Source: an uncultured Thermoleophilia bacterium
GTDB lineage: Bacteria; Actinomycetota; Thermoleophilia; UBA2241
Length of the DNA stretch: 64,000 nt
Direction: 5' to 3'
NCBI GenBank assembly: GCA_963777895.1
Contig: CAVZSF010000005.1
Span: 391,949 to 455,948 of the forward strand
Below are positions 1-64,000 of the stretch, one piece after another. Below the pieces are notes generated by a model. It was not told the DNA's origin. It ran no database searches and saw nothing but the letters and a program-made list of their open reading frames with translations. How positions within the stretch are numbered: position 1 is the stretch's first letter; each line of letters begins with the position of its first letter. The position numbers were made by a program, and so were the translations under genes.

Positions 1-767
1 ACGCGGGCGGGCGCACCACGACGGCGGGCGCGCTGGTCACGGTGGGAAGCGTCGCCCTCACCAGCACCTCTTACTGGCAGAGGCCCGTGCCCACCGGCGT
101 GTCGACGAGCAACTACCAGCACATCGCGGCCGGCACTATCGCGTGCCGGGTGGTGGACCGGTCCGGCCGCGTCTACGCGCTGAGCAACGCTCACGTGTTC
201 GCCCCGCACGACCTCGGCGGGCAGGGCGAGCTCGGCGACATCGTCAACCAGCCGGGGCTCTACGACGTCCCGAGCCACGTGTACGACCCCAGCCTGCGTC
301 TCGGCGTGGTGGCAGCCTACCAGGCGCTCGTCGGCGACCTCTTCACGATGAACGAGATGGATGCTGCCATCGCCCTGACCGATGAGACGTCCCTCGGAGG
401 CGCGGTCCCCGTGGCGATCGGCGGCTACGGCGCGCCGAACAGCGTCGCGAAAGAGGCGGCCGTCGGCATGGCGGTGCAGAAGTACGGCCGCACCACGCTG
501 CTGACCAAGGGAACGATCACCGGGATCAACGCGGTCACCGTCGTCGGCTACGCCGAGTGGGACGCCTGGTTCCGGGACCAGATCGTGGTCGAGACGTCCG
601 GCACGTTCCTCCAGCCCGGCGATTCGGGATCGCTCGTCGTCACCGACGACGCCGGCGCCTACCCCGTCGGTCTTCTCTTCGCCGGCAACGCCGAGGGCAC
701 GATCGCGACCGTCACCCCGATCGTCCCCATCCTGCAGTACTTCGGCGTGACCGTCGACGGCAAGTGA
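1..767 (+). CDS. Trypsin-like (S1 family, streptogrisin/alpha-lytic-like) serine protease, 5'-partial
   Basis: The ORF is open to the window edge (annotated ORF 42..767). It carries an SNAHV His motif, a catalytic-serine GDSGS motif and a C-terminal QYFG. Third codon positions are GC-rich. Confidence 0.7.
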   Translation, partial: AGGRTTTAGALVTVGSVALTSTSYWQRPVPTGVSTSNYQHIAAGTIACRVVDRSGRVYALSNAHVFAPHDLGGQGELGDIVNQPGLYDVPSHVYDPSLRLGVVAAYQALVGDLFTMNEMDAAIALTDETSLGGAVPVAIGGYGAPNSVAKEAAVGMAVQKYGRTTLLTKGTITGINAVTVVGYAEWDAWFRDQIVVETSGTFLQPGDSGSLVVTDDAGAYPVGLLFAGNAEGTIATVTPIVPILQYFGVTVDGK

Positions 768-862
768 GGCGCGACGCTATCGCTCCATCTGCCTACGACT
801 GGGAGATGGTCTGAGAGGCGCGCGCCGGACAGACGTTCCTGCCGGGGACGAGCACCTGAGTC

Positions 863-3694
863 TGGTTACAGCGTGCCCGTGACGTCGACGGCGTCCAGGT
901 AGACGTCGCCGCTGCCGACCACCTCGATCACGATAGTGTGCGCGCCGTCGGCGAGGCCGGTCCGCGAGAACACCATCTGCTGGTACAGCCGACTCCCGCT
1001 CGCGAAGCTCACGCTCTGGGGAGTCCCGCCGTCGATGGAGATCCGGGCGCTGCCCCCGGAGGGGACTTTCGCCCCGATCAGCCTGACATCCGTTCCCGTG
1101 AAGGCGATGGTGACCTTCGAGCCCGCCGTCTTCGAGTAGCGGGCTGAACCGCCGTAGTGGGCCGCGTTTTTCGACGTCGACCAGCGGCCGGTCCAATTGA
1201 TCCTGGCGTCTGTCTGGTCGAAGCGGGTCCACGTCACGCGAACGTCGATCGAGACGGTCGCCGTAGCACTGCCGCCGCGTCCGTCGCTCACGCGTGTAGG
1301 TGAAGGCTGTCCGGTCCCTGACGTAGCCGGCGGCCGGCGCGTAAAGGAAGTCGCCGAACAGGCCGAGCGTGACGCTGCCGTGGACGGGACTCGCGGCGAG
1401 TGTCGCGGTCAGCGTGTCACCGTCGGGGTCGGTGTCGTTGGCGAGCACTCCCGGGACGGCGACGGACAGGGGCGTGTCCCGCAGCGTGCTGTAGGAATCG
1501 GCGACCGCTGCGGGGGTCCTGGTTCGGACGGGCGCTCACCTCTATCGAGACGGTCGCCGTCGCACTGCCGCCCCGTCCGTCGCTCACCGTGTAGGTGAAG
1601 CTGTCCGGCCCGGCGTAGCCCGCCGCCGGCGTGTAGACGAAGTCGCCGAGCGCGCCGAGCGAGACGACGCCGTGGGCGGGGCTCGTCGACGATGGCGGCG
1701 GTCAGCGTGTCGCCGTCAGGGTCGGAATCGTTGGCGAGCACGCCGGGCGCGGCCATGCTCAGGGGTGTGTCCTGCGCCGTGGTGTAGGTGTCAGCGGCCG
1801 CGGCCGGCGCCCTATTCGTCGCGACGACCTCGATGGTCACCGTGGCCGTGGCGCTGCCGCCGCTTCCCGTCGTTCGCGGTGTAGGTGAAGCTGTCCGCCC
1901 CGGCGTAGCCGGCGGCCGGCGTGTAGAGGAAGCCGCCGAGCAGGCCCAGGGTGACAGTGCCGTGGGCAGGGCCCGTTGCGATGGCGGCCGTCAGGGCGTC
2001 ACCATCGGGGTCCGTGTCGTTGCCGAGCACGCCGGGGGCGGTGACGCTCAACGGCGTGTCACGCGCAGTGCTGAAGGCGTCGGCGAGGGCCGACGGAGCG
2101 TGGTTGACCGCGGCGGGGTTCATGTCGAGGAAGACGGGGTTGCACCAGACGTTCGAGACGTCCGTGCCGTCCGTGTTCGCGAACGTCATCGTCACCACGC
2201 GGAACGTGTCGTTGGTGGGCTGTGGGACGCTCGCTGTGTAGGTCGTCTGCGTCGGGTTGGCGACGTACCAGATCTCGGCGTTGTTGCGGTTCCTGACGCT
2301 GATCCGCGTGCACATGCGTCCGGTCCTCGGCCGCTGGGTGATGCTCAACTTGAGGCTCGTCGTGGGGTAGACGGGAAGGACGCCGCCCTGTTCGACTCCG
2401 TTCAGGGTGAAGTAGCCGAGGTCGCCGCGGCCCGACGCCGTGACATCGCCGGACTTGAGAGCCTCGAGCACCCCCGTGGGGCCGAAGCCCTGCGGCGAGC
2501 GGAGCCAGGTGAGTCCGTTGACGCCCGTGTAGGCGGTGTGGGCGTCCGAGTTGCCCACGCCGACCGGGAAGGAGCCGCCGGCGATCCTCTTGTCGACGGC
2601 GTTGTTCAGCAGCTCGAACCACTTGGTCACAGCGCTCGAGTTGGACGTCGCCGAGTTCGAGATGATCTCGATGGCGCGGAAGGCTGCGGTGAAGTCCTCG
2701 TAGCCCATGCCCGAAAGGTAGGGATGCGCGGCCACGGCGAACGACGTCCCCGGGTTCTGGGCATTGATCCGGTCGACCAGGGTCGCGGCCGCGTACGCCT
2801 CGTCGGCGGGCGGGAGCACGGACGTGTTCAGTCCGTAGGCCAGCGTGTGGCTCTTGTTGAGCAGCGCCGCGATCTCGAGACCTGGCAGCACGGGGATGCC
2901 GTACGCCGCCTGCTGCGTCGCGCAGTCGGCGGCGTAGAGCGCCCAGTCGGCCAGGTCGTCGGTGGGACGCTCCTGGATCCAGTCCCAGTGGTCGGTCATG
3001 ATGAGCCACTTCTGGCCGGTGCCCACCGCCTGGGCGGCGCGTTGGGCGATCGTGTACGACCCGACGCTCCAGGTGTTGCTGTGCACGTGCCCGTCGCCGG
3101 CGCCCCAGTCGGTGTCGGCTCGGCAGTGCGGCGACCGTCACGGCGAGCGGTAGCGCCACCGTGGTCTCTTGTGCGCCGACGGCGACGACGGCCGTCGCGA
3201 CGAGGGTGCTGGTCGAGCCGTCTCGGAGCTGCAGGTCGCCGGCGGGGACGGCGAGCACGATCTGGGAGCTGCGGTCGAGGAAGCGGCGCGCCGGCCGCTC
3301 GCGCGAGTCGGCGAGGCGCGCGAGCACCTGCGCCTTCGTGCCGGCCATGTCCGAGATGGGACGGAGGGCCTTCCCGGGGCGGACCACGGCGAGCGTCGTG
3401 CCGTCGGGCCCGGCGATGCTGAGCTGCTTCAGGGTGACCTGAGCGGCCCTTGCCCATGTCGAAGACGAACACGGGCACGGTGATGACACCGGGTGAGACC
3501 GTGCCGAGCTCGATCGTCGGGGCGACGAGCAGCACGTCGCCGCCGGCCGAAGCAGCCGTCCGCAGATGAGCGAGGGCGGCGGCGTCCGGGTCGGGCGCGG
3601 TCGCGGCGAGGCAGGCGGGCGCCATGAACAGGGACAGGGCGGCTGCAAGCACGAACGCCGCGAAACGGCCCTTCCAACCCCGCAGGCCTGCCAT
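863..3694 (-). CDS. Secreted multidomain protein: signal peptide, PHP-domain metallophosphoesterase, three tandem cadherin-like (NDxDPDGD) repeats and a C-terminal beta-sandwich/CBM-like domain. The frame is interrupted about 6 times.
   Basis: A signal peptide [30 protein letters not shown] sits at 3694. Motifs [11 protein letters not shown] and GNSDAHT indicate a PHP domain. Three ~95 aa repeats each carry [15 protein letters not shown] ... [17 protein letters not shown]. The C-terminal domain shows WTGRW...[12 protein letters not shown]...ISIDGG. The reading frame switches between ORFs 2996..3694, 2059..3795, 1812..3086, 1409..1840, 777..1448 and 866..1291. Confidence 0.55.
1245..2150 (-). 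repeat. Three tandem ~300 bp coding repeats (cadherin-like domain units) inside the PHP-domain gene
   Basis: The unit gtaggtgaag(c/g)tgtccg...gtgtcgttggcgagcac recurs at about 1290, 1590 and 1890. It is 80-85% identical at the nucleotide level. Confidence 0.8.
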
Positions 3695-3876
3695 GACGAC
3701 TCCCTTCCGGCCGGCTTGCGGGACGCCGCAGCGATGATCGCGCCGCGGCCCGCTCGGCCCCCCTTGGATCTGGTCCCCTCTCGGTCTGGGAGCATACTAC
3801 CCAGACGACAGGGGAGATCCGCCGTCGGGACGGATGTGTAATCTGGAATGGCGTCGTCGACGCCGCCGCTCGAGGG

Positions 3877-4938
3877 CTACGCCACGAACGCTCCCGGCGC
3901 GAAGACCTCGCCGACCCGGCGCGCCACCGCTGCGATGAGGCGCGCCGTCTCCTCGATGTCGCTGCCGTCGGCCATCTCGGCCGCGGAGTGGACGTAGCGC
4001 ATCGGGATGCTGAGCTGGAGCGTCGCCGCTTCGCCGGCCGCCGCGACCTCGTGCGCGTCGGTGAGGGTCTCGCCGGCGATCGCCAGGGGCTGGATGGCGA
4101 TGCCCTCCTCGGCGGCGACGTCGCGCGCCAGCGCCGCGACCTTACGGTTCATGACGGTGCCCAGGTTGAGGACGGGACCGCCACCCAGCTTCACCTCGCC
4201 GGCGATCTTGACGGCGTCGGCGCCCGGGTAGTCGCTCGTGAAGGTCCCGTCGATGACGATCACGACGTCGGGGTGCAGGCGGCGAGCGAGGGCCCGGGCG
4301 CCCATGTAGGTGGTCTCCTCGTGCGACGACGAGGCGGCGATCAGACGCGCCCGTCCGTCCGTCGGACCGTAGAGCTCGAGGGCGCGGATCACCGCGTAGA
4401 CGCCGGCCCGGTTGTCGATGGCGAGCGAAGCGAAACGGCCCGGCGAGAGCTCGTGGAAGCCCTGGTCGAACGTGACGCAATCGCCGACGGCGACGCGGGC
4501 GAGCGCCTCGGCGCGGTCGTGGGCGCCGATGTCGACGAACTGTTCTCTGATCGGCGCCGCCTTGCCGCGCTCCGCCTCCGGCACGATGTGGGTGGGCAGG
4601 CGCCCGACCACGCCGCGTACCGGGCCTTCCGCGCCATGGATCAGGACGGTGTGCCCCGGCAGCAACTGCTGGTCGAGCCAGCCGATCACGTCGAGCCGCA
4701 CGTAGCCGTCTTCGTCGACGTGGGTGACGATCATGCCGATCTGGTCGGCGTGCGCGATGGCGAGCACCTGAGGGCCGTCCTGCGGCCCGCTCTCCGCCCA
4801 GAGGTTGCCCAAGGGATCGCCCTGCGCTTCGGCGACGCCCTCGAGGCGGCGGCGGACGATCGCCTGCACCGCCGCCTCGAAGCCGCTCGGGGAGGGGGCG
4901 AGGCACAGCTGGCGCAGGAACTCGACGTCCAGATCCAT
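3877..4938 (-). CDS. M42 family metallopeptidase (glutamyl aminopeptidase / FrvX-CelM-like)
   Basis: Complete 353 aa ORF. Motifs IDNRAGV, SSHEETT and the overall layout match the M42 family. Confidence 0.85.
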   Translation of the reverse strand: MDLDVEFLRQLCLAPSPSGFEAAVQAIVRRRLEGVAEAQGDPLGNLWAESGPQDGPQVLAIAHADQIGMIVTHVDEDGYVRLDVIGWLDQQLLPGHTVLIHGAEGPVRGVVGRLPTHIVPEAERGKAAPIREQFVDIGAHDRAEALARVAVGDCVTFDQGFHELSPGRFASLAIDNRAGVYAVIRALELYGPTDGRARLIAASSSHEETTYMGARALARRLHPDVVIVIDGTFTSDYPGADAVKIAGEVKLGGGPVLNLGTVMNRKVAALARDVAAEEGIAIQPLAIAGETLTDAHEVAAAGEAATLQLSIPMRYVHSAAEMADGSDIEETARLIAAVARRVGEVFAPGAFVA

Positions 4939-5079
4939 CGGGCACTCCTTGGCGAGGGGACCGGCCGGACGGCCGCTTCACATCGCGGTCATCCTATGCC
5001 GCGAGGCTCGCCGAGACGATGCACGGGTGGATCTACGCCGCGGCGCTGGGTTGACGTCGGCGCCGCCGCGGCCGGTGGG

Positions 5080-5781
5080 TCACGCGGCCAACGGCCCCGC
5101 GCCCTCCTCCGGCATGCCCTCGTACTGAACGATGTGCCCGGGCATGCCGGCGAACGCGAAGCTGCGGTTCATGTGGTCGCGTTCGTCCAGCCCGATGCGG
5201 CGGAACACGTCGGCCCACGAGTCGAACGGTCCGCGCTCCTGGACGAGCTCGCTCCTCACGGGCTGGTCCTCCCACTCAGGGTGGTCGTCGACGAGCTCCG
5301 CGTACGTGTGCTCGGCGTGGTCCTCGAACTCGGCGTTGAAGAGGAAGGAGCGCCGCAGGTCGGCGCGCGCCATACCCCACGTCATGGCGGAGTAGGAAGC
5401 GACCATCAGGGACGGCAGGGGCTGCGTCATGTAACGGGGGTCCCGGGTGGCCTCCTCCTTCATCTTCTCGTTGATGACGAGCAGGTGCCAGACCTCGGTG
5501 TCCTGGGCCTCGCGGCCCCACCTCAGGACGGCGTCGGCCTCCTGGACCAGCTCCCTGTCACGGTAGTTACGCGTGATGCGCCCGTACTCGCGGGTCTCCC
5601 AGGCACGGTAAGGGATGGGGGCGGTGAGCTCGATCAGCTTCGCCTTGGCGAGCGTCGTCGTGCTCCCTGTGAACATGTCCATGCTGCGGAAGAAGAAGCG
5701 CGCCGTTTGCGAGTAGTCGTACCGCGGTCGCGCCCGCGAAGCCTGCTGTTCCTTCTTGAGGTCGACCTGCACCCGTTCCAC
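5080..5781 (-). CDS. Ferritin-like diiron carboxylate protein, alternative oxidase (AOX)-like
   Basis: 233 aa. Iron-ligand-like motifs occur in AOX order: LIELTA (E), EAQDTEVWH (E-x-x-H), AEFEDHAEH and IGLDERDHMNRSF (compare AOX RADEAHHRDVNH). Confidence 0.5.
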   Translation of the reverse strand: MERVQVDLKKEQQASRARPRYDYSQTARFFFRSMDMFTGSTTTLAKAKLIELTAPIPYRAWETREYGRITRNYRDRELVQEADAVLRWGREAQDTEVWHLLVINEKMKEEATRDPRYMTQPLPSLMVASYSAMTWGMARADLRRSFLFNAEFEDHAEHTYAELVDDHPEWEDQPVRSELVQERGPFDSWADVFRRIGLDERDHMNRSFAFAGMPGHIVQYEGMPEEGAGPLAA

Positions 5782-5975
5782 CGTACCCCCCTTTGCGCGT
5801 CGGGACGAAGGCAGGGTGTCCGTGCGGCCCGCGAGGAAAACCGTTGGCTCGCGCCAGGGATGGACGCCGCGCCACGCCGCGCCTGTAGACTCGGCACGAC
5901 GGGCAGCCGCGGCCCATCACGACTCGTCCCCCAGGGGGACGACGCCGGGCCGCGGGAGAGCCATGGGGGCAACAG

Positions 5976-7994
5976 ATGCGCGTGAGGATGGACCTGCCGA
6001 GGAAGGTGAGCGATCCGCAGGAGGTGTGGATCCCCCTCGCGGACGGCTGTCGCCTCTCGGCGAGGATCTGGTTACCGGAGGATGCCGGGTCGCGGCCGGT
6101 GCCGGCCGTGCTCGAGTACCTCCCTTACCGCAAGAGTGACGGCACCTCCCTCCTGGACGCCGGGACCCACGCCTATCTCGCGGGCCACGGCTACGCGGGC
6201 GTGCGCGTGGACCTGCGGGGTACGGGCGACTCGGACGGGCACCTGCGCGACGAGTACACGAGCCAGGAGCAGGATGACGCGATCGAGGCGATCGCCTGGC
6301 TCGCGGTGCAGCCCTGGTGCGACGGGGCGGTCGGGATGATGGGCATCTCCTGGGGCGGCTTCAACTCACTGCAGGTAGCCGCCCGCCGCCCGCCCGCCCT
6401 GAAGGCTGTGATCTCTGTCTGTTCCACTGACGACCGGTACGCCACCGACGAGCACTACATCGGCGGGTGCGTGATGGGGCCGGAGATGCAGTCCTACGCG
6501 ACGATGTTGCTGGGCTACGCGACCCACGCACCCGACCCAGCCGTCGTCGGCGATGGCTGGAGAGACCTGTGGCGGCGCCGTCTCGAAGGGGCGGCGCCGG
6601 CCTTGCCCGCCTGGTTGTCGCATCAACGCAGGGATGCCTACTGGCGGCACGGGTCGGTCTGCGAGGACTACGAGGCGATGCAGTGCGCCGTCTACATGGT
6701 CGGCGGCTGGGCGGACGGTTACCGCGACGCCGTCTTCCGCATGCTCGAGCACTACCGCGGACCGCTGAAGGCGCTGGTCGGGCCGTGGTGCCACACGCTG
6801 CCGCACCACGGCACGCCCGGTCCCGCGGTGGGCTTCCTTCAGGAGGCCGTACGCTGGTGGGACCACTGGCTCAAGGGGATCGACACCGGCATCATGGACG
6901 AGCCTCGGCTGACGTTCTGGATGCAGGACGCGTACACGGCCTCGCAGGACTGGCAGGCAAAGACCGGCCGGTGGGTGAGCGAAGAGGCGTGGCCGTCACC
7001 GAAGGTCGCGCCACGCATGTTCACGTTGAGACCGGGAGGCCTGCAGGAGGGATCCACAGATGACCCGGGGACCCTCCGGATCGCGAGCCCGGCGACGACC
7101 GGTATCGAGGGTGGCTGCTGGATCTCGTGGTCCTGCGCGAACGACGCCCCCGGCGAGCAGGGGCCCGACGATACGCGCTCGGTCGTGTTCGACTCGGCGC
7201 CTCTGGACGAGCGCCTGGAGGTGCTCGGCAACGCGACGGCCTTCTTGCGCCTGGTCGCGGATCAGCCTCAGGCGCTCGTCGCCGTGCGGCTCTGCGACGT
7301 CGACGCGTCTGGCACGTCGACGCTCGTGACCCGCGGCGTCCTCAACCTCGCCCATCGCGACGGGCACGCGGCGCCGCAGCCGCTCGTGCCCGGCGCCGCG
7401 TACCGTGTCGCCGTGCAGCTCGCGGCCGTCGCCTACGCGTTCCCTGCGGGACACCGCCTGCGGCTGGCTCTGGCGACGGCCCAGTGGCCCCTGGCTTGGC
7501 CGTCGCCACGGCCGGTCAGCCTTGAGCTGTCGCTCGCCGATAGCACGATCGAGCTCCCCGTCTGGAGTGGGGGAGCGCAGCGGCCCCTACCGGCCTTCCT
7601 CACGATGGAGCCCGAAGAGGCTCGCCCTCCACAGCACGAGCAACTGAAGGACGCCGTCAGCGAGATCGCCACGCGGCGCGACCCTGCCACCGGCCGTGTC
7701 GAATCGACCTGGGACGAGGCGGGCGCCTTCCGTGTGGCCGACGGTCTCGTCCATCGCTACGAAGCGCGCGACACGTGGACCATCACGGAGGGGGATCCGC
7801 TCTCCGCCGCCGCCGAGTCGCGATGGGAGTTCTCCAGTGAGCGCCGCGGCTGGCGCGCCCGCGTCGAGGCCCGCAGCGAGCTGACGTCTGACAGATCGAG
7901 CTTCCGAGTGACCTGCACTCTCGACGCCTACGATGGTGACGAGCGCATCGCCGGCAGGGAGTGGCAGGCGGTCATCCCTCGGGACTGCTGCTAG
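5976..7994 (+). CDS. CocE/NonD family alpha/beta hydrolase (X-Pro dipeptidyl-peptidase S15 family)
   Basis: 672 aa with a GISWGG nucleophile elbow. An N-terminal hydrolase domain is followed by a C-terminal beta-sandwich typical of CocE/NonD. Confidence 0.85.
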   Translation: MRVRMDLPRKVSDPQEVWIPLADGCRLSARIWLPEDAGSRPVPAVLEYLPYRKSDGTSLLDAGTHAYLAGHGYAGVRVDLRGTGDSDGHLRDEYTSQEQDDAIEAIAWLAVQPWCDGAVGMMGISWGGFNSLQVAARRPPALKAVISVCSTDDRYATDEHYIGGCVMGPEMQSYATMLLGYATHAPDPAVVGDGWRDLWRRRLEGAAPALPAWLSHQRRDAYWRHGSVCEDYEAMQCAVYMVGGWADGYRDAVFRMLEHYRGPLKALVGPWCHTLPHHGTPGPAVGFLQEAVRWWDHWLKGIDTGIMDEPRLTFWMQDAYTASQDWQAKTGRWVSEEAWPSPKVAPRMFTLRPGGLQEGSTDDPGTLRIASPATTGIEGGCWISWSCANDAPGEQGPDDTRSVVFDSAPLDERLEVLGNATAFLRLVADQPQALVAVRLCDVDASGTSTLVTRGVLNLAHRDGHAAPQPLVPGAAYRVAVQLAAVAYAFPAGHRLRLALATAQWPLAWPSPRPVSLELSLADSTIELPVWSGGAQRPLPAFLTMEPEEARPPQHEQLKDAVSEIATRRDPATGRVESTWDEAGAFRVADGLVHRYEARDTWTITEGDPLSAAAESRWEFSSERRGWRARVEARSELTSDRSSFRVTCTLDAYDGDERIAGREWQAVIPRDCC

Positions 7995-8449
7995 GCCTCC
8001 CGTTCGAGCAGGCGCCGGAAGACTGCCGCCAGGGCCTCGACCTCGTCCTGTGCGAGCGCCCCGAAGAAGGCGTGCTCGACGAACGCGAAGACCTCGTCCT
8101 GGGCCGCATGGGCGAGCGTCATGCCGGCATCTGTGAGCGTGACGTTCGTGGCCCGGCGATCGGTGGGACACACGCGCCGCGCCACGAGGGCGCGGCGCTC
8201 GAGGACATCGATGATGCGAGACATCCGGCTCACGCTGAGGCCCATGGCGTCGGCCAGCTCGTTCTGGCGCAGGGTACGGCGATCTGCTGTGGCAAGGCGA
8301 CCCAGGACGCCGAGCATGCTGACGCTGAGGTTCTCGTGGGTCTCGAGCCTCGCCCCGGCCTCGCGACGGAGGCGGCCCGCCAGCTCGAGGAGGCCTTCCC
8401 ACGCCTCCGCCTTCTCCCTGGGCCAGGTCGTCACGTTCTCACCCATCAT
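7991..8449 (-). CDS. MarR family transcriptional regulator
   Basis: A winged-HTH segment reads LRQNELADAMGLSVSRMSRIIDVLERRALVARR. The ORF extends to 8656, but a start at MMGENV (about 8449) gives a MarR-typical size. Confidence 0.8.
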   Translation of the reverse strand: MMGENVTTWPREKAEAWEGLLELAGRLRREAGARLETHENLSVSMLGVLGRLATADRRTLRQNELADAMGLSVSRMSRIIDVLERRALVARRVCPTDRRATNVTLTDAGMTLAHAAQDEVFAFVEHAFFGALAQDEVEALAAVFRRLLEREA

Positions 8450-8652
8450 GTAGCGGGCACGGGCGACGACGGGCGCGAGCGGGTCGCGCGGAGCCGAGTC
8501 CGGAGACGCTCCGGGCGTCGGGGCTGGTGACGCGACGGAGGACCGCGCAGGCGTGGCGGCCGGCGACCCTCGGTCGCCGGCCGCCACGCCGTCGCCGTCG
8601 CCGCCGCCCGCTCGGGCGGCGGCGACGGCTTGCAGGTGACGGCGGTCGGTGC

Positions 8653-9282
8653 TCACGCGGGAGCCACGATCTTCAGCGCGCTGGCGTAGCCGGTTCCCAG
8701 CGGCTGCTGGATCGAGATGTGCAGGTAGCCCAGCGCTTCGAGCTCACGGGCGCGGCGCAGGGGACCGGCGTCGATCGGATTCAGGCCACTGTCGCCGGCG
8801 AGCTGAGAGACGAGCTGCTTCGCGCCGGCGTCGTCGCCGGCGATGAACACGTCGAGCATGTGGCCGGCGACACGGCCGTCGACGAGCGTTCCGGCGAAGG
8901 TGGTGTTGAAGGCCTTCACCACCTTCGCCTTGGGCCGCGCCGCGGCGATCTCCTCGGCGGCGGAACCGGCATCCGGGTGGATCGGCTCGAAGGTGGAGAA
9001 GTCGACCGGGTTGGTGATGTCGACGACGACTCTGCCGTCGAGCTGCTCGCCGTAGTCGCCGACCAGGCCGTGAAGCGCTGTGTAGGGCACGGCGAGGACG
9101 ACGACGTCGCCGCTGAGGGCGTCGCCTACGGTGCCGGCCTTGGCCTTGCCGCCCAGCTCGCCGGCGAGCGCGTCGGCCTTGTCGCGCTCCCTGCCGAGCA
9201 GGGTGACCTCGTGGCCGGCGGCGAGGGCGCGCGTGCCGATGCCGCGAGCCATCTTGCCGGTGCCGATGATCGTGATCTCCAT
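8653..9282 (-). CDS. NADPH-dependent F420 reductase-like NADP oxidoreductase (Npd family)
   Basis: MEITIIGTGKMARG forms a Rossmann N-terminus. The 210 aa size and overall pattern fit PF03807-type proteins. Confidence 0.75.
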   Translation of the reverse strand: MEITIIGTGKMARGIGTRALAAGHEVTLLGRERDKADALAGELGGKAKAGTVGDALSGDVVVLAVPYTALHGLVGDYGEQLDGRVVVDITNPVDFSTFEPIHPDAGSAAEEIAAARPKAKVVKAFNTTFAGTLVDGRVAGHMLDVFIAGDDAGAKQLVSQLAGDSGLNPIDAGPLRRARELEALGYLHISIQQPLGTGYASALKIVAPA

Positions 9283-9475
9283 GACGGTGTGTCCTTTCGT
9301 TCCCTTGGAACGGATGATTCGTTGCCGTAGCAACAGTCTTGCCTGAGTGTTGCTGGGGCAAACATCCTGGAAGTGGACATCACGGAGACGGTCGGCGAGG
9401 CGAGGACGCGCACGTGTCCATACGACGGCCCGCCGCCGGCTGTGACTGGGCAGTCCGTCGGCCGACCGGGCGCGG

Positions 9476-10854
9476 TCAGCGCTTCAGGTAGGCGAGAGAG
9501 TCGCCGTGCGCCGCGAGGTAGTCGTCCAGGATCGACCGCGCGAGACCGGGGGAACCGACGAGCGGGTGTGCGGTCAGCGCCGCCAGAGCCAGGGCGTACG
9601 ACCCCTCGACGGCCGCGCGCACAGTGAGCCGCTCGTACTCCTTGACGGGCTCGAGCAGCGCGAGCGCCGGCTCGGGAGTCGTCCCCTGGGCGAGCGGGTG
9701 CGCTCCGTGTTCGTCCATCATGCAGGTGACCTCCACGACATCGTCGTCGCGGAGGCCGCGGATGGCGCCGCCGTTGGGGACGTTCAGGACGAGCGGCGCC
9801 TTCAGCCGGCGCACGGCGGCGGTCATGACCGCGGTGGCGACGCCCTCGTAGCCCTCACCCTCGAACATCTCGTCTTCGCCGTCCGGCCCGGAGGCCGGCT
9901 CCTCGGTGACCGCCTCGCCGCGCTCGCGCGCGAAGTAGGTCTCACCTCTGGTCTCCATGGCCCCTTCCCAGGCGCGACGAGCGCCGGGCAGGTCCCCCGC
10001 GTCGATGCGGGCGCGCAGGACGGGCCACAGCGCGTCGTTCAGAGCCTGGACCTGCCGGCCGCGCGTCCCGCCGGAGGCAAGGATGTTCGCGACCGCCTGC
10101 TCGCGGTAGTAGTAGAAGTAGAGGTACTCCATCGGGAGCATGCCGAGCGATCTGACGAGCTGCGTGTCGAAGAGGCGCCACTCGTCGTCCGCCTCACGCA
10201 GGTCCTCGTAGCGGTCGAGCAGCTCCGGCAGGCGCTCTCGTCCGTCCACGAGCACGCGCCGGATCCAGCCGCAGTGGTTCAGGCCGAAGTAGTCCACGTG
10301 GAGCTCGTCGCCGGGAACGCCGAGGAGCGCGGCGAGGCTGCGCTTCATCGAGACCGGTCCGTCGCAGATGCCCACGGTGCGGACCGCCGTGTGGTCGCTG
10401 AGGGCCTGGGCGACGAGGCCCACCGGATTCGTGAAGTTCACCAGGAGGGCGTCGGGCGCCACATCGGCCATCAGGCGGGCGTAGTCGAGCATGACCGGGA
10501 TGGTCCGCAGGGCCATGGCGAAGCCCCCCGGACCGGTGGTCTCCTGGCCGAGGACGCCGTGCTTGAGCGGGATCTCCTCGTCGAGTGCCCTCCCGCGTTC
10601 TTGGCCGACCCGGATCGCCGAGAAGACGAAGCGCGCGCCGGCGAGAGCGGCGCGCGCGTCTCGTTCGCCACGTACCGTGAAGCGCGCCCCCCACTCACGG
10701 CAGAGCTGTGCCCCGAGCGCCACCATCAGATCGAGGCGCTCGTGGTCTGTGTCGTGCAGGACGACGTCGCTGAGTCCAAGCTCGCCGGCGCGTCCCGCCA
10801 GACCCCGCAGGACAAGGGGGCGCGCACGCCGGCCCCGAGGAGGGTGAGTTTCAC
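9476..10854 (-). CDS. Glycoside hydrolase family 4 (NAD-dependent 6-phospho-glucosidase-like), with a 1-nt frameshift near the 5' end
   Basis: A GH4-like body reads FTNPVGLV...GICDGP...GLNHCGW. The N-terminus VKLTLLGAGVRAPL lies in the adjacent frame. A run of 5 C at about 10812 would need 6 to restore the frame. The GTG start has a gaaggag RBS. Confidence 0.8.
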
Positions 10855-11834
10855 GAGGCATCTCCTTCGCGTTGTCCAGGCCCATCGCCCGAGGCCGAGA
10901 GCGTGATGCCGCGGGACGCGGCGAACGCGCCGAGCTCGTCTGCCCGGGGACAACCCCGGTAGCCGCCGAAGGCCTCCACTGCGCGAGCGCCGCAGAAGGT
11001 GGCGAGCGTGAGGGCGTCGGCCAGAGGGAGGCCGGCGAGCCACCCGACCAGGAAGCCCGCGTTGAAGCAGTCGCCGGCGCCGGTCGTGTCGACGACCTCG
11101 GCCGGCTCGGCCGGGCGCTCGACGACCTGGCCCGCGGACGTTGCGGCGGCCCCCAGGGCTCCCCGCTTCACGACGACGCAGGGGCAGGCCGATGCGAGCC
11201 GGCCCAGCGCCTGGTGGAGGTCGTCCACACCTGCCATTCCGAGCGCCTCCGGCTCGTTGGCGAAGAGCACGTCCGCGTCGGCGAGCGCCTCGTCGAGTGG
11301 CATGCCGGACTCCCACCACGGTCCGCCCCAGGCGTCGAGGGAGACGCTCATGCCGCGTGCCTTCGCGAGGGCCGTCAGCCCGGGTGGCTCCTCGGCGACG
11401 TAGCCGTGGAAGTGGCGCGCGGGCGTGCCCGAGACGACCTCGCGGGCGTAGCGCGCGAGGTCGTCCTCCTCGCGCGCGCCCTCCGCCGCGTGGGTGACGA
11501 ACCCCCTGTCGCCCGCGAAGTTCAGAGCCACCGACACGAACGGCAGCAGGTGATCGACGACGCGCAGGAAGTCGGTGGGCAGGCCCTCGGCTGCGTACTC
11601 GTCAAGGATCAGACGCCCCCACACGTCGTCACCGACGACGGAGACGTAGCCGACACGCAGGCCGAGGCGGTTTGCTGCGGCGGGCGTGTTGAACGACGTG
11701 CCCGCGCAGACGCCGAGGCCGGTGGCGTCGATGTCCTTGCCGAGCGCGGGCCACTCCTGGAGACCCGCGAACATGATGTCGACCGAGGGCCGGCCGACGA
11801 CCAGCAGATCCAGCGGCTGCGGGGGGCTCGTCAC
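10851..11834 (-). CDS. PfkB family carbohydrate kinase (ribokinase-like)
   Basis: Motifs DTTGAGDCFNAGF and LDLLVVGRPSVD. The likely GTG start is at 11834; the ORF continues to 11951. Confidence 0.8.
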   Translation of the reverse strand: MTSPPQPLDLLVVGRPSVDIMFAGLQEWPALGKDIDATGLGVCAGTSFNTPAAANRLGLRVGYVSVVGDDVWGRLILDEYAAEGLPTDFLRVVDHLLPFVSVALNFAGDRGFVTHAAEGAREEDDLARYAREVVSGTPARHFHGYVAEEPPGLTALAKARGMSVSLDAWGGPWWESGMPLDEALADADVLFANEPEALGMAGVDDLHQALGRLASACPCVVVKRGALGAAATSAGQVVERPAEPAEVVDTTGAGDCFNAGFLVGWLAGLPLADALTLATFCGARAVEAFGGYRGCPRADELGAFAASRGITLSASGDGPGQREGDAS

Positions 11835-11898
11835 CGCTGCCGACCGCTCGACTTGTTCGGCCGCGCTTCGTCGCGCCCCTCGACCGACCCGGGCACCC

Positions 11899-12625
11899 TC
11901 ATGATCCCGCCCACGCGGCGCGGTCGACGAGCACGGTGACGTCGCCGCCACGCTGCAGGAAGGAAGCCGGGACCTGCGGGGTCACGGGGCCCAGAACGGC
12001 GCGCCTCACGATCTCTGCCTTGTGTGCGCCGCAGGCCAGCAGGAGCGTCTTTCGCGCGGCGAGGAGCCCGGCCATGCCCACCGTGACCGCATGGCGAGGC
12101 ACCTGAGCCGCGTCTCCCCAGTAGCCGGCGCTGGCCGCAATGCTCGCCGCGGTGAGCGCCAGCGCCCGCGTCGGCGCGCAGTCGTCGGCAGGGGGTTCAT
12201 TGAAGCCGATGTGCCCGTTCGGCCCGATCCCGAGGATGACGAGGTCGTAGCCTCCCGCCTGCCTGCACGTCCCGGTCATAGGCCGCGAATGCTGCGTCAT
12301 CGCCGTCGCATGGCAGCAGCACGACGTTGTCCTGTGCGATCCCCAACGGGGTGACGACGCTGCGGGCCAGCCAGCCCGCGAGGGAATGCTGGTCCTCCGG
12401 CCGGACTCCCGCGTACTCATCGAGCTGGTAGACGACGAGACCGGACGCATCGAGCTCGCCGGCAAGCGACCGGCGGGCGAGCTCCTGGTAGACGCCCTGG
12501 GGCGAGTCGCCCATCGCCGCGACGACTCTCGCGTGCGGGTCGGCCGCGATCGCCTCGGCGGTGAGGTCCGCTCCCGCGCGGCTCACCGCCTCGTAGTCGT
12601 CGAGGACCGTGATCGAGAACCGCAT
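11899..12625 (-). CDS. nagB: Glucosamine-6-phosphate deaminase NagB, one frameshift
   Basis: MRFSITVLDDYEAVSRAGADL...YQLDEY in one frame, then YDLVILGIGPNGHIGFNEP...AVTVG in the next. The frame change is at about 12265. Confidence 0.85.
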
Positions 12626-12627
12626 CG

Positions 12628-13423
12628 TCAGCCGCCTTGGGGCTGCCGGCCGGAGCCTGCAGTGGCGTCTCCGGCCGGCGGCGCCGGTCTCACCAGCGAC
12701 GCCCTGAAGCGGTAGCGGTCGCCCCGGTAGACCATGTCGCAGGACTCGATGGGCTGGCCGGATTCGTCCTCGGTCAGTTGATGGCAGTGCAGGAGTGGTT
12801 CGCCCAGGGCCAGGCCGAGGAGGCGCGCCTGGTCGGCGTCGGCGGCGACTGCCTCGATGGCGAAGCGCGCCCGCGCCGCTCGAAGGCCATGACGCTCCTC
12901 CAGAACGGCATAAAGGGACGCGGTCGAGAAGTCGACCTCCGGAAGCGTCGGCGCCAGCGCCAGGGGGATGCGGCTGCGGTCGATCAGGATGGGCACGTCG
13001 TCCATGAGTCGAAGCCGCTGCAGCTCGAACAGGAGCCGCTCCGGGGGCGATGCCGAGCGCCTCGGCCTCGTCCAGCGTGGCGGGGCGAAGGCCCGCGGCG
13101 ATGACGCGCGCTGAGGGCCGCAGCCCGCGTGACGCCGCCATCTCCGAGAAGCTCATGAGCGCGTTCGGCGGTTCACCCACGCGCGCTCCCGCGACCGCCC
13201 AGCCGCGCCCCCCGGATCGCTCGAGCGTCCCGCTCCTCTCGAGCTCCGCCAGTGCTCGCCGCAGCGTGACGCGGCTCACCCCGTAGTGCTCGGCCAAGGC
13301 TCGCTCGGGAGGGAGGCGGGTCCCGCCGGCGAAGGCGCCCCGGCCGATCTCGTCGACCAGATCGCGTTGCACGCGCTGGTAGCGGAGCTGCAGCCTGTCC
13401 AGCCCATGTGGCTCGTCGCGCAT
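12628..13423 (-). CDS. GntR/HutC family transcriptional regulator (DasR-like), one frameshift
   Basis: An N-terminal GntR HTH reads RLPPERALAEHYGVSRVTLRRALAELERSG. A UTRA domain (ORF 12628..13005) lies in the next frame. An extra C in a run at about 13030 causes the shift. Confidence 0.8.
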
Positions 13424-13513
13424 AGACCGATCATAGACCGAAGACATACAGAAATACTACCAGAACAGTCCATGGTCTTGACACATCGGAAGGCCGGACC
13501 GTAGAGTCTGGGC
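13424..13513. promoter_or_regulatory. Divergent promoter region with candidate HutC/DasR-type operator repeats
   Basis: Direct repeat cggtctatg x2 (13421-13440, reverse-complement sense), plus the GTC-N2-GAC palindrome tggtcttgacac at 13474-13484. Confidence 0.4.
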
Positions 13514-14905
13514 ATGGCGACCCGGGTATTTCGAGGATGGCTTGCCGTCGCTGCGCTGAGCGTGACTCTCGCGGCGGGCGCGGGGCTCGGGCTGGCCGGT
13601 TGCTCCGCCACCCCGGGGAGCGACAGCGGGCCGGCTTCCGCTCCTCCCAGCCCGGCCGTCACGGGCGTCACCGAGACGGGCCCCATCACCCTCACGGTGT
13701 GGGACCAGGAGTCCGGCTCGACCAGCAAGGTCTGGGACCAGTTGAACTCCGAGTTCATGCAGAAGTACCCCAATGTCACGATCAAACGGGTCCGCCGTAG
13801 CCTGGGCGACCTCAAGACGTCCCTCAAGCTGGCGATCTCCGGGCCGCACCCGCCCGATGTGGTCCAGGCCAACCAGGGCTGGCCCGACATGGGTCAGATG
13901 GTGAAGGCCGGACTCCTCCTGCCGCTCGACAATTACGCCCAGGCATACGGCTGGAACGAGCGGGTCTCTGCGAACATCAACGCGGTCAGCAGCTTCTCGC
14001 CCGACGGCAAGCAGTTCGGCACCGGCAGCCTGTTCGGCTTCACCGACAAGGGCGAGCTGATCGGTGTCTTCTACAACAAGACGAAGCTGCAGAAGCTGGG
14101 TCTCTCCATCCCCACGACACTGGCCGAGTTCGAGCAGGCGCTGGCCGCGGCCAAGCAGGCGGGCGAGGTGCCGATCGCCTTTGGCAACCTCGACCGCTTC
14201 GGGGGCATCCACGAGTACGCGGCGATACAGGACCGGATCGCATCCGTGCAGTACCTCACCGACTTCATCTTCGGGCGCAAAGGCACGGACATCTCTTTCG
14301 ACACGCCTGAGAACCTCAAGGCCGCCCAGATGCTGCAGGACTGGGCGAAGAAGGGCTACTTCACGGCTGGGTTCAACGGCGTCGGCTACGACGACACGGT
14401 CGCCAAGTTCGTGAAGGGCGAAGGGGTCTTCAACATCACCGGCAACTGGATCGTGTCGGAGCTGGGTGAGGACAACGCCGACTTCGGCTTCATGCTGATG
14501 CCGCCGCTGGCGGCCGGCGACCCGGCGGCCACGACCGGCGGGCCGGGCTTCCCGCTCGCCATCACCTCCGCCAGCAAGCATCCCGACGCTGCGGCCGCCT
14601 ATATCGACTGGATGAACAGTCCGCATTCGGACGAGCTGCTGCTCCCGACGGGGCAGATCCCGCTGGCCGAGGGCGCGGACACGTCCAGCGTGCCGGCCGG
14701 CACCGTGCTCGCCGACGTGCTGGTCGCGGCCGGCGCCTCGAACAAAGCCAACGGCCTGGTGCCCTACGAAGACTGGGCGACGCCGACCATGTACGACACG
14801 ATGGTCGCCGGCGTCCAGGAGCTCATGGGGCAGAAGATCACGCCGCAGCAGTTCGTGGACAAGATCCAGAAGGACTACGCGGCCTTCCAGCAGTCCCGGC
14901 CCTGA
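13514..14905 (+). CDS. Sugar ABC transporter substrate-binding lipoprotein (family 1 SBP, DasA-like)
   Basis: Signal peptide with lipobox LAGC, 463 aa, located divergent to the GntR gene. Confidence 0.85.
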   Translation: MATRVFRGWLAVAALSVTLAAGAGLGLAGCSATPGSDSGPASAPPSPAVTGVTETGPITLTVWDQESGSTSKVWDQLNSEFMQKYPNVTIKRVRRSLGDLKTSLKLAISGPHPPDVVQANQGWPDMGQMVKAGLLLPLDNYAQAYGWNERVSANINAVSSFSPDGKQFGTGSLFGFTDKGELIGVFYNKTKLQKLGLSIPTTLAEFEQALAAAKQAGEVPIAFGNLDRFGGIHEYAAIQDRIASVQYLTDFIFGRKGTDISFDTPENLKAAQMLQDWAKKGYFTAGFNGVGYDDTVAKFVKGEGVFNITGNWIVSELGEDNADFGFMLMPPLAAGDPAATTGGPGFPLAITSASKHPDAAAAYIDWMNSPHSDELLLPTGQIPLAEGADTSSVPAGTVLADVLVAAGASNKANGLVPYEDWATPTMYDTMVAGVQELMGQKITPQQFVDKIQKDYAAFQQSRP

Positions 14906-15846
14906 TGGATCAGGAGCTTCTCCCGCCGCTGGCCGCCAGGCCTGGCGGGAAGGCGCGGCGGGCGCGGTCTGACCGCCGTCCGGGAGAGCCCCGTGCGATC
15001 GGGCTCCTCTACCTCGCTCCCGCGCTCATCGTCTATGCCGCGTTCACGCTCGTCCCCCTCGTCCACGCCTTCGATCTCTCGTTCTTCCAGTGGGATGGCA
15101 TCACGAAGGGGACCTTCGTCGGCCTTTCCAACTACAAGAGCTTCTTCACGGACCCGGTGATCCGCAGCTCCTACCTGCACACGCTGGTGCTGATCGTCTT
15201 CTTCTCGTTCCTGCCGATCACGATCGGGCTCTTTCTCGCGGCGCTGCTCTCGCGGATACGCATCCGCGGATTGACGTTCTTTCGGACCGTCCTCTTCCTG
15301 CCGGTGATCATCACGAACGTCGTCGTCGGCATCGCGTGGGCCTGGATCTATGCGCCCGATGGCCCCCTCAACACGTTCCTCTCCGCGATCGGCCTGGGGG
15401 AGTTCACACGGGCCTGGCTTGGCGACTTCCGCTGGGCGCTGCCCTCGGTCGGCCTGGTCGGCACGTGGGGGGAGTTCGGCTTCTGCATGATCCTCTTCAT
15501 CGCCGGCGTGATGAAGATCCCGACAAGCCTCTACGAGGCGGCCCGGGTGGACGGCGCCGGCCCGATCCGCGAGTTCTTCGCCGTCACGCTCCCGGGCCTG
15601 CGGAACGAGCTCACGGTCATTCTCGTGCTCACGGTGATCGACGCTCTCAGCACCTTCGATCTCATCTACATAATGACCTCGGGCGGGCCGGGCACGGCCA
15701 CCTCGGTGCCCGCCTTCCAGGTCTACAGCCGCGCGTTCCTGACCAACCAGGTCGGCTCGGCGACGGCGATCGGCATCACCCTGATGGTGATCGTCTTCGC
15801 CGTCTCCTTCGGCATCACCCGGCTGATGGAGCGCGGCCAGGAATGA
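14905..15846 (+). CDS. Sugar ABC transporter permease (MalF/DasB-like)
   Basis: Six-TM permease; the start overlaps the upstream stop. Confidence 0.85.
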   Translation: MDQELLPPLAARPGGKARRARSDRRPGEPRAIGLLYLAPALIVYAAFTLVPLVHAFDLSFFQWDGITKGTFVGLSNYKSFFTDPVIRSSYLHTLVLIVFFSFLPITIGLFLAALLSRIRIRGLTFFRTVLFLPVIITNVVVGIAWAWIYAPDGPLNTFLSAIGLGEFTRAWLGDFRWALPSVGLVGTWGEFGFCMILFIAGVMKIPTSLYEAARVDGAGPIREFFAVTLPGLRNELTVILVLTVIDALSTFDLIYIMTSGGPGTATSVPAFQVYSRAFLTNQVGSATAIGITLMVIVFAVSFGITRLMERGQE

Positions 15847-16670
15847 CCACCGTTCCCCGCACCCAGGTGATCATCAACTACACGCTGCTGATCGTGTTCG
15901 CGGCGATCGCCGTCTATCCGCTCGCCGGCGTGCTTCTCGCCAGCCTGTATCCGCCCGGCGTCAACCCTTCGGGCTTCGCGCTGCCGTCATCGTTCCACTT
16001 CGACAACTACACCGAGGCCTGGACGAGCGGGAACTTCAGCATGTACTTCCGCTCGAGCGTGATCGTCGCGCTCGTCGTCGTCTCGGTCTCGACGGTGCTC
16101 TCCATCCTCGGCGGCTACGCGCTGGGGACGATGCGGTTCCGCGGCTCGAAGCTCCTCTTCTACGTCTTCCTCATGGGGATGATCATCCCGTTCGAGGCGA
16201 TCGTCGTCCCGCTTTACTACGACCTGCGCGCCGTGAACTTGATCAACACCTACTGGGCGATCATCCTGCCGCAGATCTCGGGCTCGGTGGCCTTCGGCGT
16301 CTTCTGGATGAGGGCGTTCTTCCTCTCGGCGCCCCGCTCGCTGATGGAGGCGGCGAGCATCGATGGCGCCTCCAGTTGGAGCATCCTCTGGCGGATCCTC
16401 GTCCCCTTCGGCCGTCCCGCGATCCTGACGTTCGTCGTGCTGACCTTCTCGGGCAGCTGGAGCGACTTCTTCCTGCCGCTGGTCATGACGACAGACCCGA
16501 AGTACATGACCGCGCCGGCGGGACTCTCGCTGTTCTCCGGACAGCACACCACCAACGTGGCCCTGCTCTCGGCGGGCGCGGTGATCGTCGTGTTTCCCGT
16601 GATCATCGTGTACGTGTTCACGCAGCGCGAGTTCATCCGCGGGATGCTGTCGGGCTCGCTGAAAGGATAG
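15843..16670 (+). CDS. Sugar ABC transporter permease (MalG/DasC-like)
   Basis: Reads MTTVPRTQVIINYTLLIV... The ATGA start overlaps the upstream stop. Confidence 0.85.
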   Translation: MTTVPRTQVIINYTLLIVFAAIAVYPLAGVLLASLYPPGVNPSGFALPSSFHFDNYTEAWTSGNFSMYFRSSVIVALVVVSVSTVLSILGGYALGTMRFRGSKLLFYVFLMGMIIPFEAIVVPLYYDLRAVNLINTYWAIILPQISGSVAFGVFWMRAFFLSAPRSLMEAASIDGASSWSILWRILVPFGRPAILTFVVLTFSGSWSDFFLPLVMTTDPKYMTAPAGLSLFSGQHTTNVALLSAGAVIVVFPVIIVYVFTQREFIRGMLSGSLKG

Positions 16671-16674
16671 CCGC

Positions 16675-17772
<1,098 letters not shown>

Positions 17773-17791
17773 AAAGCGAGGGAGGGCGAGC

Positions 17792-18742
17792 ATGGACATG
17801 CGCAGGCTCGGTCCTGACGGGCCGCCCATCTCGGTGGTGGGATTCGGCTCGTGGGAGGCCGGCGGCAGCGAGTGGGGGCCGAACGACTCCGACGAGCAGG
17901 TCGTCGCCGCCATGCACGCCGGCTTCGATGCCGGGATGAACTGGATCGACACCGCCGAAGTGTACGGACCGCACCGGTCGGAGGAGCTTGTCGGCCGGGC
18001 CGTGGCCGGGCGCGACGACATCATGGTGTTCACCAAGGTCGCGCCCGATGAGCCCGGCTCGGGAGGGTCCGGCTTCCGCCCCGATCAGGTCAAGCGCGCG
18101 ATCCGCGACTCGCTGTCACGGCTCCGAAGAGATCACGTCGACCTCTACCAACTGCACTGGCCGGACCACAGCGGCGTGCCCATGGAGGACACCTGGGGCG
18201 CCATGGCGGAGATCCAGGACGAGGGCCTCGCGCGCCACATCGGCGTGTCGAACTTCAGTCGCGAGCGGATCGAGCGCTGCCTCGCGATCCGGCAGGTCGA
18301 TTCGGTCCAGAACGAGCTCTCTCTGGTGGTCCGGGACGACCGCGCGGAGCTCCTCCCCTGGCTGGCAGCGCGTGGCATCACCTACTTCGCCTACTCGCCG
18401 ATGGGGGCGGGGATGCTCACCGGGGCGCTGAAGCCCGGCCATGTCTTCGCCGACGACGACTGGCGCAGCGGCAGGCTATGGGAGGACGAGGAGCAGCACG
18501 AGGCCTTCCGGCCCGGCGCGTTCGAGGAGAACCTCGGGCGCGTGGAGCGGCTGCGCGCGCTCGCGGAGCGCCTCGGCGCCACCGTGGCGGCACTGGCGCT
18601 GCGCTGGGTCGTCGAGGCGGGGGCCACGACGGTGGCCATCGCCGGCAGCCGCGATCCAGCGCACGCGCGATCGAACGCGGCCGCCGGCGAGCTTCGTCTG
18701 GATACGGCCGCCATCGCGGAGATCGACGCCATCTTCAGCTAG
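17792..18742 (+). CDS. Aldo/keto reductase
   Basis: Motifs WIDTAEVYG, LYQLHWPD and IGVSNF. A gagggag RBS precedes the start. Confidence 0.85.
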   Translation: MDMRRLGPDGPPISVVGFGSWEAGGSEWGPNDSDEQVVAAMHAGFDAGMNWIDTAEVYGPHRSEELVGRAVAGRDDIMVFTKVAPDEPGSGGSGFRPDQVKRAIRDSLSRLRRDHVDLYQLHWPDHSGVPMEDTWGAMAEIQDEGLARHIGVSNFSRERIERCLAIRQVDSVQNELSLVVRDDRAELLPWLAARGITYFAYSPMGAGMLTGALKPGHVFADDDWRSGRLWEDEEQHEAFRPGAFEENLGRVERLRALAERLGATVAALALRWVVEAGATTVAIAGSRDPAHARSNAAAGELRLDTAAIAEIDAIFS

Positions 18743-18866
18743 CGACTGGCCGCAGGGCACCCGCTGCAGGGCAGCGCCGCGGCATCCCCGCGCACTGTTT
18801 GCTCCCCGGCGTGCCCCGGGAACGCTGCGCCCATCCTGTCGACCTCAGTCCATTCAAGGAGACGTC

Positions 18867-19247
18867 ATGGCCCCAGCGATCACCTGGTTCCATATCCCCG
18901 CCACCGACATGGCGCGCGCCAAGGCCTTCTACGAGACCATCAGCGGGTCCTCCCTCGAGAAGCTCGAGAGTCCACCCGGCATGGAGATGTGGAGCTTCCC
19001 CGCGGACTGGCGTGCCGGCGAGATCAGCGGCGCGATCGTCTGCGGCGAGGGCGCCGTCCCGAGCGCCACCGGCACCGCCGTCTTCCTGAACTCGAATCCG
19101 GACCTGCAGACCGTCCTCGACCGTGTCGAGGCGGCGGGCGGGAAGATCCTCGTGCCCAAGACGGCGATCGGCATGGAGGATGCCGGCCACTTTGCCATGA
19201 TCGCCGACACCGAGGGCAACACCGTCGGGCTGCACTCGCAGGGCTGA
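18867..19247 (+). CDS. VOC family (glyoxalase/bleomycin-resistance fold) protein
   Basis: 126 aa. Reads ITWFHIPATDMARAKAFYE...GHFAMIADTEGNTVGLHS. Confidence 0.75.
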   Translation: MAPAITWFHIPATDMARAKAFYETISGSSLEKLESPPGMEMWSFPADWRAGEISGAIVCGEGAVPSATGTAVFLNSNPDLQTVLDRVEAAGGKILVPKTAIGMEDAGHFAMIADTEGNTVGLHSQG

Positions 19248-19475
19248 GCCGGCCCGGCCGCCCCCGGCCGCCCCGTGCGATCACCGTCGCCCGCCTCGCG
19301 GTGACGGTCACCTGGGCGTTCGTCCCCGAGTCAGAAGATGCTGCGCGGCATCAGGGACCGCGCCCACTCAGCGACCTGGCCTCTGGTCGCTGGTGCCTGC
19401 CGCCGGTCGCTCTGCCGGCAGGCATGCGGACGCTCTATGAGCGGGCCCCTCTCTTCGTGGAAATCGTGATGTGAC

Positions 19476-19493
19476 GGTTAGCGTTTGGTGAAT
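19476..19493. promoter_or_regulatory. Conserved 18-mer GGTTAGCGTTTGGTGAAT, copy 1, upstream of the GtrA-fusion operon
   Basis: 15 of 18 positions match GGTAAGCGTTTGGTAAAG at 30243-30260, upstream of the response regulator. Both lie in lower-GC intergenic DNA. Confidence 0.4.
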
Positions 19494-19566
19494 GCGAGGG
19501 ACGGCTGCTTACAGTCCCTGCTTCAGTTGGTGTGGTCATTTGCATTCTCTTGGGGCGCGCACTGTA

Positions 19567-19592
19567 GGGCAGTACATCAAGGGCAGTACATC
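19567..19592 (+). promoter_or_regulatory. Perfect direct repeat GGGCAGTACATC-aa-GGGCAGTACATC, immediately 5' of the RBS of gene 19610
   Basis: Seen directly in the sequence, 18 nt upstream of the ATG. Confidence 0.4.
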
Positions 19593-19609
19593 GGGAGAGG
19601 GAACAAGCT

Positions 19610-21424
19610 ATGGCTTTCAGCGGGCAGCCCGCTTCGGCGGCAGGGTGGCCGAGCGCCGCCATCGACAGCCCCGGTCAGACAGGATCGCGGGGAATCTCCG
19701 GCAGTCGTTTCAGCACGGTGATCGGTTTTGCTCTCGTGGGAGCGACCGGGATCGTGGTCAATCAGGTCCTCCTGTGGGCCCTCGTGAGTCTCGGCGGCAT
19801 CAACTACATCGTGGGCGCCGTCATCGCCACGCAGGGCTCCACGGCTTGGAACTTCGCCCTCAACGAGCTCTGGGTGTTCCGCGGGCGCTCGTCGGGTGGA
19901 GCTTGGCGGCGCTATCTGGCCTTCGCCGCCATCAACAACGCCGCGCTTCTGGTCCGGGCTCCGCTGCTGGCGCTGCTCACCTCAGGGCTCGGCATCCACT
20001 ACCTCGTGTCGAACCTGATCACGCTGGTCGTGCTGTTCGCGACGCGCTTCGCCGTGAGCGACCGGCTGGTCTGGCGGGCGGCTACAGCCACGCAGGATGT
20101 CGCCTCGCCTGAGGGCACGGCCCCGGCGGACGCGAACGGGAGCGAGCGGGGATCCGCCGCTCGCCTCGCGGCGGCGGCGCGTGCGGCCGAACTCACCGGC
20201 CGGTCCACGGCGCCCTCGAACGGCTTCGCGCACCTCTACGACCTGCATGGCTTCGCCGCGGTCGCGTCCGAGGTCGAGCTTCGCGAGTTGCGCTACTTCC
20301 GCGTCCAGTCCCTGCCCGGCGGGGCCGACGTCGAACTGCGGGTGGGCGTCTGCGGATCGAAGCCCCACACGAAGATCAAGGTGACGTCCTCGCCGGGCGC
20401 CGTCGCCTACGAGGAGCATCTCGGGGCGCTGGGAGGCAACTTCCGGGTCGATATCGGTGACCGGATCCGGGTGACCGTCGCGCCCCTGCTGGCGCGCTCG
20501 CCGCACGTCGTCTATACGAACGTCGTCGAGGCGCTGCTGCGCTTCGTGCTCGCCTCGCGGGACTTCGCCCTCCTGCACTCTGCGACCCTCATCATCGAGG
20601 GACGCGGTGTGATGCTTTCGGCGCACACCGATACGGGCAAGACCCACACGATCCTGCGGATGCTGCGAGAGGTGGGCGGCGTGTTCCTGTCGGACGACAT
20701 GTCGATCGTGACCCCTCACGGGCGCGTCTTCGCGTATCCCAAGCCCCTGACCATCAGCCACCACACGCTGGCTGCTGTGGACGGCAGCATCCATTCCTTC
20801 AGGGAGCGCGCCGTGCTCCGGGCCAAGAGCTCGATCCACTCGAAGAAGGGACGGGGGACGGGCATGCGCCTGGCCGAGATGAACCTGCCGATCATGGCGA
20901 TCAACGCCATCACCCAGGTGATCGTGCCGCCGCCCAAGTACTTCGTCGACCGCCTCGTCCCCGTTGAGACGGGCGTCTCGACGAAAGTGGAGGATCTCTT
21001 CTTCATCGCCCGGGGTCCGAGGAACGACGCGATCGTGGACAGGGCGGAGGCGCTCGACACGCTGGTGGAGAACACCGACGACGCGTACGGCTTCCCGCCC
21101 TTCCAGCATTTCGCGCCCGTCATCGCGCTGGGCGGCGAGGACTACTTGGCGCTGCGCCGCAGGGAGCGCTCGATCCTGCAGCGCATGCTCGAGGGCGTGA
21201 CGGTGCAACGCCTCACACGCGACGACTTCACGTGGGCGGACGACATCCCGAGAATCGCCCGGGAGCGGTCTGTGCTCGAGGGGCTCGGCACGAACGGTCA
21301 TGGCGCCGACGGGAACGGCGCCAACGGGAACGGCGCCGACGGGAACGGCGCCAACGGGGTGGGGCGGGACGCGCTCAGTGAGGGCGTCGTCGCGGACGAT
21401 CAGGATTCCCGGAAGGCGGCGTGA
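19610..21424 (+). CDS. Membrane protein: GtrA-family 4-TM domain fused to a cytoplasmic HprK C-terminal-like P-loop domain. The C-terminus is a low-complexity (GNGAD)n tail.
   Basis: The GtrA-like segment reads IGFALVGATGIVVNQVLLWALV...WNFALNELWVF. The HprK-like segment reads LHSATLIIEGRGVMLSAHTDTGKTHTILRMLREVGGVFLSDDMSIV. The nt repeat at 21296-21360 encodes GHGADGNGANGNGADGNGANG. Confidence 0.6.
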   Translation: MAFSGQPASAAGWPSAAIDSPGQTGSRGISGSRFSTVIGFALVGATGIVVNQVLLWALVSLGGINYIVGAVIATQGSTAWNFALNELWVFRGRSSGGAWRRYLAFAAINNAALLVRAPLLALLTSGLGIHYLVSNLITLVVLFATRFAVSDRLVWRAATATQDVASPEGTAPADANGSERGSAARLAAAARAAELTGRSTAPSNGFAHLYDLHGFAAVASEVELRELRYFRVQSLPGGADVELRVGVCGSKPHTKIKVTSSPGAVAYEEHLGALGGNFRVDIGDRIRVTVAPLLARSPHVVYTNVVEALLRFVLASRDFALLHSATLIIEGRGVMLSAHTDTGKTHTILRMLREVGGVFLSDDMSIVTPHGRVFAYPKPLTISHHTLAAVDGSIHSFRERAVLRAKSSIHSKKGRGTGMRLAEMNLPIMAINAITQVIVPPPKYFVDRLVPVETGVSTKVEDLFFIARGPRNDAIVDRAEALDTLVENTDDAYGFPPFQHFAPVIALGGEDYLALRRRERSILQRMLEGVTVQRLTRDDFTWADDIPRIARERSVLEGLGTNGHGADGNGANGNGADGNGANGVGRDALSEGVVADDQDSRKAA

Positions 21425-23088
21425 GCGGACCCATGCCCTTGAGCCGATCCGTGCCACGGCCGCAGGCTCGAGCAGACGCGCAGCAACAAGGAGACGCCGA
21501 GAGGACCGTCGCCCACCAGCACGATGACGTCGCGTTGCTGCCGGCGACTCTGCCGGGGACGCGCGAGTGGACGCTGCGGTTCTCGCGCGCGACCGTGATC
21601 GCGGGCGCCGTCGCTCTGGTGGCGGCGCCCGCGATCGTCCTGCGCGTCTGGCACCTCGGAGCGCTCGGCTTCAACAGCGACGAGGCGGTCTACGCCGGCC
21701 AGGCCGCGGCCATCATCGGCCATGATCCGCTCAGTCAGATCTTCCCCGTGTTCCGGGCGCACCCGCTGCTCTTTCAGATGCTCATCTCGGTCGTCTATGA
21801 GTTCCACGTGGGCGATCTCGCGCCGCGGCTTCTGGCCGTGGCGTTCGGGCTCGCCACCGTCGCGGCCGGCTATGGGCTTGGGACCAGGATCTACGGCCGG
21901 ACGGCGGGCATTCTCACGGCGCTCCTTCTGGCGGTCATGCCGTACCTCGTCGTGGTCAATCGCCAGGCGCTGCTCGACGGGCCGATGGCCTTCTTTTCGG
22001 TGGCGGCGCTGTGGCTGCTCGCACGGTTCGCGGCCGAAGGCAACAAGCTCTTCCTGTACGCCGCCGGCGCGACGCTCGGACTCGCCTTCCTGAGCAAGGA
22101 GACGGCCATCCTGCTGGTGCCGGCCGTGTACGCCTTCCTGGCCGTGACGCCGAGCGTGCGCGTCGCGTTCAAGGACCTGGTCCTGTCACTCGCCTCCTTC
22201 GCCGTCGTCGCCGTCATCTACCCGATCTCGCTGACGCTCGCCGGTGGTTCGAGCACGGGCTCCAACTTCCTCACGTGGCAACTGTTCAGGCGGGCCAACC
22301 ACGCCTGGACCTTCTACCCCAGCGTGGTGCCGCCCGCCCTCGGCATCCCCGTGGTGGTCCTCGCCGTGGTGGCCGTCGTGCTGACCGTCGCGCGGCGCCG
22401 CTGGAGCTGGAGGGAGTCGTTGCTCGTGTGCTGGATCGTCGTGCCCGTCTTCTTCTTCCAGCTCTGGCCGGTGAAAGGGTTCCAGTACCTGCTGCCTGTT
22501 GCCGCGCCCGTGGCCGTTCTCGCCGCCGGCGTCATGGGCGAGTTCGTGCGGAGCGACTGGCCGAGCATGCAGCGGCGACGCCTGGGGCGATGGCTGCGCG
22601 AAGGCGCCGTGGCGGCCGTCGTCGTCACGCTCGCCGTCACCTCGTGGACGACCATCAACCCGGCGAACGCGACCAGCTTCCTGGCCGGCACCGGCGGGGT
22701 CCCCGGCGGGCGACAGGCCGGGCTCTGGGTGCGCGCGAACACGCCCCTGGGCTCGGAGATCCTCTCGATCGGCCCGTCCATGGCCAACATCATCCAGTTC
22801 TACGGCTGGCGCCAGGTGCGCGGCCTCTCCGTCAGCCCCAACCCGCTGCATCGCAACCCCGCCTACACGCCCGTGGACAACCCCGATCTGCTGCTGCGCA
22901 GCGGTCAGGTCCAGTACCTGGTGTGGGACGCCTACTCGGCGGCGCGCAGCAACTACTTCTCGGAGCGGCTCATGACCTATGTCCGCCGCTACCAAGGGCA
23001 CGTCGTGCACGTCGAGTCCGTGACGGTGGACGGCGCGAACGGGCCCACGACCAAGCCGGTGATCGTGATCTACGAGGTGAGACCGTGA
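21421..23088 (+). CDS. GT39/GT83-type polyprenyl-phosphate-sugar dependent glycosyltransferase (Pmt/ArnT-like)
   Basis: Multi-TM, 555 aa, with a loop-1 acidic motif region. The GTG start overlaps the upstream TGA. Confidence 0.8.
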   Translation: MSGPMPLSRSVPRPQARADAQQQGDAERTVAHQHDDVALLPATLPGTREWTLRFSRATVIAGAVALVAAPAIVLRVWHLGALGFNSDEAVYAGQAAAIIGHDPLSQIFPVFRAHPLLFQMLISVVYEFHVGDLAPRLLAVAFGLATVAAGYGLGTRIYGRTAGILTALLLAVMPYLVVVNRQALLDGPMAFFSVAALWLLARFAAEGNKLFLYAAGATLGLAFLSKETAILLVPAVYAFLAVTPSVRVAFKDLVLSLASFAVVAVIYPISLTLAGGSSTGSNFLTWQLFRRANHAWTFYPSVVPPALGIPVVVLAVVAVVLTVARRRWSWRESLLVCWIVVPVFFFQLWPVKGFQYLLPVAAPVAVLAAGVMGEFVRSDWPSMQRRRLGRWLREGAVAAVVVTLAVTSWTTINPANATSFLAGTGGVPGGRQAGLWVRANTPLGSEILSIGPSMANIIQFYGWRQVRGLSVSPNPLHRNPAYTPVDNPDLLLRSGQVQYLVWDAYSAARSNYFSERLMTYVRRYQGHVVHVESVTVDGANGPTTKPVIVIYEVRP

Positions 23089-24503
23089 TCCGGCGCCTCA
23101 GGGTCCTGCGTGGCGCCGGCGTGGTCGTGGCGGCGCTCGGCGTCGCGGCGGCGCTGTCGCTCGCGCTGGTCATCCTGCCCGCGCGCGTCAGCGCCGCCTC
23201 GGCCGTCCCGAAGACGCCGATCGAGCACTTCGTCGTGCTGATGCAGGAGAACCACACCTTCGACAACTACTTCGGCACGTACCCGGGCGCCGACGGGATC
23301 CCGAAAGGCGCGGCCATGCCGGCGGATCCGGCGGCGAGCACGACTCGCCTGGTGCGACCGTTTCACATCGGCGATCGGTCGATCCTGGACCTCGGACACG
23401 ACGGCGCCTCGGCGACGGTCGCCTACAACGACGGTCGCATGGACGGGTTCATCAAAGCCCAGGTCCAGCAGGGGGCCCTCGCCGACCTGGCGATGGGGTA
23501 CTACGACGATCGCGACGTGCCCTACTACTGGAACATGGCCGACCGCTTCGTGCTGTTCGACCGGTTCTTCACGTCCGAGCTGGGCGGGAGCTTCCTCAAC
23601 CACGTGTACTGGGTTGCGGCGGCGCCGGGGAACGGTGCCACTGCGCGTCCGCCCGAGGAGCTGCGTGTCACGACGATCTTCGACCGGCTCGAGCAGGCGG
23701 GTGTCTCGTGGAAGTTCTACATCCAGAACTACGACCCGTCGGTGACGTACCGCACGGTGCTGAGCTCCAGGACGGAGGGAGCCGGGACCGACGCAGCTGG
23801 GACGGAGGGCGGTACCTCACAGACGGTCTGGTGCCCCTTGCTGAACATATCCCGCTTCCTCGACGACCCCGGGCTGAACCGCCACATCGTCGATCTGGAC
23901 GAGTATTACAGGGACCTGCGGAAGGGCACCTTGCCCGCGGTCGCCTACATCGTGCCGTCCGGGGCCAGCGAGCATCCCCCGGGAAGCCTCTTCGCCGGGC
24001 AGAAGATGGTGCGCGGCCTGGTGAACGGGCTCATGGCGAGCAGCGCCTGGGACAGCTCGGCCTTCCTGCTGGCGTACGACGACTGGGGCGGCTGGTACGA
24101 CCATGTCCGCCCGCCGAGGCGCGATCTCTACGGGAACGGCTTCCGCGTGCCGGCGCTGCTCGTGAGCCCGTACGCGCGCTACGGCTACATCGACCACACC
24201 ACACTCGACTTCACCTCGATCCTGAAGTTCATCGAGCAGAACTGGACCATCCGCCCGCTCTCGCGGCTGGACGCGACCGCCGGCAGCATGATGGGCGCCT
24301 TCGACTTCGACCAGGCGCCCCGGGAAGCCGCGATCATCCCGCTCGAGCGGGGCATGCCGCTGTCTGACCGGTCCGTGTCGAACACCTTCCTTTACGGGCT
24401 CTATGGGTTGGCGTCGGTCGTCGCGCTGCTGCTCATCGTCGTGGTGGCGGTGCGGCGGCGCTTCCCGCGCAGGACCCTGCGGTGGGGAGGCGGAGTCCGA
24501 TGA
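23085..24503 (+). CDS. Phosphoesterase family protein (PLC/AcpA-type, PF04185-like), membrane anchored
   Basis: Motifs IEHFVVLMQENHTFDNYFGTYPG and AYDDWGGWYDH. An N-terminal signal/TM is present and a C-terminal TM reads LYGLASVVALLLIVVVAV. GTGA overlaps the upstream gene. Confidence 0.75.
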   Translation: MIRRLRVLRGAGVVVAALGVAAALSLALVILPARVSAASAVPKTPIEHFVVLMQENHTFDNYFGTYPGADGIPKGAAMPADPAASTTRLVRPFHIGDRSILDLGHDGASATVAYNDGRMDGFIKAQVQQGALADLAMGYYDDRDVPYYWNMADRFVLFDRFFTSELGGSFLNHVYWVAAAPGNGATARPPEELRVTTIFDRLEQAGVSWKFYIQNYDPSVTYRTVLSSRTEGAGTDAAGTEGGTSQTVWCPLLNISRFLDDPGLNRHIVDLDEYYRDLRKGTLPAVAYIVPSGASEHPPGSLFAGQKMVRGLVNGLMASSAWDSSAFLLAYDDWGGWYDHVRPPRRDLYGNGFRVPALLVSPYARYGYIDHTTLDFTSILKFIEQNWTIRPLSRLDATAGSMMGAFDFDQAPREAAIIPLERGMPLSDRSVSNTFLYGLYGLASVVALLLIVVVAVRRRFPRRTLRWGGGVR

Positions 24504-25750
24504 GGCTCGGATCGCGCCTGCGCCGTAGTGACGCCGGCCCGCGGCTGCGCCGTGTTGACGCCGGCCCGCGGCTGCGCCTGCCGGCGCTCGCCGGCGTTGC
24601 CGTGCTTCTGGCCGTGCTGCTCGTCGCCTGGGCGTCGCCGGCGCGGGCGTCCGCGGCGCCGGCGACGCTCACGTTGCAGACCGTCCCTCGGCTCGACGGC
24701 GCGCGGATCGCGTTTGACGGCCGCACGTATGTCACGGGCCCGACTGGCTTCGTCTCCATCTCCACGTCTTCTGGGACTCACGAGATCGGTGCCGCTCGGC
24801 CTGCCTCAATGCCGGCGGCGATCTTCGTGCGCTTCGGCCGCTGGCTCGATGGGGGCGTCGCGAGGCGGCGTAGAGTCACCCTCCACGCCGGCACCAACCA
24901 CGAGCAGGTGGGGTTCGTCCTCGCGCGTCCGGTGTCCCTGTCGGTGGGCGACCCCTCTGGTGGCGACATCCCGCTCACGAGCATCAGCCGCATCGAACTG
25001 ACGGGCAGCCGCGGCCAGCGCGTCGTGTTCGAGCCGCCCCAAGCCCGGGCGAGATTCGACGTGAACTACCTCGTGCGCAAACCCGGTGGCCTCGTGTCGC
25101 TCCCGCTGCGCTACCGCCTCCAGGCCGTGATCATGCACGGGGCCAACGTCGTACACGAGGGCGACCAATCCTTCTTCGTGCGGAAGGGTGAGGACTGGCG
25201 CATCCAGGCCCTGGTCTTCCCCCTGCGCATCGAGGTGCGCGACGCGCTGTTCGGGTTCGGCATCGGGCATACCGTCCGGCTTGTGTTCCCGGACGGCACG
25301 ACCCGGAAGGTCACCCTGGACGGCGACAACAGGGCGGTCGTGGCCGGGTTGCCCAGGGGTCTGTACCGGCTCGTGCCGGAAGGACCCGGCTTCGGCCTCT
25401 CGTCGCCGACCGCGCTCTCCCGGCCGCAGCTCGCCGACCTGCTGATCTTCAGCTGGCTCGACATCATCGCCGTGGTCGGGTTCGCAGCCCTCTTCATCGT
25501 CGGCCTGCCGATCCTCGGAGGGCGGCTCGTGCGGCGCGCCGGGTCGCGTCTGCCCGCCTGGCGCAGCACTTCTCGCGACGAAGCCAAAGCCCAGCCTGGC
25601 GGCGCCTCCGGCGCCCAGCCGACGACCGAGGTCAGGATCAACCCGGACACGAAGGCGATCTCCGCCGGCCCCGCCGCGAGCGAGGGCGCCGGAGCGCTTG
25701 ACCACCAGAAGACGGCGCCGGGCCAGCGCTTCCAGGGGTGGAAGCGATGA
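24500..25750 (+). CDS. Hypothetical exported membrane-anchored protein
   Basis: The ATGA start overlaps the upstream stop. A signal peptide and a C-terminal TM are present. Third codon positions are GC-rich. No recognisable domain was found. Confidence 0.5.
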   Translation: MRLGSRLRRSDAGPRLRRVDAGPRLRLPALAGVAVLLAVLLVAWASPARASAAPATLTLQTVPRLDGARIAFDGRTYVTGPTGFVSISTSSGTHEIGAARPASMPAAIFVRFGRWLDGGVARRRRVTLHAGTNHEQVGFVLARPVSLSVGDPSGGDIPLTSISRIELTGSRGQRVVFEPPQARARFDVNYLVRKPGGLVSLPLRYRLQAVIMHGANVVHEGDQSFFVRKGEDWRIQALVFPLRIEVRDALFGFGIGHTVRLVFPDGTTRKVTLDGDNRAVVAGLPRGLYRLVPEGPGFGLSSPTALSRPQLADLLIFSWLDIIAVVGFAALFIVGLPILGGRLVRRAGSRLPAWRSTSRDEAKAQPGGASGAQPTTEVRINPDTKAISAGPAASEGAGALDHQKTAPGQRFQGWKR

Positions 25751-26952
25751 ACGGCGGCGGTACGACGATCGGAGGAACGCGGCGCCTGGTCGGCGCCGCC
25801 GTGATCGCGGTCGCGGCGGCGGTCATCCTGATGACCCTGTCCGCGACCGCCTCGGCCGCGTCGCCGGCCGCGAGCCCGGCGTCCGGCGGCTCTGGCTCGC
25901 CCGCGCCGGCCTCCCCGGCGACGGCGCCGTCCTCGGCGGCCACCGCCGGTCAGGCGGCCGTCCCCGTCCCCGTCCTGGCCTACTTCTACATCTGGTTCGA
26001 CCCGAGCTCGTGGAACCGGGCCAAGATCGACTATCCGGCACTGGGACGCTACTCCTCGGACGACGTCACGATCATGCGCCGGCAGATCAGCCTCGCGAAG
26101 AAGGCCGGCATCGACGGCTTCCTCGTGGGCTGGAAGGAGGCGCCTCACCTCGACCACCGGCTCGCCGCGCTCGTCAAGGCGGCGCGGCAGGCGCACTTCA
26201 AGCTCGGCCTCGTGTTCCAGGGGCTGGACTTCTCGAGGAAGCCGCTGCCGATGACCCAGGTGCGGCGGAGCTTCGCGTACTTCACCGCACACTACGCCAA
26301 GAACCCTGCCTTTGACCTGTTCGGCAAACCGGTCGTGATCTGGTCCGGAACGTGGATGTACACGCGGAAGCAGATGGCGTCGGTCACGAGCAAGTACGGG
26401 GACCGGCTGACGATCCTGGCTTCCGAGAAGCACCCGGACGATTACAAAGCCGTCGCCGGCCTGTTCGCCGGCGACGCCTACTACTGGTCGTCCGTCGACC
26501 CCCTGACCACGCCCGGGTACGAGCAGAAGCTGCAGGCCTTCGCGGAGACCGTGCACCGCGAGGGAGGGCTCTGGTTCGCGCCGGCAGCACCCGGGTTCGA
26601 CGCGCGCCTCATCGGCGGCAGCCGCGTGATACCGCGGCGCGACGGAGAGACGCTGAAGCGCTCGATGGAGGCGGCACTCTCGTCGTCGCCCGACGCCATC
26701 GCGGTGATCAGCTGGAACGAGTACAGCGAGAACACCATGGTGGAACCCAGCCGGAAGTACGGCTCAACGGCGCTGAAGGTCATCGCGGCCATCCAGCACG
26801 CCGACGCCGGGGCGATCCCGAACTTCGATTCCAGCGGCCCGCCGGGCTTCAGCTCGGGACCGAGCCAGTTGCTCATCCCGGGCGCGATGGTCCTCGTACT
26901 CGTCATGAGCGCGACGGTGATCGTCCTGCGGACGACGCGCGGACGACCGTGA
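25747..26952 (+). CDS. GH99-like TIM-barrel glycoside hydrolase (endo-alpha-mannosidase-like fold), with an N-terminal signal/TM and a C-terminal TM
   Basis: Reads AYFYIWFDPSSW...LGRYSSDD...AGIDGFLVGW...ISWNEYSENT, compared with GH99 FYYLWYG / TSFNEWHEGT. Confidence 0.55.
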   Translation: MNGGGTTIGGTRRLVGAAVIAVAAAVILMTLSATASAASPAASPASGGSGSPAPASPATAPSSAATAGQAAVPVPVLAYFYIWFDPSSWNRAKIDYPALGRYSSDDVTIMRRQISLAKKAGIDGFLVGWKEAPHLDHRLAALVKAARQAHFKLGLVFQGLDFSRKPLPMTQVRRSFAYFTAHYAKNPAFDLFGKPVVIWSGTWMYTRKQMASVTSKYGDRLTILASEKHPDDYKAVAGLFAGDAYYWSSVDPLTTPGYEQKLQAFAETVHREGGLWFAPAAPGFDARLIGGSRVIPRRDGETLKRSMEAALSSSPDAIAVISWNEYSENTMVEPSRKYGSTALKVIAAIQHADAGAIPNFDSSGPPGFSSGPSQLLIPGAMVLVLVMSATVIVLRTTRGRP

Positions 26953-26973
26953 CGGCGGACTCAGACTGATGAC

Positions 26974-27564
26974 TCAGAGCTGAGGCGGCTCGCCGCGCGC
27001 CGTCCGGGCGCGGGCGATGATCGCCTCGATCACCTCGCCCTTGGCCTCGGCGTAGTGCTGCATCGTCGGCCAGTCCTCGGTCGCGAGGCGGCGCTTGGCC
27101 GCGGCGTAGATCTCGCGGTCCGCGGCGTCGATGCGCAGGCGGTCGCGCAACAACAGGTGCCGCCCGATCTCGGGTGAGTCGGGGGGATGCACGTGCACGT
27201 GGACGTCCTTCGCGGGGCTCCTCAGCATGCGGTGCTCGTACCAGCCGGGCTCGCGGATGCGGAGGACGTAGCCGGCCCCCTCGAGGGCGGGCACGTAGGC
27301 GGCTTCGTCGGCCGGTTCGTCGACGACCAGCAGGATGTCGATGATCGGCTTGGCGGCGAGCCCGGGGACGGCCGTGGAGCCGATGTGCTCCAGAAGGCGC
27401 TCGCGGCCGTCCAGGGCGGTTCGGATGCGCGCGGCTTCGAGTGCGAAGCGCTGCGGCCATCGAGGGTCGTAGTCGACCACCTCGATGGCCGCCGGCTCGA
27501 GCTCGCCGATCGTCACCGCGCGCAGGTAACGCTCGAGCTCGTCGTCGGGTCGCGTCTCGCTCAT
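26974..27564 (-). CDS. GrpB family (UPF0157) nucleotidyltransferase-fold protein
   Basis: Motifs IEHIGSTAVPGLAAKPIIDILL and WYEHRMLR. Confidence 0.75.
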   Translation of the reverse strand: MSETRPDDELERYLRAVTIGELEPAAIEVVDYDPRWPQRFALEAARIRTALDGRERLLEHIGSTAVPGLAAKPIIDILLVVDEPADEAAYVPALEGAGYVLRIREPGWYEHRMLRSPAKDVHVHVHPPDSPEIGRHLLLRDRLRIDAADREIYAAAKRRLATEDWPTMQHYAEAKGEVIEAIIARARTARGEPPQL

Positions 27565-27653
27565 CGATCGATTCTACAGAGGTGGCGATGACGGACGGAC
27601 GGACGGCTGGGATGGCGCGCCGGCAGGGCCGCCGGCTGTCGCCGGCCGCGGTC

Positions 27654-28253
27654 TCACGATGGGCTACGCTCGTCCGTCAGCGACCGCGGCGAGGGTCGAG
27701 TCGGAGCCGAACGGGGCCGGCGGCGGGGCGCGTCGCGGGTGAGGATCCGGTACGACGCGGCGAAGACGATGGCCGCCAGCGCCGCCAGAGAGGTCAGCGT
27801 GTAGACGCTCCTGGACGTGTCGGTCCCGGCGAGCGCCGCGTGGACGCTCACTGCCCAAAAGGCCCAGTAGCTGGCGATGTGGACGTCGCGCCACCACTTC
27901 TTCGAGAGCCGCTTCATGGCCAGTGCGGTCCCTTCCACGGCGACCAGCAGCCAGAGGGCGACCACGCCAACGGCGATCGCCGTCGGTCTCCACGAGCTCG
28001 CGTAGGGGATGAGAACGTCGAGCGCGCGGAAGTGGGCGTGACGGTCGGCGAGGAGGGTGGCGAGGTGGCCGGCGACGAAGAAGACGGTGAGGCCGGCCAG
28101 CCACCTGTGCAGGTCGAGCAGCCAGGCGGGACGCCGCCATCTCGGAAACAGGTCCGTCGCCAGCACGATCCCCCAGAGCACCGAGGCGGTCAGCATGAGG
28201 TAGGCCACGATGCCTGACGCGCGGCAGAGGAACCACCAGGTCTGTGCGGTCAT
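27654..28253 (-). CDS. Ferric reductase-like transmembrane component (MsrQ/YedZ-like heme-b membrane protein)
   Basis: 199 aa, about 6 TM, with conserved His positions (HRWLAGL, AGHLATL, HAALAG). It overlaps the ApbE stop by 4 nt. Confidence 0.65.
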   Translation of the reverse strand: MTAQTWWFLCRASGIVAYLMLTASVLWGIVLATDLFPRWRRPAWLLDLHRWLAGLTVFFVAGHLATLLADRHAHFRALDVLIPYASSWRPTAIAVGVVALWLLVAVEGTALAMKRLSKKWWRDVHIASYWAFWAVSVHAALAGTDTSRSVYTLTSLAALAAIVFAASYRILTRDAPRRRPRSAPTRPSPRSLTDERSPS

Positions 28254-29179
28254 GCCGTTCTCCTTTCTCCCGCGAGAAGGCCTTCGAAGTCGGGACTGGT
28301 CACGGTCACCCCATCAAGCGTCATCGCGATGCCCTCGAGGCTGTGCAGCTCCAAGTAGTCGAGCACCCGGCCGCTCCCACAGAGCAGGGCGCCGGTGGCG
28401 TGCGCCTCGGCCTCCCAGCCGGCGCGTGCCACGACGGTCACGCCGGCGAGGTCGGTCGCCGCGCAGTTGCGGGTCTCCGGGTCGATGGCATGGTGACGGG
28501 GGATGCCGTGCCTGAGCCAGCGACGAGACAGCGTGCTCGACGTCGCGACGCCGCCGGCTTCGAGGCCGAACGTGAGCAGCGGCGTATCCGGGTCGCGCGG
28601 GTCTTCGACGACCACCGGCCAGCCGTCGGCTGTCGGCGGCTTGCCGGCGGCGGCGAGGTCACCGCCCACGGCGATGAGAGCGCCGGCCGTGCCCCCCCCG
28701 AGAAGCTCGGTGACGACGATGTCGGCGGCGAGGCCCTTGCCGATGCCGCCCGGGTCGAGACCGATGCCGGGCGGGACGGTGACGACGCCGGTGGAAGACT
28801 CGACCGTGACATCGTCGATCGTGAGCCCCGACGCCGGCCGGGTGGTCCCGCGACTCCGTCTGCAAGAGCCGTCCGTGCTCGCTGTGTAGCCCGCGGCGAC
28901 GATAGCGTCGAGCATGGTCGGGTCGTAGCGGCCGCCCGTCACGCGCCACGCCTCCTTCATCGTGAAAAGCAGCGTGTGAGACTCCGAAGAGACGAGCATG
29001 AGCCCGCCTGCCGTCTCGTTCAGCCGCGACACGTCGCTGGTCGCCCGGAACCGGCTCCAGCGCGCCTCGAGATCCTCGAGACGGCGGCGGGCGTAGGCGC
29101 CCGCGCCCTGCGCCGGGTCGACCAGCACGACCTGCGTGCGGCTGGCCATGACCCGGAACTCGAGCTCAGCGACTGCCAC
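28250..29179 (-). CDS. apbE: FAD:protein FMN transferase (ApbE family)
   Basis: Motifs TGGRYDPT, LDPGGIGKG and GDL. About 300 aa. Confidence 0.85.
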   Translation of the reverse strand: MAVAELEFRVMASRTQVVLVDPAQGAGAYARRRLEDLEARWSRFRATSDVSRLNETAGGLMLVSSESHTLLFTMKEAWRVTGGRYDPTMLDAIVAAGYTASTDGSCRRSRGTTRPASGLTIDDVTVESSTGVVTVPPGIGLDPGGIGKGLAADIVVTELLGGGTAGALIAVGGDLAAAGKPPTADGWPVVVEDPRDPDTPLLTFGLEAGGVATSSTLSRRWLRHGIPRHHAIDPETRNCAATDLAGVTVVARAGWEAEAHATGALLCGSGRVLDYLELHSLEGIAMTLDGVTVTSPDFEGLLAGERRTA

Positions 29180-29606
29180 CGGTGCTCGCGACGGGGGCGG
29201 CTGGGGCGGCCGCAGCCGACGCCGGCCCGGACGAGTAGCCGGACGACGTAGCGCCCCTCACGTTCACCGTGTGCACGACCGCGCGCGGGGTCAGGACGAT
29301 CGGGCGAGGTATGGCCGCGGCGGCCAGGCGGGCGCGCGCGGCGGCGCCCCGGACGGCCGCAGCGTCGTCATGCTGCGACGTCGTCGGTGCCGCCACCTTG
29401 TTCGTGCCATGGGTCCAGCCGGCATTGACCTCCATGGTGCTGACCAGCCCCAGCATCGCGGCCACGCCGATCCCGGTCGCCGCGATGCGCGACCGCGCCG
29501 CCGGGTGGCGGCGCCGGTCGGGACGACCCGGATCCGGACGCACGGACTGGGGGGAAGATGAGTCGTGGAGTGGCGCTTGGCCGGCGAAAGGTGTCGCGTC
29601 AGTCAT
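29166..29606 (-). CDS. Small membrane-anchored exported protein carrying a VRGATSSG motif (possible ApbE flavinylation site)
   Basis: Strongly GC-rich third codon positions in this frame. An N-terminal TM reads IAATGIGVAAMLGLV. The C-terminal GAT[S]S resembles the [S/T]GA[S/T] FMN-attachment motif. Confidence 0.4.
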   Translation of the reverse strand: MTDATPFAGQAPLHDSSSPQSVRPDPGRPDRRRHPAARSRIAATGIGVAAMLGLVSTMEVNAGWTHGTNKVAAPTTSQHDDAAAVRGAAARARLAAAAIPRPIVLTPRAVVHTVNVRGATSSGYSSGPASAAAAPAAPVASTGGSR

Positions 29607-30174
29607 CGGCCTCTCCTCCTGAGCCTTCATCGCCGGCGGGACGGTAGGAACTGGCCGACGCCGTGCCGGTCGCCGGCGTCGCGCTCGAGTAGGTGGATCC
29701 GCCCGAAGATGCCAGCGACGGGACCACTCTGGTGACCGGCTCGTCGACTCGGGCCACGATCGAGCTGTGGCCACCCAAGGCAGCTCGGAACACGTACGTC
29801 TTCGAGCCGGACCGGAAGGTCACGGTCAATCTCTTGTCGGCGGTCTGCTCGAGCGCCCATGTCCAGCCATGGCCGGCCTTCACGTCGACGAGCCGCAGCG
29901 CGCCCCTGCCGGCCGCGACGTTCACCGTGCCGGCCTTCTTGATGACGTACTCCTGCGTGCCGCTGGCGTCCGCACCTGCGGCGGTCTTCCCGCTCGCGTG
30001 CGCGCGCACCGCCTTCGTCGTACTCGTCTGGACGACAGTCGCCGCCGACAGTGTGCCGACGGGCCGCGAATCGGCGGCGTTGAGGATGCCGAGGTTGGCG
30101 CCGGCGGCGATGGCCGCGGCCAGGACCACGACAGCGATCGAGGCCGCCGTGATCAGGGCGGTGCGATGTCCCAT
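29599..30174 (-). CDS. Hypothetical secreted / N-terminally anchored protein
   Basis: The N-terminal TM reads MGHRTALITAASIAVVVLAAAIAAG. 191 aa with no recognised domain. It is co-directional with the ApbE module. Confidence 0.4.
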   Translation of the reverse strand: MGHRTALITAASIAVVVLAAAIAAGANLGILNAADSRPVGTLSAATVVQTSTTKAVRAHASGKTAAGADASGTQEYVIKKAGTVNVAAGRGALRLVDVKAGHGWTWALEQTADKRLTVTFRSGSKTYVFRAALGGHSSIVARVDEPVTRVVPSLASSGGSTYSSATPATGTASASSYRPAGDEGSGGEADD

Positions 30175-30242
30175 GGTTCTCCTCTCCGTAAGACTCCGGC
30201 GGGTAGCGTAGCGACGGCGGGGCAACGGAAGGCCCAACGGGG

Positions 30243-30260
30243 GGTAAGCGTTTGGTAAAG
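30243..30260. promoter_or_regulatory. Conserved 18-mer GGTAAGCGTTTGGTAAAG, copy 2, about 36 nt upstream of the response-regulator gene
   Basis: Matches the motif at 19476-19493. Confidence 0.4.
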
Positions 30261-30295
30261 ATGTCTCGTCGTGAGTTCCGTGCGAACATGGCGTC

Positions 30296-30964
30296 ATGCG
30301 ACTCCTGGTCGTAGAGGACGACGCCGGCATCGCCGAGCCGCTCCGCAGCGGTCTGCTTCGTGAAGGGTTCGAGGTCGAGCTGGTGGGAACCGGCGCCGAT
30401 GCCCTCGCGGCCAGCGCCTGCGACCTGGTTCTGCTCGACCTCGGTCTGCCCGACCTGGACGGCAGGGCGGTCTGCCGCAGCCTGCGCGAGCGGTCCGGCG
30501 TGCCGATCATCGTGATCAGCGCGCGGTCGGAGGAGATCGATCGCGTGACGCTGTTCGAGCTCGGAGCCGACGACTACGTCGTCAAGCCGTTCGGGTTCCT
30601 CGAGCTTGTGGCGCGCATCCGCGCCGTCCTGCGGCGGACGGGGGGCGACGCTCCTCCGGTCCGCGGCGCTTCTGTCGAGTTCGGGCTGCTGCGGATCGAC
30701 GCACGCACCAGGGAGGTGGCCTACGCCGGCCGACACGTCGCGCTGACGCCGAGGGAGTACGACCTGCTGGTCTGTCTCGCCGACGACCCGGGCGCCGTCC
30801 GCACGCGCGAGCAGATCTTCGGCGATGTGTGGGACGAGAACTGGTGGGGCTCAACCAAGACCCTGGACGTGCACATCGCATCGCTTCGGCGCAAGCTCGG
30901 AGCCGACGTCATCGAGACCGTGCGCGGGGTGGGCTTTCGTCTCGTCGACGTCACCGCGCAGTGA
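30296..30964 (+). CDS. OmpR-family two-component response regulator
   Basis: Receiver domain MRLLVVEDD...DLVLLDLGLPDLDG plus a winged-helix C-terminus. Confidence 0.9.
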   Translation: MRLLVVEDDAGIAEPLRSGLLREGFEVELVGTGADALAASACDLVLLDLGLPDLDGRAVCRSLRERSGVPIIVISARSEEIDRVTLFELGADDYVVKPFGFLELVARIRAVLRRTGGDAPPVRGASVEFGLLRIDARTREVAYAGRHVALTPREYDLLVCLADDPGAVRTREQIFGDVWDENWWGSTKTLDVHIASLRRKLGADVIETVRGVGFRLVDVTAQ

Positions 30965-32343
30965 CCCGACGGCTCCTCTTCAGCTACCTGGTCATCACGG
31001 CCATCGTGCTCGTCGCGCTCGAAGTCCCGCTGGCGCGCTTCTACCAGCAGCGCGAGACGGGGCGCCTGACCATGGGCGTCGAGCGGGACGCGACAGTGCT
31101 CGCCGGACTCTATGAAGAGGACCTCGAGACGGGGGCTCCCCTGGACGCGTCGGTTGCCGCCAGCTACGCCGACCATTCGGGGGCCAGAGTAGTGGTGGTG
31201 GATGCGAGCGGGACGTCGCTGGTCGACACGGCCGGCTCGTCGGGCCGCGACTTCTCGACCCGTCCGGAGATCAAGGTCGCGCTGCACGGTCTGCACGCGA
31301 CAGGCGTGCGCGCCTCTCGGACGCTCGGCACGCGCCTGTTGTACGTCGCCGTGCCGTCCGCCTCCGGAGGACACGTGCACGGCGCCGTCCGCCTCACGCT
31401 CGATACGGCCGCGGTGGACGCCGCCGTCCATCGCTTCTGGCTCGGCTTGGCGGCGATCGCCGCCGTGGTGCTCGCGGTTATGGCCGGCGTCGGCTGGGCG
31501 CTCGCTCGTTCGGTGACCCGGCCGCTCAGGCGTCTCAACGTGGCAGCCGCCCGGTTCGCCACCGGGGACCTGCGGGTCGCCGAACCAGACCCTCAGGCGC
31601 CGCCCGAGATCGCGGCGCTGGGCACGACCATGAACACCATGGCCCAGCGCCTGGAGCACCTGCTCGCGGAGCACCGCGCGTTCGTGGCCGACGCCTCGCA
31701 CCAGCTGCGCACGCCGCTGACGGCGCTGAGACTGCGCTTGGAGAATCTCCAGAACGATCTCTCCGGCTCCAGGCAAGCTGAGGATCTGGGCGCGGCGGTC
31801 GAAGAGACGAACCGGCTGACCCTTCTCGTGAGCGACCTGCTCAGGCTGGCGAGAGCCGAGCAGGCGGCTGCTCACGAGACGGCCGACCTTGTGGAACGAG
31901 CGCGCGAACGCGTGGACACCTGGTCGGCGACGGCCGAATCGGCCGGCGTCACCCTGGACTTCGTCCCTCCGGCCGGCGTCGTGGCCGTCCGCGTCGTGCC
32001 GAGCGGCGTCGAGCAGATCCTGGACAACTTGATCGACAACGCGATCGCCGCGTCGCCGCCGGGCGGGACGGTCTCCGTGACGGTCGCTGCGGGCGCGCGC
32101 GAGCATCGCCTGAGCGTCGTCGACCAAGGGGCTGGGCTGCCGGACGAGCTCAAGGCACGGGCGCTCGACCGCTTCTGGCGGTCAGACGACGCGACACCCG
32201 GCACCGGGCTCGGCCTGCCGATAGCCAGGGCGCTGGCAGAGGCGTCGGGTGGATCCCTCGTGCTGGTGGACGGCCCCGACGGCGGCCTCGCCGTGACCGT
32301 GACCCTTCCCCGGACCACACCATCTCCGGCCCAGAGAGCGTAG
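30961..32343 (+). CDS. Two-component sensor histidine kinase
   Basis: Two TM segments, HAMP, an H-box ADASHQLRTPLT and HATPase motifs DNAIAAS, GTGLGL. GTGA overlaps the RR stop. Confidence 0.9.
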   Translation: MTRRLLFSYLVITAIVLVALEVPLARFYQQRETGRLTMGVERDATVLAGLYEEDLETGAPLDASVAASYADHSGARVVVVDASGTSLVDTAGSSGRDFSTRPEIKVALHGLHATGVRASRTLGTRLLYVAVPSASGGHVHGAVRLTLDTAAVDAAVHRFWLGLAAIAAVVLAVMAGVGWALARSVTRPLRRLNVAAARFATGDLRVAEPDPQAPPEIAALGTTMNTMAQRLEHLLAEHRAFVADASHQLRTPLTALRLRLENLQNDLSGSRQAEDLGAAVEETNRLTLLVSDLLRLARAEQAAAHETADLVERARERVDTWSATAESAGVTLDFVPPAGVVAVRVVPSGVEQILDNLIDNAIAASPPGGTVSVTVAAGAREHRLSVVDQGAGLPDELKARALDRFWRSDDATPGTGLGLPIARALAEASGGSLVLVDGPDGGLAVTVTLPRTTPSPAQRA

Positions 32344-32395
32344 TCGCCGGGCGACGCCGGTTTCGGCCGGGGCGTCGAGCGCGACGGCGTCGCTC

Positions 32396-32560
32396 TCAGG
32401 CGTCGGCTTCGGACACGTCGGGCTCGACGTGCGCCACGACGTCGGCGGTCTGCGCGTAGCGGCCGCGCAGGGCCTGCTCCACCTGATGCGCGATGGCGTG
32501 GCCGTCCTCCACGGTCTCGCCGCCGGCCAGGTTCAGGAAGAGGATGACCCAGAGACCCGG
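32396..32560 (-). pseudogene. Remnant of a cation diffusion facilitator (CDF) transporter C-terminal cytoplasmic domain
   Basis: Reads GETVEDGHAIAHQVEQALRGRYAQTADVVAHVEPDVSEADA* in an unannotated frame. Upstream in the same frame the sequence is non-coding-like. There is no space for the TM domain before the next gene. Confidence 0.45.
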
Positions 32561-32606
32561 CGGACGCCGCGGTAGCGAGTGCGACGGTCGAGGGCGGATG
32601 CGTCCG

Positions 32607-33267
32607 TCACGGGGCAGCCGACTCCGGCGGTCCTGGCGGCGCGGAGAACTCGTCGATCGCGTTCTGGCTGAGCGGATGCTCGGTCAGGGCAGCCAGCACG
32701 CCGAGCGGCGCCGTGACGTCGTGGGCGCCGCGCGCCACCGAGGCGGCGAGCTGCTCGGAGGTCTTGAGGCTGGCGGCCAGGACGCGGGTGCTGCTGCGCA
32801 GCGCTCGCAGCACGGCCGCCAGCTCCTCCACCAGCTCGAGCCCGTCGACGCCCTGCCGGGTCGCGCGGTCGACGTAGGGGATCGCCCACGCGCAGCCGAT
32901 CTCGTGGGCGACCAGCGCCTGGGCCGGCGCGTAGACGGCGGTGAGCGCGTGGCGGATGCCTTCACGGGTGAGGGCCGCGCCGACGCGGACCGCGTCGCCG
33001 GTCGCGGCCAGCTTGATCACCACGCGCTCCGGTGAGAGCGCGGCGGCCATGCGCGCTTCCGTCAGCAGGTCGTCGAACGGAGCCATCGCAGGTTGGTAGA
33101 AGACGGGACCGCGTGGGAAGGCGGCGAGGAGACGGCCGAGCCGGTCGAGCGGCTCGGCCGTCTCCCGCCGCATGAGCGTCGGGTTCGTGGTGACGCCGCC
33201 GACGAAGCCGAGCCCCGCGGCTGCCGCGGCGTCGTCCGAGCGATGCGGAATCGAGCAAGATCGTCAT
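32607..33267 (-). CDS. Fructose-6-phosphate aldolase / transaldolase-like (TalC/FSA family), one frameshift
   Basis: MTILLDSASL...(frame change near 33235)...GGVTTNPTLM...VIKLAATGDAV...SLKTSEQ. Confidence 0.7.
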
Positions 33268-33457
33268 GCTTGTGTCGTCTCCTCCCGGCCGCCGGTCAGT
33301 CCGCGGCGTCGTCGCTGCCTCTGGGCTGCATCATCGCCCCTGACGCGCCCGACGGCAAAACAGCGAGACGGAAGGGACGACGGACCGTCGCGCACAGGAG
33401 CTGCGAGCCGCGAGCGGTACTATGGGATGGCACAGCCGTCGAGCCCGGAAGGTGACC

Positions 33458-34411
33458 ATGACCGAGGCCATCCGCGTCGAGAGACTGAGCAAGGCGTTCG
33501 GTGCGACGCAGGCCCTGGACGGACTGGACCTCCATGTCAAGGCGGGGCAGATCCACGGCTTCATGGGTCCGAACGGGGCAGGCAAGTCGACGACGCTCCG
33601 CATCCTGCTCGGCCTGCTGCGCGCCGATGCGGGTCTGGCGGAGGTCCTGGGCGGTGACCCCTGGAAGGACGCGACCGAGCTGCATCGCCGGCTCGCCTAC
33701 GTCCCCGGAGAGGTCAACCTCTGGCCGAGCCTGACCGGGGGCGAGGTCATCGACCTGCTGGGGCGGCTGCGCGGCGGGCTCGACCCGAAGCGCCGCGCCA
33801 TGCTGCTCGAGCGGTTCGACCTGGACCCCAGCAAGAGGGGCCGCGCCTACTCGAAGGGCAACCGCCAGAAGGTGGCGCTCATCGCCGCGCTCGCCTCCGA
33901 CGTCGAGCTGCTGCTGCTGGACGAACCGACCGCCGGTCTCGATCCGCTGATGGAGGCCGTCTTTCGTGAGTGCGTCAACGAAGAACGAGACGGCGGACGC
34001 ACGGTGCTCCTTTCGAGCCACATCCTCGCGGAGGTCGAGGCGCTCTGCGACCACGTGAGCATCATCCGCAGTGGTCGCATCGTCGAGACCGGGACGCTGG
34101 CCGAGCTGCGGCACCTGCGCCGGACGACGGTCGTGGCGAGTCTGGCCGGCCCCGCCGAGGGCCTGGCCGGCCTGGCGGGCGTCCACGACCTCGTCGTCGA
34201 CGATTCCACCGTGCGCTGCGAGGTCGACCCGGGTCACCTGGACGAGGTCCTGCGCGCCCTTACTGCCGTCGGGGTGCGTGACCTCGTGAGTCAGCCGCCG
34301 ACCCTGGAGGAGCTCTTCCTGCGACACTACGACGTCGCATCCTTACCGGCTCCGCCGGGCGAGACGCCGACAGCGGGCATCGGCGGCCGGCGCGACGCGT
34401 CCGCCTCGTGA
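33458..34411 (+). CDS. ABC transporter ATP-binding protein (ABC-2/DrrA-like exporter ATPase)
   Basis: Walker [12 protein letters not shown], signature YSKGNRQKV and Walker [13 protein letters not shown]. Confidence 0.85.
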
Positions 34412-36003
34412 ACGTCCTGGCCGGCACGTGGGCGCTGGTGCGCCTCGCCCTGCGGAGAGACCGGATCATCCTGCCCGTCTGCATCGCCGTCTTCGTGATC
34501 GTCGTGGCGAGTTCGACGAAGGCGACGGTCGCACTGTATCCGTCGCCCCAGACCCGCATGGTGGCGGCGGCGAGCGTCAACGACAGTCCCGCGCTTGTCG
34601 CCTTGTACGGACGCATCTACGACGAGCGCTCGCTCGGTGCGATCGCGATGATGAAGATGGGCGGCACGGGGACGGCACTGGTCGCGGTGCTCACCCTGCT
34701 CACCGTCGTGAGGCACACGAGGAGCGAGGAAGAGAGCGGCCGTCTCGAGCTGCTCGGCGCGACCGTCGTGGGGCGCTACGCGCCGCTCACGGCCGCACTG
34801 CTCGTCGCGACCGGAGCCAGCCTCATGCTCGGGACCTTCACCGCGCTGGGCCTGGTGGCGGTGGGGTTACCGCCCGGCGGGTCGCTCGCGTTCGGCGCCG
34901 CGTGGGCCGGCGTCGGGATCGCCTTCGGAGCCGTCGCCGGCCTTGCGGCGCAGCTCAGTAGGAGCGCCCGCACCGCGGGGGGCATCGCCGCCATCGGCCT
35001 CGGCGCCGCCTACCTCGTGCGCGCCCTCGGCGACACCCGTCCCGAGGGTGGGGCGCGCTGGCTCGCATGGTTGTCACCGCTGGGCTGGGGACAACAGGTG
35101 CGCGCCTTCGCCGGCGACCGCTGGTGGGTGCTCGCCCTGCTGCTGGCCTTCGGCGTCCTGACCACGGTGGCCGCCTACGCCGTCGCATCTCGCAGGGACC
35201 TGGGCGACGGCGTGTTGCCCGACCGGCCCGGTCCGGCGCGCGCCTCGTTTCGTCTCGGCACGGCGCTCGGCTTGGCCTGGCGCCTGCAACGGGGCGGCGT
35301 CGTGGCCTGGTGCCTGGCCTTGCTCGTCATCGGCGCCGTCCTGGGCAGCGCGGTGTCGAACATCGGCGCGCTGCTCGACAGCCCGCAAGCTCGCGAGTAC
35401 GTGCGACTCCTGGGCGGCGAGAAGGTCATCACCGATGCCTTCCTCGCCGCCGAGATGGGGATCATGGGGCAGATAGCGGCCGTGTTCGGGCTGCTCGCGG
35501 CTACGCGCCTGCGCTCGGAGGAGGTCGCGGTGCGCGCCGAGCCGGTCCTCGCGACCGCGGTGGGCCGCGTGCGCTGGGCGAGCAGCCATCTCGCCGTCGC
35601 CCTGATGGGCACGGCGCTGCTGCTCGCCTCCGCCGGCTTGGCCGCCGGCGTCGCCCATGCCGCCCAGACCGGCGATGCGGGCCAGGTCGGCCGCGTGCTC
35701 GCCGCCGCGCTGGTCCAGCTGCCGGCCGTCTGGGTGCTGGTCGGCATCGCGGCGGCAGGTTTCGGTCTGGTGCCACGCTGGACGGCGGCCGGCTGGGCCG
35801 CCCTCGTCGTCTTCTTCCTGCTCGGCGAGCTGGGGCCGGTCTTCGAGCTGGACCAGTGGGTCACGGACCTCTCGCCCTTCGCGCACGTACCCAAGCTGCC
35901 GGGGGCGGACGTCAGCGCGGCGCCGTTGCTCTGGCTGACGGCCGCCGCCGCCGCCCTCATCGCCGTGGGTCTCGCCGGCTTCCGGCGGCGCGACGTCGGC
36001 TGA
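34408..36003 (+). CDS. ABC-2 family transporter permease (12 TM, duplicated)
   Basis: 531 aa hydrophobic protein translationally coupled to the ATPase. Confidence 0.7.
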
Positions 36004-36029
36004 TCGCCGCAGATGCGATGCGGGCCTGG

Positions 36030-37349
36030 CTAGTCCCCGGTCCGCAGGTCGAGCACGCGCCGGGTCTTGCCCGAAGCGCCCGCCGTCCCCGCGGTGCGCT
36101 CGATGGCGCCGGACTCGACGAGCGTGACGCGCGCCCGCAGGCCGATGCGCGACTGCAGCTTGTCGGCCACCTCGGCCTGGAAGCGCGCGATGTCGCCCAT
36201 CAGATCTGAGAAGACGTTCTCATCCACCTCGAGCCGCACTTCGAGGTCGTCGAGGCTCTTCTTGCGGTCGACGACGATCAGGTAGTGGGGTCGCACGCCC
36301 TCGATCTTGAAGAGCACGTCCTCGATCTGGGCGGGGAAGACGTTCACCCCGCGGATGATGAGCATGTCGTCGGTGCGCTGCCGCACCTTCTTCATGCGGA
36401 CCAGCGTCCGGCCGCACTCGCAGCGGGACGGGTCCAGAGCCGTGAGATCGTGGGTCCGGTAGCGCAGCAGCGGGAAGGCTTCCTTGGTCAGGGTGGTGAT
36501 CACCAGCTCGCCCTCCTCGCCGTAGGGGAGAGGCTCGCCGCTCGCCGGGTCGACGATCTCGAGCAGCAGGTGGTCCTCGTTCACGTGCAGGCCGCAGGCG
36601 CACTCGCACTCGCCGGCCACGCCGGGTCCCATCACTTCGGAGAGGCCGTAGTTGTCGGTGGCCTTGATGCCCAGGCGCTCCTCGATCTCGTGTCTCATCT
36701 TGTCGGGGCAGGGCTCGCCGCCGAACAGGCCGAGGCGGAGCTTGAGGGATTCGAAGGCGACGCCCAGCTCCTCGGCCTGCTCGGCCAGGAAGAGCGCGTA
36801 GGACGGGGTCGAGACGAGCACGGTGGTGCCGAAATCGCGCATCATGACGAGGTGACGCTCGCTCTGCCCGGCCCCGGCCGGGATGATCGTGGCGCCGATG
36901 CGCTCGATGCCGTAGTGGAGACCCCAGCCCCCGGTCGACATGCCGTAGGGGAAGGCCATCTGGACAAGGTCGCCGCGCTGCACGCCGGCGGAGGCGGCGA
37001 CCCGTGCCGTGAGCTCCGTCCAGGTGTTGACGTCGCCGCGCGAGTAGCCGACGACGACGGGCTTGCCGGTCGTGCCCGAAGACGAGTGGACGCGGACGAC
37101 CTCATCGAGCGGCAGCGCGAACATGCCGAAGGGGAAGGTGTCGCGCAGCGCGCCCTCGTCGGTGAAGGGCAGGCGGCGCAGGTCGTCGAGGGCGCGGATG
37201 TCGCGAGGGCGCACGCCCCCTTCCTCCATCCGCGCCCTGTAGTGCGGCACGCGCTCGTAGGCCCACGAGGCGGTCATCTGCAGGCGGCGCAGCTGGAGCT
37301 GATGCAGCGCCGCCCTGTCCATGCACTCGTATTCCGGGTTCCAGATCAT
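36030..37349 (-). CDS. paaK: Phenylacetate-CoA ligase (PaaK / F390-synthetase family)
   Basis: AMP-binding motif SSGTTGKP, plus MIWNPEYE and YRTHDL...CGRT. Confidence 0.85.
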   Translation of the reverse strand: MIWNPEYECMDRAALHQLQLRRLQMTASWAYERVPHYRARMEEGGVRPRDIRALDDLRRLPFTDEGALRDTFPFGMFALPLDEVVRVHSSSGTTGKPVVVGYSRGDVNTWTELTARVAASAGVQRGDLVQMAFPYGMSTGGWGLHYGIERIGATIIPAGAGQSERHLVMMRDFGTTVLVSTPSYALFLAEQAEELGVAFESLKLRLGLFGGEPCPDKMRHEIEERLGIKATDNYGLSEVMGPGVAGECECACGLHVNEDHLLLEIVDPASGEPLPYGEEGELVITTLTKEAFPLLRYRTHDLTALDPSRCECGRTLVRMKKVRQRTDDMLIIRGVNVFPAQIEDVLFKIEGVRPHYLIVVDRKKSLDDLEVRLEVDENVFSDLMGDIARFQAEVADKLQSRIGLRARVTLVESGAIERTAGTAGASGKTRRVLDLRTGD

Positions 37350-37366
37350 GGTGGCTCCTTCGCCGG

Positions 37367-38140
37367 CTACCCGCCGAGGTAGATGGTCCGCACCGATTCG
37401 TCGGCGAGCAGGTCGCCGGAGGATCCCTCGAGGACGACGCGGCCGGTGCGCATGACGTAGCCGCGGTCGGCGTGCTTGAGCGCAAGGCGCGCGTCCTGTT
37501 CGACGAGCAGGATGGTGAGGCCCTGGGCGCGCAACCCGTCGAGGACGGCGAAGATCTCCGCGATCACCTTGGGCGCGAGGCCGAGGGACGGCTCGTCAAG
37601 CAGCAGCAGCCGCGGCCGCGACATGAGGGCCCGCCCGACGGCCAGCATCTGCTGTTCGCCGCCGGAGAGGGTCTCGGCCGGCTGTCCCGCGCGCTCCTCG
37701 AGCACGGGGAAGAGGGCGTGGACGCGCTCGAGGCCGGCGGCGACGGCGGCACGCCGCTCGCGTCGCGCGCCGTAGGCGCCGAGCTCCAGGTTCTCGCGCA
37801 CCGTCATCGGTCCGAAGAGCAGCCTGCCCTCCGGCACGAGCGCGAGCCCATCACGCACGAGCCTCTCCGGGCGCGCGCCGTCGAGGCGGGCGCCGCGATA
37901 GCTCACTTCGCCCGCCCGTACGGCGATCATGCCGACGACGGCCTTGAGCAGGGTCGACTTGCCGGCGCCGTTCGCGCCGATCACGGCGACGAGCTCGCCC
38001 TCGCCGACGGACACGTCGATGCCGTGCAGCACCTCGACGCGCCCGTAGCCGGCGCTCACGGCGCTGAGCTCGAGCAGGGGGGCGGCCGACGGCGCCTGGG
38101 CGGCGTCGGCCGCCCCTCCCATGCCGGTCGTCTCAGGCAT
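37367..38140 (-). CDS. livF: Branched-chain amino acid ABC transporter ATP-binding protein (LivF-like)
   Basis: Walker A GANGAGKSTLLKAV and the ABC signature. Confidence 0.85.
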   Translation of the reverse strand: MPETTGMGGAADAAQAPSAAPLLELSAVSAGYGRVEVLHGIDVSVGEGELVAVIGANGAGKSTLLKAVVGMIAVRAGEVSYRGARLDGARPERLVRDGLALVPEGRLLFGPMTVRENLELGAYGARRERRAAVAAGLERVHALFPVLEERAGQPAETLSGGEQQMLAVGRALMSRPRLLLLDEPSLGLAPKVIAEIFAVLDGLRAQGLTILLVEQDARLALKHADRGYVMRTGRVVLEGSSGDLLADESVRTIYLGG

Positions 38141-38903
38141 CGTCGTCGGTCTCTCCGAGGTAGGCGGCGATCACAGCGGGGTCCTTCTGGATCATGCGCG
38201 GCGGCCCCTCGGCGATCTTGAGGCCGCGGTCGAGCACGACGATCTCGTCGGAGACGTCCATGACGAGTCCCATGTGGTGCTCGACGATGACCACGGTGAT
38301 GCCGCTGTCGCGCATCCGGAAGAGGGTCTGGACGAGCTCTCGCGCCTCGCTCGCGTTGAGGCCGGCCGCGGGCTCGTCGAGCAACAGCAGCCGGGGCTTC
38401 GTGGCGAGGGCGCGGGCGATCTCGACGAGACGGCGGATGCCGGCGGGGAGGTCCGCCGCCGGAACGGCGAGCCACTCCTCGATGCCGATCAGGCGCAACA
38501 GCCGGCCGGCCTCTTCGCGTGCCTCCCGGTCCTCGGCGAGCGCCGCGGGCAGCCGCAGCATGGCGGCGGAGAACCCGCGGCGCTGGTGAGCCTGCCGGCC
38601 GACCATCACGTTCTCGCCCGCCGTCATCTCCTCGAACAGCTGCGTGTTCTGGAAGGTCCGGGCGACCCCGGCACGCACGGTCTCGCGCGGGCTTCGTCCG
38701 ACGAGCTCGGCGCCGTCGAAGACCACCGAACCCTCGTCCGGCCTGTCGAAGCCGGTCAGGGTGTTGAAGAGGGTCGACTTGCCGGCGCCGTTCGGCCCGA
38801 TCAGCGCCTTGATCGTCCCTTCGAACACGTCGAACGAGACGTCGTCGACCGCGATGAGCCCGCCGAAGCGCTTGGTGACGCCGCGTACCTCGAGCAGGCT
38901 CAC
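38133..38903 (-). CDS. livG: Branched-chain amino acid ABC transporter ATP-binding protein (LivG-like)
   Basis: Walker [13 protein letters not shown]. Confidence 0.85.
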   Translation of the reverse strand: MSLLEVRGVTKRFGGLIAVDDVSFDVFEGTIKALIGPNGAGKSTLFNTLTGFDRPDEGSVVFDGAELVGRSPRETVRAGVARTFQNTQLFEEMTAGENVMVGRQAHQRRGFSAAMLRLPAALAEDREAREEAGRLLRLIGIEEWLAVPAADLPAGIRRLVEIARALATKPRLLLLDEPAAGLNASEARELVQTLFRMRDSGITVVIVEHHMGLVMDVSDEIVVLDRGLKIAEGPPRMIQKDPAVIAAYLGETDDDA

Positions 38904-39880
38904 GAGGCGTCACTCTCCCGAGGGCGGCGACGCCACAGTCGAGCGAGCCCGCCCGGCGCGAAGATCACGACGAGCACGATGGCGAGGCCGTAGATGTCCT
39001 CCTGGTAGGTCTGGATGGCCTGGGCGGTGTCCTGCGGGATGCCGGGGATCAGCGCGTCGATGTACTGCAGGAGCGTGAGCAACACCGCGGCGGCGATCGG
39101 ACCGGAGAGCGAGCCGGTGCCGCCGAGCACGGCCATGGCCAGGAAGGTGATCGAGGCGGCCAGCGTGAACACGCTCGGTGAGACGAAGCCCACGACGCTC
39201 GCGTAGAGGGCGCCGGCCAGGCCGGCGAGCAGGGCGCTGACCACGAAGGTGCGCACCTTCACGCCGACGACGTCGACGCCGCAGGCCTGCGCGCCCAGCT
39301 CGCTGCCGTGCAGGGCGCGCATCGCGCGGCCGGGACGCTGGGAGGTCACGTTGTACACGGCGAGCAGGGCGAGGCCGGCCACCGCCCAGACGAGCCAGTA
39401 GAGCGAGGCGGCTTCGTCGATCTCCAAGGGGCCGAGCGCGGGGAAGGGAATACCACCGAGGCCGTTGACGCCGCCCGTGACCGGTTCCGCCTCCCTGAAC
39501 GCGAGCGTCATCAGCTCGCCGAAGCCGAGCGTCGCCATCGCCAGGTAGTGCCCCTTCAGACGCAGGCTGGGCAGCGCCAGCACGAGTCCGCCGAGCGCTG
39601 CCAGAGCGCCCGCAGCGATGAAGGCCGGCAGCCATGGCCAGTCCAGGCGCACGGTGCAGACGGCACAGGTGTAGGCGCCCAGGCCGACAAAGGCGGCGTG
39701 ACCGAGAGAGATCTGCCCGGCGTGGCCGAAGAGCAGGGCCAGGCCGATGACGACGAGCACGTTGATGCCGGCGAAGGTGAAGACCTTGAGCAGGAAGCGG
39801 TCGGTCACGGCGAGCGGCAGGACTGCGACGACCGCGACGGCGACCAGCGGGGCGAGCGCCCTGAGCGTGCGGCCGTTCAT
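38900..39880 (-). CDS. livM: Branched-chain amino acid ABC transporter permease (LivM-like)
   Basis: The MNGRTLRAL start forms ATGA with the LivH stop. The rest of listed ORF 38900..40783 upstream is off-frame read-through of livH. Confidence 0.8.
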   Translation of the reverse strand: MNGRTLRALAPLVAVAVVAVLPLAVTDRFLLKVFTFAGINVLVVIGLALLFGHAGQISLGHAAFVGLGAYTCAVCTVRLDWPWLPAFIAAGALAALGGLVLALPSLRLKGHYLAMATLGFGELMTLAFREAEPVTGGVNGLGGIPFPALGPLEIDEAASLYWLVWAVAGLALLAVYNVTSQRPGRAMRALHGSELGAQACGVDVVGVKVRTFVVSALLAGLAGALYASVVGFVSPSVFTLAASITFLAMAVLGGTGSLSGPIAAAVLLTLLQYIDALIPGIPQDTAQAIQTYQEDIYGLAIVLVVIFAPGGLARLWRRRPRESDAS

Positions 39881-40800
39881 CAGACCTTCACCCGCCCGGA
39901 GCCGCCGAAAAGACCCTGCGGTCGCACGAAGAGCACGACGAGGAGGACGACGACGGACACGGCGTCCTTGTAGGTCGGGTTGATGTAGCCGGCGGTGAAG
40001 CTCTCCAGGAGGCCCAGGACGAGGCCGCCGGCGACGGCCGCCACGGGGTTGCCGAGGCCGCCGAGGATGGCGGCGGCGAAGCCCTTCACGCCCATCCCGG
40101 CGCCGACGCTGAAGGCCGTCTGGGTGAGCGGCGCCACGACAAGGCCGCCGACCGCTCCGAGAGCGGCGGCCAGGGCGAACGACCACGTGACCATCCTGTC
40201 GGCGTCGATGCCCACGAGCCGGGCTGCGTCGCGCCGTAGCGAGGTGGCGCGCATGGCCCGGCCGAAGGTCGTCCGCCGGTAGAGCAGCGCCAGCGCGACC
40301 ACGGCCAGCCCGGTGAGGGCCCAGATCCACACCGTCTGCCGCTCGATGGCGGCGCCGAGCACTTTGATCGACGCGCCCTGGGTGAACGACGCCAGGGCGC
40401 GTTCGTCCGGCCCGAAGAGGTGCAGCGCCAACTGGCGGAGCACCACGGCGCCGCCGATCGTGACCATGATGATGCGCAGCGGATCGCCGCCCGAGATGGG
40501 GCGGACGGCGAGGAGCTCGAAGGCCGCGCCGATCGCGGCGGTGGCGGCGATCGCCGCCACCGCCGCGATCGGCAGCGGCAGGCCGAGCTCCGAGAAGAAC
40601 ACACCCAGCAGGCCGCCGAGCATGAAGAACTCGCCCTGGGCGAAGTTGATCGCGCCGGTCGCGGCGAACACGATCGTGAAGCCGAGCGCCACCAGCGCGT
40701 AGATCGAGCCGTTCTTGAGACCCGCTATGAAGAACTGGAGCAGCTCGTCCACGCCATGGTCCCGTCCGTCCCCCCAGAAGCATCGGACCCCGGCCCGCAC
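39880..40800 (-). CDS. livH: Branched-chain amino acid ABC transporter permease (LivH-like). The true start may be GTG at about 40752.
   Basis: Reads VDELLQFFIAGLKNGSIYALVALGF... Confidence 0.8.
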   Translation of the reverse strand: MRAGVRCFWGDGRDHGVDELLQFFIAGLKNGSIYALVALGFTIVFAATGAINFAQGEFFMLGGLLGVFFSELGLPLPIAAVAAIAATAAIGAAFELLAVRPISGGDPLRIIMVTIGGAVVLRQLALHLFGPDERALASFTQGASIKVLGAAIERQTVWIWALTGLAVVALALLYRRTTFGRAMRATSLRRDAARLVGIDADRMVTWSFALAAALGAVGGLVVAPLTQTAFSVGAGMGVKGFAAAILGGLGNPVAAVAGGLVLGLLESFTAGYINPTYKDAVSVVVLLVVLFVRPQGLFGGSGRVKV

Positions 40801-40843
40801 CGCTGGCGGGCGGGCCGGGGTCCGAACGTTACCGCGTCGCGGG

Positions 40844-42034
40844 TTACTGGGCCAGAGTCCAGTCTCCGCCCTTGATCTCGTACATGGAGAGGTCGTCCAC
40901 CGTCATGCCGTTGTGGTCCGTGGGGGAGAACGTGAACGTTCCGCCGATGCCGACGAAGCCGGAGGTCGCCTCGATCTGATCGCGCAGGGCCGCGGGCGTG
41001 ACATCGCCGTCGATGCGCTTGGCGGCCTCGACGATGAGGTAGAGGGCGTCGTAGGCGTGCCCGGCGAAGGTGCTCGGGGCGTCGCCGTAGGCCTGTGTGT
41101 AGCGATCGATGAAGTCGGTCGCCACCTTGAACGCTTCCGTGCCCTCGCCGTACGCCTCCGGGATCAGCACCTTGCCGGCGGCGAAGCGCACGCCCTCGGC
41201 GGCGTCGCCGGCGCCTTCGATGAACTCCCTGCGCGCGATGCCATGGCTGCCGAAGAACGGGAGGTCGATGCCGAGATCCATCACGTTCTTGGCGATGGTC
41301 GCGGCCTCGGCCCCGGCGGTCCACATCACGATGGCCTGGGCGTCGGAGTTCTTGATCTTGGTGAGCTGGGCCGTCATGTCGGTGTCGCCCGCGTTGAACG
41401 TCTGGTTCGAGACGATCGTCACGCCCGCATCGGGAGCCATCTTCTCGATGACGGCCTTGCCGTCGGCGCCGAAGCCGCCCGTGTCGGTGATGAGGCCGAT
41501 CTTCGTGATGCCCTGCTGCTTGATGTAGTCCAAGGTGAACGGGACGACGATGGTGTTCGACCAGGGGGTCTGGAAGACGAGCGGGTCGACGGGGTTCGCG
41601 ATCACGGTGCCGCCCGCCATGGAGACCTGGGGGATCTTGGCGCGCTGTACGTCGCCGCGCACCGCCATGGTCGCGCCCGTCCCGGTCCCGCCGATGATGG
41701 CGACGACCTCGTCCTGCTCGATGAGCTTGCTCGCCGCGGCGACCGCCTTGGCGTCGTCGGTCGCGTCGTCCTCGACGATGACCTCGATCTGCCGGCCGTT
41801 GACGCCGCCGGCGTCGTTGATGCGCTTGACCTCCATATCGAGCACGTTCTTCTCGGGCTGTCCGAGACCGGCGTACGTCCCCGTCAAGGAGACGATGGCG
41901 CCGATCTTGAGCGGCGCGCCCGAGCCGCTCGCCGCGGTGTCGTCCCCGCCGCAGGCGGTGAGCGACACCGCCAGCGACGCTGCGAGGGCGGCCGTCAGGA
42001 CCGCCATCGAGAGCTTCAACGTCCGTCCACGCAT
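40844..42034 (-). CDS. livK: Branched-chain/aromatic amino acid ABC transporter substrate-binding lipoprotein (LivK/LivJ-like)
   Basis: The start is at MRGRTLKLSMAVLTAALAASLAVSLTACGG (lipobox). Type I periplasmic binding fold. Confidence 0.8.
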   Translation of the reverse strand: MRGRTLKLSMAVLTAALAASLAVSLTACGGDDTAASGSGAPLKIGAIVSLTGTYAGLGQPEKNVLDMEVKRINDAGGVNGRQIEVIVEDDATDDAKAVAAASKLIEQDEVVAIIGGTGTGATMAVRGDVQRAKIPQVSMAGGTVIANPVDPLVFQTPWSNTIVVPFTLDYIKQQGITKIGLITDTGGFGADGKAVIEKMAPDAGVTIVSNQTFNAGDTDMTAQLTKIKNSDAQAIVMWTAGAEAATIAKNVMDLGIDLPFFGSHGIARREFIEGAGDAAEGVRFAAGKVLIPEAYGEGTEAFKVATDFIDRYTQAYGDAPSTFAGHAYDALYLIVEAAKRIDGDVTPAALRDQIEATSGFVGIGGTFTFSPTDHNGMTVDDLSMYEIKGGDWTLAQ

Positions 42035-42321
42035 GGTGCTGCCTCCGTAGGATCGCTGTCCGCTTCCGCCACGCGACAGGCTCGCAGGCGGCTTCTTCGC
42101 CGGTCCCCCTGGCACCCGGCTGTGAAGTGGTGCGCATAATAACACGCAGTTCAAGCAATAATGGCTGCATCTCCTTGCAGTGGGTTGCGGACGGCCCGCC
42201 TCGGGGGCCCGTGACCGATGGGTCGCGGGACGCCCGCGCTTCCCAACGGGAGTACTGATGGCATAGCAGGGAGAGGCTCGCGCGTGAGACCGTGCGGTGA
42301 AGCTGGAGGAGGAAGGCAGGC

Positions 42322-43785
42322 ATGAGCATCTCGACTGTCCCGGGAGCGCGCAAGCGCGCCCTGAAGGTCCGCCTCGTGGAGCCGGCGCCGCCTTCCGTCA
42401 ACGTCCTCTCGTACGGGGCCTACCCGCGACTTGGACTGCCGATGATCGGCGCCGCGCTCAAGCAGGCCGGCCACGACGTCGTCATCTACTGCGGCCAGGT
42501 GGCGCCGATCGACCATGCCGACGTCGCGTCGGCCGATGTCGTCGGCATCTCGACGACCACCTCCACCGCGGTGGAGGCCTATCGGCTGGCCGACGAGCTC
42601 CGTTCCTCCGGCATACCCGTGGTCATCGGCGGCCCTCATCCCACGTTCGTGCCGGAGGACGCCCTCGCCCATGCCGACTTCGTCGCGCGCGGCGAGGGCG
42701 GGGAAGGGCTCATGGTCGAGCTGTGCGACGCGCTCGGCGGCGGGCGCGAGCTGGAGAGCATCCGGGGGCTGTCGTTCTGGCGCGACCAGGAGCCCGTCCA
42801 CAACGAGCTTCGGGAACGCTGCCGCGATCTTGACTCGCTCCCGCTGCCGGACCTGTCGCTGATCGCCGGGTCGGACCGCATCAGGGAGACGCCCATCATC
42901 ACGAGTCTCGGCTGCCCGTTCGCCTGCACCTTCTGCACGGTCAGCATGATGTTCGGGCGGGCCTACCGGGCGCGCAGCCCCGAAAGCGTGGTCGCCGAGT
43001 TGGCGGCGAGGCGGCCGAAGAGCGTCTTCTTCTACGACGACAACTTCGCGGCCGACAAACGGCGCGTGAAAACGTTGCTCCGGCTGATGATCGACAACGA
43101 CCTGACGATGCCGTGGATGGCCCAGGTGCGGGTCGACGTGGCGCGCGACGAGGAGCTCCTCACGCTGATGCGCCGCTCGGGCTGTCGCCGTCTCTGCCTC
43201 GGCTTGGAGTCGGTCGACCAGGCCACGCTGGACGGCTACGCGAAGTCGCAGACCGTCGAAGGCATCCAGGACGCCGTCCGCGCCCTGCACGCCCACGGCA
43301 TCAGGTGCCATGGCATGTTCGTCCTGGGCGCCGATACCGACACGGTGCAGACGATGCGCGATACGGTCGACTTCGCGAAGCGACACGACCTCGAGACCAT
43401 CATGCTCAATGTCCTTACTCCTGCCCTGGGCACCCGCCAGTACGAATCCATGGACGCCGGCGAGCGCATCTTCGAGAAACGCTGGCAGTTCTACGACGGC
43501 CAGCACGTCGTGTACACGCCGAGCCAAATGACCCCGTCCGAGTTGCAGAGGAGCTTCGTGGACGGCTACAGGCGCTTCTACTCCTTGCGCCGCGGGTTGG
43601 GATACCTCATGCGCCTTCGCTTCGGTGATCTCGCCGCGCATCTGTGGGGATGGTGGTTCATCCGCCGCTGGCAGCGAGAACCGGTCAATCGCCAGTACAT
43701 CAAGGTCCTTGACGCCTTCGGCGAGCGCGCCGCGCCTGTCGGGAGCGAGCGCGCCGGCTCGCCGGCACTGCGATCCTCCCCGTAA
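42322..43785 (+). CDS. B12-binding domain radical SAM protein
   Basis: An N-terminal cobalamin-binding Rossmann segment (DVVGISTTTSTA...PVVIGG) precedes the radical SAM cluster CPFACTFC. Confidence 0.8.
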   Translation: MSISTVPGARKRALKVRLVEPAPPSVNVLSYGAYPRLGLPMIGAALKQAGHDVVIYCGQVAPIDHADVASADVVGISTTTSTAVEAYRLADELRSSGIPVVIGGPHPTFVPEDALAHADFVARGEGGEGLMVELCDALGGGRELESIRGLSFWRDQEPVHNELRERCRDLDSLPLPDLSLIAGSDRIRETPIITSLGCPFACTFCTVSMMFGRAYRARSPESVVAELAARRPKSVFFYDDNFAADKRRVKTLLRLMIDNDLTMPWMAQVRVDVARDEELLTLMRRSGCRRLCLGLESVDQATLDGYAKSQTVEGIQDAVRALHAHGIRCHGMFVLGADTDTVQTMRDTVDFAKRHDLETIMLNVLTPALGTRQYESMDAGERIFEKRWQFYDGQHVVYTPSQMTPSELQRSFVDGYRRFYSLRRGLGYLMRLRFGDLAAHLWGWWFIRRWQREPVNRQYIKVLDAFGERAAPVGSERAGSPALRSSP

Positions 43786-44013
43786 CGATCCCACCTTCAC
43801 TCTCGCGTCGAGTGGCGCACGAGGACGGCACCGCACCGGGGCACCCTCGATGACAAGGCACTCGATCTGGAGAGAGCGCGATGAAGACGGTGAGGCAGGC
43901 CATACCGAAAAGCCGGTGAACGGTCGCCTGAGGGTTCACCGGATGACAGTCTCAACTTCCAGTTTGTTGTCACTCGTGTGATAAGTATCGTTTAGCAGGG
44001 GAAGAAGGTTCCG

Positions 44014-44295
44014 GTGAAATCCACGATGGCGACATGGAGGTCGGCTATGCCTCGCACCGCGAAGCAGTACAGGCTCGTTCCGGAAGATATCCCGCCGAGG
44101 CGCGGCGGTCGGGGAAGCGTGTATCCTGCCGTACTCGACGACTTCTTGAAGTCGGACGTTCGATCGGCCCGAGTAGAGCTGGAGGGGCGCAAGCCTGACA
44201 ACATCGCCGCCGGCCTGCGCAAGGCGGCCGTCGATGCCAAGGCGCCCGTGCGCGTGTTGTCGCGCGCGGGACAGGTCTACCTGGAACGCCGCTGA
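44014..44295 (+). CDS. Small hypothetical protein (about 80-93 aa) with its own AT-rich promoter and a strong terminator
   Basis: The start is GTG 44014, or ATG 44026 or 44047. Third-position GC is lower than in neighbours. No homology was recognised. Confidence 0.35.
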   Translation: MKSTMATWRSAMPRTAKQYRLVPEDIPPRRGGRGSVYPAVLDDFLKSDVRSARVELEGRKPDNIAAGLRKAAVDAKAPVRVLSRAGQVYLERR

Positions 44296-44303
44296 GCCGC
44301 TGA

Positions 44304-44354
44304 GGACGCGACGGGCGCGGGGCGGAGGTAGACGGCCCCGCGCCCGTCGCGTCC
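44304..44354 (+). terminator. Perfect 19-bp inverted repeat hairpin downstream of the small gene
   Basis: ggacgcgacgggcgcgggg - cggaggtagacg - gccccgcgcccgtcgcgtcc. Confidence 0.6.
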
Positions 44355-44425
44355 CTGGCGTCCTCTCCGGCTCGCCGCAACGACCCGGGACGCACGGCAT
44401 CCTGCCGCGGGGTAGTGTCTGACTG

Positions 44426-45817
44426 ATGGCCGCCCTCACTCGCACGTTCCGCTCGCTCCACGTTCGCAACTACCGCCTCTATTTCTTCGCTCAGATCGTC
44501 TCGATGAGCGGCGTATGGATGCAGTCCATCGCCCAGGGCTGGCTCGTCTACGACCTCACCGACAGCGCCGTGTGGCTCGGCACCGTCGTGGCGCTGCAAT
44601 TCGGTCCCGTGCTTCTCGTGGGGCCGTGGGGCGGCCTGCTGGCCGACCGCGCCGACAAGCGGAAGCTGCTCCTCGTGACGCAGGTCCTCGCCACCGTCCT
44701 CGCCACCATCCTCGGCGTGCTGGTGCTGGCGGATGTCGTCGAGCTGTGGATGGTGCTGGTGCTCGCCGTGCTGTACGGGTCCGTGAACGCCGTCGACAAC
44801 CCCGCCCGACAGTCGTTCGTCATCGAGATGGTCGGGTCCGACGACCTGGCGAACGCCGTCGGTCTGAACAGCGTCATCGTCAACGGCTCGCGTATCGTCG
44901 GACCGGCCCTGGCCGGCATCCTCTTCTACACAGTGGGACTCGCGGCGCCGTTCCTCGTGAACGCCGTCTCGTACCTCTTCGTCATCGGTGCCCTGCTCGC
45001 GATGCGTACCGACGAGCTGCGGCCGGCGCCGCCGGTCGCGAGAGAGCCCGGCCAGCTGCGCGCCGGGTTCCGCTACGTGTGGAACACACCGCAGCTGCTG
45101 CTGCCGCTGGCGATCATGGCCGTGGTCGGCACGCTCGGCTACAACTTCTCCGTGATCCTGCCCCTCATGGCGAAGGTCGCCTTCGGGCGTGGCGCCGAGA
45201 CCTACAGCGCGCTGACGACGGCCATGGGGATCGGTGCGCTCGCCGGCGGCCTCGTCGCGGCGAGCAGGCGGCGGCCCACGCGGCGGCTGCTGATCGGCGC
45301 GACCGTCGCCTTCGGCGTGTCTTCGATGATCGTCGCGTACGCGCCCACGCTCGACTCAGCCCTGGCGCTGCTCGTCCCGATGGGGGCGTTCTCGGTGCTC
45401 TTCGTGGCGACCACCAACTCGCTGCTGCAGCTGAACTCGGACCCGGCCATGCGCGGCCGCGTGATGTCGCTGTGGGCGGTGGTGTTCCTTGGCAGCACGC
45501 CGATCGGCAGCCCGCTCACCGGGCTCGTCGCCTCGGCGTGGGGGCCGCGCTTCGCGCTCGCCGCCGGCGGGGCGATCACGGTGCTGGCGGGCCTGGGAGC
45601 ATTCGCGGCGCTGCGGGCGCGGGCGCGGCGCGCGGAACGCGCCAGGCCCGCGCCCGAAGCGCCCGAGCAGGTGGCCGCGGCGACCGAAGCGCCCTCCGGG
45701 CGCGACGGCCGCCACATCCACACCGGCCTGCCCGACGAACCCGACGAGAGCGAGGTCTTCGACGACCTCCTCGAAGAGCCGGCCAGGCGGGCCGCCGCGC
45801 GCGGCGAGGTCACCTGA
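44426..45817 (+). CDS. MFS transporter (EntS/MFS_1-like, 12 TM)
   Basis: An N-terminal motif reads NYRLYFFAQIVSMSGVWMQSIAQGWLV. Hydrophobic throughout. Confidence 0.85.
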   Translation: MAALTRTFRSLHVRNYRLYFFAQIVSMSGVWMQSIAQGWLVYDLTDSAVWLGTVVALQFGPVLLVGPWGGLLADRADKRKLLLVTQVLATVLATILGVLVLADVVELWMVLVLAVLYGSVNAVDNPARQSFVIEMVGSDDLANAVGLNSVIVNGSRIVGPALAGILFYTVGLAAPFLVNAVSYLFVIGALLAMRTDELRPAPPVAREPGQLRAGFRYVWNTPQLLLPLAIMAVVGTLGYNFSVILPLMAKVAFGRGAETYSALTTAMGIGALAGGLVAASRRRPTRRLLIGATVAFGVSSMIVAYAPTLDSALALLVPMGAFSVLFVATTNSLLQLNSDPAMRGRVMSLWAVVFLGSTPIGSPLTGLVASAWGPRFALAAGGAITVLAGLGAFAALRARARRAERARPAPEAPEQVAAATEAPSGRDGRHIHTGLPDEPDESEVFDDLLEEPARRAAARGEVT

Positions 45818-45944
45818 TCTGATGCCGTAGACTCTTCAGAAAACGCCCCCGGTGCCGATGATGGAAGCGATGGTCGCGCCTCCCCCTCGTCGGGCCGGGG
45901 CGGCGCGCCGGTTCGTGTCACAGGACGTGTGAGAGAGGTGCGGG

Positions 45945-47222
45945 TTGCTGCTCCAGGGCAGCCTCAAGGAGTTCAACCTCCCCAACATCTTCCAGCTGGT
46001 CAAGATGAGCGCCAAGACGGGCGCCCTGACGATCCGCGCCGAGAAGGAGTGGGGCAAGATCTTCTTCCGCGACGGGCAGATCCACTATGCCTTCTCCGTG
46101 CCGCAGTCGCTGCCTCTCGGCGAGCGGCTCGTCAACTCCGGCAAGATCACCCCCGCCCAGCTCAAGGAGGCGCTCGCCGCGCAGAAGAAGGCGCCCGACG
46201 CCGGCCGCATCGGCAACATCCTGCTCGACAAGGGCTACATCCAGCGCGACGACCTCGAGCAGGTGGTGCGCGAACAGATCCAGGACGCGGCCTTCAACTT
46301 CTTCGGCTGGACCGAGGGCGAGTTCGAGTTCACCGCCGACGAGGAGGCCATCGACCAGGACATCCTCGTCGAGATGAACGTCGAGAACGTCATCATGGAG
46401 GGCTGCCGGCGCATCGACGAGTGGGAGCTCATCTTCCAGCAGCTCGGCTCGCTCGAGCGCATCCCGCACCTCGCCTACGACGAGCGCGTCGACGAACGCG
46501 GCGACGTGACCTTCACCGCCGAGGAGTGGCGCGTCATCGTGCACGTGGATGGGCACTCCGACATCAACACGGTGCTGCACGAGTGCGGGCTCGACCGCTT
46601 CCACGGCGCCAAGGTCATCTACAGCCTCTACTCCAGCGGACTCATCATGGTGACCGACGCGGTGATCGAGGCGATCGGCAAGGGTCTTGCGATCGCCATC
46701 CGCGGCCCGATCGACATCTACAACGAGATCTTCCTCGCGACCCTCACGGATGCCAACGTGACGAAGCAGATGCGCGTGGAGCTGATCGACGACAAGGAGA
46801 TCGAGATCCCGATCGTCGCCGGCGTCGTCCCCCTGGGCGGCGAGACCGGGAAGGGCCTCGACGAGCAGGCGGCCGGCGCCGCCGTCGAGGATGTGGTCGT
46901 CTTCACCGCCAGCGCATCGTCGCCGATGAAGGCATGGGAGCGCCTCGGCGGTGAGAGCTCGGCCTTCGTGATCCTCGCCAACGCAAACGACGCCGACAGC
47001 GTGAGCCGGACCCGGGACGACCTGGCGTTCGTGCGCGGTCTCGGCGCCTCGCCCATGGTGCTGGCCACGTACGCCTCGATGGGCGACGAGCCGGTCCCGA
47101 AGGACCAGGTCGCCAAGCTCCTCGGCCTCAACGGAGACGTCCCGATCCTCGCCTGCCATCTGCGCGACCGCGACTCGGTGATGGCCGTCGTGAAGACGGC
47201 CCTGGACCTGGTCGCCTCCTAG
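45945..47222 (+). CDS. DUF4388 (PatA-N-like) domain protein with an MshEN-like segment and an uncharacterised C-terminal alpha/beta domain
   Basis: [17 protein letters not shown]...GALTI...GQIHYA indicates DUF4388. [17 protein letters not shown]...[16 protein letters not shown] is T2SSE_N/MshEN-like. TTG start with a gagagagg RBS. Confidence 0.5.
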
Positions 47223-47295
47223 TCTCCTCACCCGCTTGTCAATCGTCCTGCCGGGGGGCAAGATTGGCTGCTCCCCAGCGAAAGGACGACCACCC

Positions 47296-48267
47296 ATGTA
47301 CTACCCGAGCTACCGCATGAGGCGGCTGCGCAGGACCCCGGTCATCCGCCGGATGATGCGCGAGACGGCCCTCTCGCCGGATGACCTGATCTACCCGCTC
47401 TTCGTCATCGCCGGCGAGAACGTGAAGAACCCGATCGGGTCGATGCCGGGCTGCTACCAGCTCTCGATCGGCAACCTCATCCCCGAGGTCCGCGCGGTGC
47501 GCGACCTGGGGATCCCGGCCGTGCTGCTCTTCGGCATCCCCGCCCACAAGGACTCCGCGGCAACGACCGCCTACGATCCCGAAGGCGTCGTCCAGCTCGC
47601 GGTGCGCGCGATCAAGGACGAGTTTCCGGAGCTGCTCGTCATCACCGACGTCTGCCTCTGCGAGTACATGGACCACGGTCACTGCGGCGTCGTGCAGGAC
47701 GGCGAGGTGCTCAACGACGTCACCCTCGAGCTGCTCTGCAAGATGGCGATCACCCACGCCGAGGCTGGGGCCGACATGGTGGCGCCGTCCGACATGATGG
47801 ACGGCAGGGTGTCGGCCATCCGTAACGCTCTCGACGACGAAGGCCTGCACGACACCGCGATCATGGCCTACTCGGCGAAATTCGCATCGGGCTTCTACGG
47901 GCCCTTCCGGGAGGCAGCGGAGTCGGCGCCGGCGTTCGGCGACCGCAAGACCTACCAGATGGATCCGCCCAACGGGGAAGAGGCGGTCCGTGAGGCGCTG
48001 CTCGACATCGAGGAGGGCGCCGACATCATCATGGTGAAGCCGGCGCTGCCCTATCTGGACGTCATCAAGGCCATCAAGCAGGAGACGCGCTTCCCGCTGG
48101 CCGCCTACAACGTGAGCGGCGAGTTCGCCATGATCAAGGCGGCGGCCGAGAAGGGCTGGCTCGACGAGGAGCGCTGTGTGATGGAGGCGCTCACCGGCAT
48201 CAAGCGCGCCGGCGCCGACCTCATCATCACCTACCACGCCAAGGACGCGGTCGGCTGGCTGGAGTGA
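47296..48267 (+). CDS. hemB: Porphobilinogen synthase (delta-aminolevulinic acid dehydratase)
   Basis: Active-site region [14 protein letters not shown]. Schiff-base lysine context [11 protein letters not shown]. Confidence 0.95.
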
Positions 48268-48274
48268 GGCGCGG

Positions 48275-48314
48275 GTGACGGGACGGCGGGGCGGCGCCCC
48301 GCCGTCCCGTCACC
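48275..48314 (+). terminator. Perfect 17-bp inverted repeat hairpin after hemB
   Basis: ggtgacgggacggcggg - gcggcg - cccgccgtcccgtcacc. Confidence 0.6.
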
Positions 48315-48382
48315 GCGCGGCCGCGCCGCCTCTCGCGAAAGGTTTGCGCCGCCCCCCGTAAATCGGTCAGAATCAGTCTGCA

Positions 48383-49719
48383 TTGGACGTCGATCCCACC
48401 CAGAACCCTCACGTCGTGGACGGCCCGTCGGCCGACGGCGCGGACGGCCCGCCGTCCGCTGCCGCGGACGGCCCGTCCGCGCAGCCTTCCGACGGGCCCG
48501 GAGAGGCGCGGCCCGGCGACGCCGTCGCGCCGCCGCGCCTCGTCGCCTGGGAGGTCACGCGCAGCTGCAACCTGGCCTGCGCGCACTGCCGCGCGTCGGC
48601 CGTCCACGGGCCGTACCCGAACGAGCTCACCACCGACGAGGCCTTCACCCTCGTCGACCAGATCGCCTCGTTCGCGAACCCGATCCTCATCCTGACCGGC
48701 GGCGACCCGCTGATGCGGGAGCGACGTCTTCGACATCGCCGAGCGCGGCATAGCACAGGGGTTGCGCGTCGTCATGTCGCCGAACGGCACGCTGGTCACC
48801 CCCGAGGTGGCGCGCCGCATGAAGGACGTCGGCATCGCCCGCATCAGCATCTCGGTCGACTTCCCGACGGCCGACGAGCACGACGCGTTCCGCGGCGTGC
48901 CCGGCGCCTACGAGGGCGCGATGCGTGGCATCCGGACGGCGATCGAGGCCGGCGTCGAGGTCCAGATCAACTCCACGATCACCAAGCTCAACGCCCACCA
49001 CCTGCCCGCGCTGCTCGAGCTCGCCGAGCGCGTCGGCGCCGTGAGCTTCCACCCGTTCATGCTGGTCCCGACAGGGCGCGGCAAGGAGCTCGAGGAGCAG
49101 GAGTTGCCGCCGGAGGCCTACGAGGACGCGCTCAACTGGATGTACGACGCGCAGCAAGGCTCCGCCCTCTTCCTCAAGCCGACCGACGTGCCGCACTACT
49201 GGCGCGTGATGCGCCAGCGCGGCGCCGAGGACCGGAAGAAGGGGAAGGGCGTGGACGGCGCACCCGGCGGCCATCCTGGCGCGCATCCCCCCGCCGCCGG
49301 CCACCCCAGCGCCGTGTCGGCCACCGGACATCCAAGCGTTGCGCCCGTCCGGTGCCCATCCCCACGCCCAGTTCGCTGCCCACCCGCACGCCCACGGCGG
49401 CATGAACACGCTGAGCCGCGGCTGCCTCGCCGGCATCGGCTTCTGCTTCGTCTCGCACGTCGGCCGCGTGCAGCCCTGCGGCTACTTCGACGTCGAAGCC
49501 GGCGACGTGCGCAGGCAGCCGTTCCCGGAGATCTGGCGCACGTCGCCCCTCTTCACCGACCTGCGCGACTTCGACGGCCTCAAGGGCAAGTGCGGCGCCT
49601 GCGAGTTCAAGAGGGTCTGCGGCGGCTGTCGCGCGCGCGCCTACGAGGCGACCGGCGACTACATGGCCGAGGAGCCCTACTGCGCCTACGTGCCGAAGGG
49701 CTGGTGCGAGCCGGCCTGA
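48383..49719 (+). CDS. Radical SAM/SPASM-domain protein, AhbD/NirJ-like, in the heme locus. Two frameshifts are present. A DGP-repeat N-terminal extension and a His-rich internal insertion are unusual.
   Basis: N-terminus [16 protein letters not shown] (CxxxCxxC). Frame 2 (ORF 48762..49874) has the radical SAM core. Frame 3 (ORF 49339..49719) has SPASM cysteines CGYFD...[18 protein letters not shown]. The His/Pro-rich linker reads [14 protein letters not shown]...[16 protein letters not shown]. The N-terminus reads [29 protein letters not shown]. Confidence 0.7.
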
Positions 49720-49798
49720 GGGCTTGCACGCGCGGTCCGGCGGGTGCGGCTCGGCCGCCGGCCCGCCTCGATCCGCTCAGGCTCGCCCTGCCTTCCGG

Positions 49799-50254
49799 CT
49801 ACTCCTCGAAGTCCTCGTCGAAGAAGTGCCGCTGCAGGCAGAGCAGCTCGTCGACCAGGCCAGCCTTCCCGTAGACGCGCCGGGCGACTTCGTTGTCGTC
49901 GGCGGTGATCACCTGCACCTGGCTGCAGCCCGCCTCCTGGAAGCGACCCACCGCCTCGGCGACCAGCGCCGAGCCGATCCCGAGTCCACGTGCGCCCTCG
50001 ACGACAAGCAGGTCGACGATCTCGCCGGTGGGGTCGCCCATGTACAGGTCGAGGTGGACGGCGTGTGCCAGGAAGCCCACAAGCTCGCCGTTGAGCAACG
50101 CGAGCAGGACCCCGTAGCCGGGCTGCTCGAGGTAGCGTGCGACAAGCGCCTCGTCGGCGCGTGCGGGGTGGTGGAAGCCCACCCCCATCTCGACGATGAG
50201 CGGGAGGAGGGCCGAGGCGTCGGCCGGCGTGGCGGCGCGTATCTCGAGGTTCAC
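49799..50254 (-). CDS. GNAT family N-acetyltransferase (single domain)
   Basis: The acetyl-CoA motif region reads LLVVEGARGLGIGSALV. The GTG start overlaps the upstream TGA (GTGA) and follows a ggaggga RBS. Confidence 0.7.
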   Translation of the reverse strand: MNLEIRAATPADASALLPLIVEMGVGFHHPARADEALVARYLEQPGYGVLLALLNGELVGFLAHAVHLDLYMGDPTGEIVDLLVVEGARGLGIGSALVAEAVGRFQEAGCSQVQVITADDNEVARRVYGKAGLVDELLCLQRHFFDEDFEE

Positions 50255-51217
50255 CCTCCCTCCGAAGAAAGCAGCATGAGCAGGTCGTCGTCGACGAAGC
50301 CGAGCGATCGGTAGAGGTGCTTGGCCCGTTCGTTGCGGAAGGCGGCGGCGATGAGCGTGTGCGCCGTGTCTTCGGGCTGGATGCGCTCGAGCGCTTCCCG
50401 CAGCAAGGCGCGCCCTACGCCCTGGTCGCGTTGCGCGGCCGTTACGCAGATGTCCTCGATCACCGCGCACCGCTGCGCGTTGAAGAGGCTGCGGTAGAAG
50501 TACCAGGCGACGACGCCGACGACCTCGCCGTCCGGCTCGGCGACCAGCGTTCCGCAGGACTTGTCGCCGAGCATGGCCAGGACCGACTCGGGCGTCGCCG
50601 TCGTCGCGCTCTCCGAAGAAGGCCGCCATCTCTCCCATGAGACCGACGATCGCCGGGACATCGCTCTCGCGCGCGTCGCGGATCCCGAGGCGCGCGGCGG
50701 ATGCCGCCACGTCGAGGGCGGCCTCGAGTGTCAGGCGCATCGTCCACGAGCCGCCCTCGTCGAGTTCAAGCAGCTCGAAGCCCGCGCGCTCGTAGAGATG
50801 ACGCGCGTGTCGATTGCCATCGGCGACGCTCAAGCTCAGCGTCCGCACGCCGCTCTCGCGGGCAAGAGCGATGGTCGCGGCGAGCAGCTTCGTCCCAATA
50901 CCCTGGCTGCGGAAGCCCTCCTGCAGCGCCAAGCCGAGGCCGGGCACGTCGTCCCCCAGGAAGCCATAGCCCGGCCGGTCGCTGGTGAAGCGGCGGTACC
51001 AGCACGCCCCGACAGGACGGCCGTCCACCTCGGCGACGAAGCCGTCGTCGCCCGGACGCGGCCAGCCGTCCACGTAATCCGCGATGCGGGGCTCGGCCAG
51101 GAGCTCGTCGACGGCCGGAGGGGATGACCTGGCAGGTCTGTCCCAGCTGACCGCCTCGGCCACCATCTCCGCGATGAGGCCCGCGTCACCGGCTCCGATC
51201 CGTCTCAACGTCGCCAT
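50251..51217 (-). CDS. Tandem two-domain GNAT acetyltransferase (MshD-like architecture), one frameshift at about 50690
   Basis: Domain 1 carries RSQGIGTKLL. Domain 2 lies in the adjacent frame (ORF 50251..50661, QRDQGVGRALL...NERAKHLYRSLGF). Confidence 0.7.
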
Positions 51218-51227
51218 GGGCGTGCCC

Positions 51228-52196
51228 TCACTCGAGGTGCTGCTCGAGCAGCAGCGTCTCTTCGGTGAACCCGAGCGAGCGGTACAGGTGCTTGGCGCGC
51301 TCGTTCTCGAAGCCGGTGCCGATGCTGATCTCCGCGACGTCCTGCCGCTTGATGCGGGCGAGCGCCTCTTCGAGCAGCGCTCGCCCGATGCCCTGGTCCC
51401 GATACGCGCGAGTGACGGCCGCCTCGGCGATGATCACCGATCTTCTTGCGTGGAAGAGGCCACGGGCGAGCGTCCAGGTGACGACGCCGACGACGGCGCC
51501 GTCGAGCTCCGCGACGACGGCGCCGCAGGCGTCGTCACCGAGGAACTGCACGACCCAGTCGTCGGTAACCGGCGAGGGCTCCTCCCACTCGTCGGCCATC
51601 TCGCGTATGAGGCCGGCCATGGCCGCCGCGTCGGCGGCCGCCGCCGGCCGGATGGTCGCGCCGGCCGCCGCGGCTCCACGTGCTCGCCGGCGCGCCCGCG
51701 CCTCGCCGTTCTCGGTGTCGCTGCCGAAGCGTCGCTCCAGCCCGATCGTCTCGTCCCGGAACCCCAGCCGCCGGTAGAGCGTCAGGGCGGCCTCGTTGGT
51801 GGGCTGCGCCGCGATCTCGGCCACGTGCAGACCCATAGGCTCGAAGCGCCGCAGGGCGGTCTGCAGGAGTGCCGTGGCGATGCCCTGCCGCCGGTGGTCG
51901 GCACGCACCACGAGGTGGCCGACCTCGACACTGCGAGCCTCCCTGAAGAAGCTCGGGAACACGGCGTAGCTGAGCATCGCGACGACCGCCTCCCCGTCGC
52001 GCGCCACGAGCAGCCCGTTGTCGCTGCCCTCCATGAACCGGATCACATCCGACTCGTGTGCGTCGGACGTCTCCCCTTCGGCCTCGCGAAGCTCGGCGAG
52101 GAGCGCGATGACCACCCTCGCATCCGCCGGCGTCGCATCGCCGATGCTGAACGTAGCCGTGCCAGCCTCCTTCGGTCCGGGCAGGGCACCCGGCAC
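51228..52196 (-). CDS. Tandem two-domain GNAT acetyltransferase, paralog of the adjacent gene
   Basis: Domain 1 has HRRQGIATALL. Domain 2 has YRDQGIGRALL...ENERAKHLYRSLGF, nearly identical to the motif in the neighbouring gene. Confidence 0.7.
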   Translation of the reverse strand: MPGALPGPKEAGTATFSIGDATPADARVVIALLAELREAEGETSDAHESDVIRFMEGSDNGLLVARDGEAVVAMLSYAVFPSFFREARSVEVGHLVVRADHRRQGIATALLQTALRRFEPMGLHVAEIAAQPTNEAALTLYRRLGFRDETIGLERRFGSDTENGEARARRRARGAAAAGATIRPAAAADAAAMAGLIREMADEWEEPSPVTDDWVVQFLGDDACGAVVAELDGAVVGVVTWTLARGLFHARRSVIIAEAAVTRAYRDQGIGRALLEEALARIKRQDVAEISIGTGFENERAKHLYRSLGFTEETLLLEQHLE

Positions 52197-52284
52197 GCGC
52201 GGTCGGGCGCCGCGAGCGCGAGCTCAGACGGCGTTTCCCCTGCGAGCGCGTAGTATAGTCGCCAGCCTGAAGCGTACGAACGGC

Positions 52285-53580
52285 ATGGAGGCACGTTTGA
52301 ACCTGGAGACGTCGGCGCGCCTATACGAGGAGGCGCTCAAGTACATCCCCGGCGGCGTCAACTCGCCGGTGCGCGCCATGAAGGGCGTGGGCATGCCGCA
52401 TCCGCTCTTCGTGGCGCGCGGCAAGGGCGCCCACATCTGGGACGTCGACGGCAACGAGTACGTCGACTTCGTCTCGTCGTGGGGCCCGATGATCCTGGGA
52501 TGGGGCCACCCCGACGTGCTCGGCCGCCTGCACGCCGTCCTCGGCGACGGCACGAGCTTCGGCGCGCCCACGGCCGTGGAGATCGACCTTGCCCGCCTCA
52601 TCTGCGAGGCCGTGCCATCCGTCGAGCTCGTACGCATGGTCAACTCCGGGACCGAAGCGACGATGAGCGCCGTGCGCGTCGCCCGCGGCTTCACCGGCCG
52701 CGAGAAGATCGTGAAGTTCATCGGCTGCTACCACGGCCACTCGGACGCCTTCCTGGCGGCCGCCGGCAGCGGCGTGCTCACCCTGTCGCTCCCGGACAGC
52801 CCGGGCGTGACCAGGGGGACGACCGCCGACACCCTCCTGCTCGAGTACAACGACGTGGAGGGCCTGACGGCGCTGTTCGAGGAGCGCGGCGAAGAGATCG
52901 CCGCGCTCATCGTCGAGCCCGTGGCCGGCAACATGGGCGTCGTGCCTCCGCAGCCGGGCTTCCTGGAAGCCTGCCGCGAGCTGTGCACGCGCTTCGGCGC
53001 CGTCCTCATCTTCGACGAAGTGATCACCGGCTTCCGGGTGGCGTGGGGCGGGGCGCAGGAGCGCTTCGGCGTGCTGCCCGACCTCACGACGCTCGGCAAG
53101 ATCATCGGCGGGGGGCTCCCGGTGGGCGCCTTCGGCGGCCGCCGGGAACTCATGGAGACGGTGGCCCCGCTCGGCGCCACGTACCAGGCCGGCACGCTCT
53201 CGGGAAACCCGCTGGCGATGGCGGCCGGCGTGGCGACGCTCAGCGTCCTGTCGGAACCCGGCGTGTACGAGCGGCTGGAGGCGCTCGCCGCGCGCGCGGC
53301 GGCGGGCCTCGAGGAGGCCGCGGCGCAGGGCGAGCGCCCCGTCACGCTCAACCGTGTCGGCGCCATGATGACCATGTTCTTCTGTGGCGGTCCCGTCACG
53401 GGCTTTGCCGACGCGAAGCGAGCCGACACGGCCGCCTTCGCGTCCTACCACCGCCACATGCTGGAGCACGGCGTCTACCTCGCGCCCTCCCAGTTCGAGT
53501 CGGCCATGATCTCGCTGGCGCTGACCGACGACGACCTGGCGCAGGCGCGCGCGGCGGCGATGTCCTGGTTCGCCGGTTGA
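52285..53580 (+). CDS. hemL: Glutamate-1-semialdehyde 2,1-aminomutase
   Basis: A full-length class III aminotransferase with motifs YIPGGVNSPVRA and IFDEVITGFR. Confidence 0.95.
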   Translation: MEARLNLETSARLYEEALKYIPGGVNSPVRAMKGVGMPHPLFVARGKGAHIWDVDGNEYVDFVSSWGPMILGWGHPDVLGRLHAVLGDGTSFGAPTAVEIDLARLICEAVPSVELVRMVNSGTEATMSAVRVARGFTGREKIVKFIGCYHGHSDAFLAAAGSGVLTLSLPDSPGVTRGTTADTLLLEYNDVEGLTALFEERGEEIAALIVEPVAGNMGVVPPQPGFLEACRELCTRFGAVLIFDEVITGFRVAWGGAQERFGVLPDLTTLGKIIGGGLPVGAFGGRRELMETVAPLGATYQAGTLSGNPLAMAAGVATLSVLSEPGVYERLEALAARAAAGLEEAAAQGERPVTLNRVGAMMTMFFCGGPVTGFADAKRADTAAFASYHRHMLEHGVYLAPSQFESAMISLALTDDDLAQARAAAMSWFAG

Positions 53581-53592
53581 GAGGGGGAGATC

Positions 53593-54252
53593 ATGCGCGA
53601 CGGTGAGAAGCGCAGGGTGCCGTCGGTCACCGTGCCGCGGCTCGCGCTCTACCTGAGGAAGCTCCGCGAGTTGCGCGGGCGGGGCGTGACACGTGTCTCG
53701 TCTCGGGACCTGGCCGAGCTGATCGACCTGAACCCGGCCCAGATCCGCAAGGACTTCTCTTACTTCGGGGAGTTCGGCACACGTGGGGTGGGTTACGAGG
53801 TCGAGCGCCTGATCGACGAGATCACCCACTCGCTGGGGCTCGACCAGACCTGGAATCTTGTGATCGTCGGGGCCGGCCTGCTGGGCACAGCACTGGCGCG
53901 GTACCGCGGCTTCAGCGAGCAGGGGTTCAAGCTGATCGGCATGTTCGACGTCTCCGAGAAGGTGATCGGCGCCAGCTACGGCAGCGGCCGCGTCCAGTCG
54001 GTGGCCGAGCTCGAGGACTTCTGCGCGGCCAACCAGGTCGACATCGCCATCGTGGCGGTGCCGCCGGCGGACGCCCAGGCCACCGTCGACCGGCTGGTCG
54101 TCGCCGGCATCCGCGCCATCCTCAACTTCGCGCCCGTGAAGGTCAGCGTGCGTAAGGGCGTGACGGTGCGGCAGGTCGACCTCTCGAGCGAGCTGATGTT
54201 CCTCTCGTACTCGCTCGCCTCGGGCGCCGCCGGGGGCGACGAGTCGGCGTGA
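53593..54252 (+). CDS. rex: Redox-sensing transcriptional repressor Rex
   Basis: An N-terminal wHTH reads RLALYLRKLRELRGRGVTRVSSRDLAE. The Rossmann segment reads VIVGAGLLGTALA. Confidence 0.85.
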   Translation: MRDGEKRRVPSVTVPRLALYLRKLRELRGRGVTRVSSRDLAELIDLNPAQIRKDFSYFGEFGTRGVGYEVERLIDEITHSLGLDQTWNLVIVGAGLLGTALARYRGFSEQGFKLIGMFDVSEKVIGASYGSGRVQSVAELEDFCAANQVDIAIVAVPPADAQATVDRLVVAGIRAILNFAPVKVSVRKGVTVRQVDLSSELMFLSYSLASGAAGGDESA

Positions 54253-54727
54253 TGCGAGGCGGCAGGGGCGGCGGCGTGGCTTGCCGCGCAGCCTGGCGAT
54301 AGCGCGCATCGCGGGGTCGGCGCCTCTCCCTTCGGCGTGTCGTCCTCGCATCCGCCGGGGGCTGCGGTCTGCCACTGTGCCTGAGTATTTAGTACAACTC
54401 GCTGTATCTTGATTGACACTGCATCGGGCCGGGTGTAGACACGGTCTGCTCTTCTGTTTGCGTACGTCGTCTGCTCTCGATGACCCCGCCCGATCCCGGG
54501 CCTGCCATCGAGGCACAGGGGGATGTGAACGACCATCGCGGTGAAGCTGGCCTCTTTCTCCTCGCCGTGCCTCTGCATGCAGACGAACCCGGGCCTGCGT
54601 GGCCCCGCCCGGCCCATCCTCACGCTCCTCGACGCGGCGTGACCGTAGAAGGAGGTGACGACCGCAGGCTTCCTCAGGTCCTGTTCGTTCCCGAAGTCCT
54701 TTGAGGGCATCAGCATGGAGGCATCGA
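54253..54727 (+). promoter_or_regulatory. Long (475 nt) lower-GC leader/intergenic region upstream of the BMP-family transporter operon
   Basis: AT-rich segment ctgagtatttagtacaactcgctgtatcttgattgacactgc. Listed ORFs in this region lack coding-type third-position GC. Confidence 0.35.
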
Positions 54728-55822
54728 ATGCGAGAAGGTAAGTTCCACCGCGGGTTCGTCCTAGCGCTCGTCTTGATCGTCGTCCTCACCGTGTCAGTGG
54801 TCGCCGCCGCGTGCGGCCGCTCCGACGACACCGCCGAGCCTGCCTCGAGCGGAAGTGCAGTCGCCCAGCTCACCAAGATCGCGGTGATCACTCCCGAGAA
54901 GGGCAACGACTACGGCTGGAACCAGCAGGGTGTCGAAGGCGCCCAGGCGGCGGCCGACGCGATCGGCGCCGAGCTGATCGTGCAAGATGGCGCCGGGTAC
55001 GGCGACATCACCCCCATCATGGACCAGCTGGGCTCGGCCGGAGCGGAGTTCATCTTCCCGTGGGCCAGTGGCTACAACACGGTGGCCCCCCAGATGGCGC
55101 AGCAGCTGCAGATCCCGGTGACGGTCAGTGACCCCGGTACCGAAGAGGCGAACCAGCCGCAGCTCGTCCAGGCTATGGAGACCAACGGCCAGAACGGCGG
55201 CTACCTCGCAGGTGTGCTCGCGGGCAAGATGACCAAGTCCGGCACGGCGGCCATCGTGGTGTCGGCCGAGGACCTCAACTGGTCGAAGATGGCCGGCGGC
55301 TTCGTTGCCGGCGCCAAGTCGGTCGCTCCTGACATCAAGATCCTCTACGTGCAGATCGGCCAGGCCGCCTACGCCGACGCGGCGGGCGGCAAGCGCGTCA
55401 CCGCCAACGCCATCTCCGCGGGTGCGGACGTGGTCTTCGGGATGGGCGACGGCTCATCGTTCGGCATGATGCAGGCAGTCGAGACCGCGACGCCGCCGAG
55501 CGGCGCCGACAAGGTCTGGTTCATCGACGTGATCGGCGACAAGAGCCCGACCGACAAGAAGGGCGTTCTCCTGTCGTCGGTCCTGTGGGACTGGTCGACG
55601 CTCATGACGAAGGCGCTCACCGACTATGAGGCGGGCACCATGGGGACCGCCAGCTACTATCTCGACCTCGACAACGGCATGGGCCTGCTGCAGACGCAGT
55701 ACATCCCGGCCGACGTCTGGACCGCTTGCGAGGATGCCAAGGCGGGCGTCATGGACGGCAGCATCTCGGTGCCGACGCTGACCACCAGCAAGGAAGTCAA
55801 GGCCGCCATCGCGGGGCAGTGA
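54728..55822 (+). CDS. BMP family (PnrA/Med-like) ABC transporter substrate-binding lipoprotein
   Basis: Lipobox AAACG. Typical BMP fold pattern, e.g. KIAVITPEKGNDYGWNQQG. Confidence 0.8.
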   Translation: MREGKFHRGFVLALVLIVVLTVSVVAAACGRSDDTAEPASSGSAVAQLTKIAVITPEKGNDYGWNQQGVEGAQAAADAIGAELIVQDGAGYGDITPIMDQLGSAGAEFIFPWASGYNTVAPQMAQQLQIPVTVSDPGTEEANQPQLVQAMETNGQNGGYLAGVLAGKMTKSGTAAIVVSAEDLNWSKMAGGFVAGAKSVAPDIKILYVQIGQAAYADAAGGKRVTANAISAGADVVFGMGDGSSFGMMQAVETATPPSGADKVWFIDVIGDKSPTDKKGVLLSSVLWDWSTLMTKALTDYEAGTMGTASYYLDLDNGMGLLQTQYIPADVWTACEDAKAGVMDGSISVPTLTTSKEVKAAIAGQ

Positions 55823-55824
55823 CG

Positions 55825-57501
55825 ATGACCCTCGTCCCTCACGCGGGTGACGAGGCGGGCGGGCGCGGTCTGGTGACCGCGCCCGCCCCTGCTGCCGACG
55901 AGGCGGCCCCCGGGGAAGCCTCGCAGCCCGACATCGCCATCCAGCTCTGCGGTATCACCAAGGTCTTCCCCGGTGTTCGCGCCAACGACTGTGTGAACCT
56001 CATCGTGCGGCGCGGCGAAGTGCTGTGCCTGCTCGGCGAGAATGGCGCCGGCAAGTCGACGCTGATGAACGTCCTCGCCGGCATCTACATCCCCGAGGAA
56101 GGCACGATCCGTGTGGGCGGTGCGGACGTTTCCATCACCTGTCCGCGTGACTCGATCGACCTGGGCATCGGGATGGTGCACCAGCACAGCAGCCTGATCC
56201 CCAACTTCACCGTTCTCGAGAACCTGATGCTCGGGCAGGGCGAGGGTGTGCGGCTCAGCCTGAAGAAGGCGCAGGAGGGGCTGGCGAGGCTGGCCGGCAT
56301 GCTCGGCGTCGAGGTCGATCCCGACACCGAAGTGGCGCAGCTTTCGCTCGGCCAGCAGCAGCAGGTCGAGATCATCAAGGCGCTGTGGCAGGGCTCGAAG
56401 GTGCTCATCCTGGACGAGCCGACCTCGATGCTGACGCCGAAGGGTATCGAGGACCTGGAACGGGTCCTCATGCACCTCAAGGAAGAGGGCCTTGCGATCG
56501 TCTTCATCACCCACAAGCTCCACGAGGCGTTCACCATCGGCGACTGCGTCGCGGTCCTCCGGCAGGGACGTCTCGAGGGAGGCGTCGACAGCGACTGCAT
56601 GAGAGCCTCGACGCCCGAGGAGCTTCAGCGCATGGTGGTCGAGCTCATGTTCCCCGGCGAAGCCGAGAGCCTGGCCAATGTCGCCGAGCTGCGCGACCTC
56701 GCGGAGCTGGGCGGGACAGGCCGCAAGGCAGAAGTGGGCGAGCCGTTGCTCGAGCTCGACGGTGTGACCGTCGCCGGGCGGCGCGGCGAGATCGGCATCG
56801 CAGAAGGATTCTCGCTCACCGTGCACGCCGGCGAAGTGGTCGGCATCGCCGGGGTAGACGGGAACGGGCAGCGGCCGCTGGCCGAAGCCATCGCCGGCCA
56901 GCGAACGCTGGCGAGCGGAGATGTCAGGCTCGCGGGGACCTCGCTGCGCAAGCTCAGCGTCGGTGCGCGGCAGCGGCTCGGGCTGCGCTACGTGACCGAC
57001 GACCGGCTCGGCGAAGGCATCGTGGGGCCGCTCAGCGTCGCCATCAACCTCGTGAGCAAGCGCATCGGCACGCCTCCCTTCTGGGTGCACGGCCGCACCA
57101 GGCCCGAGGCGATCGACGAGAACGCGCACGTGCTGGTGGAGGAGTACGGCATCAAGACCCCTTCCATCCACACCCACGCCGGATCGCTCTCGGGCGGCAA
57201 CGCCCAGAAGGTGGTCGTCGCGCGCGAGCTCTCCTTCGATCCGAAGGTCGTGGTGTTCAACAAGCCCACCTACGGGCTTGACGTGAAGACGACCGCCGCC
57301 GTCCGGGCTCATATCCGAGAGCTGGTCGACGGCGGCACGGCAGGCGCCCTCGTCATCTCCACGGACCTCGAGGAGCTGCTCGTGCTCAGCGACCGGGTCG
57401 CGGTGCTGTCGCGGGGTCACCTCATGGGGGTCGTCCAGAACAAGCCCGGCGCGGAACAAGAGATCGGCGCCCTGATGATCGGAGGGAGCCACAGTGAGTG
57501 A
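55825..57501 (+). CDS. ABC transporter ATP-binding protein with duplicated ATPase domains (BMP-type uptake system)
   Basis: Walker A GENGAGKSTL in domain 1 and a signature/Walker B in domain 2. It starts 3 nt after the upstream stop. Confidence 0.85.
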   Translation: MTLVPHAGDEAGGRGLVTAPAPAADEAAPGEASQPDIAIQLCGITKVFPGVRANDCVNLIVRRGEVLCLLGENGAGKSTLMNVLAGIYIPEEGTIRVGGADVSITCPRDSIDLGIGMVHQHSSLIPNFTVLENLMLGQGEGVRLSLKKAQEGLARLAGMLGVEVDPDTEVAQLSLGQQQQVEIIKALWQGSKVLILDEPTSMLTPKGIEDLERVLMHLKEEGLAIVFITHKLHEAFTIGDCVAVLRQGRLEGGVDSDCMRASTPEELQRMVVELMFPGEAESLANVAELRDLAELGGTGRKAEVGEPLLELDGVTVAGRRGEIGIAEGFSLTVHAGEVVGIAGVDGNGQRPLAEAIAGQRTLASGDVRLAGTSLRKLSVGARQRLGLRYVTDDRLGEGIVGPLSVAINLVSKRIGTPPFWVHGRTRPEAIDENAHVLVEEYGIKTPSIHTHAGSLSGGNAQKVVVARELSFDPKVVVFNKPTYGLDVKTTAAVRAHIRELVDGGTAGALVISTDLEELLVLSDRVAVLSRGHLMGVVQNKPGAEQEIGALMIGGSHSE

Positions 57502-58633
57502 CGTCACGAGCGAGGGCATCCTTGCTGTTCCGATGCCGGCATCGGTGTGGCACCGCGGGGCGAGTGCGTTCTGGCGCGCCGCCGGGCCGGTAGCCTACGG
57601 CCTGATCGCCGGCGGCGTCCTGCTGCTCATCATGGGCAAGAACCCGCTCTCCTTCTACTGGACCACGCTTGAGAGCGGGCTGCTCACCTGGGGCGGCCTC
57701 GTGCAGACCATCATCCGGCTGGCGCCGCTGCTGCTGATGTCGGCGGGGTTCATCGTCGCCTTCCAGGCGGGTCTGTGGAACATCGGCGGCGACGGGCAGT
57801 TCCTCATGGCGGCCGCCATGGTCGGTGGACTCGGCGCGTCGATGATGGGTGCGATGCCCTTCTGGCTTGCGCTCATCCTGCTGTGCCTGATCGGCTTTGC
57901 GGTGGGCGGCGCCTGGACGATCGTGCCCTCGTTCCTCAAGGCCTACTACGGCATGAACGAGATCATCACGAGCCTGATGATGGCCTACCTGGGCATCAAT
58001 CTCGCCAACATGCTCATCAAGGGACCCTTCCTCACTGACACGGGGTTCGTCCCGCAGACGAACCTCATCCCGTTCGACTACCTGCTCCCGTACATCCCGG
58101 GCTCCCGTATCCACGTCGGCATCATCATCGCCCTCGTGGTGCTCGCCATCGTGCACTACATGCAGACGAGGACCGGCTACGGGCTGCGCCTGCGCGTCCT
58201 GGGGGCGAACCCCAAGGCGGCGGTCCATGCGGGCATCAACGTGAAGAAGGACATCATGACCGCCTTCTTCCTGAGCGGCGCTCTCATCGGGCTTGCGGCG
58301 GCGGTCGAGGTGCTCGGCGTGTGGGGCTACGTGCGCGCCGACTGGAACCCCGCGTTCGGCATGACGCTCTTTGCGATCGTCTTCCTCGCGGGCCTCAACG
58401 TGATGGTGGTCATCCCGTTCGTGTTCTTCTTCGCCGTCATCCAGATAGGCGGTCACGAGGCGGCCCGCCAGGCCGGCCTCCCCAACGACTTTCTCCTGCT
58501 GCTGATCGGCCTGATCCTGTTCTTCATGGTGCTCACCGAATGGGCGCGCGGGCGGGACTGGTCCAACAAGGCGCGCAAGAAGACGGCGTCCGGCGCGCTT
58601 GCCGACGGGCCGGAGGCGGTGGACCATGCATGA
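57494..58633 (+). CDS. ABC transporter permease (BMP-type)
   Basis: 379 aa multi-TM protein overlapping the ATPase stop. Confidence 0.8.
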   Translation: MSDVTSEGILAVPMPASVWHRGASAFWRAAGPVAYGLIAGGVLLLIMGKNPLSFYWTTLESGLLTWGGLVQTIIRLAPLLLMSAGFIVAFQAGLWNIGGDGQFLMAAAMVGGLGASMMGAMPFWLALILLCLIGFAVGGAWTIVPSFLKAYYGMNEIITSLMMAYLGINLANMLIKGPFLTDTGFVPQTNLIPFDYLLPYIPGSRIHVGIIIALVVLAIVHYMQTRTGYGLRLRVLGANPKAAVHAGINVKKDIMTAFFLSGALIGLAAAVEVLGVWGYVRADWNPAFGMTLFAIVFLAGLNVMVVIPFVFFFAVIQIGGHEAARQAGLPNDFLLLLIGLILFFMVLTEWARGRDWSNKARKKTASGALADGPEAVDHA

Positions 58634-59561
58634 CCTCCTGACCGCGGACTTCCTGGCCGCCCTCATCTCGGGCGCCATCCTCGCCGGTATGCCGCTGCTG
58701 CTGGCGGCGCTCGGCGAGACCATCTCGGAGCAGGGCGGCCTGCTGAACATCGGCCTCGAGGGCATGATGCTCCTCGGCGCCTACGCGGGCTTCGTGGTCG
58801 CCAACTCGACCGGCTCGTCGTGGCTCGGCTTCCTCGCGTCCATTCTCGCGGGCATGGCCGTGGCCATGCTGATGGTCGTCTTCTGCGTGCGCATGGGACG
58901 CGACCAGATCGTCGTCGGCATCGCCATCCTGCTCGCCATGGAGGGTTTGACGAGCCTGCTGCACGCGGCGCAGTTCGGCGAAAGCTACCCGCGCCTCGAC
59001 AACGTGCCGAACGTCCCGCTGCCCGGCCTCAACGACATCCCCGTGCTCGGACCCAGCATCTTCAGCCAGCCCTTGATCGTGTACATCGGGATCGCGCTGA
59101 TCTTCGTGGTCGGCTGGGTGCTCTACAAGACGAACCTGGGGCTCAACATCCGGGCGGCGGGATGGAAGCCGGTCGCGCTCGACAACGCCGGCGTGGACGT
59201 GCTCAAGATCCGCACCATCGCCGTTCTGGCCACCGGCGCCCTGGCCGGCTTGGGCGGCGGCTACATGTCGATCGTCACGGCCGGCATCTTCGTGCCGTTC
59301 ATGACGGGCGGCCTCGGGTTCATCGCCATCGTCATCGCGATGCTCGGCCGCGGCCGACCGGGATGGGTCTTTGTCGGCTCCCTGCTCTTCGGCGTGGCTC
59401 TCTCGATCGCCACGGCGCTGCAGCTCGTCGGCATCAACGTGTCCACTGATGTGGTGCAGATGCTACCGTTCCTCACCGTCATCGTGGCTCTCGCCCTGTT
59501 CGCGCGGCAGTCGTATCTGCCGGCGGCCCTCGCGACGCCGTTCGTGAGGGGACAGCGATGA
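58626..59561 (+). CDS. ABC transporter permease (BMP-type)
   Basis: Multi-TM protein starting MHDLLTADFLAALISGAIL. Confidence 0.8.
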   Translation: MHDLLTADFLAALISGAILAGMPLLLAALGETISEQGGLLNIGLEGMMLLGAYAGFVVANSTGSSWLGFLASILAGMAVAMLMVVFCVRMGRDQIVVGIAILLAMEGLTSLLHAAQFGESYPRLDNVPNVPLPGLNDIPVLGPSIFSQPLIVYIGIALIFVVGWVLYKTNLGLNIRAAGWKPVALDNAGVDVLKIRTIAVLATGALAGLGGGYMSIVTAGIFVPFMTGGLGFIAIVIAMLGRGRPGWVFVGSLLFGVALSIATALQLVGINVSTDVVQMLPFLTVIVALALFARQSYLPAALATPFVRGQR

Positions 59562-59595
59562 CGGGCCCGGGTCCGAACGGAAAGGTGTGAGGCGA

Positions 59596-60759
59596 ATGGC
59601 TCGCTCCCCCGAATTCATCATGACAGCGGGACCAGTCCAGCTCTCGGACAGGGTCCGATCGGCTCTGGGCGGCCCGCTGCTGTTCGACTACACGCCAGAT
59701 TTCATGGCGCTCTTCCGTGACACCGAGGAGAAGTTCAAGGAGTTCCTGCAGACGCGCAACGACATCGTGATGATGCAGGGAGAGGCCCTGCTCGGGCTGG
59801 AGGCCATCTCGGTCTGCGGCCTGGACGACGGCGACGCGGTCATCAACGTCGAGAGCGGGCACTACGGCGAGGGCAACCGCTACTTCATCGAGAAGTACGG
59901 CGGCACGGCCATCCCGGTGGAGACACCCTGGAACACCGTGGTCCAGCCGGAACAGCTCGAAGCCGTGCTCAAGGCGCACCCGGAGGCGAAGATCCTCTGG
60001 CTGGTCCACTGCGAGACTCCCTGCGGGACTCAGGCCGACCTCGGGACACTGGCGAAGCTGGGCAAGCAGTACGGCAAGCTCGTCTTCGTCGACTCGGTGA
60101 GTTGTGCCGGCAGCGTCCCGGTGCGCGTCGACGAGTGGGGAATCGACATCGTCTCGGTCGGCTCCCAGAAGGTGCTCGGTGCTCCGCCCGGGTTGAGCGC
60201 CATGTCCATCTCGGACGCCGCCTGGGACCTCTTTCGCAACGTGAAGAAGCCGAACCGCTACTCGTACTTCAGCATCCTCGATTGGAAGGAGCTGTGGCTC
60301 GAGAAGGAGATCTGGCCGTACACGGCCTCGACCGCCGAGGTGGCGGCCCTGAACGCCGCCGTCACCGAGTATCTCGAGATCGGCCACGAGGAGAACTTCC
60401 GCCGCTATGCGGAGGTGAGCCGGGCGACGCGCGCCGGTGTCCGGGCGATGGGGCTGGAGCTGTGGGCCGACAGCGAGGAACACGCCGCCGCGGTCGCGAC
60501 CGCCGTCGCCATACCCGAGGGCATTGACGACGAGGAGCTGAGGTCGCGCATGCGAGACCAGTTCGGCGTCTTGATCTCGGGCAGCCTCTTCAACACCCCC
60601 ATCTACGGCAAGCTCGTGCGCATCGGCCACATGGGGAGGACGTGCAGCCCGACGTATGCCCTGGCTGCCCTGGCCGCCATGGGTCACTCCTTCAACCAGA
60701 TGGGGCACGCGGTGAACGTCGGGGCCGGCATCGAAGCTGCGTTAGCGGCATTGGACTGA
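59596..60759 (+). CDS. Class V aminotransferase (AGXT/PhnW-like, PLP-dependent)
   Basis: The PLP-lysine context reads VDIVSVGSQKVLGAPPGLS. About 388 aa. Confidence 0.8.
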   Translation: MARSPEFIMTAGPVQLSDRVRSALGGPLLFDYTPDFMALFRDTEEKFKEFLQTRNDIVMMQGEALLGLEAISVCGLDDGDAVINVESGHYGEGNRYFIEKYGGTAIPVETPWNTVVQPEQLEAVLKAHPEAKILWLVHCETPCGTQADLGTLAKLGKQYGKLVFVDSVSCAGSVPVRVDEWGIDIVSVGSQKVLGAPPGLSAMSISDAAWDLFRNVKKPNRYSYFSILDWKELWLEKEIWPYTASTAEVAALNAAVTEYLEIGHEENFRRYAEVSRATRAGVRAMGLELWADSEEHAAAVATAVAIPEGIDDEELRSRMRDQFGVLISGSLFNTPIYGKLVRIGHMGRTCSPTYALAALAAMGHSFNQMGHAVNVGAGIEAALAALD

Positions 60760-60779
60760 GCGAAGGGAGTAGTTGCGCC

Positions 60780-61190
60780 GTGAACCACGTCCAGTTCCAT
60801 GAGGAGAAGTGCATCGCGTGCGACATGTGCTCGCAGGTCTGCGCGCTGAGCAAGCTCGACCGGGTGCAGACTGCCGGAGCGTGCATCAAGATCACCCGGG
60901 ACCCTTCGGAGTACATGGGCGGCATGCGCTGTTCCGTGTGCGACATGTCGCACGACAGGGTCTGCGTCGACGCGTGTCCCACGGAGGCCTTGGTGTACGA
61001 CGAGGCCGCCGGGGTGATCAGGTTCGTGCAGGACCTCTGCAGCGAGTGCGACGCTTGCCTCGACGCGTGTCCGCACGTCCATGTCGACGCCGTCACCCAC
61101 AGGATCATGATCTGTGACCTCTGCGACGGCGATCCCCTTTGCGTCCAGTGGTGTCCCGAAGGCGCGCTCACGTGGGAGGCTCGGTCATGA
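60780..61190 (+). CDS. 4Fe-4S polyferredoxin (electron-transfer subunit for AOR)
   Basis: Several CxxCxxCxxxCP clusters: CIACDMCSQVCA, CSVCDMSHDRVCVDACP, CSECDACLDACP, CDLCDGDPLCVQWCP. Confidence 0.75.
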   Translation: MNHVQFHEEKCIACDMCSQVCALSKLDRVQTAGACIKITRDPSEYMGGMRCSVCDMSHDRVCVDACPTEALVYDEAAGVIRFVQDLCSECDACLDACPHVHVDAVTHRIMICDLCDGDPLCVQWCPEGALTWEARS

Positions 61191-63001
61191 AGTACGGCGG
61201 CTACACCGGCAAGTTCCTCACCGTCGATCTGAGCGCCCGGTCCTTCGGCGAGATGCCGGTGACAGATGAGCTCGCCGAGCACTATCTCGGCGGTCGCGGG
61301 TTCGTCGCCAAGCTGCTCTACGACTTGCTGCCTCGCGGCATCGACCCGCTCGGCCCCGAGAACGTGATCGTCTTCGCGACCGGGCCGGCAACGGGCACGA
61401 TGATCCCGACCGCGAGTCGCATCGCGGTGGGCGTGAAGAGCCCGCAGACCGGCACGATCTCGGCGAGCTACATGGGCGGGCACTTCGGCCCGGAGCTCAA
61501 GTACGCGGGCTGGGACGGCATCGTCATCACGGGCGTCTCCGAGAGCCCGGTGACGCTGGTCGTCGACGACGACCGGATCGAGCTACGGGATGCGACGGCG
61601 CTCTGGGGCAAGGACACCGTCGAAGCCCAGGCTCTCCTGTCGCGCGATCTCGGCGAGGACTTCAAGACGGGCGCCATCGGGCCCGGCGGTGAGAACGGCG
61701 TCGTGTACGGCACGTTCATGCACGTGCAGCACGCCGCCGGCCGCGGCGGCCCGGGAGCCGTGTTCGGCAGCAAGAGGCTCAAGGCCGTGGCGGTCCGCGG
61801 CACCGGCGGCGTACGCGTCAGCGGCCCGACCGCCGACTACATCGCGGCCTGTAAGGAGCTGCACGACATCATCATGGAGAACCCCGTGCGCCCCGCCTTC
61901 CGGTGGGCGGGCACGACCGGCATGCTGCCCGTCGTGAACGAAGCGGTCGGCCTGCCATACAGGAACCACCAGGACGACCGCGCCCCTGACGTCGCCCCCA
62001 TCCACAACGAGGAGCTCGCGAAGTACGTGCAGCACTACGAGGCCTGCAGCGGGTGCAACGTGATCTGCGGCTCGGTGGTCGAGTTCGAACGCAACGGCAA
62101 GGCGTACCGGTCCGAGCGCATCGAGCACGAGTCGATGTGGGCGCTCGGACCGAACTGCGGCATCGTCGACCTCCCGGCGATCATGGAGGCCAACTGGCTC
62201 TGCGACCGCCTGGGCATCGACACGATGAGCGCGGGGTCTGCGATCGCCTGGGCCATGGAGATGACCGAGAAGGGCCTGCTCACCTCCGCAGACACCGACG
62301 GCCTCGACTTCACGTTCGGCAACGCCGACGTCCTCAGCGAGGCCGTGACCCGCATCGCGGCGAAGCAGGGCTTTGGTGAAGCGCTCGCGCAGGGTGCGCG
62401 CGGCGCGGCGCGGCGCTTCGGCAAGGGCGAGGAATACGCGATGCAGGTGAAGGGCCTGGACCTGTCGGCTTACGCGCCGCGGGCCTTCAGTGGCATGGGG
62501 CTCTCGTTCGCCACGACCGCTCGAGGCGCCGATCACAACAAGGCCTTCACCGTCGCGGCCGAGTTTCTCGGCGTGCTCGGCGACTACGATCGGTTCTCGC
62601 TCGAGGGCAAGCCTCATCTCGTCAAGACGATGCAGGACAGCACGGCGATCATCGACTCGCTGATCATGTGCATGTTCACCGTCGACCTGGGCATCAGCGT
62701 TGAGCTGTACGCGCGCTGCGCGAGCCTTCCGACCGGCATGCAGATCACGGCTGACGACGTGTACACGATCGGCGAGCGCATCAACACCGTGGAGCGCCTC
62801 TTCAACATGCAGGAGGGCTTCACGCGCAGCGACGACACCCTGCCTCGGCGGTTCGCGAGCGAAGCGGCGCCGTCGGACGAGGGACAGCACACGCTCGACG
62901 TCGATGCGGTGATGGACGAGTACTACGCCGAGCGCGAATGGGACGCCGCCGGCAACCCGACTCTCGAGCTGCTGGACCGGCTCGGCATCGGGTCGGCATG
63001 A
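61187..63001 (+). CDS. Tungsten-containing aldehyde:ferredoxin oxidoreductase (AOR family)
   Basis: MKYGGYTGKFLTVDLS N-terminus. 605 aa with AOR family conservation throughout. ATGA overlaps the ferredoxin stop. Confidence 0.9.
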   Translation: MKYGGYTGKFLTVDLSARSFGEMPVTDELAEHYLGGRGFVAKLLYDLLPRGIDPLGPENVIVFATGPATGTMIPTASRIAVGVKSPQTGTISASYMGGHFGPELKYAGWDGIVITGVSESPVTLVVDDDRIELRDATALWGKDTVEAQALLSRDLGEDFKTGAIGPGGENGVVYGTFMHVQHAAGRGGPGAVFGSKRLKAVAVRGTGGVRVSGPTADYIAACKELHDIIMENPVRPAFRWAGTTGMLPVVNEAVGLPYRNHQDDRAPDVAPIHNEELAKYVQHYEACSGCNVICGSVVEFERNGKAYRSERIEHESMWALGPNCGIVDLPAIMEANWLCDRLGIDTMSAGSAIAWAMEMTEKGLLTSADTDGLDFTFGNADVLSEAVTRIAAKQGFGEALAQGARGAARRFGKGEEYAMQVKGLDLSAYAPRAFSGMGLSFATTARGADHNKAFTVAAEFLGVLGDYDRFSLEGKPHLVKTMQDSTAIIDSLIMCMFTVDLGISVELYARCASLPTGMQITADDVYTIGERINTVERLFNMQEGFTRSDDTLPRRFASEAAPSDEGQHTLDVDAVMDEYYAEREWDAAGNPTLELLDRLGIGSA

Positions 63002-63013
63002 GGTGAGGCGTGG

Positions 63014-63253
63014 ATGACCGTGAAGGTCGTGCTGTTCGGCAACCTTGCGCGCCTGCTGCCAGAGGGGTCGACCCACAACAGCGCGCTCGTGACGGTGGAA
63101 CACGGAGCGACCGTGGAAACGTTGCTGGACGGCCTGGGCGTGCCGCCCGACAGTCGGGGCTACGTGACTGTGAACGGCGAGCACTCCGTTCGGGACACGG
63201 TTCTCAACGAGGCCGACGAGGTGCGCGTGATCGTGCCTCTGTGCGGGGGTTGA
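63014..63253 (+). CDS. MoaD/ThiS family sulfur-carrier protein
   Basis: 79 aa ending in GG with a beta-grasp pattern. Confidence 0.7.
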   Translation: MTVKVVLFGNLARLLPEGSTHNSALVTVEHGATVETLLDGLGVPPDSRGYVTVNGEHSVRDTVLNEADEVRVIVPLCGG

Positions 63254-63338
63254 GGACCTTGCCGAGCCGGGGAGGGGGCGCAGGAAGGTGAAGGACCATG
63301 GAGACGATCGCGGCGCGGGCACGGCCGAGCTCGTGAGG

Positions 63339-64000
63339 CCGAGGGCGCGCAGGGGCGGCATCCCGCTCTACTACCGTGTGATGCGAGACCTCAAGGAGCA
63401 GATCGTCTCGGGCAGGCTGGCGCCGGGTGACCGGCTACCGTCCGAGACGGAATTCACGCATCGCTACTCGGTGAGCCGTGTGGTCGTGCGGCGCGCCCTG
63501 CAGATCCTTCAGGAGCAGGGTCTGGTCATCAGGCTAAAGGGCAAGGGCACGTATGTCGCCAAGGGGAACGCTCGCGAGGCGACGCTGCGCGTGAGCGGCA
63601 GCCTCGAGGACCTCATCCAGATCGGCGCGGGCACCACCATCAAGGTGGTCGAGTTCCGCATGGTCAAGATCAGCCAGGACGTTGCCGAGGTGTTTGGTGA
63701 CACCGAAGGCGACGACATCTTCCACGTCAAGCGCGTGCGCTTCGTCGGAGGCAGTCCGCTGGCCGTGATGAAGAACTACGTGCCGTACTCGATCGCCTCG
63801 TGCATCTCGTTGAACGAACTCACCACGACGCCCCTGATCACGCTCATCGAGGAGCGCGGTGGCTGCCGGATCGAGTGGGCCTCGCAGGTCTTTCAGGCGG
63901 TCGCCGCCGACGACGAGCTGGCGGATCTGCTCGAGGTGGACACGCTGACGCCGCTGCTCAAGCTCACCCTGACCGTCTACTCGACCGAGGGGCGCGTGGT
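63339..64000 (+). CDS. GntR/HutC family transcriptional regulator, 3'-partial (runs off the window)
   Basis: Read by hand in frame 0 from GTG 63339 (or ATG 63381). The HTH reads LPSETEFTHRYSVSRVVVRRALQILQEQGLV and is followed by a UTRA domain. No stop occurs before the window end. Confidence 0.75.

Follow-up and report, generated by a model that had tools for sequence, protein, structure and literature searches.

A conserved six-gene unit of soil actinobacteria combining a two-component system with a ferric-reductase-domain protein, ApbE and two new single-pass protein families: a putative transmembrane electron-transfer module

The locus considered here lies in a 64-kb window (the whole stretch of DNA that was analysed, 64,000 nucleotides) and raises the question of what a ferric-reductase-type membrane protein, a flavin transferase of the ApbE family and two small membrane-anchored proteins do together next to a two-component system, and which residue, if any, ApbE modifies. 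The first-pass annotation had described four co-directional, overlapping genes divergent from a two-component system, with which gene calls and Pfam searches agree, and had proposed electron transfer across the membrane by flavin and heme, a general idea that stays the best reading.

Gene organization and conservation

The features of the locus are the following (FRD, ferric-reductase-domain; P3 and P4, the two single-pass proteins).

27654..28253, minus strand: FRD gene (PF01794, 30.7 bits; hydropathy; histidine conservation)
28250..29179, minus strand: apbE, 309 aa, GTG start (PF02424, E = 2.4e-42)
29166..29606, minus strand: P3, 146 aa (84 homologues, none with a Pfam domain)
29169..29195, minus strand: P3 C-terminal tail PVASTGGSR (family motif conservation)
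29238..29261, minus strand: VRGATSSG in P3, present but not conserved
29599..30174, minus strand: P4, 191-aa single-pass protein of a new family
30175..30295, no strand: divergent promoter region between P4 and the response regulator (intergenic alignment)
30234..30258, minus strand: operator-like direct repeats upstream of P4
30296..30964, plus strand: response regulator, 222 aa (Response_reg and Trans_reg_C)
30961..32343, plus strand: sensor histidine kinase, 460 aa from GTG (Pfam, hydropathy)

The four minus-strand genes run in the order P4, P3, apbE and FRD gene, with overlapping or abutting ends. The sequence GGAGAGGAG lies upstream of P4 (30174..29599), the P3 ATG and the P4 stop both fall inside ATGACTGA, apbE overlaps P3 by 14 nt, and an ATGA overlap joins apbE and the FRD gene. 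In the divergent pair, the response regulator and histidine kinase genes share a GTGA overlap, the GTG start of the kinase overlapping the stop of the regulator.

The conservation check that had been suggested for this neighbourhood gave a clear answer, as the same six-gene order is repeated in 7 loci found by exact protein look-up and in 71 metagenome loci. Counting for each gene the metagenome loci, of these 71, whose contigs reach far enough, the order is kept in 50/51 for P3, 41/42 for ApbE, 35/36 for the FRD protein, 56/56 for the regulator and 45/45 for the kinase, an arrangement far beyond chance. The flanks are unrelated between loci, and one exceptional locus, L040, retains the sensor pair and P4 only. 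The locus is a real, strongly conserved and self-contained six-gene unit of soil actinobacteria.

The ferric-reductase-domain protein

The first-pass annotation took the membrane protein for a six-helix, ferric-reductase/MsrQ-like protein, of which the family assignment stands, while the helix number and the relationship to MsrQ do not. The 199-aa protein matches the Pfam model Ferric_reduct (PF01794; 30.7 bits, cut-off 28), hydropathy predicts five hydrophobic helices, the MsrQ model of NCBIfam is not matched and the similarity to E. coli MsrQ is not significant (E = 0.043 over 38 residues). Two histidine pairs, His49/His63 (H-x13-H) and His125/His138 (H-x12-H), are present; the four histidines are invariant in 7 loci, and both spacings occur in 36 of the 38 distinct orthologues. 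The charges of the loops are consistent with five helices in an N-out, C-in topology, with the Arg/Lys-rich loops on the cytoplasmic side, and a Pfam search detected no FAD or NAD(P)H domain in the protein. By homology, it would be a ferric-reductase-domain membrane cytochrome b with two hemes. The lack of an MsrP partner, stated earlier, is agreed.

ApbE

The identity of ApbE, a member of the FAD:protein FMN transferase family, is secured by its match to PF02424 (E = 2.4e-42). The enzyme looks catalytically intact: in alignments with FmnB (7esa) and with the family, read with the residue roles given in PMC12052999, the catalytic Ser and His are kept and the acidic position is Glu or Asp. In the proposed profile checks, PF02424 and PF01794 were thus both matched, while PF04205 (FMN_bind) is absent from the module.

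The earlier statement that ApbE operates on extracytoplasmic substrates has lost its support. Hydropathy shows no N-terminal hydrophobic segment, the GTG at 29179 is the first start codon past the upstream in-frame stop in the window, and none of the orthologues has a hydrophobic upstream extension, so that extracytoplasmic substrates cannot be assumed. An extracytoplasmic site for ApbE is unsupported because the protein is leaderless in 39/39 orthologues, none of which carries a signal peptide or lipobox. By the same count, the scenario that had been set against the first-pass reading, a lipoprotein ApbE modifying a distant substrate, loses its lipoprotein part; the distant substrate is considered below.

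Two single-pass proteins, P3 and P4

Neither P3 nor P4 has a match in Pfam or NCBIfam, and none of the 84 P3 homologues carries a Pfam domain; the question of whether P3 belongs to FMN_bind or to a novel family is answered in favour of the latter. From their sequences, both are regarded as founding new families, and their membrane helices are unusually conserved.

The N-terminus of P3 is Arg-rich; the protein further has a helix (residues 41-60) that is conserved in the family alignment, a tether rich in Gly and Ser and, at the C-terminus, a conserved tail, which the positive-inside rule places outside the membrane. A conserved strand, RPIVLTP[HR]xVVxxV, is encoded at 29265-29306, and the AF2 model is mostly disordered, pLDDT reaching about 80 at residues 100-110 only. 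The family tail motif is P-V-A-[ST]-[ST]-[GS]-G-S, followed by 0-4 residues; in 125/127 distinct members the final 12 residues include a P[VA][AV] core, which in nearly all of them runs on into the motif, and A137, P138, V139, A140, S141, G144 and S145 are conserved at 90% or more. The tail is a flexible terminus encoded immediately upstream of apbE, and it loosely resembles a flavinylation motif, with Gly in place of Ala and without the Asp; it is the sole conserved flavinylation-like sequence in the module. ApbE tags are most effective at the ends of a protein, and motifs with Gly changed to Ala or Ala to Val retain ~50% of flavinylation (PMC12052999).

The VRGATSSG sequence, to which the first-pass annotation had drawn attention, is present, but its resemblance to the [S/T]GA[S/T] flavinylation motif does not hold up. 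It reads RGAT rather than [ST]GA[ST], its columns contain unrelated Gly, Ser, Ala or Pro in the other family members (32 aligned relatives), and canonical motifs occur in 9/127 relatives, at varying places. As judged from the alignment, it is a chance feature of one sequence and ceases to be evidence for P3 as an ApbE substrate.

In P4, the most conserved segment is the N-terminal helix MxHRTALITAGSIAAVVFAGAIAVGANLGIL (30082-30162), in which H3 and R4, at the cytoplasmic boundary, do not vary and T5 beside them is nearly invariant. It is followed by a variable linker, an eight-strand beta domain (residues 71-152, 29719-29964) and a tail rich in Ser, Ala and Pro; the beta domain has no known fold relative and no conserved Cys, His or Met. 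Of the earlier description as an N-terminally anchored secreted protein with no recognisable domain, the anchor and the missing domain match are borne out, and 'membrane-anchored' suits P4 better than 'secreted'.

Two-component system and divergent promoter

The response regulator belongs to the OmpR/PhoB family, its best NCBIfam models (CseB, CreB and MtrA) all scoring under their cut-offs. The histidine kinase has two helices around an extracytoplasmic domain of ~120 aa, followed by HAMP, HisKA and HATPase_c domains; its sensor domain is conserved, with a Cache-like pattern and a weak Pfam match to sCache_like. Alignment of 55 distinct intergenic regions revealed conserved blocks, including a TAnnnT -10-like element, and direct repeats, TTACC-N6-TTACC-N5-TTGG, with spacings of 11 and 10 bp. 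This pattern has a single occurrence in the 64-kb window, with 0 expected, and is found at the same position upstream of P4 in 28 related loci, a count that is descriptive only, since the pattern was derived from the same sequences.

Proposed mechanism and alternatives

The unit probably moves electrons across the membrane, and its more specific reading as a sensor-induced transmembrane electron-transfer complex with a non-canonical ApbE acceptor is held with roughly even confidence. The kinase, with its Cache-like outer domain, would phosphorylate the OmpR-type regulator, which would switch on the four-gene operon by binding to the three direct repeats of the divergent promoter. Since the four genes are translationally coupled, their products are probably made in matched amounts, and they probably form one membrane complex, the core of which would be the five-helix cytochrome b, with its histidine pairs holding an inner and an outer heme, as homology suggests. 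P4, through its helix and outward beta domain, and P3, through its helix and disordered outward tether, would pack on this core by their conserved helices, and the P4 helix may replace the first helix of canonical six-helix FRD proteins, missing here. Electrons would pass from a cytoplasmic donor or menaquinol to the inner heme, the outer heme and a P4/P3 site, and from there to an extracytoplasmic acceptor, for which Fe(III), O2 and oxidised components of the envelope are candidates. ApbE would supply covalently bound FMN to a non-canonical acceptor, the best candidate being the last serine of the P3 tail PVA[ST][ST][GS]GS.

Against this reading, the proposed enzyme and acceptor would lie on opposite sides of the membrane, because ApbE is leaderless and the P3 tail is predicted to be outside. 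The module proteins contain no conserved canonical D-x-x-[ST]-G-A-[ST] motif and no FMN_bind, DUF2271 or DUF3570 domain, and the six-gene unit encodes neither an electron donor domain nor an acceptor enzyme. The beta domain of P4, lacking conserved potential ligands, and the reduced L040 locus also belong on this side.

It is somewhat unlikely, to begin with the alternative that survives best, that the flavin acts at the cytoplasmic entry of the chain, the leaderless ApbE either placing FMN on a cytoplasm-facing residue (for example, in the P4 N-terminal His3-Arg4-Thr5 or in a loop that the FRD protein exposes to the cytoplasm) or docking as an FAD-bearing subunit, so that flavin replaces the missing FAD/NAD(P)H dehydrogenase domain as electron entry, as Fre does for MsrQ. 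ApbE without leader throughout the family, an FRD protein without dehydrogenase domain, the ATGA overlap of their genes, the conserved H3, R4 and T5 of P4 at the cytoplasmic boundary and the existence of cytoplasmic ApbE enzymes, such as that of Klebsiella pneumoniae (PMC12052999), all speak for it. However, the predicted cytoplasmic segments contain nothing resembling an ApbE recognition motif, and the known cytoplasmic ApbE works on an FMN_bind-type domain, absent here. Moreover, we know of no redox role described for ApbE itself.

P4 and P3 could instead act as co-sensors and modulate the kinase via helix-helix contacts, perhaps joined by the heme protein in a redox-sensing role, which would be akin to YycH/YycI with WalK, or HbpS-SenS-SenR, rather than to a catalytic electron-transfer chain. 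This is unlikely: the strict linkage to the sensor pair (56/56 and 45/45), the unusually conserved single helices of P4 and P3, the composition of L040 and the P4 domain without obvious cofactor ligands would fit such an accessory, but the operon faces away from the sensor genes instead of sharing a transcript with them and carries operator-like repeats of its own, as target operons usually do, and a four-histidine heme protein with an intact ApbE would be costly for a pure sensor. Quite improbable is the possibility that the substrate of ApbE is a canonical one encoded elsewhere in the genome, apbE being present for co-regulation only and P3 and P4 being unrelated to flavin; the canonical motif or substrate domain is indeed absent from the module and the 64-kb window, yet apbE is coupled in translation to both of its neighbours and holds its place in 41/42 loci, a tight embedding unusual for a general maturation factor. 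Finally, that an extracytoplasmic ApbE flavinylates P3 at VRGATSSG, the modified P3 and a second secreted protein taking electrons from an MsrQ-like protein, is hardly credible, in spite of the motif being present and P3 being encoded next to apbE, because conservation in the family is lacking and no ApbE orthologue (0/39) has an export signal.

Comparison with known systems

As a putative sensor-induced electron-transfer complex, the unit can be compared with several known systems, although each differs in its parts. NOX and FRE ferric reductases share with the FRD protein the H-x13-H and H-x12-H pairs on two helices and the basic cytoplasmic loops, whereas the latter lacks the FAD/NAD(P)H dehydrogenase domain and has one helix fewer. 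The actinobacterial 'MsrQ-like' gene clusters associated with flavinylation (Meheust et al. 2021, PMC8238504; Huang et al. 2024, PMC11334425), known from the genes alone, also place a PF01794 two-heme membrane protein next to apbE, with presumed transmembrane electron transfer. Entry into their catalogue took either a known substrate or an ApbE bearing a signal peptide or lipidation site, and the clusters typically had an FMN_bind gene and an NAD-binding fusion (PMC8238504). The present unit has neither an FMN_bind (PF04205) gene nor an NAD-binding fusion, its ApbE carries no signal peptide and no site for lipidation, its FRD protein is five-helix, and it counts a dedicated two-component system and two new single-pass proteins among its constant members. 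The module would escape the published catalogue, because these criteria and features are all absent.

Regarding the flavin, the Klebsiella pneumoniae ApbE that matures a soluble fumarate reductase also lacks a signal peptide (PMC12052999), but its target is a canonical motif in the FMN_bind-type domain of that reductase; the present unit encodes no such protein, and ApbE is accompanied by membrane proteins instead. Closer to the proposed P3 acceptor are the FMN_red proteins, whose unstructured C-terminal extensions are known to be flavinylated at a short motif (PMC11334425), although their tails are canonical motif-like and stand beside a flavin-binding fold, whereas the P3 tail reads [ST][GS]GS and accompanies no flavin-binding domain. 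In Bifidobacterium breve, apbE and the ferric reductase SifE both matter under iron limitation (PMC5449479), again an actinobacterial ferric-reductase-type protein with ApbE; however, SifE has an FMN-binding domain and belongs to an iron-uptake operon to which apbE is unlinked, while the present unit has no transporter or FMN-binding domain.

With regard to regulation, the E. coli locus hprRS / hiuH-msrP-msrQ, for a periplasmic methionine sulfoxide reductase, likewise shows a kinase and an OmpR-type regulator divergent from an operon ending in a small FRD-family heme protein without dehydrogenase domain, and the control of msrPQ by HprSR/YedVW is documented (10.1101/2021.09.09.459708, PMC9302797). 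The present unit has neither the molybdoenzyme MsrP nor HiuH, its FRD protein lacks the first helix of MsrQ, the similarity to the E. coli sensor pair is generic for the families (25% and 35% identity), and E. coli has no counterpart of ApbE, P3 or P4. Considered as a whole, the six-gene layout parallels that of hprRS / hiuH-msrPQ, where an oxidant-sensing two-component system drives the FRD-ending operon.

Gene content and conservation of the unit

The module occupies positions 27654-32343 of a window whose G+C content is about 70% throughout (0.70-0.74 across most of it, and 0.66-0.68 at 14001-18000, 42001-44000, 46001-48000 and 54001-64000). It comprises six genes, four on the minus strand with overlapping or abutting ends and two on the plus strand.

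Genes of the module (coordinates, strand, description)
30174..29599, minus strand: P4, a single-pass protein of 191 aa, with GGAGAGGAG upstream
29606..29166, minus strand: P3, a single-pass protein of 146 aa, whose ATG and the P4 stop both lie within ATGACTGA
29179..28250, minus strand: ApbE, 309 aa, with a GTG start 14 nt inside the P3 end
28253..27654, minus strand: ferric-reductase-domain (FRD) membrane protein, 199 aa, ATGA overlap
30296..30964, plus strand: OmpR-type response regulator, 121 bp from P4
30961..32343, plus strand: histidine kinase, 460 aa, with the GTG start chosen, overlapping the regulator stop

On the long contigs carrying P3 or P4 relatives that were retrieved by exact-protein look-up, the kinase and the regulator are divergent from P4, P3, ApbE and the FRD gene, and the flanking genes are unrelated. 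A metagenome scan using the P4 alignment provided 71 further loci, which were annotated by HMMs built from seven full loci. Counting only loci whose contig extends far enough, P3 follows P4 in 50/51 cases, ApbE is kept in 41/42 and the FRD gene in 35/36, and every locus with enough sequence upstream of P4 has the regulator (56/56) and the kinase (45/45). The sole exception is locus L040, where a transaldolase-like gene comes immediately after P4; the sensor pair is kept there, and P3, apbE and the FRD gene are missing. The six-gene arrangement is beyond chance, and the gene set described in the first-pass annotation is confirmed as a real and robust observation, with its neighbourhood conserved in nearly all of the metagenome loci whose contigs are long enough.

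The P4 family is broad, with 387 representatives at 50% identity in a large protein library, and as far as sampled it always occurs in the context of the module. The few named family members belong to Thermoleophilia MAGs and one Aeromicrobium MAG. A scan of a genome collection with a single ApbE protein as query returned only two unrelated ApbE genes (Bacteroidetes, Pinirhizobacter). A retrieved 501-aa protein (P0499) that resembles an ApbE-FRD fusion was discarded as an assembly artefact, as both its ApbE C-terminus and the P4 gene on the same contig contain frameshifts; locus L010 is likewise full of frameshifts. At L007 (3806-8601) the module looks like a decaying copy: the regulator is truncated, the kinase is split, P3 and ApbE are shortened, and an rve_3 transposase gene lies beside them.

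Several neighbouring genes may be recorded. Upstream of the module, 22011-26952 (+) holds three overlapping envelope-protein genes, encoding a protein of the Phosphoesterase family (PF04185, E = 2e-74) whose C-terminal tail is hydrophobic, a 422-aa protein of no family and a GH71/GH99-like protein (weak matches) with a C-terminal anchor. A GrpB-family gene (PF04229) flanks the module both in the window (26974-27564, -) and at L007 (3041-3481). A short transaldolase/fructose-6-phosphate aldolase-like gene (PF00923) recurs beside the module, on either side, at several loci (window 32607-33173 (-); L004 9981-10613; L006 8612-9247; L007 10148-10792; L040 6637-7281), a recurrence that probably reflects shared genome context, not function. 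Further on, 33422-36003 (+) encodes a DrrA-like ABC ATPase (PF00005, PF13732) and then an overlapping 531-aa hydrophobic protein of no Pfam family, presumably its permease.

The FRD protein, a predicted heme protein

The FRD protein matches the Ferric_reduct model PF01794 above threshold (30.7 bits, cut-off 28), in agreement with its first description as ferric-reductase-like, and has five hydrophobic helices instead of the six transmembrane segments initially counted. Helix 2 carries His49 and His63 (H-x13-H) and helix 4 carries His125 and His138 (H-x12-H); the four histidines are invariant in the seven full loci, and both motifs are present in 36/38 distinct orthologues. By the model match and these four predicted heme ligands on two helices, the protein is a member of the PF01794 superfamily. 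Spaced in this way, the histidine pairs form the two-heme signature that characterises NOX and FRE ferric reductases. An N-out, C-in topology is compatible with the Arg/Lys-rich loops that follow helices 1 and 3 and with the basic tail at the C-terminus. Pfam detects no FAD/NAD(P)H domain in the protein, whose sequence stops about 30 residues past the last helix.

The FRD protein was also considered as an orthologue of MsrQ (YedZ). No MsrQ model is among its NCBIfam matches, and a BLASTP comparison with E. coli MsrQ yields only a 38-residue alignment at E = 0.043, one that pairs His125 with MsrQ His151 and implies that the FRD protein is without MsrQ's first helix. Pfam finds no Oxidored_molyb gene within the conserved unit, in the window or at the related loci, so the reported lack of an MsrP partner holds. 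The missing model and partner, the E-value and the five helices led to rejection of the orthology. At a single locus, L003, a 214-aa Oxidored_molyb gene (PF00174; 15579-16223, -) is found downstream of the module at a distance of about 5.5 kb; PF00174 is the Pfam family of MsrP, yet this gene stands outside the conserved unit.

ApbE and its junction with P3

The identity of ApbE is borne out by PF02424, which matches residues 14-279 with 145.7 bits (cut-off 25.6; E = 2.4e-42), and its PDB relatives TM1553 and FmnB are found at E = 1e-16 to 1e-14. The catalytic Ser-His-Asp residues are Ser257/His273/Asp301 in FmnB and Ser241/His257/Asp285 in Vc_ApbE (PMC12052999). When aligned with Listeria FmnB (7esa), the protein of the window has the Ser and His corresponding to Ser257 and His273 and a Glu at the position of Asp301, which is Asp in L003. 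With the Ser and His kept and an acidic residue at the third position, ApbE looks active as an FMN transferase.

The enzyme had been taken to work outside the cytoplasm, a location that its N-terminus does not support. The GTG at 29179 is the first start codon past the upstream in-frame stop, and the best 19-residue hydropathy within the first 40 residues is 0.93, which is non-hydrophobic. In 39/39 orthologues with the N-terminus covered, the upstream in-frame stretch has 2-6 codons or is Arg/Pro-rich and non-hydrophobic, and neither a signal peptide nor a lipidation site is found in these or in the window protein. Leaderless ApbE proteins are known, and the one that has been characterised acts on a soluble reductase with the canonical motif (PMC12052999).

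One way of anchoring such an enzyme would be to use P3 as its N-terminal part, by fusion or programmed frameshift. Among 38 distinct P3/ApbE junctions (29166-29179 in the window and 37 others), the P3 stop is TGA in 37, and 34 have ApbE in the +1 frame with respect to P3, a relation that holds even across gaps of 13-166 nt. This candidate was rejected because four junctions use other frames, the codon preceding the stop varies (CGC, AGC, CAC, CCC, GGC and others), leaving no conserved slippery codon at the 38 junctions, and no fusion occurs, none of the 120 closest ApbE relatives exceeding 360 aa. The frame bias is attributed to an inherited start/stop overlap for translational coupling; a low-level +1 event yielding an anchored P3-ApbE fusion is possible.

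P4 and P3, two undescribed families

Neither P3 nor P4 has a match in Pfam or NCBIfam, and 32 P3 and 30 P4 relatives scanned singly show no consistent Pfam family at E <= 0.1, which also removes FMN_bind (PF04205) as an identity for P3. By these searches P3 and P4 are two undescribed protein families. Conservation within P4 peaks at the N-terminal helix (MxHRTALITAGSIAAVVFAGAIAVGANLGIL), where His3 and Arg4 do not vary, and this speaks for a functional membrane helix rather than a signal peptide that is cleaved off. The structure model gives residues 71-152 as an eight-strand beta domain (pLDDT 82-92), in which the alignment shows no conserved Cys, His or Met. The acidic C-terminus GGE[AQ]DD was set aside as a functional tail, as its conservation can largely be traced to the underlying DNA, which provides the GGAGGAG ribosome-binding site and the ATGACTGA overlap for P3.

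P3 consists of an Arg-rich N-terminus and one conserved helix, followed by an Ala-rich helix, the segment RPIVLTP[HR]xVVxxV (with an invariant PIVLT core), a Gly/Ser-rich low-complexity stretch and a conserved end. Positive charges before the membrane helix and acidic residues after it predict an N-in, C-out orientation. A Tat signal, which would let P3 be flavinylated ahead of its export, was considered. In the alignments, read by eye, most members have an Arg-Arg near the helix and several are without it, and the residues that follow do not match the usual twin-arginine pattern. When modelled alone the protein is disordered, with pLDDT of about 80 only at the conserved strand, which suggests that it may fold against a partner.

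The conserved C-terminus of P3 reads P-V-A-[ST]-[ST]-[GS]-G-S plus 0-4 residues, and its P[VA][AV] core lies <=12 residues from the end in 125/127 distinct sequences. It shares with the flavinylation motif D-x-x-[ST]-G-A-[ST] the [ST], the G or S and the last hydroxyl residue, and differs from it in that Gly replaces Ala and the Asp is missing, so that [ST][GS]GS can be called only flavinylation-motif-like. The best ApbE substrates are tags at protein termini, and exchanging the Gly of the motif for Ala or the Ala for Val halves flavinylation without abolishing it, the Asp-to-Ala change having a minor effect (PMC12052999). Unstructured C-terminal extensions of FMN_red proteins are true ApbE targets (PMC11334425).

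The divergent sensor pair and its putative operator

The divergent two-component system of the first description is upheld, as Response_reg and Trans_reg_C in the regulator and HAMP, HisKA and HATPase_c in the kinase all exceed their Pfam thresholds and identify an OmpR/PhoB-type pair. No NCBIfam equivalog model reaches its cut-off for either protein, so no named orthologue is assignable. The outer domain of the kinase is conserved and shows a Cache-like pattern.

Alignment of 55 distinct regulator-P4 intergenic regions reveals conserved direct repeats followed by a TAnnnT -10-like element, some regions having an extra 21-bp repeat unit; sigma-70 consensus promoters were not found. The window has a single copy of the pattern TTDCC-N6-TWACC-N5-TTGS (30234-30258, -), where none is expected by chance, and 28 loci have it in the corresponding place upstream of P4; these locus counts are descriptive only, as the pattern was derived from the same sequences. 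OmpR/PhoB-type regulators bind repeats with a period of 10-11 bp. From this typical period we infer that the regulator directly controls the P4-P3-ApbE-FRD operon through operator-like repeats. No Rfam family, the FMN riboswitch included, matches the window.

Proposed mechanism and alternatives

Flavinylation by ApbE is a known means of linking up redox reactions outside the cytoplasm, and published surveys note that "orphan" apbE genes imply still-undiscovered substrates; the module is a clean and widely conserved orphan apbE case. As a working mechanism, the sensor pair would induce the operon, and the FRD protein, P4 and P3 would form one membrane complex in which the P4 helix possibly substitutes for the missing first helix of the FRD protein. 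Electrons would cross the membrane via the two hemes towards an outward-facing site built by P4 and P3, and ApbE would supply covalent FMN to a non-canonical acceptor, most plausibly the P3 tail. Taken as a whole, this mechanism has about an even chance of being right. It retains the outline of the flavin/heme electron transfer first suggested, without the GATSS motif and the extracytoplasmic ApbE on which that suggestion drew.

The main conflict within it is one of sidedness, ApbE being predicted inside and the P3 tail outside. In a more specific and tentative version, unlikely as it stands, the leaderless ApbE would place FMN on a new kind of acceptor. This could be the terminal serine of the P3 tail, which would receive FMN ahead of export or become accessible by a route not yet recognised, or alternatively the invariant cytoplasmic His-Arg-Thr N-terminus of P4. 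The product would be a split, dehydrogenase-less NOX-like complex, with a five-helix two-heme FRD core and two single-pass subunits, one bearing the flavin on a flexible tether.

Among the rival explanations, a model in which a flavin acts at the cytoplasmic entry to the module is improbable at about the same level. A role of P4 and P3 as accessories in signalling is doubtful, and a canonical ApbE substrate encoded at a distance more doubtful again. Known substrate domains (FMN_bind PF04205, NqrB/RnfD, DUF2271, DUF3570, Flavodoxin_4, FMN_red variants) are absent from the neighbouring genes. The motif [ST]GA[ST] is lacking in ApbE, the FRD protein and the kinase at the loci examined and in the P4 alignment, and is present in P3 at one of seven loci, L007 (SGAS); the sole D..[ST]GA[ST] within the long open frames of the 64-kb window falls in an Arg-rich frame that probably does not encode a protein. 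Genes for ordinary cytoplasmic NAD(P)H-dependent FMN reductases (FMN_red) are seen 1-5 kb from the module at L004 (14497-15084, -) and L006 (9861-10436, -); they have no flavinylation-like tail and are not conserved neighbours. An enzyme of this type could in principle be the electron donor to the module. The weakest rival, the proposal that VRGATSSG (GATSS) in P3 is a threonine-flavinylation site, can hardly be correct, since the motif sits in the low-complexity stretch in alignment columns that are not conserved, the canonical [ST]GA[ST] occurs in only 9/127 distinct P3-family sequences at varying positions, and ApbE has no export signal.

If P3 or P4 were the acceptor, the recognition rule of ApbE would be extended, the two families would join the flavin/heme electron-transfer toolkit and it would become clear how an FRD cytochrome can function without a fused dehydrogenase. 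The reading with the P3 tail or P4 as acceptor would, if true, give ApbE a new substrate family and a relaxed recognition motif, and FRD proteins a new architecture, all controlled by a dedicated sensor.

Comparison with known systems

NOX/FRE reductases carry a C-terminal FAD/NAD(P)H dehydrogenase domain, unlike the FRD protein. The nearest catalogued kind to the module is that of the MsrQ-like flavinylation clusters of Actinobacteria, in which an FMN_bind gene is typical and the MsrQ-like protein is often fused to an NAD-binding domain (PMC8238504, PMC11334425), whereas the module has no FMN_bind gene, no NAD-binding fusion and no export signal in its ApbE. The PMC8238504 screen looked for a PF01794 gene no more than five genes away from ApbE, FMN_bind, DUF2271 or DUF3570, and here the FRD gene overlaps apbE itself. 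The same screen demanded that ApbE or a known substrate carry a signal peptide or a site for lipidation; ApbE is the sole target gene present and is leaderless, and the module lies outside that catalogue because its ApbE has no export signal.

The layout is the same as that of E. coli, where hprS-hprR is divergent from hiuH-msrP-msrQ, but the proteins are not orthologous, so the likeness is an analogy of design only. HprSR/YedVW induces msrPQ upon HOCl (10.1101/2021.09.09.459708; PMC9302797). If the module were stress-induced in an HprSR-MsrPQ-like manner, it would represent an actinobacterial envelope redox or repair function without a characterised enzyme. In Bifidobacterium breve, transposon mutants in apbE or in a ferric reductase with an FMN-binding domain are impaired under iron limitation (PMC5449479), and by analogy with these phenotypes iron reduction is a reasonable candidate for the output of the module.

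Follow-up and report, generated by a model that had tools for sequence, protein, structure and literature searches.

The hemB to hemL interval of an uncultured Thermoleophilia (Actinomycetota) bacterium from soil raises the question of what a repeat-bearing radical SAM/SPASM gene and three acetyltransferase genes are doing among genes for heme biosynthesis. The window, that is the whole 64,000-nucleotide stretch of DNA that was analyzed, was searched with family profiles, and the gene set named in an earlier note (hemB, the radical SAM/SPASM gene, three GNAT genes, hemL, and rex) was recovered. The limits given there, 47296 and 53580, coincide exactly with the ATG that opens hemB and the stop codon of hemL. 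The flanking features are as follows.

47296..48267, plus strand: hemB (porphobilinogen synthase), 323 aa from the ATG; PF00490 508 bits, NF006762 514 bits
48274..48314, plus strand: perfect GC-rich hairpin with no U-tract, immediately 3' of the hemB stop codon
52285..53580, plus strand: hemL (glutamate-1-semialdehyde 2,1-aminomutase); TIGR00713 581 bits, cutoff 527
53593..54252, plus strand: rex (redox-sensing repressor); NF003992 255 bits, cutoff 226; PF06971 and PF02629

An alternative TTG start codon for hemB is located at 47236, and the hairpin region (48262-48335) folds at -62.4 kcal/mol, with z = -5.4 relative to shuffled sequences. The hemL stop codon and the rex start codon are separated by 12 nt. 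A lookup of HemB returned a second carrier, on a contig of > 1 Mb, and the HemB protein showed no difference between the window and the second assembly, L001. The locus is a conserved hemB-ahbD-(GNAT)-hemL-rex block, and synteny across the Thermoleophilia clade covers the whole of it, together with an MFS transporter gene and a DUF4388 gene. Adjacency of hemB and ahbD was also observed in Deltaproteobacteria, Chloroflexota, and Coriobacteriia, while in the Methanosarcinaceae hemB lies within ~ 4 kb of ahbD.

The radical SAM gene is not a single open reading frame. As written in the window, it is split over three frames by two +1 frame changes, the second of which is concealed by an ellipsis in the His-rich peptide of the earlier description, and no uninterrupted AhbD reading frame is present. 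The GC3 phase shifts from 1 to 2 near 48700-48720 and from 2 to 0 near 49300-49350. The window was aligned with L001, which is 99.4% identical and free of all three lesions found in the window, namely the two in ahbD and a frame change near 50608 (extra G) in the GNAT gene G2.

48383..49719, plus strand: ahbD (radical SAM/SPASM heme b synthase), 445 codons after removal of two extra bases
48720, plus strand: extra A breaking the ahbD frame; GGGAGC in the window vs GGGGC in L001 by base-by-base alignment
49315, plus strand: extra T breaking the ahbD frame, inside the His-rich insert; no such T in L001

Deletion of bases 48720 and 49315 gave one intact ahbD ORF, in which the exact sequence of the peptide encoded by ~ 49300-49345 is uncertain. 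The L001 protein, P0005, is uninterrupted across the 48720 site. L001 was found to carry lesions of its own: an extra CC in ahbD at window position 49344, an extra G that shifts the frame of the GNAT gene G3 at window position 49870, and an extra G in a livM-like permease gene that is intact in the window. Every gene is restored if the frame-preserving allele, from either the window or L001, is chosen at each site. The annotation of the sister assembly likewise divides ahbD, into a truncated 'radical SAM' protein and a 105-aa 'SPASM' protein. The three frameshifts had gone unnoticed in the earlier note.

Because L001 reads through the lesions of the window, these were judged to be probable sequencing errors. 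The likeliest cause of the ahbD and G2 frameshifts is single-base error in a Nanopore-only assembly (L001 itself comes from a series built with Flye from Nanopore data alone and given one round of Medaka polishing), and the organism most probably has an unbroken ahbD. It could be instead that the frameshifts are real and that ahbD and G2 are decaying to pseudogenes, for example if ChdC is used, if heme is taken up, or if anaerobic heme synthesis is not needed. In the window, indels do break the frame twice in ahbD and once in G2, ahbD is broken in both known genomes of the species, and L001 also has a broken G3; but the lesions differ between the two near-identical genomes, each of which reads through those of the other, so that decay would presuppose separate mutations in each of them, all of very recent date. 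The lesions are also concentrated, with five of the ~ 9 coding indels between the two assemblies lying within 2.2 kb spanning ahbD and the GNATs, and those of the window do not fall in classic long homopolymers. Set against this are the preservation of every catalytic residue and of the codon-usage signal (GC3 of at least 0.95 in each ahbD core segment, uninformative only within the His-rich insert), and a substitution level lower than in the flanks (12 in the 4-kb ahbD-GNAT stretch, below the 21-kb average of 0.6%). In addition, the same type of lesion occurs in an ordinary permease gene of L001, and the assemblies are Nanopore-only. Decay is considered unlikely.

The repaired protein is, as judged from its sequence, an AhbD (heme b synthase) orthologue. 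Against TIGR04545, the AhbD equivalog model (cutoff 500), the repaired full-length protein scored 498.1 bits, falling 1.9 bits short because of the gap caused by its inserts. Once two lineage-specific inserts were trimmed, the score was 511.8 bits in one stretch covering profile positions 1-339, which reaches the cutoff, and the intact relative P0001 scored 511.9 bits. More than 7800 homologues were found, the top matches being named 'heme b synthase', with identities of 70-73% to Thermoleophilia proteins of that name and 49-51% to AhbD of the Methanosarcinaceae. Of the earlier label 'AhbD/NirJ-like', the AhbD half is borne out by these TIGR04545 scores (498-512 bits), while NirJ fell well under its cutoff.

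Other families were also tried and rejected. The scores were 329 bits for NirJ2, 213 for NirJ, 207 for AhbC, and 200 for NirJ1, with cutoffs of 500-650. Peptide maturases reached 100-150 bits vs cutoffs of 265-725, and the best scores in the group that also takes in the sulfatase maturases were those of mycofactocin maturase at 149 (cutoff 265) and PqqE at 101 (cutoff 381). With profile scores so much lower, the grouping with such maturases that would have overturned the earlier assignment was not seen. No precursor-peptide gene was found near the radical SAM gene, its neighbors being hemB and the GNATs.

48566..48589, plus strand: CX3CX2C radical SAM cluster motif (C62, C66, C69), invariant columns in a 30-sequence alignment
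49402..49719, plus strand: SPASM domain, starting from a conserved Met; PF13186 and alignments

Both cluster motifs reported previously, CNLACAHC and CGAC...CGGC, are present. The cysteines of the SPASM domain are C347, C354, C365, C403, C406, C412, C415, and C433, and the cluster-binding cysteines are all invariant in the alignments. The last five fit exactly the spacing CX2CX5CX2CX17C, which is the C-terminal motif of AhbD (PMC10452713). The eight-cysteine SPASM motif of methanogen and sulfate-reducer enzymes, which accompanies two auxiliary clusters, is represented by seven of its eight cysteines; the first is replaced by Asp268, and C354 is additional. The full motif is not present in every AhbD (PMC10452713). 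Where methanogens and Deltaproteobacteria have KATCAPHY, the window protein has KPTDVPHY, and D268 does not vary among the Thermoleophilia and Chloroflexota relatives compared. The characterized AhbD enzymes of Methanosarcina barkeri and Desulfovibrio vulgaris share with the window protein CX3CX2C, the C-terminal motif, an end-to-end alignment to the equivalog HMM, and adjacency to hemB. The window protein differs in having an N-terminal repeat insert of ~ 31 aa and a His-rich linker insert of ~ 43 aa, in the two frameshifts of its gene as sequenced, and in having no ahbA, ahbB, or ahbC nearby.

By homology to those two enzymes, a [4Fe-4S] cluster on C62, C66, and C69 would reductively cleave SAM, the 5'-deoxyadenosyl radical would take hydrogen from both propionates of iron-coproporphyrin III, and the SPASM auxiliary clusters would remove the electron. 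The product would be heme b, formed without oxygen. The oxygen-independent coproheme decarboxylation proposed earlier is therefore the activity predicted from the AhbD equivalog match, and no evidence directs away from AhbD to the other tetrapyrrole-tailoring step that had also been suggested.

The surroundings of the gene were then compared with known heme pathways. A search of the 64-kb window, and of 10 kb to each side in relatives, gave no other tetrapyrrole gene, and no second AhbD/AhbC-like paralogue was seen in the window or the Thermoleophilia loci. Signatures of SUMT, hemA, and hemC were absent from the same loci, while the Coriobacteriia and Methanosarcinaceae positive controls worked. 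The siroheme-dependent (Ahb) cluster, in which ahbA/ahbB, ahbC, and cobA/SUMT accompany ahbD, does not occur at the window or Thermoleophilia loci. Coriobacteriia relatives have a siroheme-type cluster, hemA-hemC-cobA-ahbC-hemB-ahbD-hemL, and Actinomycetota therefore use both contexts. The occurrence of AhbD in Gram-positive bacteria with the coproporphyrin-dependent pathway has already been described bioinformatically (Chem Rev 2026, PMC13564367). Like the homologues described there, the window gene is actinobacterial, has no other Ahb gene nearby, and lies beside early heme genes. By analogy, the context of the locus fits the proposed role of AhbD as an oxygen-independent substitute for ChdC.

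The GNAT genes and the hemL promoter region were analyzed in the same way.

49799..50254, minus strand: G3, single-domain GNAT, 151 aa; PF00583 58 bits
50251..51217, minus strand: G2, two-domain GNAT (G2a and G2b), 321 aa without the extra G at 50608; two Acetyltransf_1 stretches
51228..52196, minus strand: G1, two-domain GNAT (G1a and G1b), intact, up to 322 aa; two Pfam GNAT stretches
52251..52259, plus strand: TAGTATAGT, a -10-like box upstream of hemL, conserved across the clade

Pfam confirmed five GNAT domains in three genes, with two each in G1 and G2 and one in G3. The minus strand carries all three genes, which run toward ahbD and away from hemL, an orientation that the first reading of the DNA had missed. 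The GTG start codon of G3 overlaps the stop codon of G2 (GTGA); in L001, G2 was called as an intact 321-aa gene and the caller started G1 at GTG 52115. None of the GNATs reached an NCBIfam cutoff. The description of the longer proteins as MshD-like did not hold: the two-GNAT-domain layout of MshD is shared by G1 and G2, but the TIGR03448 match covers a single domain in each protein and is far below its cutoff of 163.1 bits (G1 40.7, G2 37.8, G3 29.7). Nor are the genes recent tandem duplicates, since pairwise identity between the domains is only 28-51%. The shared ENERAKHLYRSLGF motif had been taken as a sign of recent duplication, but G1b and G2b are 50% identical as protein and 62% as DNA, and their longest common DNA tract is 15 nt.

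Relatives have a single GNAT next to hemL, of which G1b is the orthologue (35-70% identity), and nearly every one of the ~ 40 Thermoleophilia relatives has a GNAT of the G1b type between ahbD and hemL. Number alone makes the array unusual, and its novelty was overstated in the earlier note, one such GNAT being usual across Thermoleophilia. G3-type genes (50-72% identity) are confined to closer relatives, and G1 and G2 were formed by fusion of GNAT genes that relatives still keep apart. The number of GNAT domains at the locus in relatives ranges from 0 to 5, and no GNAT was found in locus L037 or at any non-Thermoleophilia hemB-ahbD-hemL locus compared. The pattern resembles accretion within a lineage more than a module of the heme pathway. 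The GNATs would be generic acetyltransferases gathered at the divergent spacer beside hemL; the G1b type is old in the clade, and the others would have been added to it and joined into two-domain proteins in this lineage.

Most Thermoleophilia loci contain a single copy of the TAGTATAGT box, invariably in front of hemL. Of 42 loci, at least 21, and probably 26, have a TTGTG-N8-CACA(T) palindrome, which in relatives is located 13-18 nt upstream of the box. In the 64-kb window TTGTG-N8-CACA gave zero matches with up to one mismatch, and no convincing Rex operator (TTGTGAA-N4-TTCACAA-like) was found near its hemB or hemL with up to three mismatches. The earlier hint of redox control by Rex was overstated: the operator-like palindrome upstream of hemL is present in relatives and not in the window, and rex beside heme genes is already known from actinobacteria, as rex-hemACD (PMC5355995). 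In Streptomyces, rex is likewise transcriptionally linked to heme biosynthesis genes, and the palindrome of the relatives overlaps the promoter and matches the outer half-sites only of the Streptomyces operator (ROP). The present locus differs in that rex comes after hemL rather than before hemACD, and the window is without an ROP-like site. Linkage of rex with heme genes is probably an ancestral actinobacterial trait.

It is conceivable that the GNATs are coupled to tetrapyrrole synthesis, acetylating a pathway enzyme or an amino-bearing intermediate, with Rex acting on a promoter region common to them and hemL. The recurrent position of the G1b-type gene, divergent from hemL, and the palindrome beside the conserved -10 box would be consistent with this, yet the whole block is syntenic across the clade and adjacency may be mere inheritance. 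The absence of GNATs from the other lineages, the variable domain count, the opposite strand, the lack of a family-level assignment from profile searches, and the missing palindrome in the window all argue against coupling, which is regarded as more doubtful than decay of ahbD. The GNATs are old and generic, without demonstrable link to heme.

The two inserts that gave the enzyme its unusual appearance are real sequence features.

48411..48477, plus strand: 24-nt tandem repeat, 2.8 copies (repeat search; TRF score 85)
49242..49371, plus strand: linker insert of ~ 43 aa with a high content of His, Pro, Gly, and Ala, just 5' of the conserved HPHAHGG; species-specific
49342-49394, plus strand: 24-nt tandem duplication in the linker, 2.2 copies; TRF score 71

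Both the DGPS/A N-terminus and the His-rich segment pointed out previously are therefore genuine, each with a TRF period of 24. The N-terminal insert (~ 31 aa, 48413-48505) has the repeat as its core, and within the repeat an in-frame 6-bp length difference from L001 was located at 48463. The N terminus of relatives, MHHPHAENPH...ARPGDA, is without the repeat, and this region is disordered in the structure model of P0001. Across 108 homologues the linker has a median of 25.5 aa and 3 His, compared with ~ 69 aa and 8 His, the most of all, in the window; ~ 36 relatives have an invariant 25-aa form. The equivalent loop is coil in the P0001 model (pLDDT ~ 60-66), and other lineages have unrelated low-complexity expansions of 62-111 aa in the same loop. 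HPHAHGG had been counted as part of the insertion but belongs to the conserved family motif HPHxHGG, of which H333 is kept in at least 90% of the alignment. Both the DGPS N terminus and the linker insert are expansions of 24-nt tandem repeats peculiar to this species, and they lie in disordered stretches of the protein. Replication slippage would have produced both, in two protein regions tolerant of length change, and most likely neither has a catalytic role.

An adaptive function for the linker, and possibly for the N-terminal repeat, might lie in extra ligands for metal or heme iron, or in docking of a partner such as ferrochelatase or a heme chaperone. The near-invariant H333, the highest His count of the homologues, and the recurrence of His-rich linkers or GHP-repeat N termini in AhbDs of Chloroflexia and Coriobacteriia would accord with this, as would the shift of the substrate Soret band on binding to M. 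barkeri AhbD, a shift consistent with an axial ligand supplied by the protein (PMC10452713). However, the insert is limited to one species-level lineage whose relatives keep the short linker, it is made of recent tandem repeats, unrelated Ser/Gly or Arg/Glu repeats are tolerated at the same site elsewhere, and the model shows the loop as coil of low confidence. The chance of adaptation is accordingly slim, a little below that of a GNAT link to heme. Slimmer again is a combination in which the His/Pro-rich expansions were selected for capture of iron or coproheme and the G1b GNAT is redox-controlled, tuning tetrapyrrole flux; its GNAT part draws on the relatives, in which G1b-type genes and hemL might share a Rex-operator-like divergent promoter. 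If true, it would add a previously undescribed regulatory layer to anaerobic heme synthesis in Gram-positive bacteria. Least credible of all is a radical SAM enzyme other than heme synthase (NirJ- or AhbC-type, another tetrapyrrole-tailoring enzyme, or a peptide maturase), which has in its favor the membership of the protein in the same SPASM subgroup and a second-best model, TIGR04053, at 371 bits (cutoff 395), but the AhbD equivalog is the best model by ~ 130 bits, the NirJ, NirJ1, NirJ2, AhbC, and peptide maturase models are all below their cutoffs, a genuine AhbC paralogue in Coriobacteriia locus L065 is merely 29% identical, and a precursor-peptide gene is missing nearby.

The preferred reading, held with a probability of about 0.72, is that of AhbD in a conserved block, with frameshifts that are errors, inserts that arose by slippage, GNATs that are generic, and a rex linkage that is ancestral. 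The radical SAM gene is an ordinary member of the known AhbD family, and the case carries a caution: a well-known enzyme seemed exotic through unnoticed stitching of three frames and through repeat expansions taken for a metal site. What is gained is a stable block of AhbD, hemB, hemL, and rex in ~ 40 uncultured Thermoleophilia, and a Rex-operator-like palindrome on the hemL-rex promoter of relatives. In the Actinomycetota/Chloroflexota branch, Asp stands in place of the first SPASM cysteine while HPHxHGG is retained, and both features are open to AhbD enzymology.

The window has a G+C content of ~70%, and the heme locus within it, delimited by family profiles and ORF coordinates, comprises the following genes.

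47296-48267, + strand: hemB
48383-49719, + strand: radical SAM/SPASM gene (ahbD)
50254-49799, − strand: G3, a GNAT gene
51217-50251, − strand: G2, a GNAT gene
52196-51228, − strand: G1, a GNAT gene
52285-53580, + strand: hemL
53593-54252, + strand: rex

The limits proposed in an earlier note on this DNA, 47296 and 53580, coincide exactly with the ATG of hemB and the stop of hemL, and the genes, cysteine motifs, DGPS/A repeat, His-rich peptide and five GNAT domains that it lists were all found in the window. A perfect 19-bp GC-rich hairpin (48274-48314) lies directly 3′ of the hemB stop and ~70 nt 5′ of the ahbD start. For the 74-nt segment containing it (48262-48335) the folding energy is −62.4 kcal/mol (z = −5.4). 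No U-tract is present, and the hairpin could be an actinobacterial-type factor-independent terminator or attenuator, or a repeat element. An Rfam scan of the entire window returned zero matches, and sigma-70 promoter and terminator scans of 47.0-54.8 kb gave nothing useful.

The radical SAM gene had been presented as a single gene, and its frame changes were overlooked: in the window it consists of three overlapping ORF pieces. The GC3 signal, which is 0.95-1.0 in genuine reading frames of this DNA, shifts twice in ahbD, near 48700-48720 (phase 1 to phase 2) and near 49300-49350 (phase 2 to phase 0), and the ellipsis in the His-rich peptide as first quoted spans a frame change. A single frame change near 50608 in G2 was likewise missed. 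Frame-switch detection by GC3 over the whole window recovered the sites at ~49300 and ~50600; antisense noise prevented calibration of the error rate.

The origin of these frame changes was explored by comparison with L001 (ENA ERZ25039545, 251 kb), a second assembly that is 99.4% identical to the window and syntenic with positions 38418-59413, where 129 substitutions and 28 indels were counted. In a protein search, the L001 AhbD (P0005) was 99% identical to the query but covered only 67% of it. The frame-breaking indels proved to be private to each of the two assemblies, as follows.

48720, window only: +A in ahbD
49315, window only: +T in ahbD
50608, window only: +G in G2
49344 (window position), L001 only: +CC in ahbD (C3 versus C5 run)
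49870 (window numbering), L001 only: +G in G3
39438 (window; L001 about 1020), L001 only: +G in a livM-like ABC permease gene, intact in the window

No gene is called in the permease region of L001. When the frame-preserving allele is picked at every site, ahbD has 445 codons, G2 encodes 321 amino acids and G3 encodes 151. The ahbD-GNAT stretch carries 12 substitutions in 4 kb, below the 0.6% average and unlike the expectation for a decaying region, and the accession numbers of L001 and of L082/L028, a ‘MFD’ Microflora Danica MAG, are 18 apart. Taken together, the private indels, the restorable frames, the low substitution density and the neighbourhood of the L001 accession make assembly consensus errors the likeliest cause of the frameshifts, at a probability of roughly 0.75-0.8. 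That the two strains underwent pseudogenisation independently and recently is an unlikely alternative; five of the ~9 coding indels, clustered in a 2.2-kb stretch over ahbD and the GNAT genes, speak for it, and the restriction of each indel to one assembly and the sparse substitutions speak against it. An exact 24-mer scan of JGI metagenomes, seeking a third sequence over the indel sites, gave no match; the exact HemB protein has two reported carriers, of which one is L001 and the other, on a contig of more than 1 Mb, is presumably the source of the window.

The conserved Met-Asn codons (ATGAAC) that open the SPASM domain contain a TGA that is in frame with the 48383 start codon, so that any upstream shift into that frame terminates in an ATGA overlap (49402-49405); for this reason the L001 annotation has two separate proteins here, ‘radical SAM’ (327 aa) and ‘SPASM’ (105 aa). 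Programmed frameshifting, or a true split into radical SAM and SPASM subunits, was considered for this overlap at 49402 and rejected as the best reading, since the overlap follows automatically from the Met-Asn codons and the first frameshift would wreck most of the radical SAM core. Elsewhere, the densest part of the 21-kb comparison is the intergenic segment 3′ of rex (54264-54566), which holds 18 of the 28 indels together with 18 substitutions; either hypervariable non-coding DNA or a local weakness of assembly could account for this.

With the two extra bases removed from ahbD, the repaired protein scored 498.1 bits at full length against TIGR04545 (‘heme b synthase’; cutoff 500), and 511.8 bits, in a single stretch across the whole profile, once its two inserts were deleted. 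The AhbD of the closest intact relative (P0001) scored 511.9 bits. Scores against the NirJ2, NirJ, AhbC and NirJ1 models were far lower (329, 213, 207 and 200 bits, respectively; cutoffs 500-650), and grouping with peptide maturases was not seen (100-150 bits versus cutoffs of 265-725). The suggestion that the enzyme is AhbD-like is thus borne out, at about the cutoff of the family model. The protein is 70-73% identical to Thermoleophilia proteins named ‘heme b synthase’ by their sources and 49-51% identical to Methanosarcinaceae AhbD, and both C62/C66/C69 and the C-terminal CX2CX5CX2CX17C motif are invariant in the alignment.

The ‘full SPASM motif’ of Methanosarcina barkeri AhbD comprises eight cysteines (PMC10452713), of which the window protein has seven. 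The first SPASM cysteine, found in KATCAPHY of methanogen and deltaproteobacterial AhbD, is an aspartate in the window enzyme (KPTDVPHY; D268, ~49185-49187). This aspartate is invariant in all Actinomycetota (including Thermoleophilia), Chloroflexota and allied homologues aligned and, judged from that alignment, is a property of the clade, not peculiar to the window. It suggests that auxiliary cluster I in this branch may be Asp-ligated or three-Cys. A search of the PDB found no AhbD structure.

Two tandem repeats of period 24 lie within ahbD, at 48411-48477 (2.8 copies) and 49342-49394 (2.2 copies). The N-terminal start peptide is common to the homologous locus L002, and in most relatives the protein starts with a repeat-free MHHPHAENPH...ARPGDA; the N-terminal repeat differs by 6 bp in length between the window and L001. 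The reported His-rich insertion survives in part. A species-specific insert of ~43 aa (49242-49371) is present directly before HPHxHGG, but HPHxHGG itself is a family motif, since the linker is an invariant 25 aa in ~36 relatives. Among 108 homologues the median linker has 25.5 aa and three His; the window linker has ~69 aa and eight His, the highest His count. The same loop carries unrelated expansions of 62-111 aa, Ser/Gly-rich or Arg/Glu-rich, in other lineages. Structure was predicted for P0001 in place of the repaired window protein (AlphaFold, pTM 0.82); in this model the N-terminal 20 residues are disordered and the linker is coil (pLDDT ~60-66). The simplest reading of both segments is slippage-driven expansion, which would have produced the DGPS/A N terminus and the His-rich linker at two places that tolerate changes in length; both segments could conceivably bind metal or heme, but no datum here requires it. 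The AhbD ORFs of three Coriobacteriia loci (L065, L070 and L080) have GHP-repeat N-terminal regions, for example GGHPGGHPGGHP.

The order MFS-DUF4388-hemB-ahbD-[GNAT(s)]-hemL-rex is kept in ~40 Thermoleophilia/Actinomycetota MAG loci, and hemB is paired with ahbD in Deltaproteobacteria, Chloroflexota and Coriobacteriia as well. Signature-motif scans placed hemA, hemC and cobA beside ahbD in Coriobacteriia, where a paralogue scores as AhbC (570 bits, truncated query); in Methanosarcinaceae, hemA and hemC were located near ahbD. No hemA, hemC, cobA or AhbC-like signal was detected in the window, nor within 10 kb either side in Thermoleophilia loci. A complete siroheme-type cluster, hemA-hemC-cobA-ahbC-hemB-ahbD-hemL, is present in Coriobacteriia (L065 3239-13835; also L070 and L080). 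Directly upstream of hemB, at a gap of 14-74 nt, 45945-47222 encodes a DUF4388/PATAN protein whose c-di-GMP-binding motif is MshEN-like (NF053729, 56 bits); the gene is syntenic at this place across Thermoleophilia loci.

The GNAT genes had been described as MshD-like, recent tandem duplicates, and neither description holds. G1, G2 and G3 reached no cutoff among the NCBIfam profiles, and the MshD model gave 38-41 bits against a cutoff of 163. In pairwise comparison the domains are 28-35% identical, except for the second domains of G1 and G2 (G1b and G2b), at ~50%. The DNA of these two is 62% identical, shares no tract longer than 15 nt and shows five synonymous changes within the ENERAKHLYRSLGF motif; that motif is a conserved GNAT element. 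A G1b-type GNAT (35-70% identity) adjoins hemL in nearly all relatives' loci. Genes of the G2a and G3 types are optional, G1a, G2b and the two-domain fusions occur only in the window and L001 among the relatives compared, and L037 and all non-Thermoleophilia loci are free of GNATs. A search with two-domain G1 returned the L001 copy and one 39% match only, a result that says little for a family of this size. The distribution fits a process in which generic acetyltransferases would have accreted in a single spacer between genes; less probably, the conserved G1b type is functionally connected to hemL/rex.

The rex gene of Streptomyces shares a transcript with hemACD and is under autoregulation at a Rex operator (ROP) site (PMC5355995). 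A single −10-like box, GCGTAGTATAGT, is conserved 5′ of hemL in relatives, once per locus, and is preceded at a distance of 13-18 nt by a palindrome, TTGTG-N8-CACA(T), in at least 21 of the 42 Thermoleophilia loci, plus five by eye (for example, L003 12629-12671, palindrome and box). The window retains the box at 52251-52259, but the palindrome, with one mismatch allowed, has no match in the 64-kb window, where ~four were expected by chance; L001, L002, L021 and L024 likewise keep the box and lack the palindrome. A strict Rex operator pattern gave no meaningful sites, and a relaxed one matched in relatives only. The redox control hinted at from the adjacency of rex is therefore plausible at the level of the clade, where the operator-like palindromes precede hemL-rex; the window sequence has none.

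Other genes of the window include a B12-binding radical SAM protein (42322-43785; best model BchE, 165 bits versus a cutoff of 481), identical in L001 and with two distant paralogues upstream in L034, and an aldehyde:ferredoxin oxidoreductase (61187-63253; AFOR_N 247 bits, AFOR_C 410 bits) followed by a 79-aa ThiS/MoaD-like protein. The oxidoreductase is an anaerobe-type marker, and the two enzymes are in keeping with anaerobic or facultative life. Exact-protein lookups of the window oxidoreductase and M42 peptidase found no record. A well-coded ORF of ~278 aa at 5080-5916 (− strand; GC3 0.89) has E..H-type motifs by eye; a by-eye guess of alternative oxidase was rejected because the ORF had no Pfam match.

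Both the enzyme and the type of gene neighbourhood it occupies are known ones, here in a poorly known clade. What looks odd about the locus comes down to repeat expansions and, probably, sequencing errors, and it serves as a caution to check reading frames. Open to experiment at the level of the clade are the aspartate replacing the first SPASM cysteine, the motif HPHxHGG and, in the hemL-rex promoter, the ROP-like site.

Follow-up and report, generated by a model that had tools for sequence, protein, structure and literature searches.

Which compound is consumed by the gene cluster that closes the 64,000-nt stretch of Thermoleophilia DNA analysed here (the window), and by what chemistry? The earlier note had read positions 54728-64000 as a module that oxidizes an imported amino compound from amine to aldehyde to acid. 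This logic is supported by our analysis, and a substrate can now be proposed from importer models for vitamin B6, an aminotransferase resembling pyridoxamine-pyruvate aminotransferase (PPAT) and an aldehyde oxidoreductase (AOR) of the aldehyde-oxidizing clade. With moderate confidence, we take the nine genes to cover uptake and the upper pathway within an island for vitamin B6 catabolism in this Thermoleophilia (Actinomycetota) genome. Several starts were over-extended in the longest ORFs, and the coordinates below are refined.

54392..54407, no strand, candidate operator, imperfect palindrome GTACAACTCGCTGTAT lying 336 bp before the SBP start codon
54728..55822, + strand, BMP-family substrate-binding lipoprotein (SBP), 364 aa, with signal peptide and lipobox ...VAAAC
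55825..57501, + strand, tandem ABC ATPase, 558 aa, Pfam ABC_tran in two stretches
57494..58633, + strand, ABC permease, 379 aa, BPD_transp_2
58626..59561, + strand, ABC permease, 311 aa, BPD_transp_2
59596..60759, + strand, class-V aminotransferase, 387 aa, PPAT-like by NCBIfam and PDB
60780..61190, + strand, polyferredoxin (Fdx), 136 aa, four [4Fe-4S] motifs
61187..63001, + strand, AOR-family pterin (W or Mo) aldehyde oxidoreductase (AOR1), 604 aa
63014..63253, + strand, ThiS/MoaD-like small protein, 79 aa, C-terminal GG
63288..64000, + strand, GntR-family, HutC-subfamily regulator (HTH and UTRA), running off the window end

The nine genes are intact and tightly packed on the + strand, lack internal stops and are preceded by purine-rich RBS-like sequences. 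From SBP to GntR, the intergenic distances are +2, -8, -8, +34, +20, -4, +12 and +34 nt, and because of these measured gaps and overlaps the previous label 'largely overlapping' is fair. The gene identities given before were also right by Pfam (Bmp, ABC_tran twice, BPD_transp_2 twice, Aminotran_5, Fer4 dicluster, AFOR_N with AFOR_C, ThiS, and GntR with UTRA). The ATPase start matches a 558-aa gene call on L001, which with L083 denotes a contig of the same species that is 99.1% identical to the window. The rex gene immediately upstream was rejected as a module member, being part of a heme-biosynthesis neighbourhood.

For all four transporter subunits, the models of the NCBIfam 'putative B6 ABC transporter' (NF047927-NF047930) are by far the top NCBIfam matches and align end to end, in a family whose name is itself 'putative', as is its substrate. 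One subunit lies above its cut-off, the 379-aa permease (402.5 bits against 400 for NF047929, 'B6 ABC transporter permease subunit 2'). The other three fall slightly below their equivalog cut-offs, at 92-99%: SBP reaches 379 of 400 bits for NF047927 ('putative B6 ABC transporter SBP'), the 311-aa permease 436 of 465 for NF047928 ('B6 ABC transporter permease subunit 1') and the ATPase 661 of 670 for NF047930 ('B6 ABC transporter ATP-binding protein'), with the next family at 322. A literature search found no publication on this family. SBP scores 85.7 bits against Pfam Bmp, and its best relative among solved structures reaches just 65 bits. A 'nucleoside/purine-type' importer, as first suggested, is not borne out, since PnrA/TmpC gives 28 bits against 379-661 bits for the B6 models.

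Vitamin B6 degradation pathway I of Mesorhizobium loti MAFF303099 and Pseudomonas MA-1 comprises PPAT, pyridoxal 4-dehydrogenase, 4-pyridoxolactonase, 4-pyridoxic acid dehydrogenase, FHMPC dehydrogenase, HMPDC decarboxylase, MHPC oxygenase and AAMS hydrolase. The window resembles it in its entry by a PPAT-type transaminase. The top matches of the aminotransferase are NF046070 (pyridoxamine--pyruvate transaminase; 353 bits, cut-off 600, next family 174) and the M. loti PPAT structure 2Z9U (284 bits, next 168), at an identity of just 38%; it is therefore specifically PPAT-like rather than 'AGXT/PhnW-like'. Equivalents of PPAT E68, Y95, T146, D171, K197 and R345 are kept, and Glu68 reportedly excludes the phosphate of PLP. 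Of the two carboxylate-binding arginines of PPAT, Arg336 is replaced by Leu; as it is missing in all 76 family members examined, this loss is uninformative. On these similarities, the enzyme is proposed to convert pyridoxamine and pyruvate to pyridoxal and L-alanine.

AOR1 (AFOR_N 247 bits, AFOR_C 410 bits) belongs to the AOR sensu stricto, aldehyde-oxidizing clade, with 380-417 bits to Pyrococcus furiosus (Pf) AOR, AorB and 9MQX. The PDB scores are 417 for 9MQX, 410 for 1AOR, 397 for 8C0Z AorB, 281 for FOR, 220 for WOR5 and 213 for BamB, and a BamB-type (benzoyl-CoA reductase) identity was rejected on this difference. AOR1 keeps every cluster and catalytic residue of Pf AOR: the CxxCxxxC and Cys494 cluster ligands and the equivalents of Glu313, His448, Asp338 and Asp489, the two Asp residues being pterin-binding. 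Compared with Pf AOR (1AOR, 39% identity), a single-subunit homodimer of a hyperthermophilic archaeon with free ferredoxin and a broad substrate range, AOR1 comes with its own polyferredoxin subunit, in a bacterial high-GC host and in a pathway-specific setting. The polyferredoxin has 17 Cys, 16 of them within four Cys-rich cluster motifs, its stop overlaps the AOR1 start by 4 nt, and in the PDB it matches, among others, the WOR5 small subunit (6X1O_B, 53 bits), AorA (8C0Z_C, 52 bits) and 9MQX_E (46 bits); we propose it as the electron-transfer subunit of AOR1.

Also related are AorABC of Aromatoleum aromaticum EbN1 (8C0Z) and the Moorella thermoacetica AOR; the AorB catalytic subunit is 38% identical to AOR1, and a small four-cluster [4Fe-4S] subunit is likewise encoded directly upstream. 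The A. aromaticum operon carries aorA, aorB and MoaD-like aorD/aorE (PMC6365974), which matches the cofactor logic already seen in the Fdx-AOR-MoaD order. The MoaD-like protein here (Pfam ThiS, 34 bits; translation end ...PLCGG) is proposed to serve pterin cofactor maturation; a 93-aa ORF at 63010-63291 was rejected as MoaD, being in the wrong frame. Unlike AorABC, the window module has no AorC FAD/NAD subunit: neither an AorC-like protein nor a ferredoxin acceptor was found within the window or its flanks, and NAD coupling is therefore unlikely. A tungstate transporter and a moeA gene were likewise absent from the window and flanks. The module may be oxygen-sensitive, ferredoxin-reducing and tungsten-dependent, as the earlier note supposed. 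Whereas AOR_Aa serves phenylalanine catabolism with a broad spectrum, AOR1 sits within a single specific pathway and has a clade to itself.

Homologues of AOR1 fall into identity tiers of 72-88% and 49-59%, followed by a drop to 42-43%. The aminotransferase and Fdx adjoin AOR1 in 6/6 sampled second-tier members and also in loci L026 and L054, together spanning Chloroflexota, Deltaproteobacteria-type and SAR324 genomes. AOR1 thus defines a cross-phylum subfamily that is linked to the aminotransferase in all members sampled. As a unit, the operon is kept in at least nine other Thermoleophilia species loci, and its aminotransferase-Fdx-AOR core also recurs in other phyla.

In total, 80 species loci with this aminotransferase were found; the comparison below sets 12 loci with Fdx+AOR against 69 without. 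The same transporter is linked to the aminotransferase in about 60 of the 80, so the pairing of these two is not uncharacterised but the common core of B6-degradation-type clusters. In loci without the AOR, neighbours have as best matches, all below cut-off, an SDR-type pyridoxal 4-dehydrogenase (222 bits, cut-off 325), 4-pyridoxolactonase (271 bits, cut-off 325) and FHMPC dehydrogenase (378 bits, cut-off 500), with a class II aldolase-family protein frequent as well. Among the 69 loci, SDR occurs in 16, class II aldolase in 18, lactonase in 13, FHMPC-dehydrogenase-like in 17, UbiD in 2 and an alcohol dehydrogenase (Fe-ADH) in 2; the corresponding counts in the 12 loci are 0, 0, 1, 1, 7 and 5. 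The slot directly 3′ of the aminotransferase holds Fdx-AOR here and SDR in other loci. On a Rhizobium plasmid, a RefSeq-named pyridoxamine--pyruvate transaminase stands alongside lactonase, SDR, GntR and BMP ABC transporter genes, and this annotated cluster shares with the window the linkage of a GntR-family regulator and a BMP importer to PPAT.

The regulator does not 'complete the set', as had been thought. The L001/L083 contig runs on for ~17 kb with functionally linked genes, and the nine genes make up only the first third of an island of roughly 27 kb. Downstream are Fe-ADH, a second AOR (AOR2), UbiD, a PreA-like protein, Mo hydroxylase subunits (selenium-dependent-type), YqeC and MocA-type genes, XdhC, a NicX-like protein and a cupin. 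The YqeC and MocA-type genes are separate on this contig and fused in L084, and an unannotated gene of ~301 aa lies where L084 has YqeB. Several AORs occur near the module (AOR2 here, three AORs in L055); each of AOR1 and AOR2 has a cross-phylum clade of its own, apart from Pf AOR, AorB and 9MQX.

Relative to pathway I, Fdx and AOR1 stand here for pyridoxal 4-dehydrogenase and the lactonase, AOR2 for FHMPC dehydrogenase, UbiD for the class II aldolase-type decarboxylase and Fe-ADH for the GMC-type alcohol dehydrogenase. In place of a flavin monooxygenase of the MHPC-oxygenase kind, which is not among the called genes, there are the Mo hydroxylase, the PreA-like reductase and the NicX-like protein. 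Such genes recall nicotinate catabolism. The anaerobic route of Eubacterium barkeri uses a Se-dependent Mo nicotinate dehydrogenase and a ferredoxin-dependent 6-hydroxynicotinate reductase, and the aerobic nic cluster of Pseudomonas putida encodes NicAB, NicC and NicX. Outside the window, the island likewise encodes a Mo hydroxylase of three subunits together with YqeB/YqeC/MocA maturation genes, plus a PreA-like Fe-S flavoreductase and a protein of the Pfam NicX family. The NicX-like protein matches no solved structure at the sequence level and gives no NCBIfam match. The decarboxylated B6 ring would presumably be a substituted hydroxypyridine or nicotinate analogue.

The HutC type of the regulator is confirmed by Pfam (GntR 72 bits, UTRA 83 bits); its full length on L001 and L002 is 272-288 aa (about 288 aa in L002), and its place after MoaD is conserved in 9 of 12 loci with Fdx+AOR. 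The operator motif, with one mismatch allowed, has its sole match in the 64 kb window upstream of SBP (expected 0.04). L003, L004, L005, L010 and L013 each carry a single copy, likewise upstream of the SBP gene, and the L004 copy is a perfect palindrome of 20 bp, TAATACAAGTACTTGTATTA. As these sites served to define the pattern, the counts are partly circular. The regulator may bind this candidate operator.

In our model, the importer would take up a non-phosphorylated B6 vitamer, most likely pyridoxamine, and the PPAT-like enzyme would transfer its 4′-amino group to a 2-oxo acid, yielding pyridoxal and an amino acid. The two-subunit, AorAB-type AOR1 with its four-cluster polyferredoxin is proposed to oxidize pyridoxal directly to 4-pyridoxate, with electrons passing to ferredoxin or another low-potential acceptor; this step would stand in for the NAD-dependent pyridoxal 4-dehydrogenase and 4-pyridoxolactonase of the known aerobic pathway. 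The MoaD-like protein would serve cofactor maturation, and the regulator probably represses the operon at the SBP-upstream palindrome until a B6-derived effector binds. Further downstream, Fe-ADH and AOR2 would take the 5′-hydroxymethyl group to a carboxylate, UbiD would decarboxylate, and the ring could be attacked by the selenium-dependent-type Mo hydroxylase, PreA-like Fe-S flavoreductase, NicX-like protein and cupin. The predicted order of pyridoxal, 4-pyridoxate, 5′ side chain oxidation and decarboxylation is that of pathway I. What the sequences show is gene content, family membership, retained residues and the patterns of conservation and replacement; substrates, direction, metal, electron acceptor and regulation are all inferred here, and a literature search found no paper linking an AOR to pyridoxal.

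The same amine-aldehyde-acid chemistry could act on a non-B6 amino compound, as in the earlier note; candidates are another aminomethyl-heteroaromatic, a benzylamine-type compound or a plant pyridine (e.g. a pyridoxine derivative). Environmental B6 concentrations are low, so the true substrate could be a related natural pyridine. The scores of the aminotransferase and sister-locus enzymes below equivalog cut-offs (353/600, 222/325, 271/325, 378/500), the 38% identity to M. loti PPAT, an SBP without a close solved relative of known ligand, and the typically broad spectrum of AORs (PMC6365974) all point this way. Nevertheless, the best matches of all components, from the four transporter subunits and the aminotransferase to the SDR, lactonase and FHMPC dehydrogenase of sister loci, point to B6 degradation; a RefSeq-named PPAT lies in the same kind of cluster, the PPAT-specific Glu68 is kept, and the downstream alcohol dehydrogenase, second aldehyde oxidizer and decarboxylase fit, by number and order, the two oxidizable side chains of B6. 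We thus regard a generic amine module as unlikely.

Less probable still is a role in B6 salvage or homeostasis, whether imported pyridoxamine is converted to pyridoxal for phosphorylation to PLP while AOR1 disposes of surplus reactive pyridoxal, or AOR1 runs backwards, with reduced ferredoxin reducing the abundant waste product 4-pyridoxate to pyridoxal and transamination drawing this step along. Reversibility of the PPAT reaction suits such a scheme, as does acid reduction by AOR_Aa given low-potential electrons (PMC6365974), and a salvage route would be valuable since 4-pyridoxate is described as a commonly excreted, non-salvageable product (bioRxiv 10.64898/2026.01.20.700305). Against both versions, which we judge doubtful even taken jointly, the island has no pdxK or pdxH kinase/oxidase gene, ~15 further catabolic-type genes are co-conserved (UbiD, AOR2, Mo hydroxylase and maturation genes, NicX-like, cupin), and sister loci carry a catabolic dehydrogenase and lactonase at the equivalent position. 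Fortuitous adjacency of a general aldehyde-detoxifying or fermentative AOR-Fdx-MoaD unit to a B6 uptake/transaminase operon would agree with the several AORs nearby and with the 34-nt and 20-nt gaps flanking the aminotransferase. This reading is already disfavoured and very improbable: the aminotransferase-Fdx-AOR1 order holds across several phyla at AOR identities of 51-88%, even where an SSF transporter and an HTH-cupin regulator replace ABC and GntR, AOR1 has its own clade, and AOR1 and SDR are mutually exclusive.

The preferred reading is hence B6 catabolism, and the island looks like an undescribed, largely oxygen-independent route of vitamin B6 degradation. If true, this would be a variant of vitamin B6 catabolism in which a tungsten-type AOR replaces the usual NAD-dependent enzymes.

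Nine genes on the + strand fill positions 54728-64000, and, as the earlier note had proposed, they form a real module, all families named for it there being recovered by Pfam. Their start codons were refined against the gene calls on L001, a 251 kb ENA metagenome contig of the same species that is 99.1% identical to window 53008-64000. The gene set was kept, but several of the longest-ORF starts first chosen for it lay too far upstream, and the MoaD-like gene, itself present, is not the 93-aa ORF at 63010-63291, which is in the wrong frame for MoaD.

Genes of the module
54728-55822, + strand: substrate-binding protein (SBP), 364 aa
55825-57501, + strand: ABC ATPase, 558 aa
57494-58633, + strand: permease, 379 aa
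58626-59561, + strand: permease, 311 aa
59596-60759, + strand: class-V aminotransferase, 387 aa
60780-61190, + strand: polyferredoxin, 136 aa
61187-63001, + strand: AOR-family protein (AOR1), 604 aa
63014-63253, + strand: ThiS/MoaD-like protein, 79 aa, C-terminal GG
from 63288, + strand: GntR/UTRA regulator, cut by the window end

None of the nine genes has an internal stop, neighbouring genes are spaced by -8 to +34 nt, a purine-rich RBS-like stretch precedes each start, and G+C is ~66-69% across 54.7-64 kb.

The best NCBIfam family of the aminotransferase is pyridoxamine–pyruvate transaminase (PPAT; NF046070, EC 2.6.1.30) at 353 bits, below the equivalog cut-off of 600 and 179 bits ahead of the runner-up BhcA (174 bits). 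PhnW types reach at most 131 bits, and the earlier AGXT/PhnW-like label was given up. Among solved structures the best relative is 2Z9U, the PPAT of Mesorhizobium loti (284 bits), followed by PucG (168 bits). Because identity to M. loti PPAT is 38% and the score lies under the equivalog cut-off, the enzyme is treated here as PPAT-like, not as a proven PPAT. Equivalents of PPAT Glu68, Tyr95, Thr146, Asp171, Lys197 and Arg345 are all kept in the window, and these six residues (Tyr or Phe at 95) are kept in nearly all of 76 aligned family members. In the paper on 2Z9U, Lys197 is said to form the Schiff base with pyridoxal and Arg336 and Arg345 to bind the carboxylate of the amino or keto acid, while Glu68 reportedly blocks the phosphate pocket and so gives specificity for pyridoxal rather than PLP. 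At the Arg336 position the window protein has Leu, beside a 2-residue insertion; the other members, taken from the 80 loci of the genome scan described below, all have Gln, Tyr, Leu or Phe there, which makes Arg336 specific to the rhizobial enzyme. Since Arg336 is missing in all 76 relatives, those from classical B6-type clusters included, its loss says little on function, and it was rejected as a mark of altered function, no family member other than that of M. loti having the residue. The enzyme may use another amino acceptor than M. loti PPAT.

Two observations concern other aminotransferases of this kind. One Actinomycetes MAG contig (CAVRZA010000001.1; loci L008 and L009 at 144785-165945 and 282284-303444) carries two paralogues, with 81% and 79% identity to the aminotransferase of the window. 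One belongs to a full AOR module; the other adjoins a GntR-FCD regulator, and no BMP-type transporter or AOR was detected beside it. A PPAT-like match (35%) on a megaplasmid of Peptoclostridium acidaminophilum, an anaerobe with a known W-AOR, was dropped as a lead, its context being unrelated and holding no AOR or transporter.

All four transporter subunits match the NCBIfam models of a 'putative B6 ABC transporter' (NF047927-30) end to end, and the runner-up families score far lower. Of the two permeases, the one that fits the subunit 2 model is above its cut-off (402.5 against 400) and the one that fits the subunit 1 model just under (436 against 465), as are the SBP (379 against 400) and the ATPase (661 against 670). 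A nucleoside-type importer, the substrate class first suggested for this system, is not what the SBP resembles: it is remote from BMP/PnrA nucleoside binders, with 65 bits for the best solved relative and 28 bits for TmpC.

To follow the linkage of these two components, one genome of each GTDB species was scanned with an alignment of aminotransferase homologues; this yielded 80 loci, whose neighbours were mapped by tblastn and ORF clustering. A BMP-ABC transporter is linked to the aminotransferase in ~60 of the 80, spanning Gaiellales, Solirubrobacterales, Microbacteriaceae, Thermomicrobiales/Chloroflexota, Deltaproteobacteria, Spirochaetota and Verrucomicrobiota. Neighbours that recur in loci without an AOR are an SDR (directly 3' of the aminotransferase in ~10 loci) whose best NCBIfam match is the SDR-type pyridoxal 4-dehydrogenase (222 bits), an MBL-fold protein best matching 4-pyridoxolactonase (271 bits), and a 3-hydroxyacyl-CoA-dehydrogenase-fold protein best matching FHMPC dehydrogenase (378 bits). 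Other recurrent neighbours there are Mo-hydroxylase subunits, NicX-like proteins, cupins and a protein of the class II aldolase family, to which HMPDC decarboxylase belongs. Moreover, on a plasmid of the aerobe Rhizobium daejeonense (L093; NZ_CP048425, 121794-146942) a gene named pyridoxamine–pyruvate transaminase in RefSeq lies near a lactonase, SDRs, a GntR regulator, a BMP ABC transporter and a GMC oxidoreductase, together with a '2,5-dihydroxypyridine 5,6-dioxygenase' (NicX-type), two amidases and a two-component flavin hydroxylase. This cluster suggests that even rhizobia have a NicX-type ring-cleavage branch of B6 degradation, distinct from the MHPC-oxygenase route. From the linkage and the B6-type neighbours, the Rhizobium cluster included, it follows that the transporter–aminotransferase pair is the core of B6-degradation-type clusters.

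In the window this core is joined to AOR1, a protein of the ~600-aa architecture with full-length Pfam AFOR_N (247 bits) and AFOR_C (410 bits) domains. The earlier note had placed AOR1 among aldehyde oxidoreductases and named a BamB-type reductase as the alternative. Scores are highest against AOR-type enzymes (9MQX 417, Pyrococcus furiosus Pf AOR 1AOR 410, AorB 8C0Z 397, 9G7J 371 and WOR83 342 bits) and lower against FOR (281), WOR5 (220), BamB (213) and, in NCBIfam, GAPOR (58 bits). In the phmmer alignment to 1AOR, the [4Fe-4S] ligands of Pf AOR (Cys288/291/295/494), the catalytic Glu313 and His448 and the pterin-binding Asp338 and Asp489 are all conserved. Score ranking and conserved residues together argue for an aldehyde-oxidising AOR rather than a BamB-type reductase (213 bits against 417, 410 and 397), so the placement in the aldehyde clade stands. 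The putative cofactor of AOR1 is a bis-pterin with W or Mo, and aldehyde oxidation is its predicted activity.

The polyferredoxin gene, which overlaps that of AOR1 by 4 nt, encodes four Cys-rich [4Fe-4S] motifs and matches the small subunits of WOR5, AorABC (8C0Z_C, 52 bits) and 9MQX (9MQX_E, 46 bits); the MoaD-like protein directly 3' of AOR1 belongs to the ThiS family. The aor operon of Aromatoleum aromaticum encodes AorA with four clusters, AorB, the FAD subunit AorC and two MoaD-like proteins, aorD/aorE (PMC6365974). The window resembles it in having AorA-, AorB- and MoaD-like genes and differs from it in lacking AorC: no AorC-type FAD/NAD-binding gene was found between or beside the polyferredoxin, AOR and MoaD genes in the window, in L001 and L083 (same species) or in the related contig L084. 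Hence the enzyme would work in an AorAB-like manner, outside the three-subunit type, and NAD coupling is unlikely. No tungstate/molybdate transporter or moeA was found among the annotated genes of the window and flanks, and no moaA among those of the window (~10 small or unannotated ORFs left out).

Loci with and without the polyferredoxin and AOR differ in their other genes, as counted within ~10 kb of the aminotransferase.

Neighbouring genes in 12 loci with polyferredoxin and AOR, and in 69 loci without
SDR: 0 of 12 with; 16 of 69 without
Class II aldolase: 0 of 12 with; 18 of 69 without
Lactonase: 1 of 12 with; 13 of 69 without
FHMPC-dehydrogenase-like: 1 of 12 with; 17 of 69 without
UbiD: 7 of 12 with; 2 of 69 without
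Fe-ADH: 5 of 12 with; 2 of 69 without

These counts are the signature of a non-orthologous replacement of NAD-dependent steps by AOR/UbiD chemistry. Since neither the window nor 11-12 of the 12 loci with polyferredoxin and AOR contain the NAD-dependent pyridoxal 4-dehydrogenase and 4-pyridoxolactonase, the system is a variant of the M. loti-type B6 degradation pathway I and not a member of it. The operon is also conserved as a unit: the full nine-gene order recurs in L003-L006 and L009, with assembly frameshifts in L010 and L013 and with rearrangements in L012 and L055 (L007 is a 4-kb fragment).

Homologues of AOR1 fall into tiers of 72-88% identity (Thermoleophilia) and 49-59% (labelled Chloroflexota, Deltaproteobacteria or Thermodesulfobacteriota), followed by a drop to 42-43%. 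In all six second-tier members sampled, which were those on long contigs, a class-V aminotransferase and a small ferredoxin lie directly 5' or within 5 kb, and these loci also hold PreA-like, UbiD, 3HCDH, NicX-like, cupin and Mo-hydroxylase genes; two loci of the genome scan, L026 and L054, have the same AOR1 neighbourhood. Several of these loci have an SSF symporter as transporter and an HTH-cupin protein as regulator, which indicates that the aminotransferase–ferredoxin–AOR1 core is conserved independently of uptake and regulation. In a neighbour-joining tree, AOR1 and AOR2 (a second AOR downstream of the window) form two separate cross-phylum clades, distinct from Pf AOR, AorB and 9MQX; the tree, built on BLOSUM distances, is coarse but in agreement with the identity tiers.

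In two second-tier islands an ECF-type transporter, consisting of an ECF-ribofla_trS-family S component, two ATPases and CbiQ/EcfT (L087:12143-15558; L090:16734-19930), adjoins the aminotransferase and AOR1 genes, beside or replacing the BMP ABC system; ECF S components for pyridoxamine are known. A DsrC gene adjoins one island (L092), and some host sample and isolate names suggest anoxic habitats; names and DsrC gene together are a weak hint in this direction.

On the 5' side, the module borders a heme neighbourhood with no relation to it: hemL (Aminotran_3) and rex (Put_DNA-bind_N and CoA_binding) at 52018-54252 lie directly 5', with the ALAD gene and radical-SAM/SPASM genes farther up. As part of this neighbourhood, rex (53593-54252) was dropped as a candidate regulator of the module; it also lies 5' of the SBP gene in L004 and L011, and the pairing recalls the rex-hem operon of Streptomyces. 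Farther away, at window 1-34000 and 36000-42200, there are M42 and S15 peptidases, a GH4 glycosidase with a PfkB kinase, a sugar-type ABC SBP, GtrA/PMT-like glycosyltransferases, ApbE, a HAMP histidine kinase and a PaaK-like AMP-ligase with a Liv-type ABC transporter; no gene related to W/Mo cofactor supply is among them. A look-up of the gene at 26974-27564, aimed at the annotation of 17-37 kb, gave no record.

On the 3' side, the same-species contig, with L083 carrying the locus further, continues on the same strand after the regulator with Fe-ADH, AOR2 (34% identical to AOR1), fragments of another ABC transporter, UbiD and a protein that resembles PreA/dihydroorotate dehydrogenase and has a Fer4 tail. 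Next come the three subunits (FAD, 2Fe-2S and Mo) of a hydroxylase of the xanthine-dehydrogenase family, then YqeC, a MocA-type nucleotidyltransferase, XdhC and a 301-aa protein, and finally a protein placed by Pfam in the NicX family, a cupin and a small ThiS-like protein. Thus, the module is the first third of a ~27 kb island. The closest homologues of the aminotransferase, AOR and UbiD are in Thermoleophilia (Actinomycetota) MAGs, and the related contig L084/L085 has the same gene order in cleaner sequence. There, a YqeC+MocA fusion and then YqeB come after the three-subunit Mo hydroxylase (L084:12900-18951; counterpart L083:12905-19696; both outside the window). The 303-aa protein of L084 is identified as YqeB by 344 bits against a cut-off of 220, and YqeC reaches 133 bits against a cut-off of 73; in NCBIfam, both mark selenium-dependent molybdenum hydroxylases. 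A protein-database fragment of AOR1 (P0302) contains an AIRS (SelD-type) domain and has the source name SelD.

Some parts of the island vary or are damaged. AOR1, intact in the window, is split on L001, as is Fe-ADH. AOR2 directly abuts UbiD in L084, and in L083 (5200-10000) the two genes stand ~4.8 kb apart, the interval containing pieces of a second BPD_transp_2/ABC_tran transporter, which are either pseudogenes or long-read frameshifts. A Zn-dependent alcohol dehydrogenase that the window lacks is found directly 3' of AOR1 in L004 (13357-14466), L005 (10123-11157) and L084 (4553-5587), in the first two between AOR1 and the MoaD-like gene, and after the regulator in L055 (14632-15666); it could allow pyridoxine to enter the pathway.

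The regulator combines an N-terminal GntR winged HTH (72 bits) with a C-terminal UTRA domain (83 bits) in Pfam, which bears out its description as HutC-type; NCBIfam ranks HutC first for it, with 111 bits, so far under the cut-off that it is not HutC itself. An imperfect palindrome of 16 bp, GTACAACTCGCTGTAT, occupies 54392-54407; it stands 336 bp 5' of the SBP start and is unique in the window (expected 0.04). The motif occurs once per locus, 5' of the SBP gene, in five related loci, as a perfect 20-bp palindrome in L004. A generic search for shared inverted repeats in the upstream regions gave nothing convincing, and the palindrome came from a targeted search for TACA...TGTA; it is a reasonable candidate for a HutC-type operator, its pattern being derived from these same sites. 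The search gave no further copy in front of the Fe-ADH block. Over 54000-64000, a sigma-70 scan detected nothing resembling a promoter, and a terminator scan gave a single weak hairpin in the leader, which is below chance expectation. An Rfam scan of the whole window returned no family, and hence the 475-bp leader holds no known riboswitch.

We infer every step of the following mechanism from gene content, family assignments, residue conservation, and synteny with replacement. The ABC system would import pyridoxamine, the PPAT-like enzyme would form pyridoxal, and AOR1 with the polyferredoxin would convert pyridoxal into 4-pyridoxate in one step, bypassing the lactone; the MoaD-like protein would support pterin synthesis, and the operon would be under the control of the HutC-type regulator. 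Beyond the window, Fe-ADH would oxidise the 5'-hydroxymethyl group of 4-pyridoxate, a role that an FHMPC-dehydrogenase-like 3HCDH enzyme would take in SAR324/Deltaproteobacteria-type versions; FHMPC dehydrogenase runs reversibly in M. loti. AOR2 would turn the resulting aldehyde into the 4,5-dicarboxylate, UbiD would then decarboxylate, and the ring would be handled by the Mo hydroxylase, the PreA-like reductase, the NicX-like protein (which matched no solved structure) and the cupin. As a speculation, the two AORs might supply the low-potential electrons used by the Fer4-bearing PreA-like reductase.

It is possible, though in our judgement rather unlikely, that the island is a complete, essentially oxygen-independent pathway of vitamin B6 mineralisation, opened by the genes of the window. 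Two tungsten AORs, acting on pyridoxal and on 5-formyl-3-hydroxy-2-methylpyridine-4-carboxylate, would then feed reduced ferredoxin, a prFMN-dependent UbiD enzyme would decarboxylate, and a selenium-dependent Mo hydroxylase, the ferredoxin-linked PreA-like reductase and the NicX-like protein would hydroxylate, reduce and open the ring with no oxygenase. To our knowledge, only aerobic routes of bacterial vitamin B6 degradation have been described. In the literature searched there was no anaerobic route, no link between anaerobic B6 degradation and UbiD, no article combining PPAT with an AOR, no tungsten AOR linked to pyridoxal oxidation and no NicX linked to B6, and two comparative-genomics papers on B6 salvage contain no description of the BMP transporter. 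Database curators already know the aerobic pathway and its transporter; the variant with AOR, UbiD and Fe-ADH seems not to have been described.

If true, this would be the first anaerobic route of B6 degradation, and AOR1, common to Thermoleophilia, Chloroflexota and sulfate-reducer-type Deltaproteobacteria/SAR324, would be the first of the AORs whose dedicated physiological substrate derives from a cofactor. Tungsten AORs are usually viewed as broad-spectrum aldehyde scavengers with unclear physiological substrates; as the genomic context of two AOR subfamilies predicts specific substrates, their physiological role becomes directly testable. A substrate prediction is now also offered for a widespread BMP-family transporter, and ~25 genes in several phyla form a candidate set for an undescribed N-heterocycle pathway built on W, Mo/Se, prFMN and Fe-S chemistry. 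The finding bears on the recycling of B6 vitamers and 4-pyridoxate in anoxic soils, sediments and digesters. It also indicates that an essential vitamin may be a nutrient consumed by many Actinomycetota and Chloroflexota that are still uncultured.
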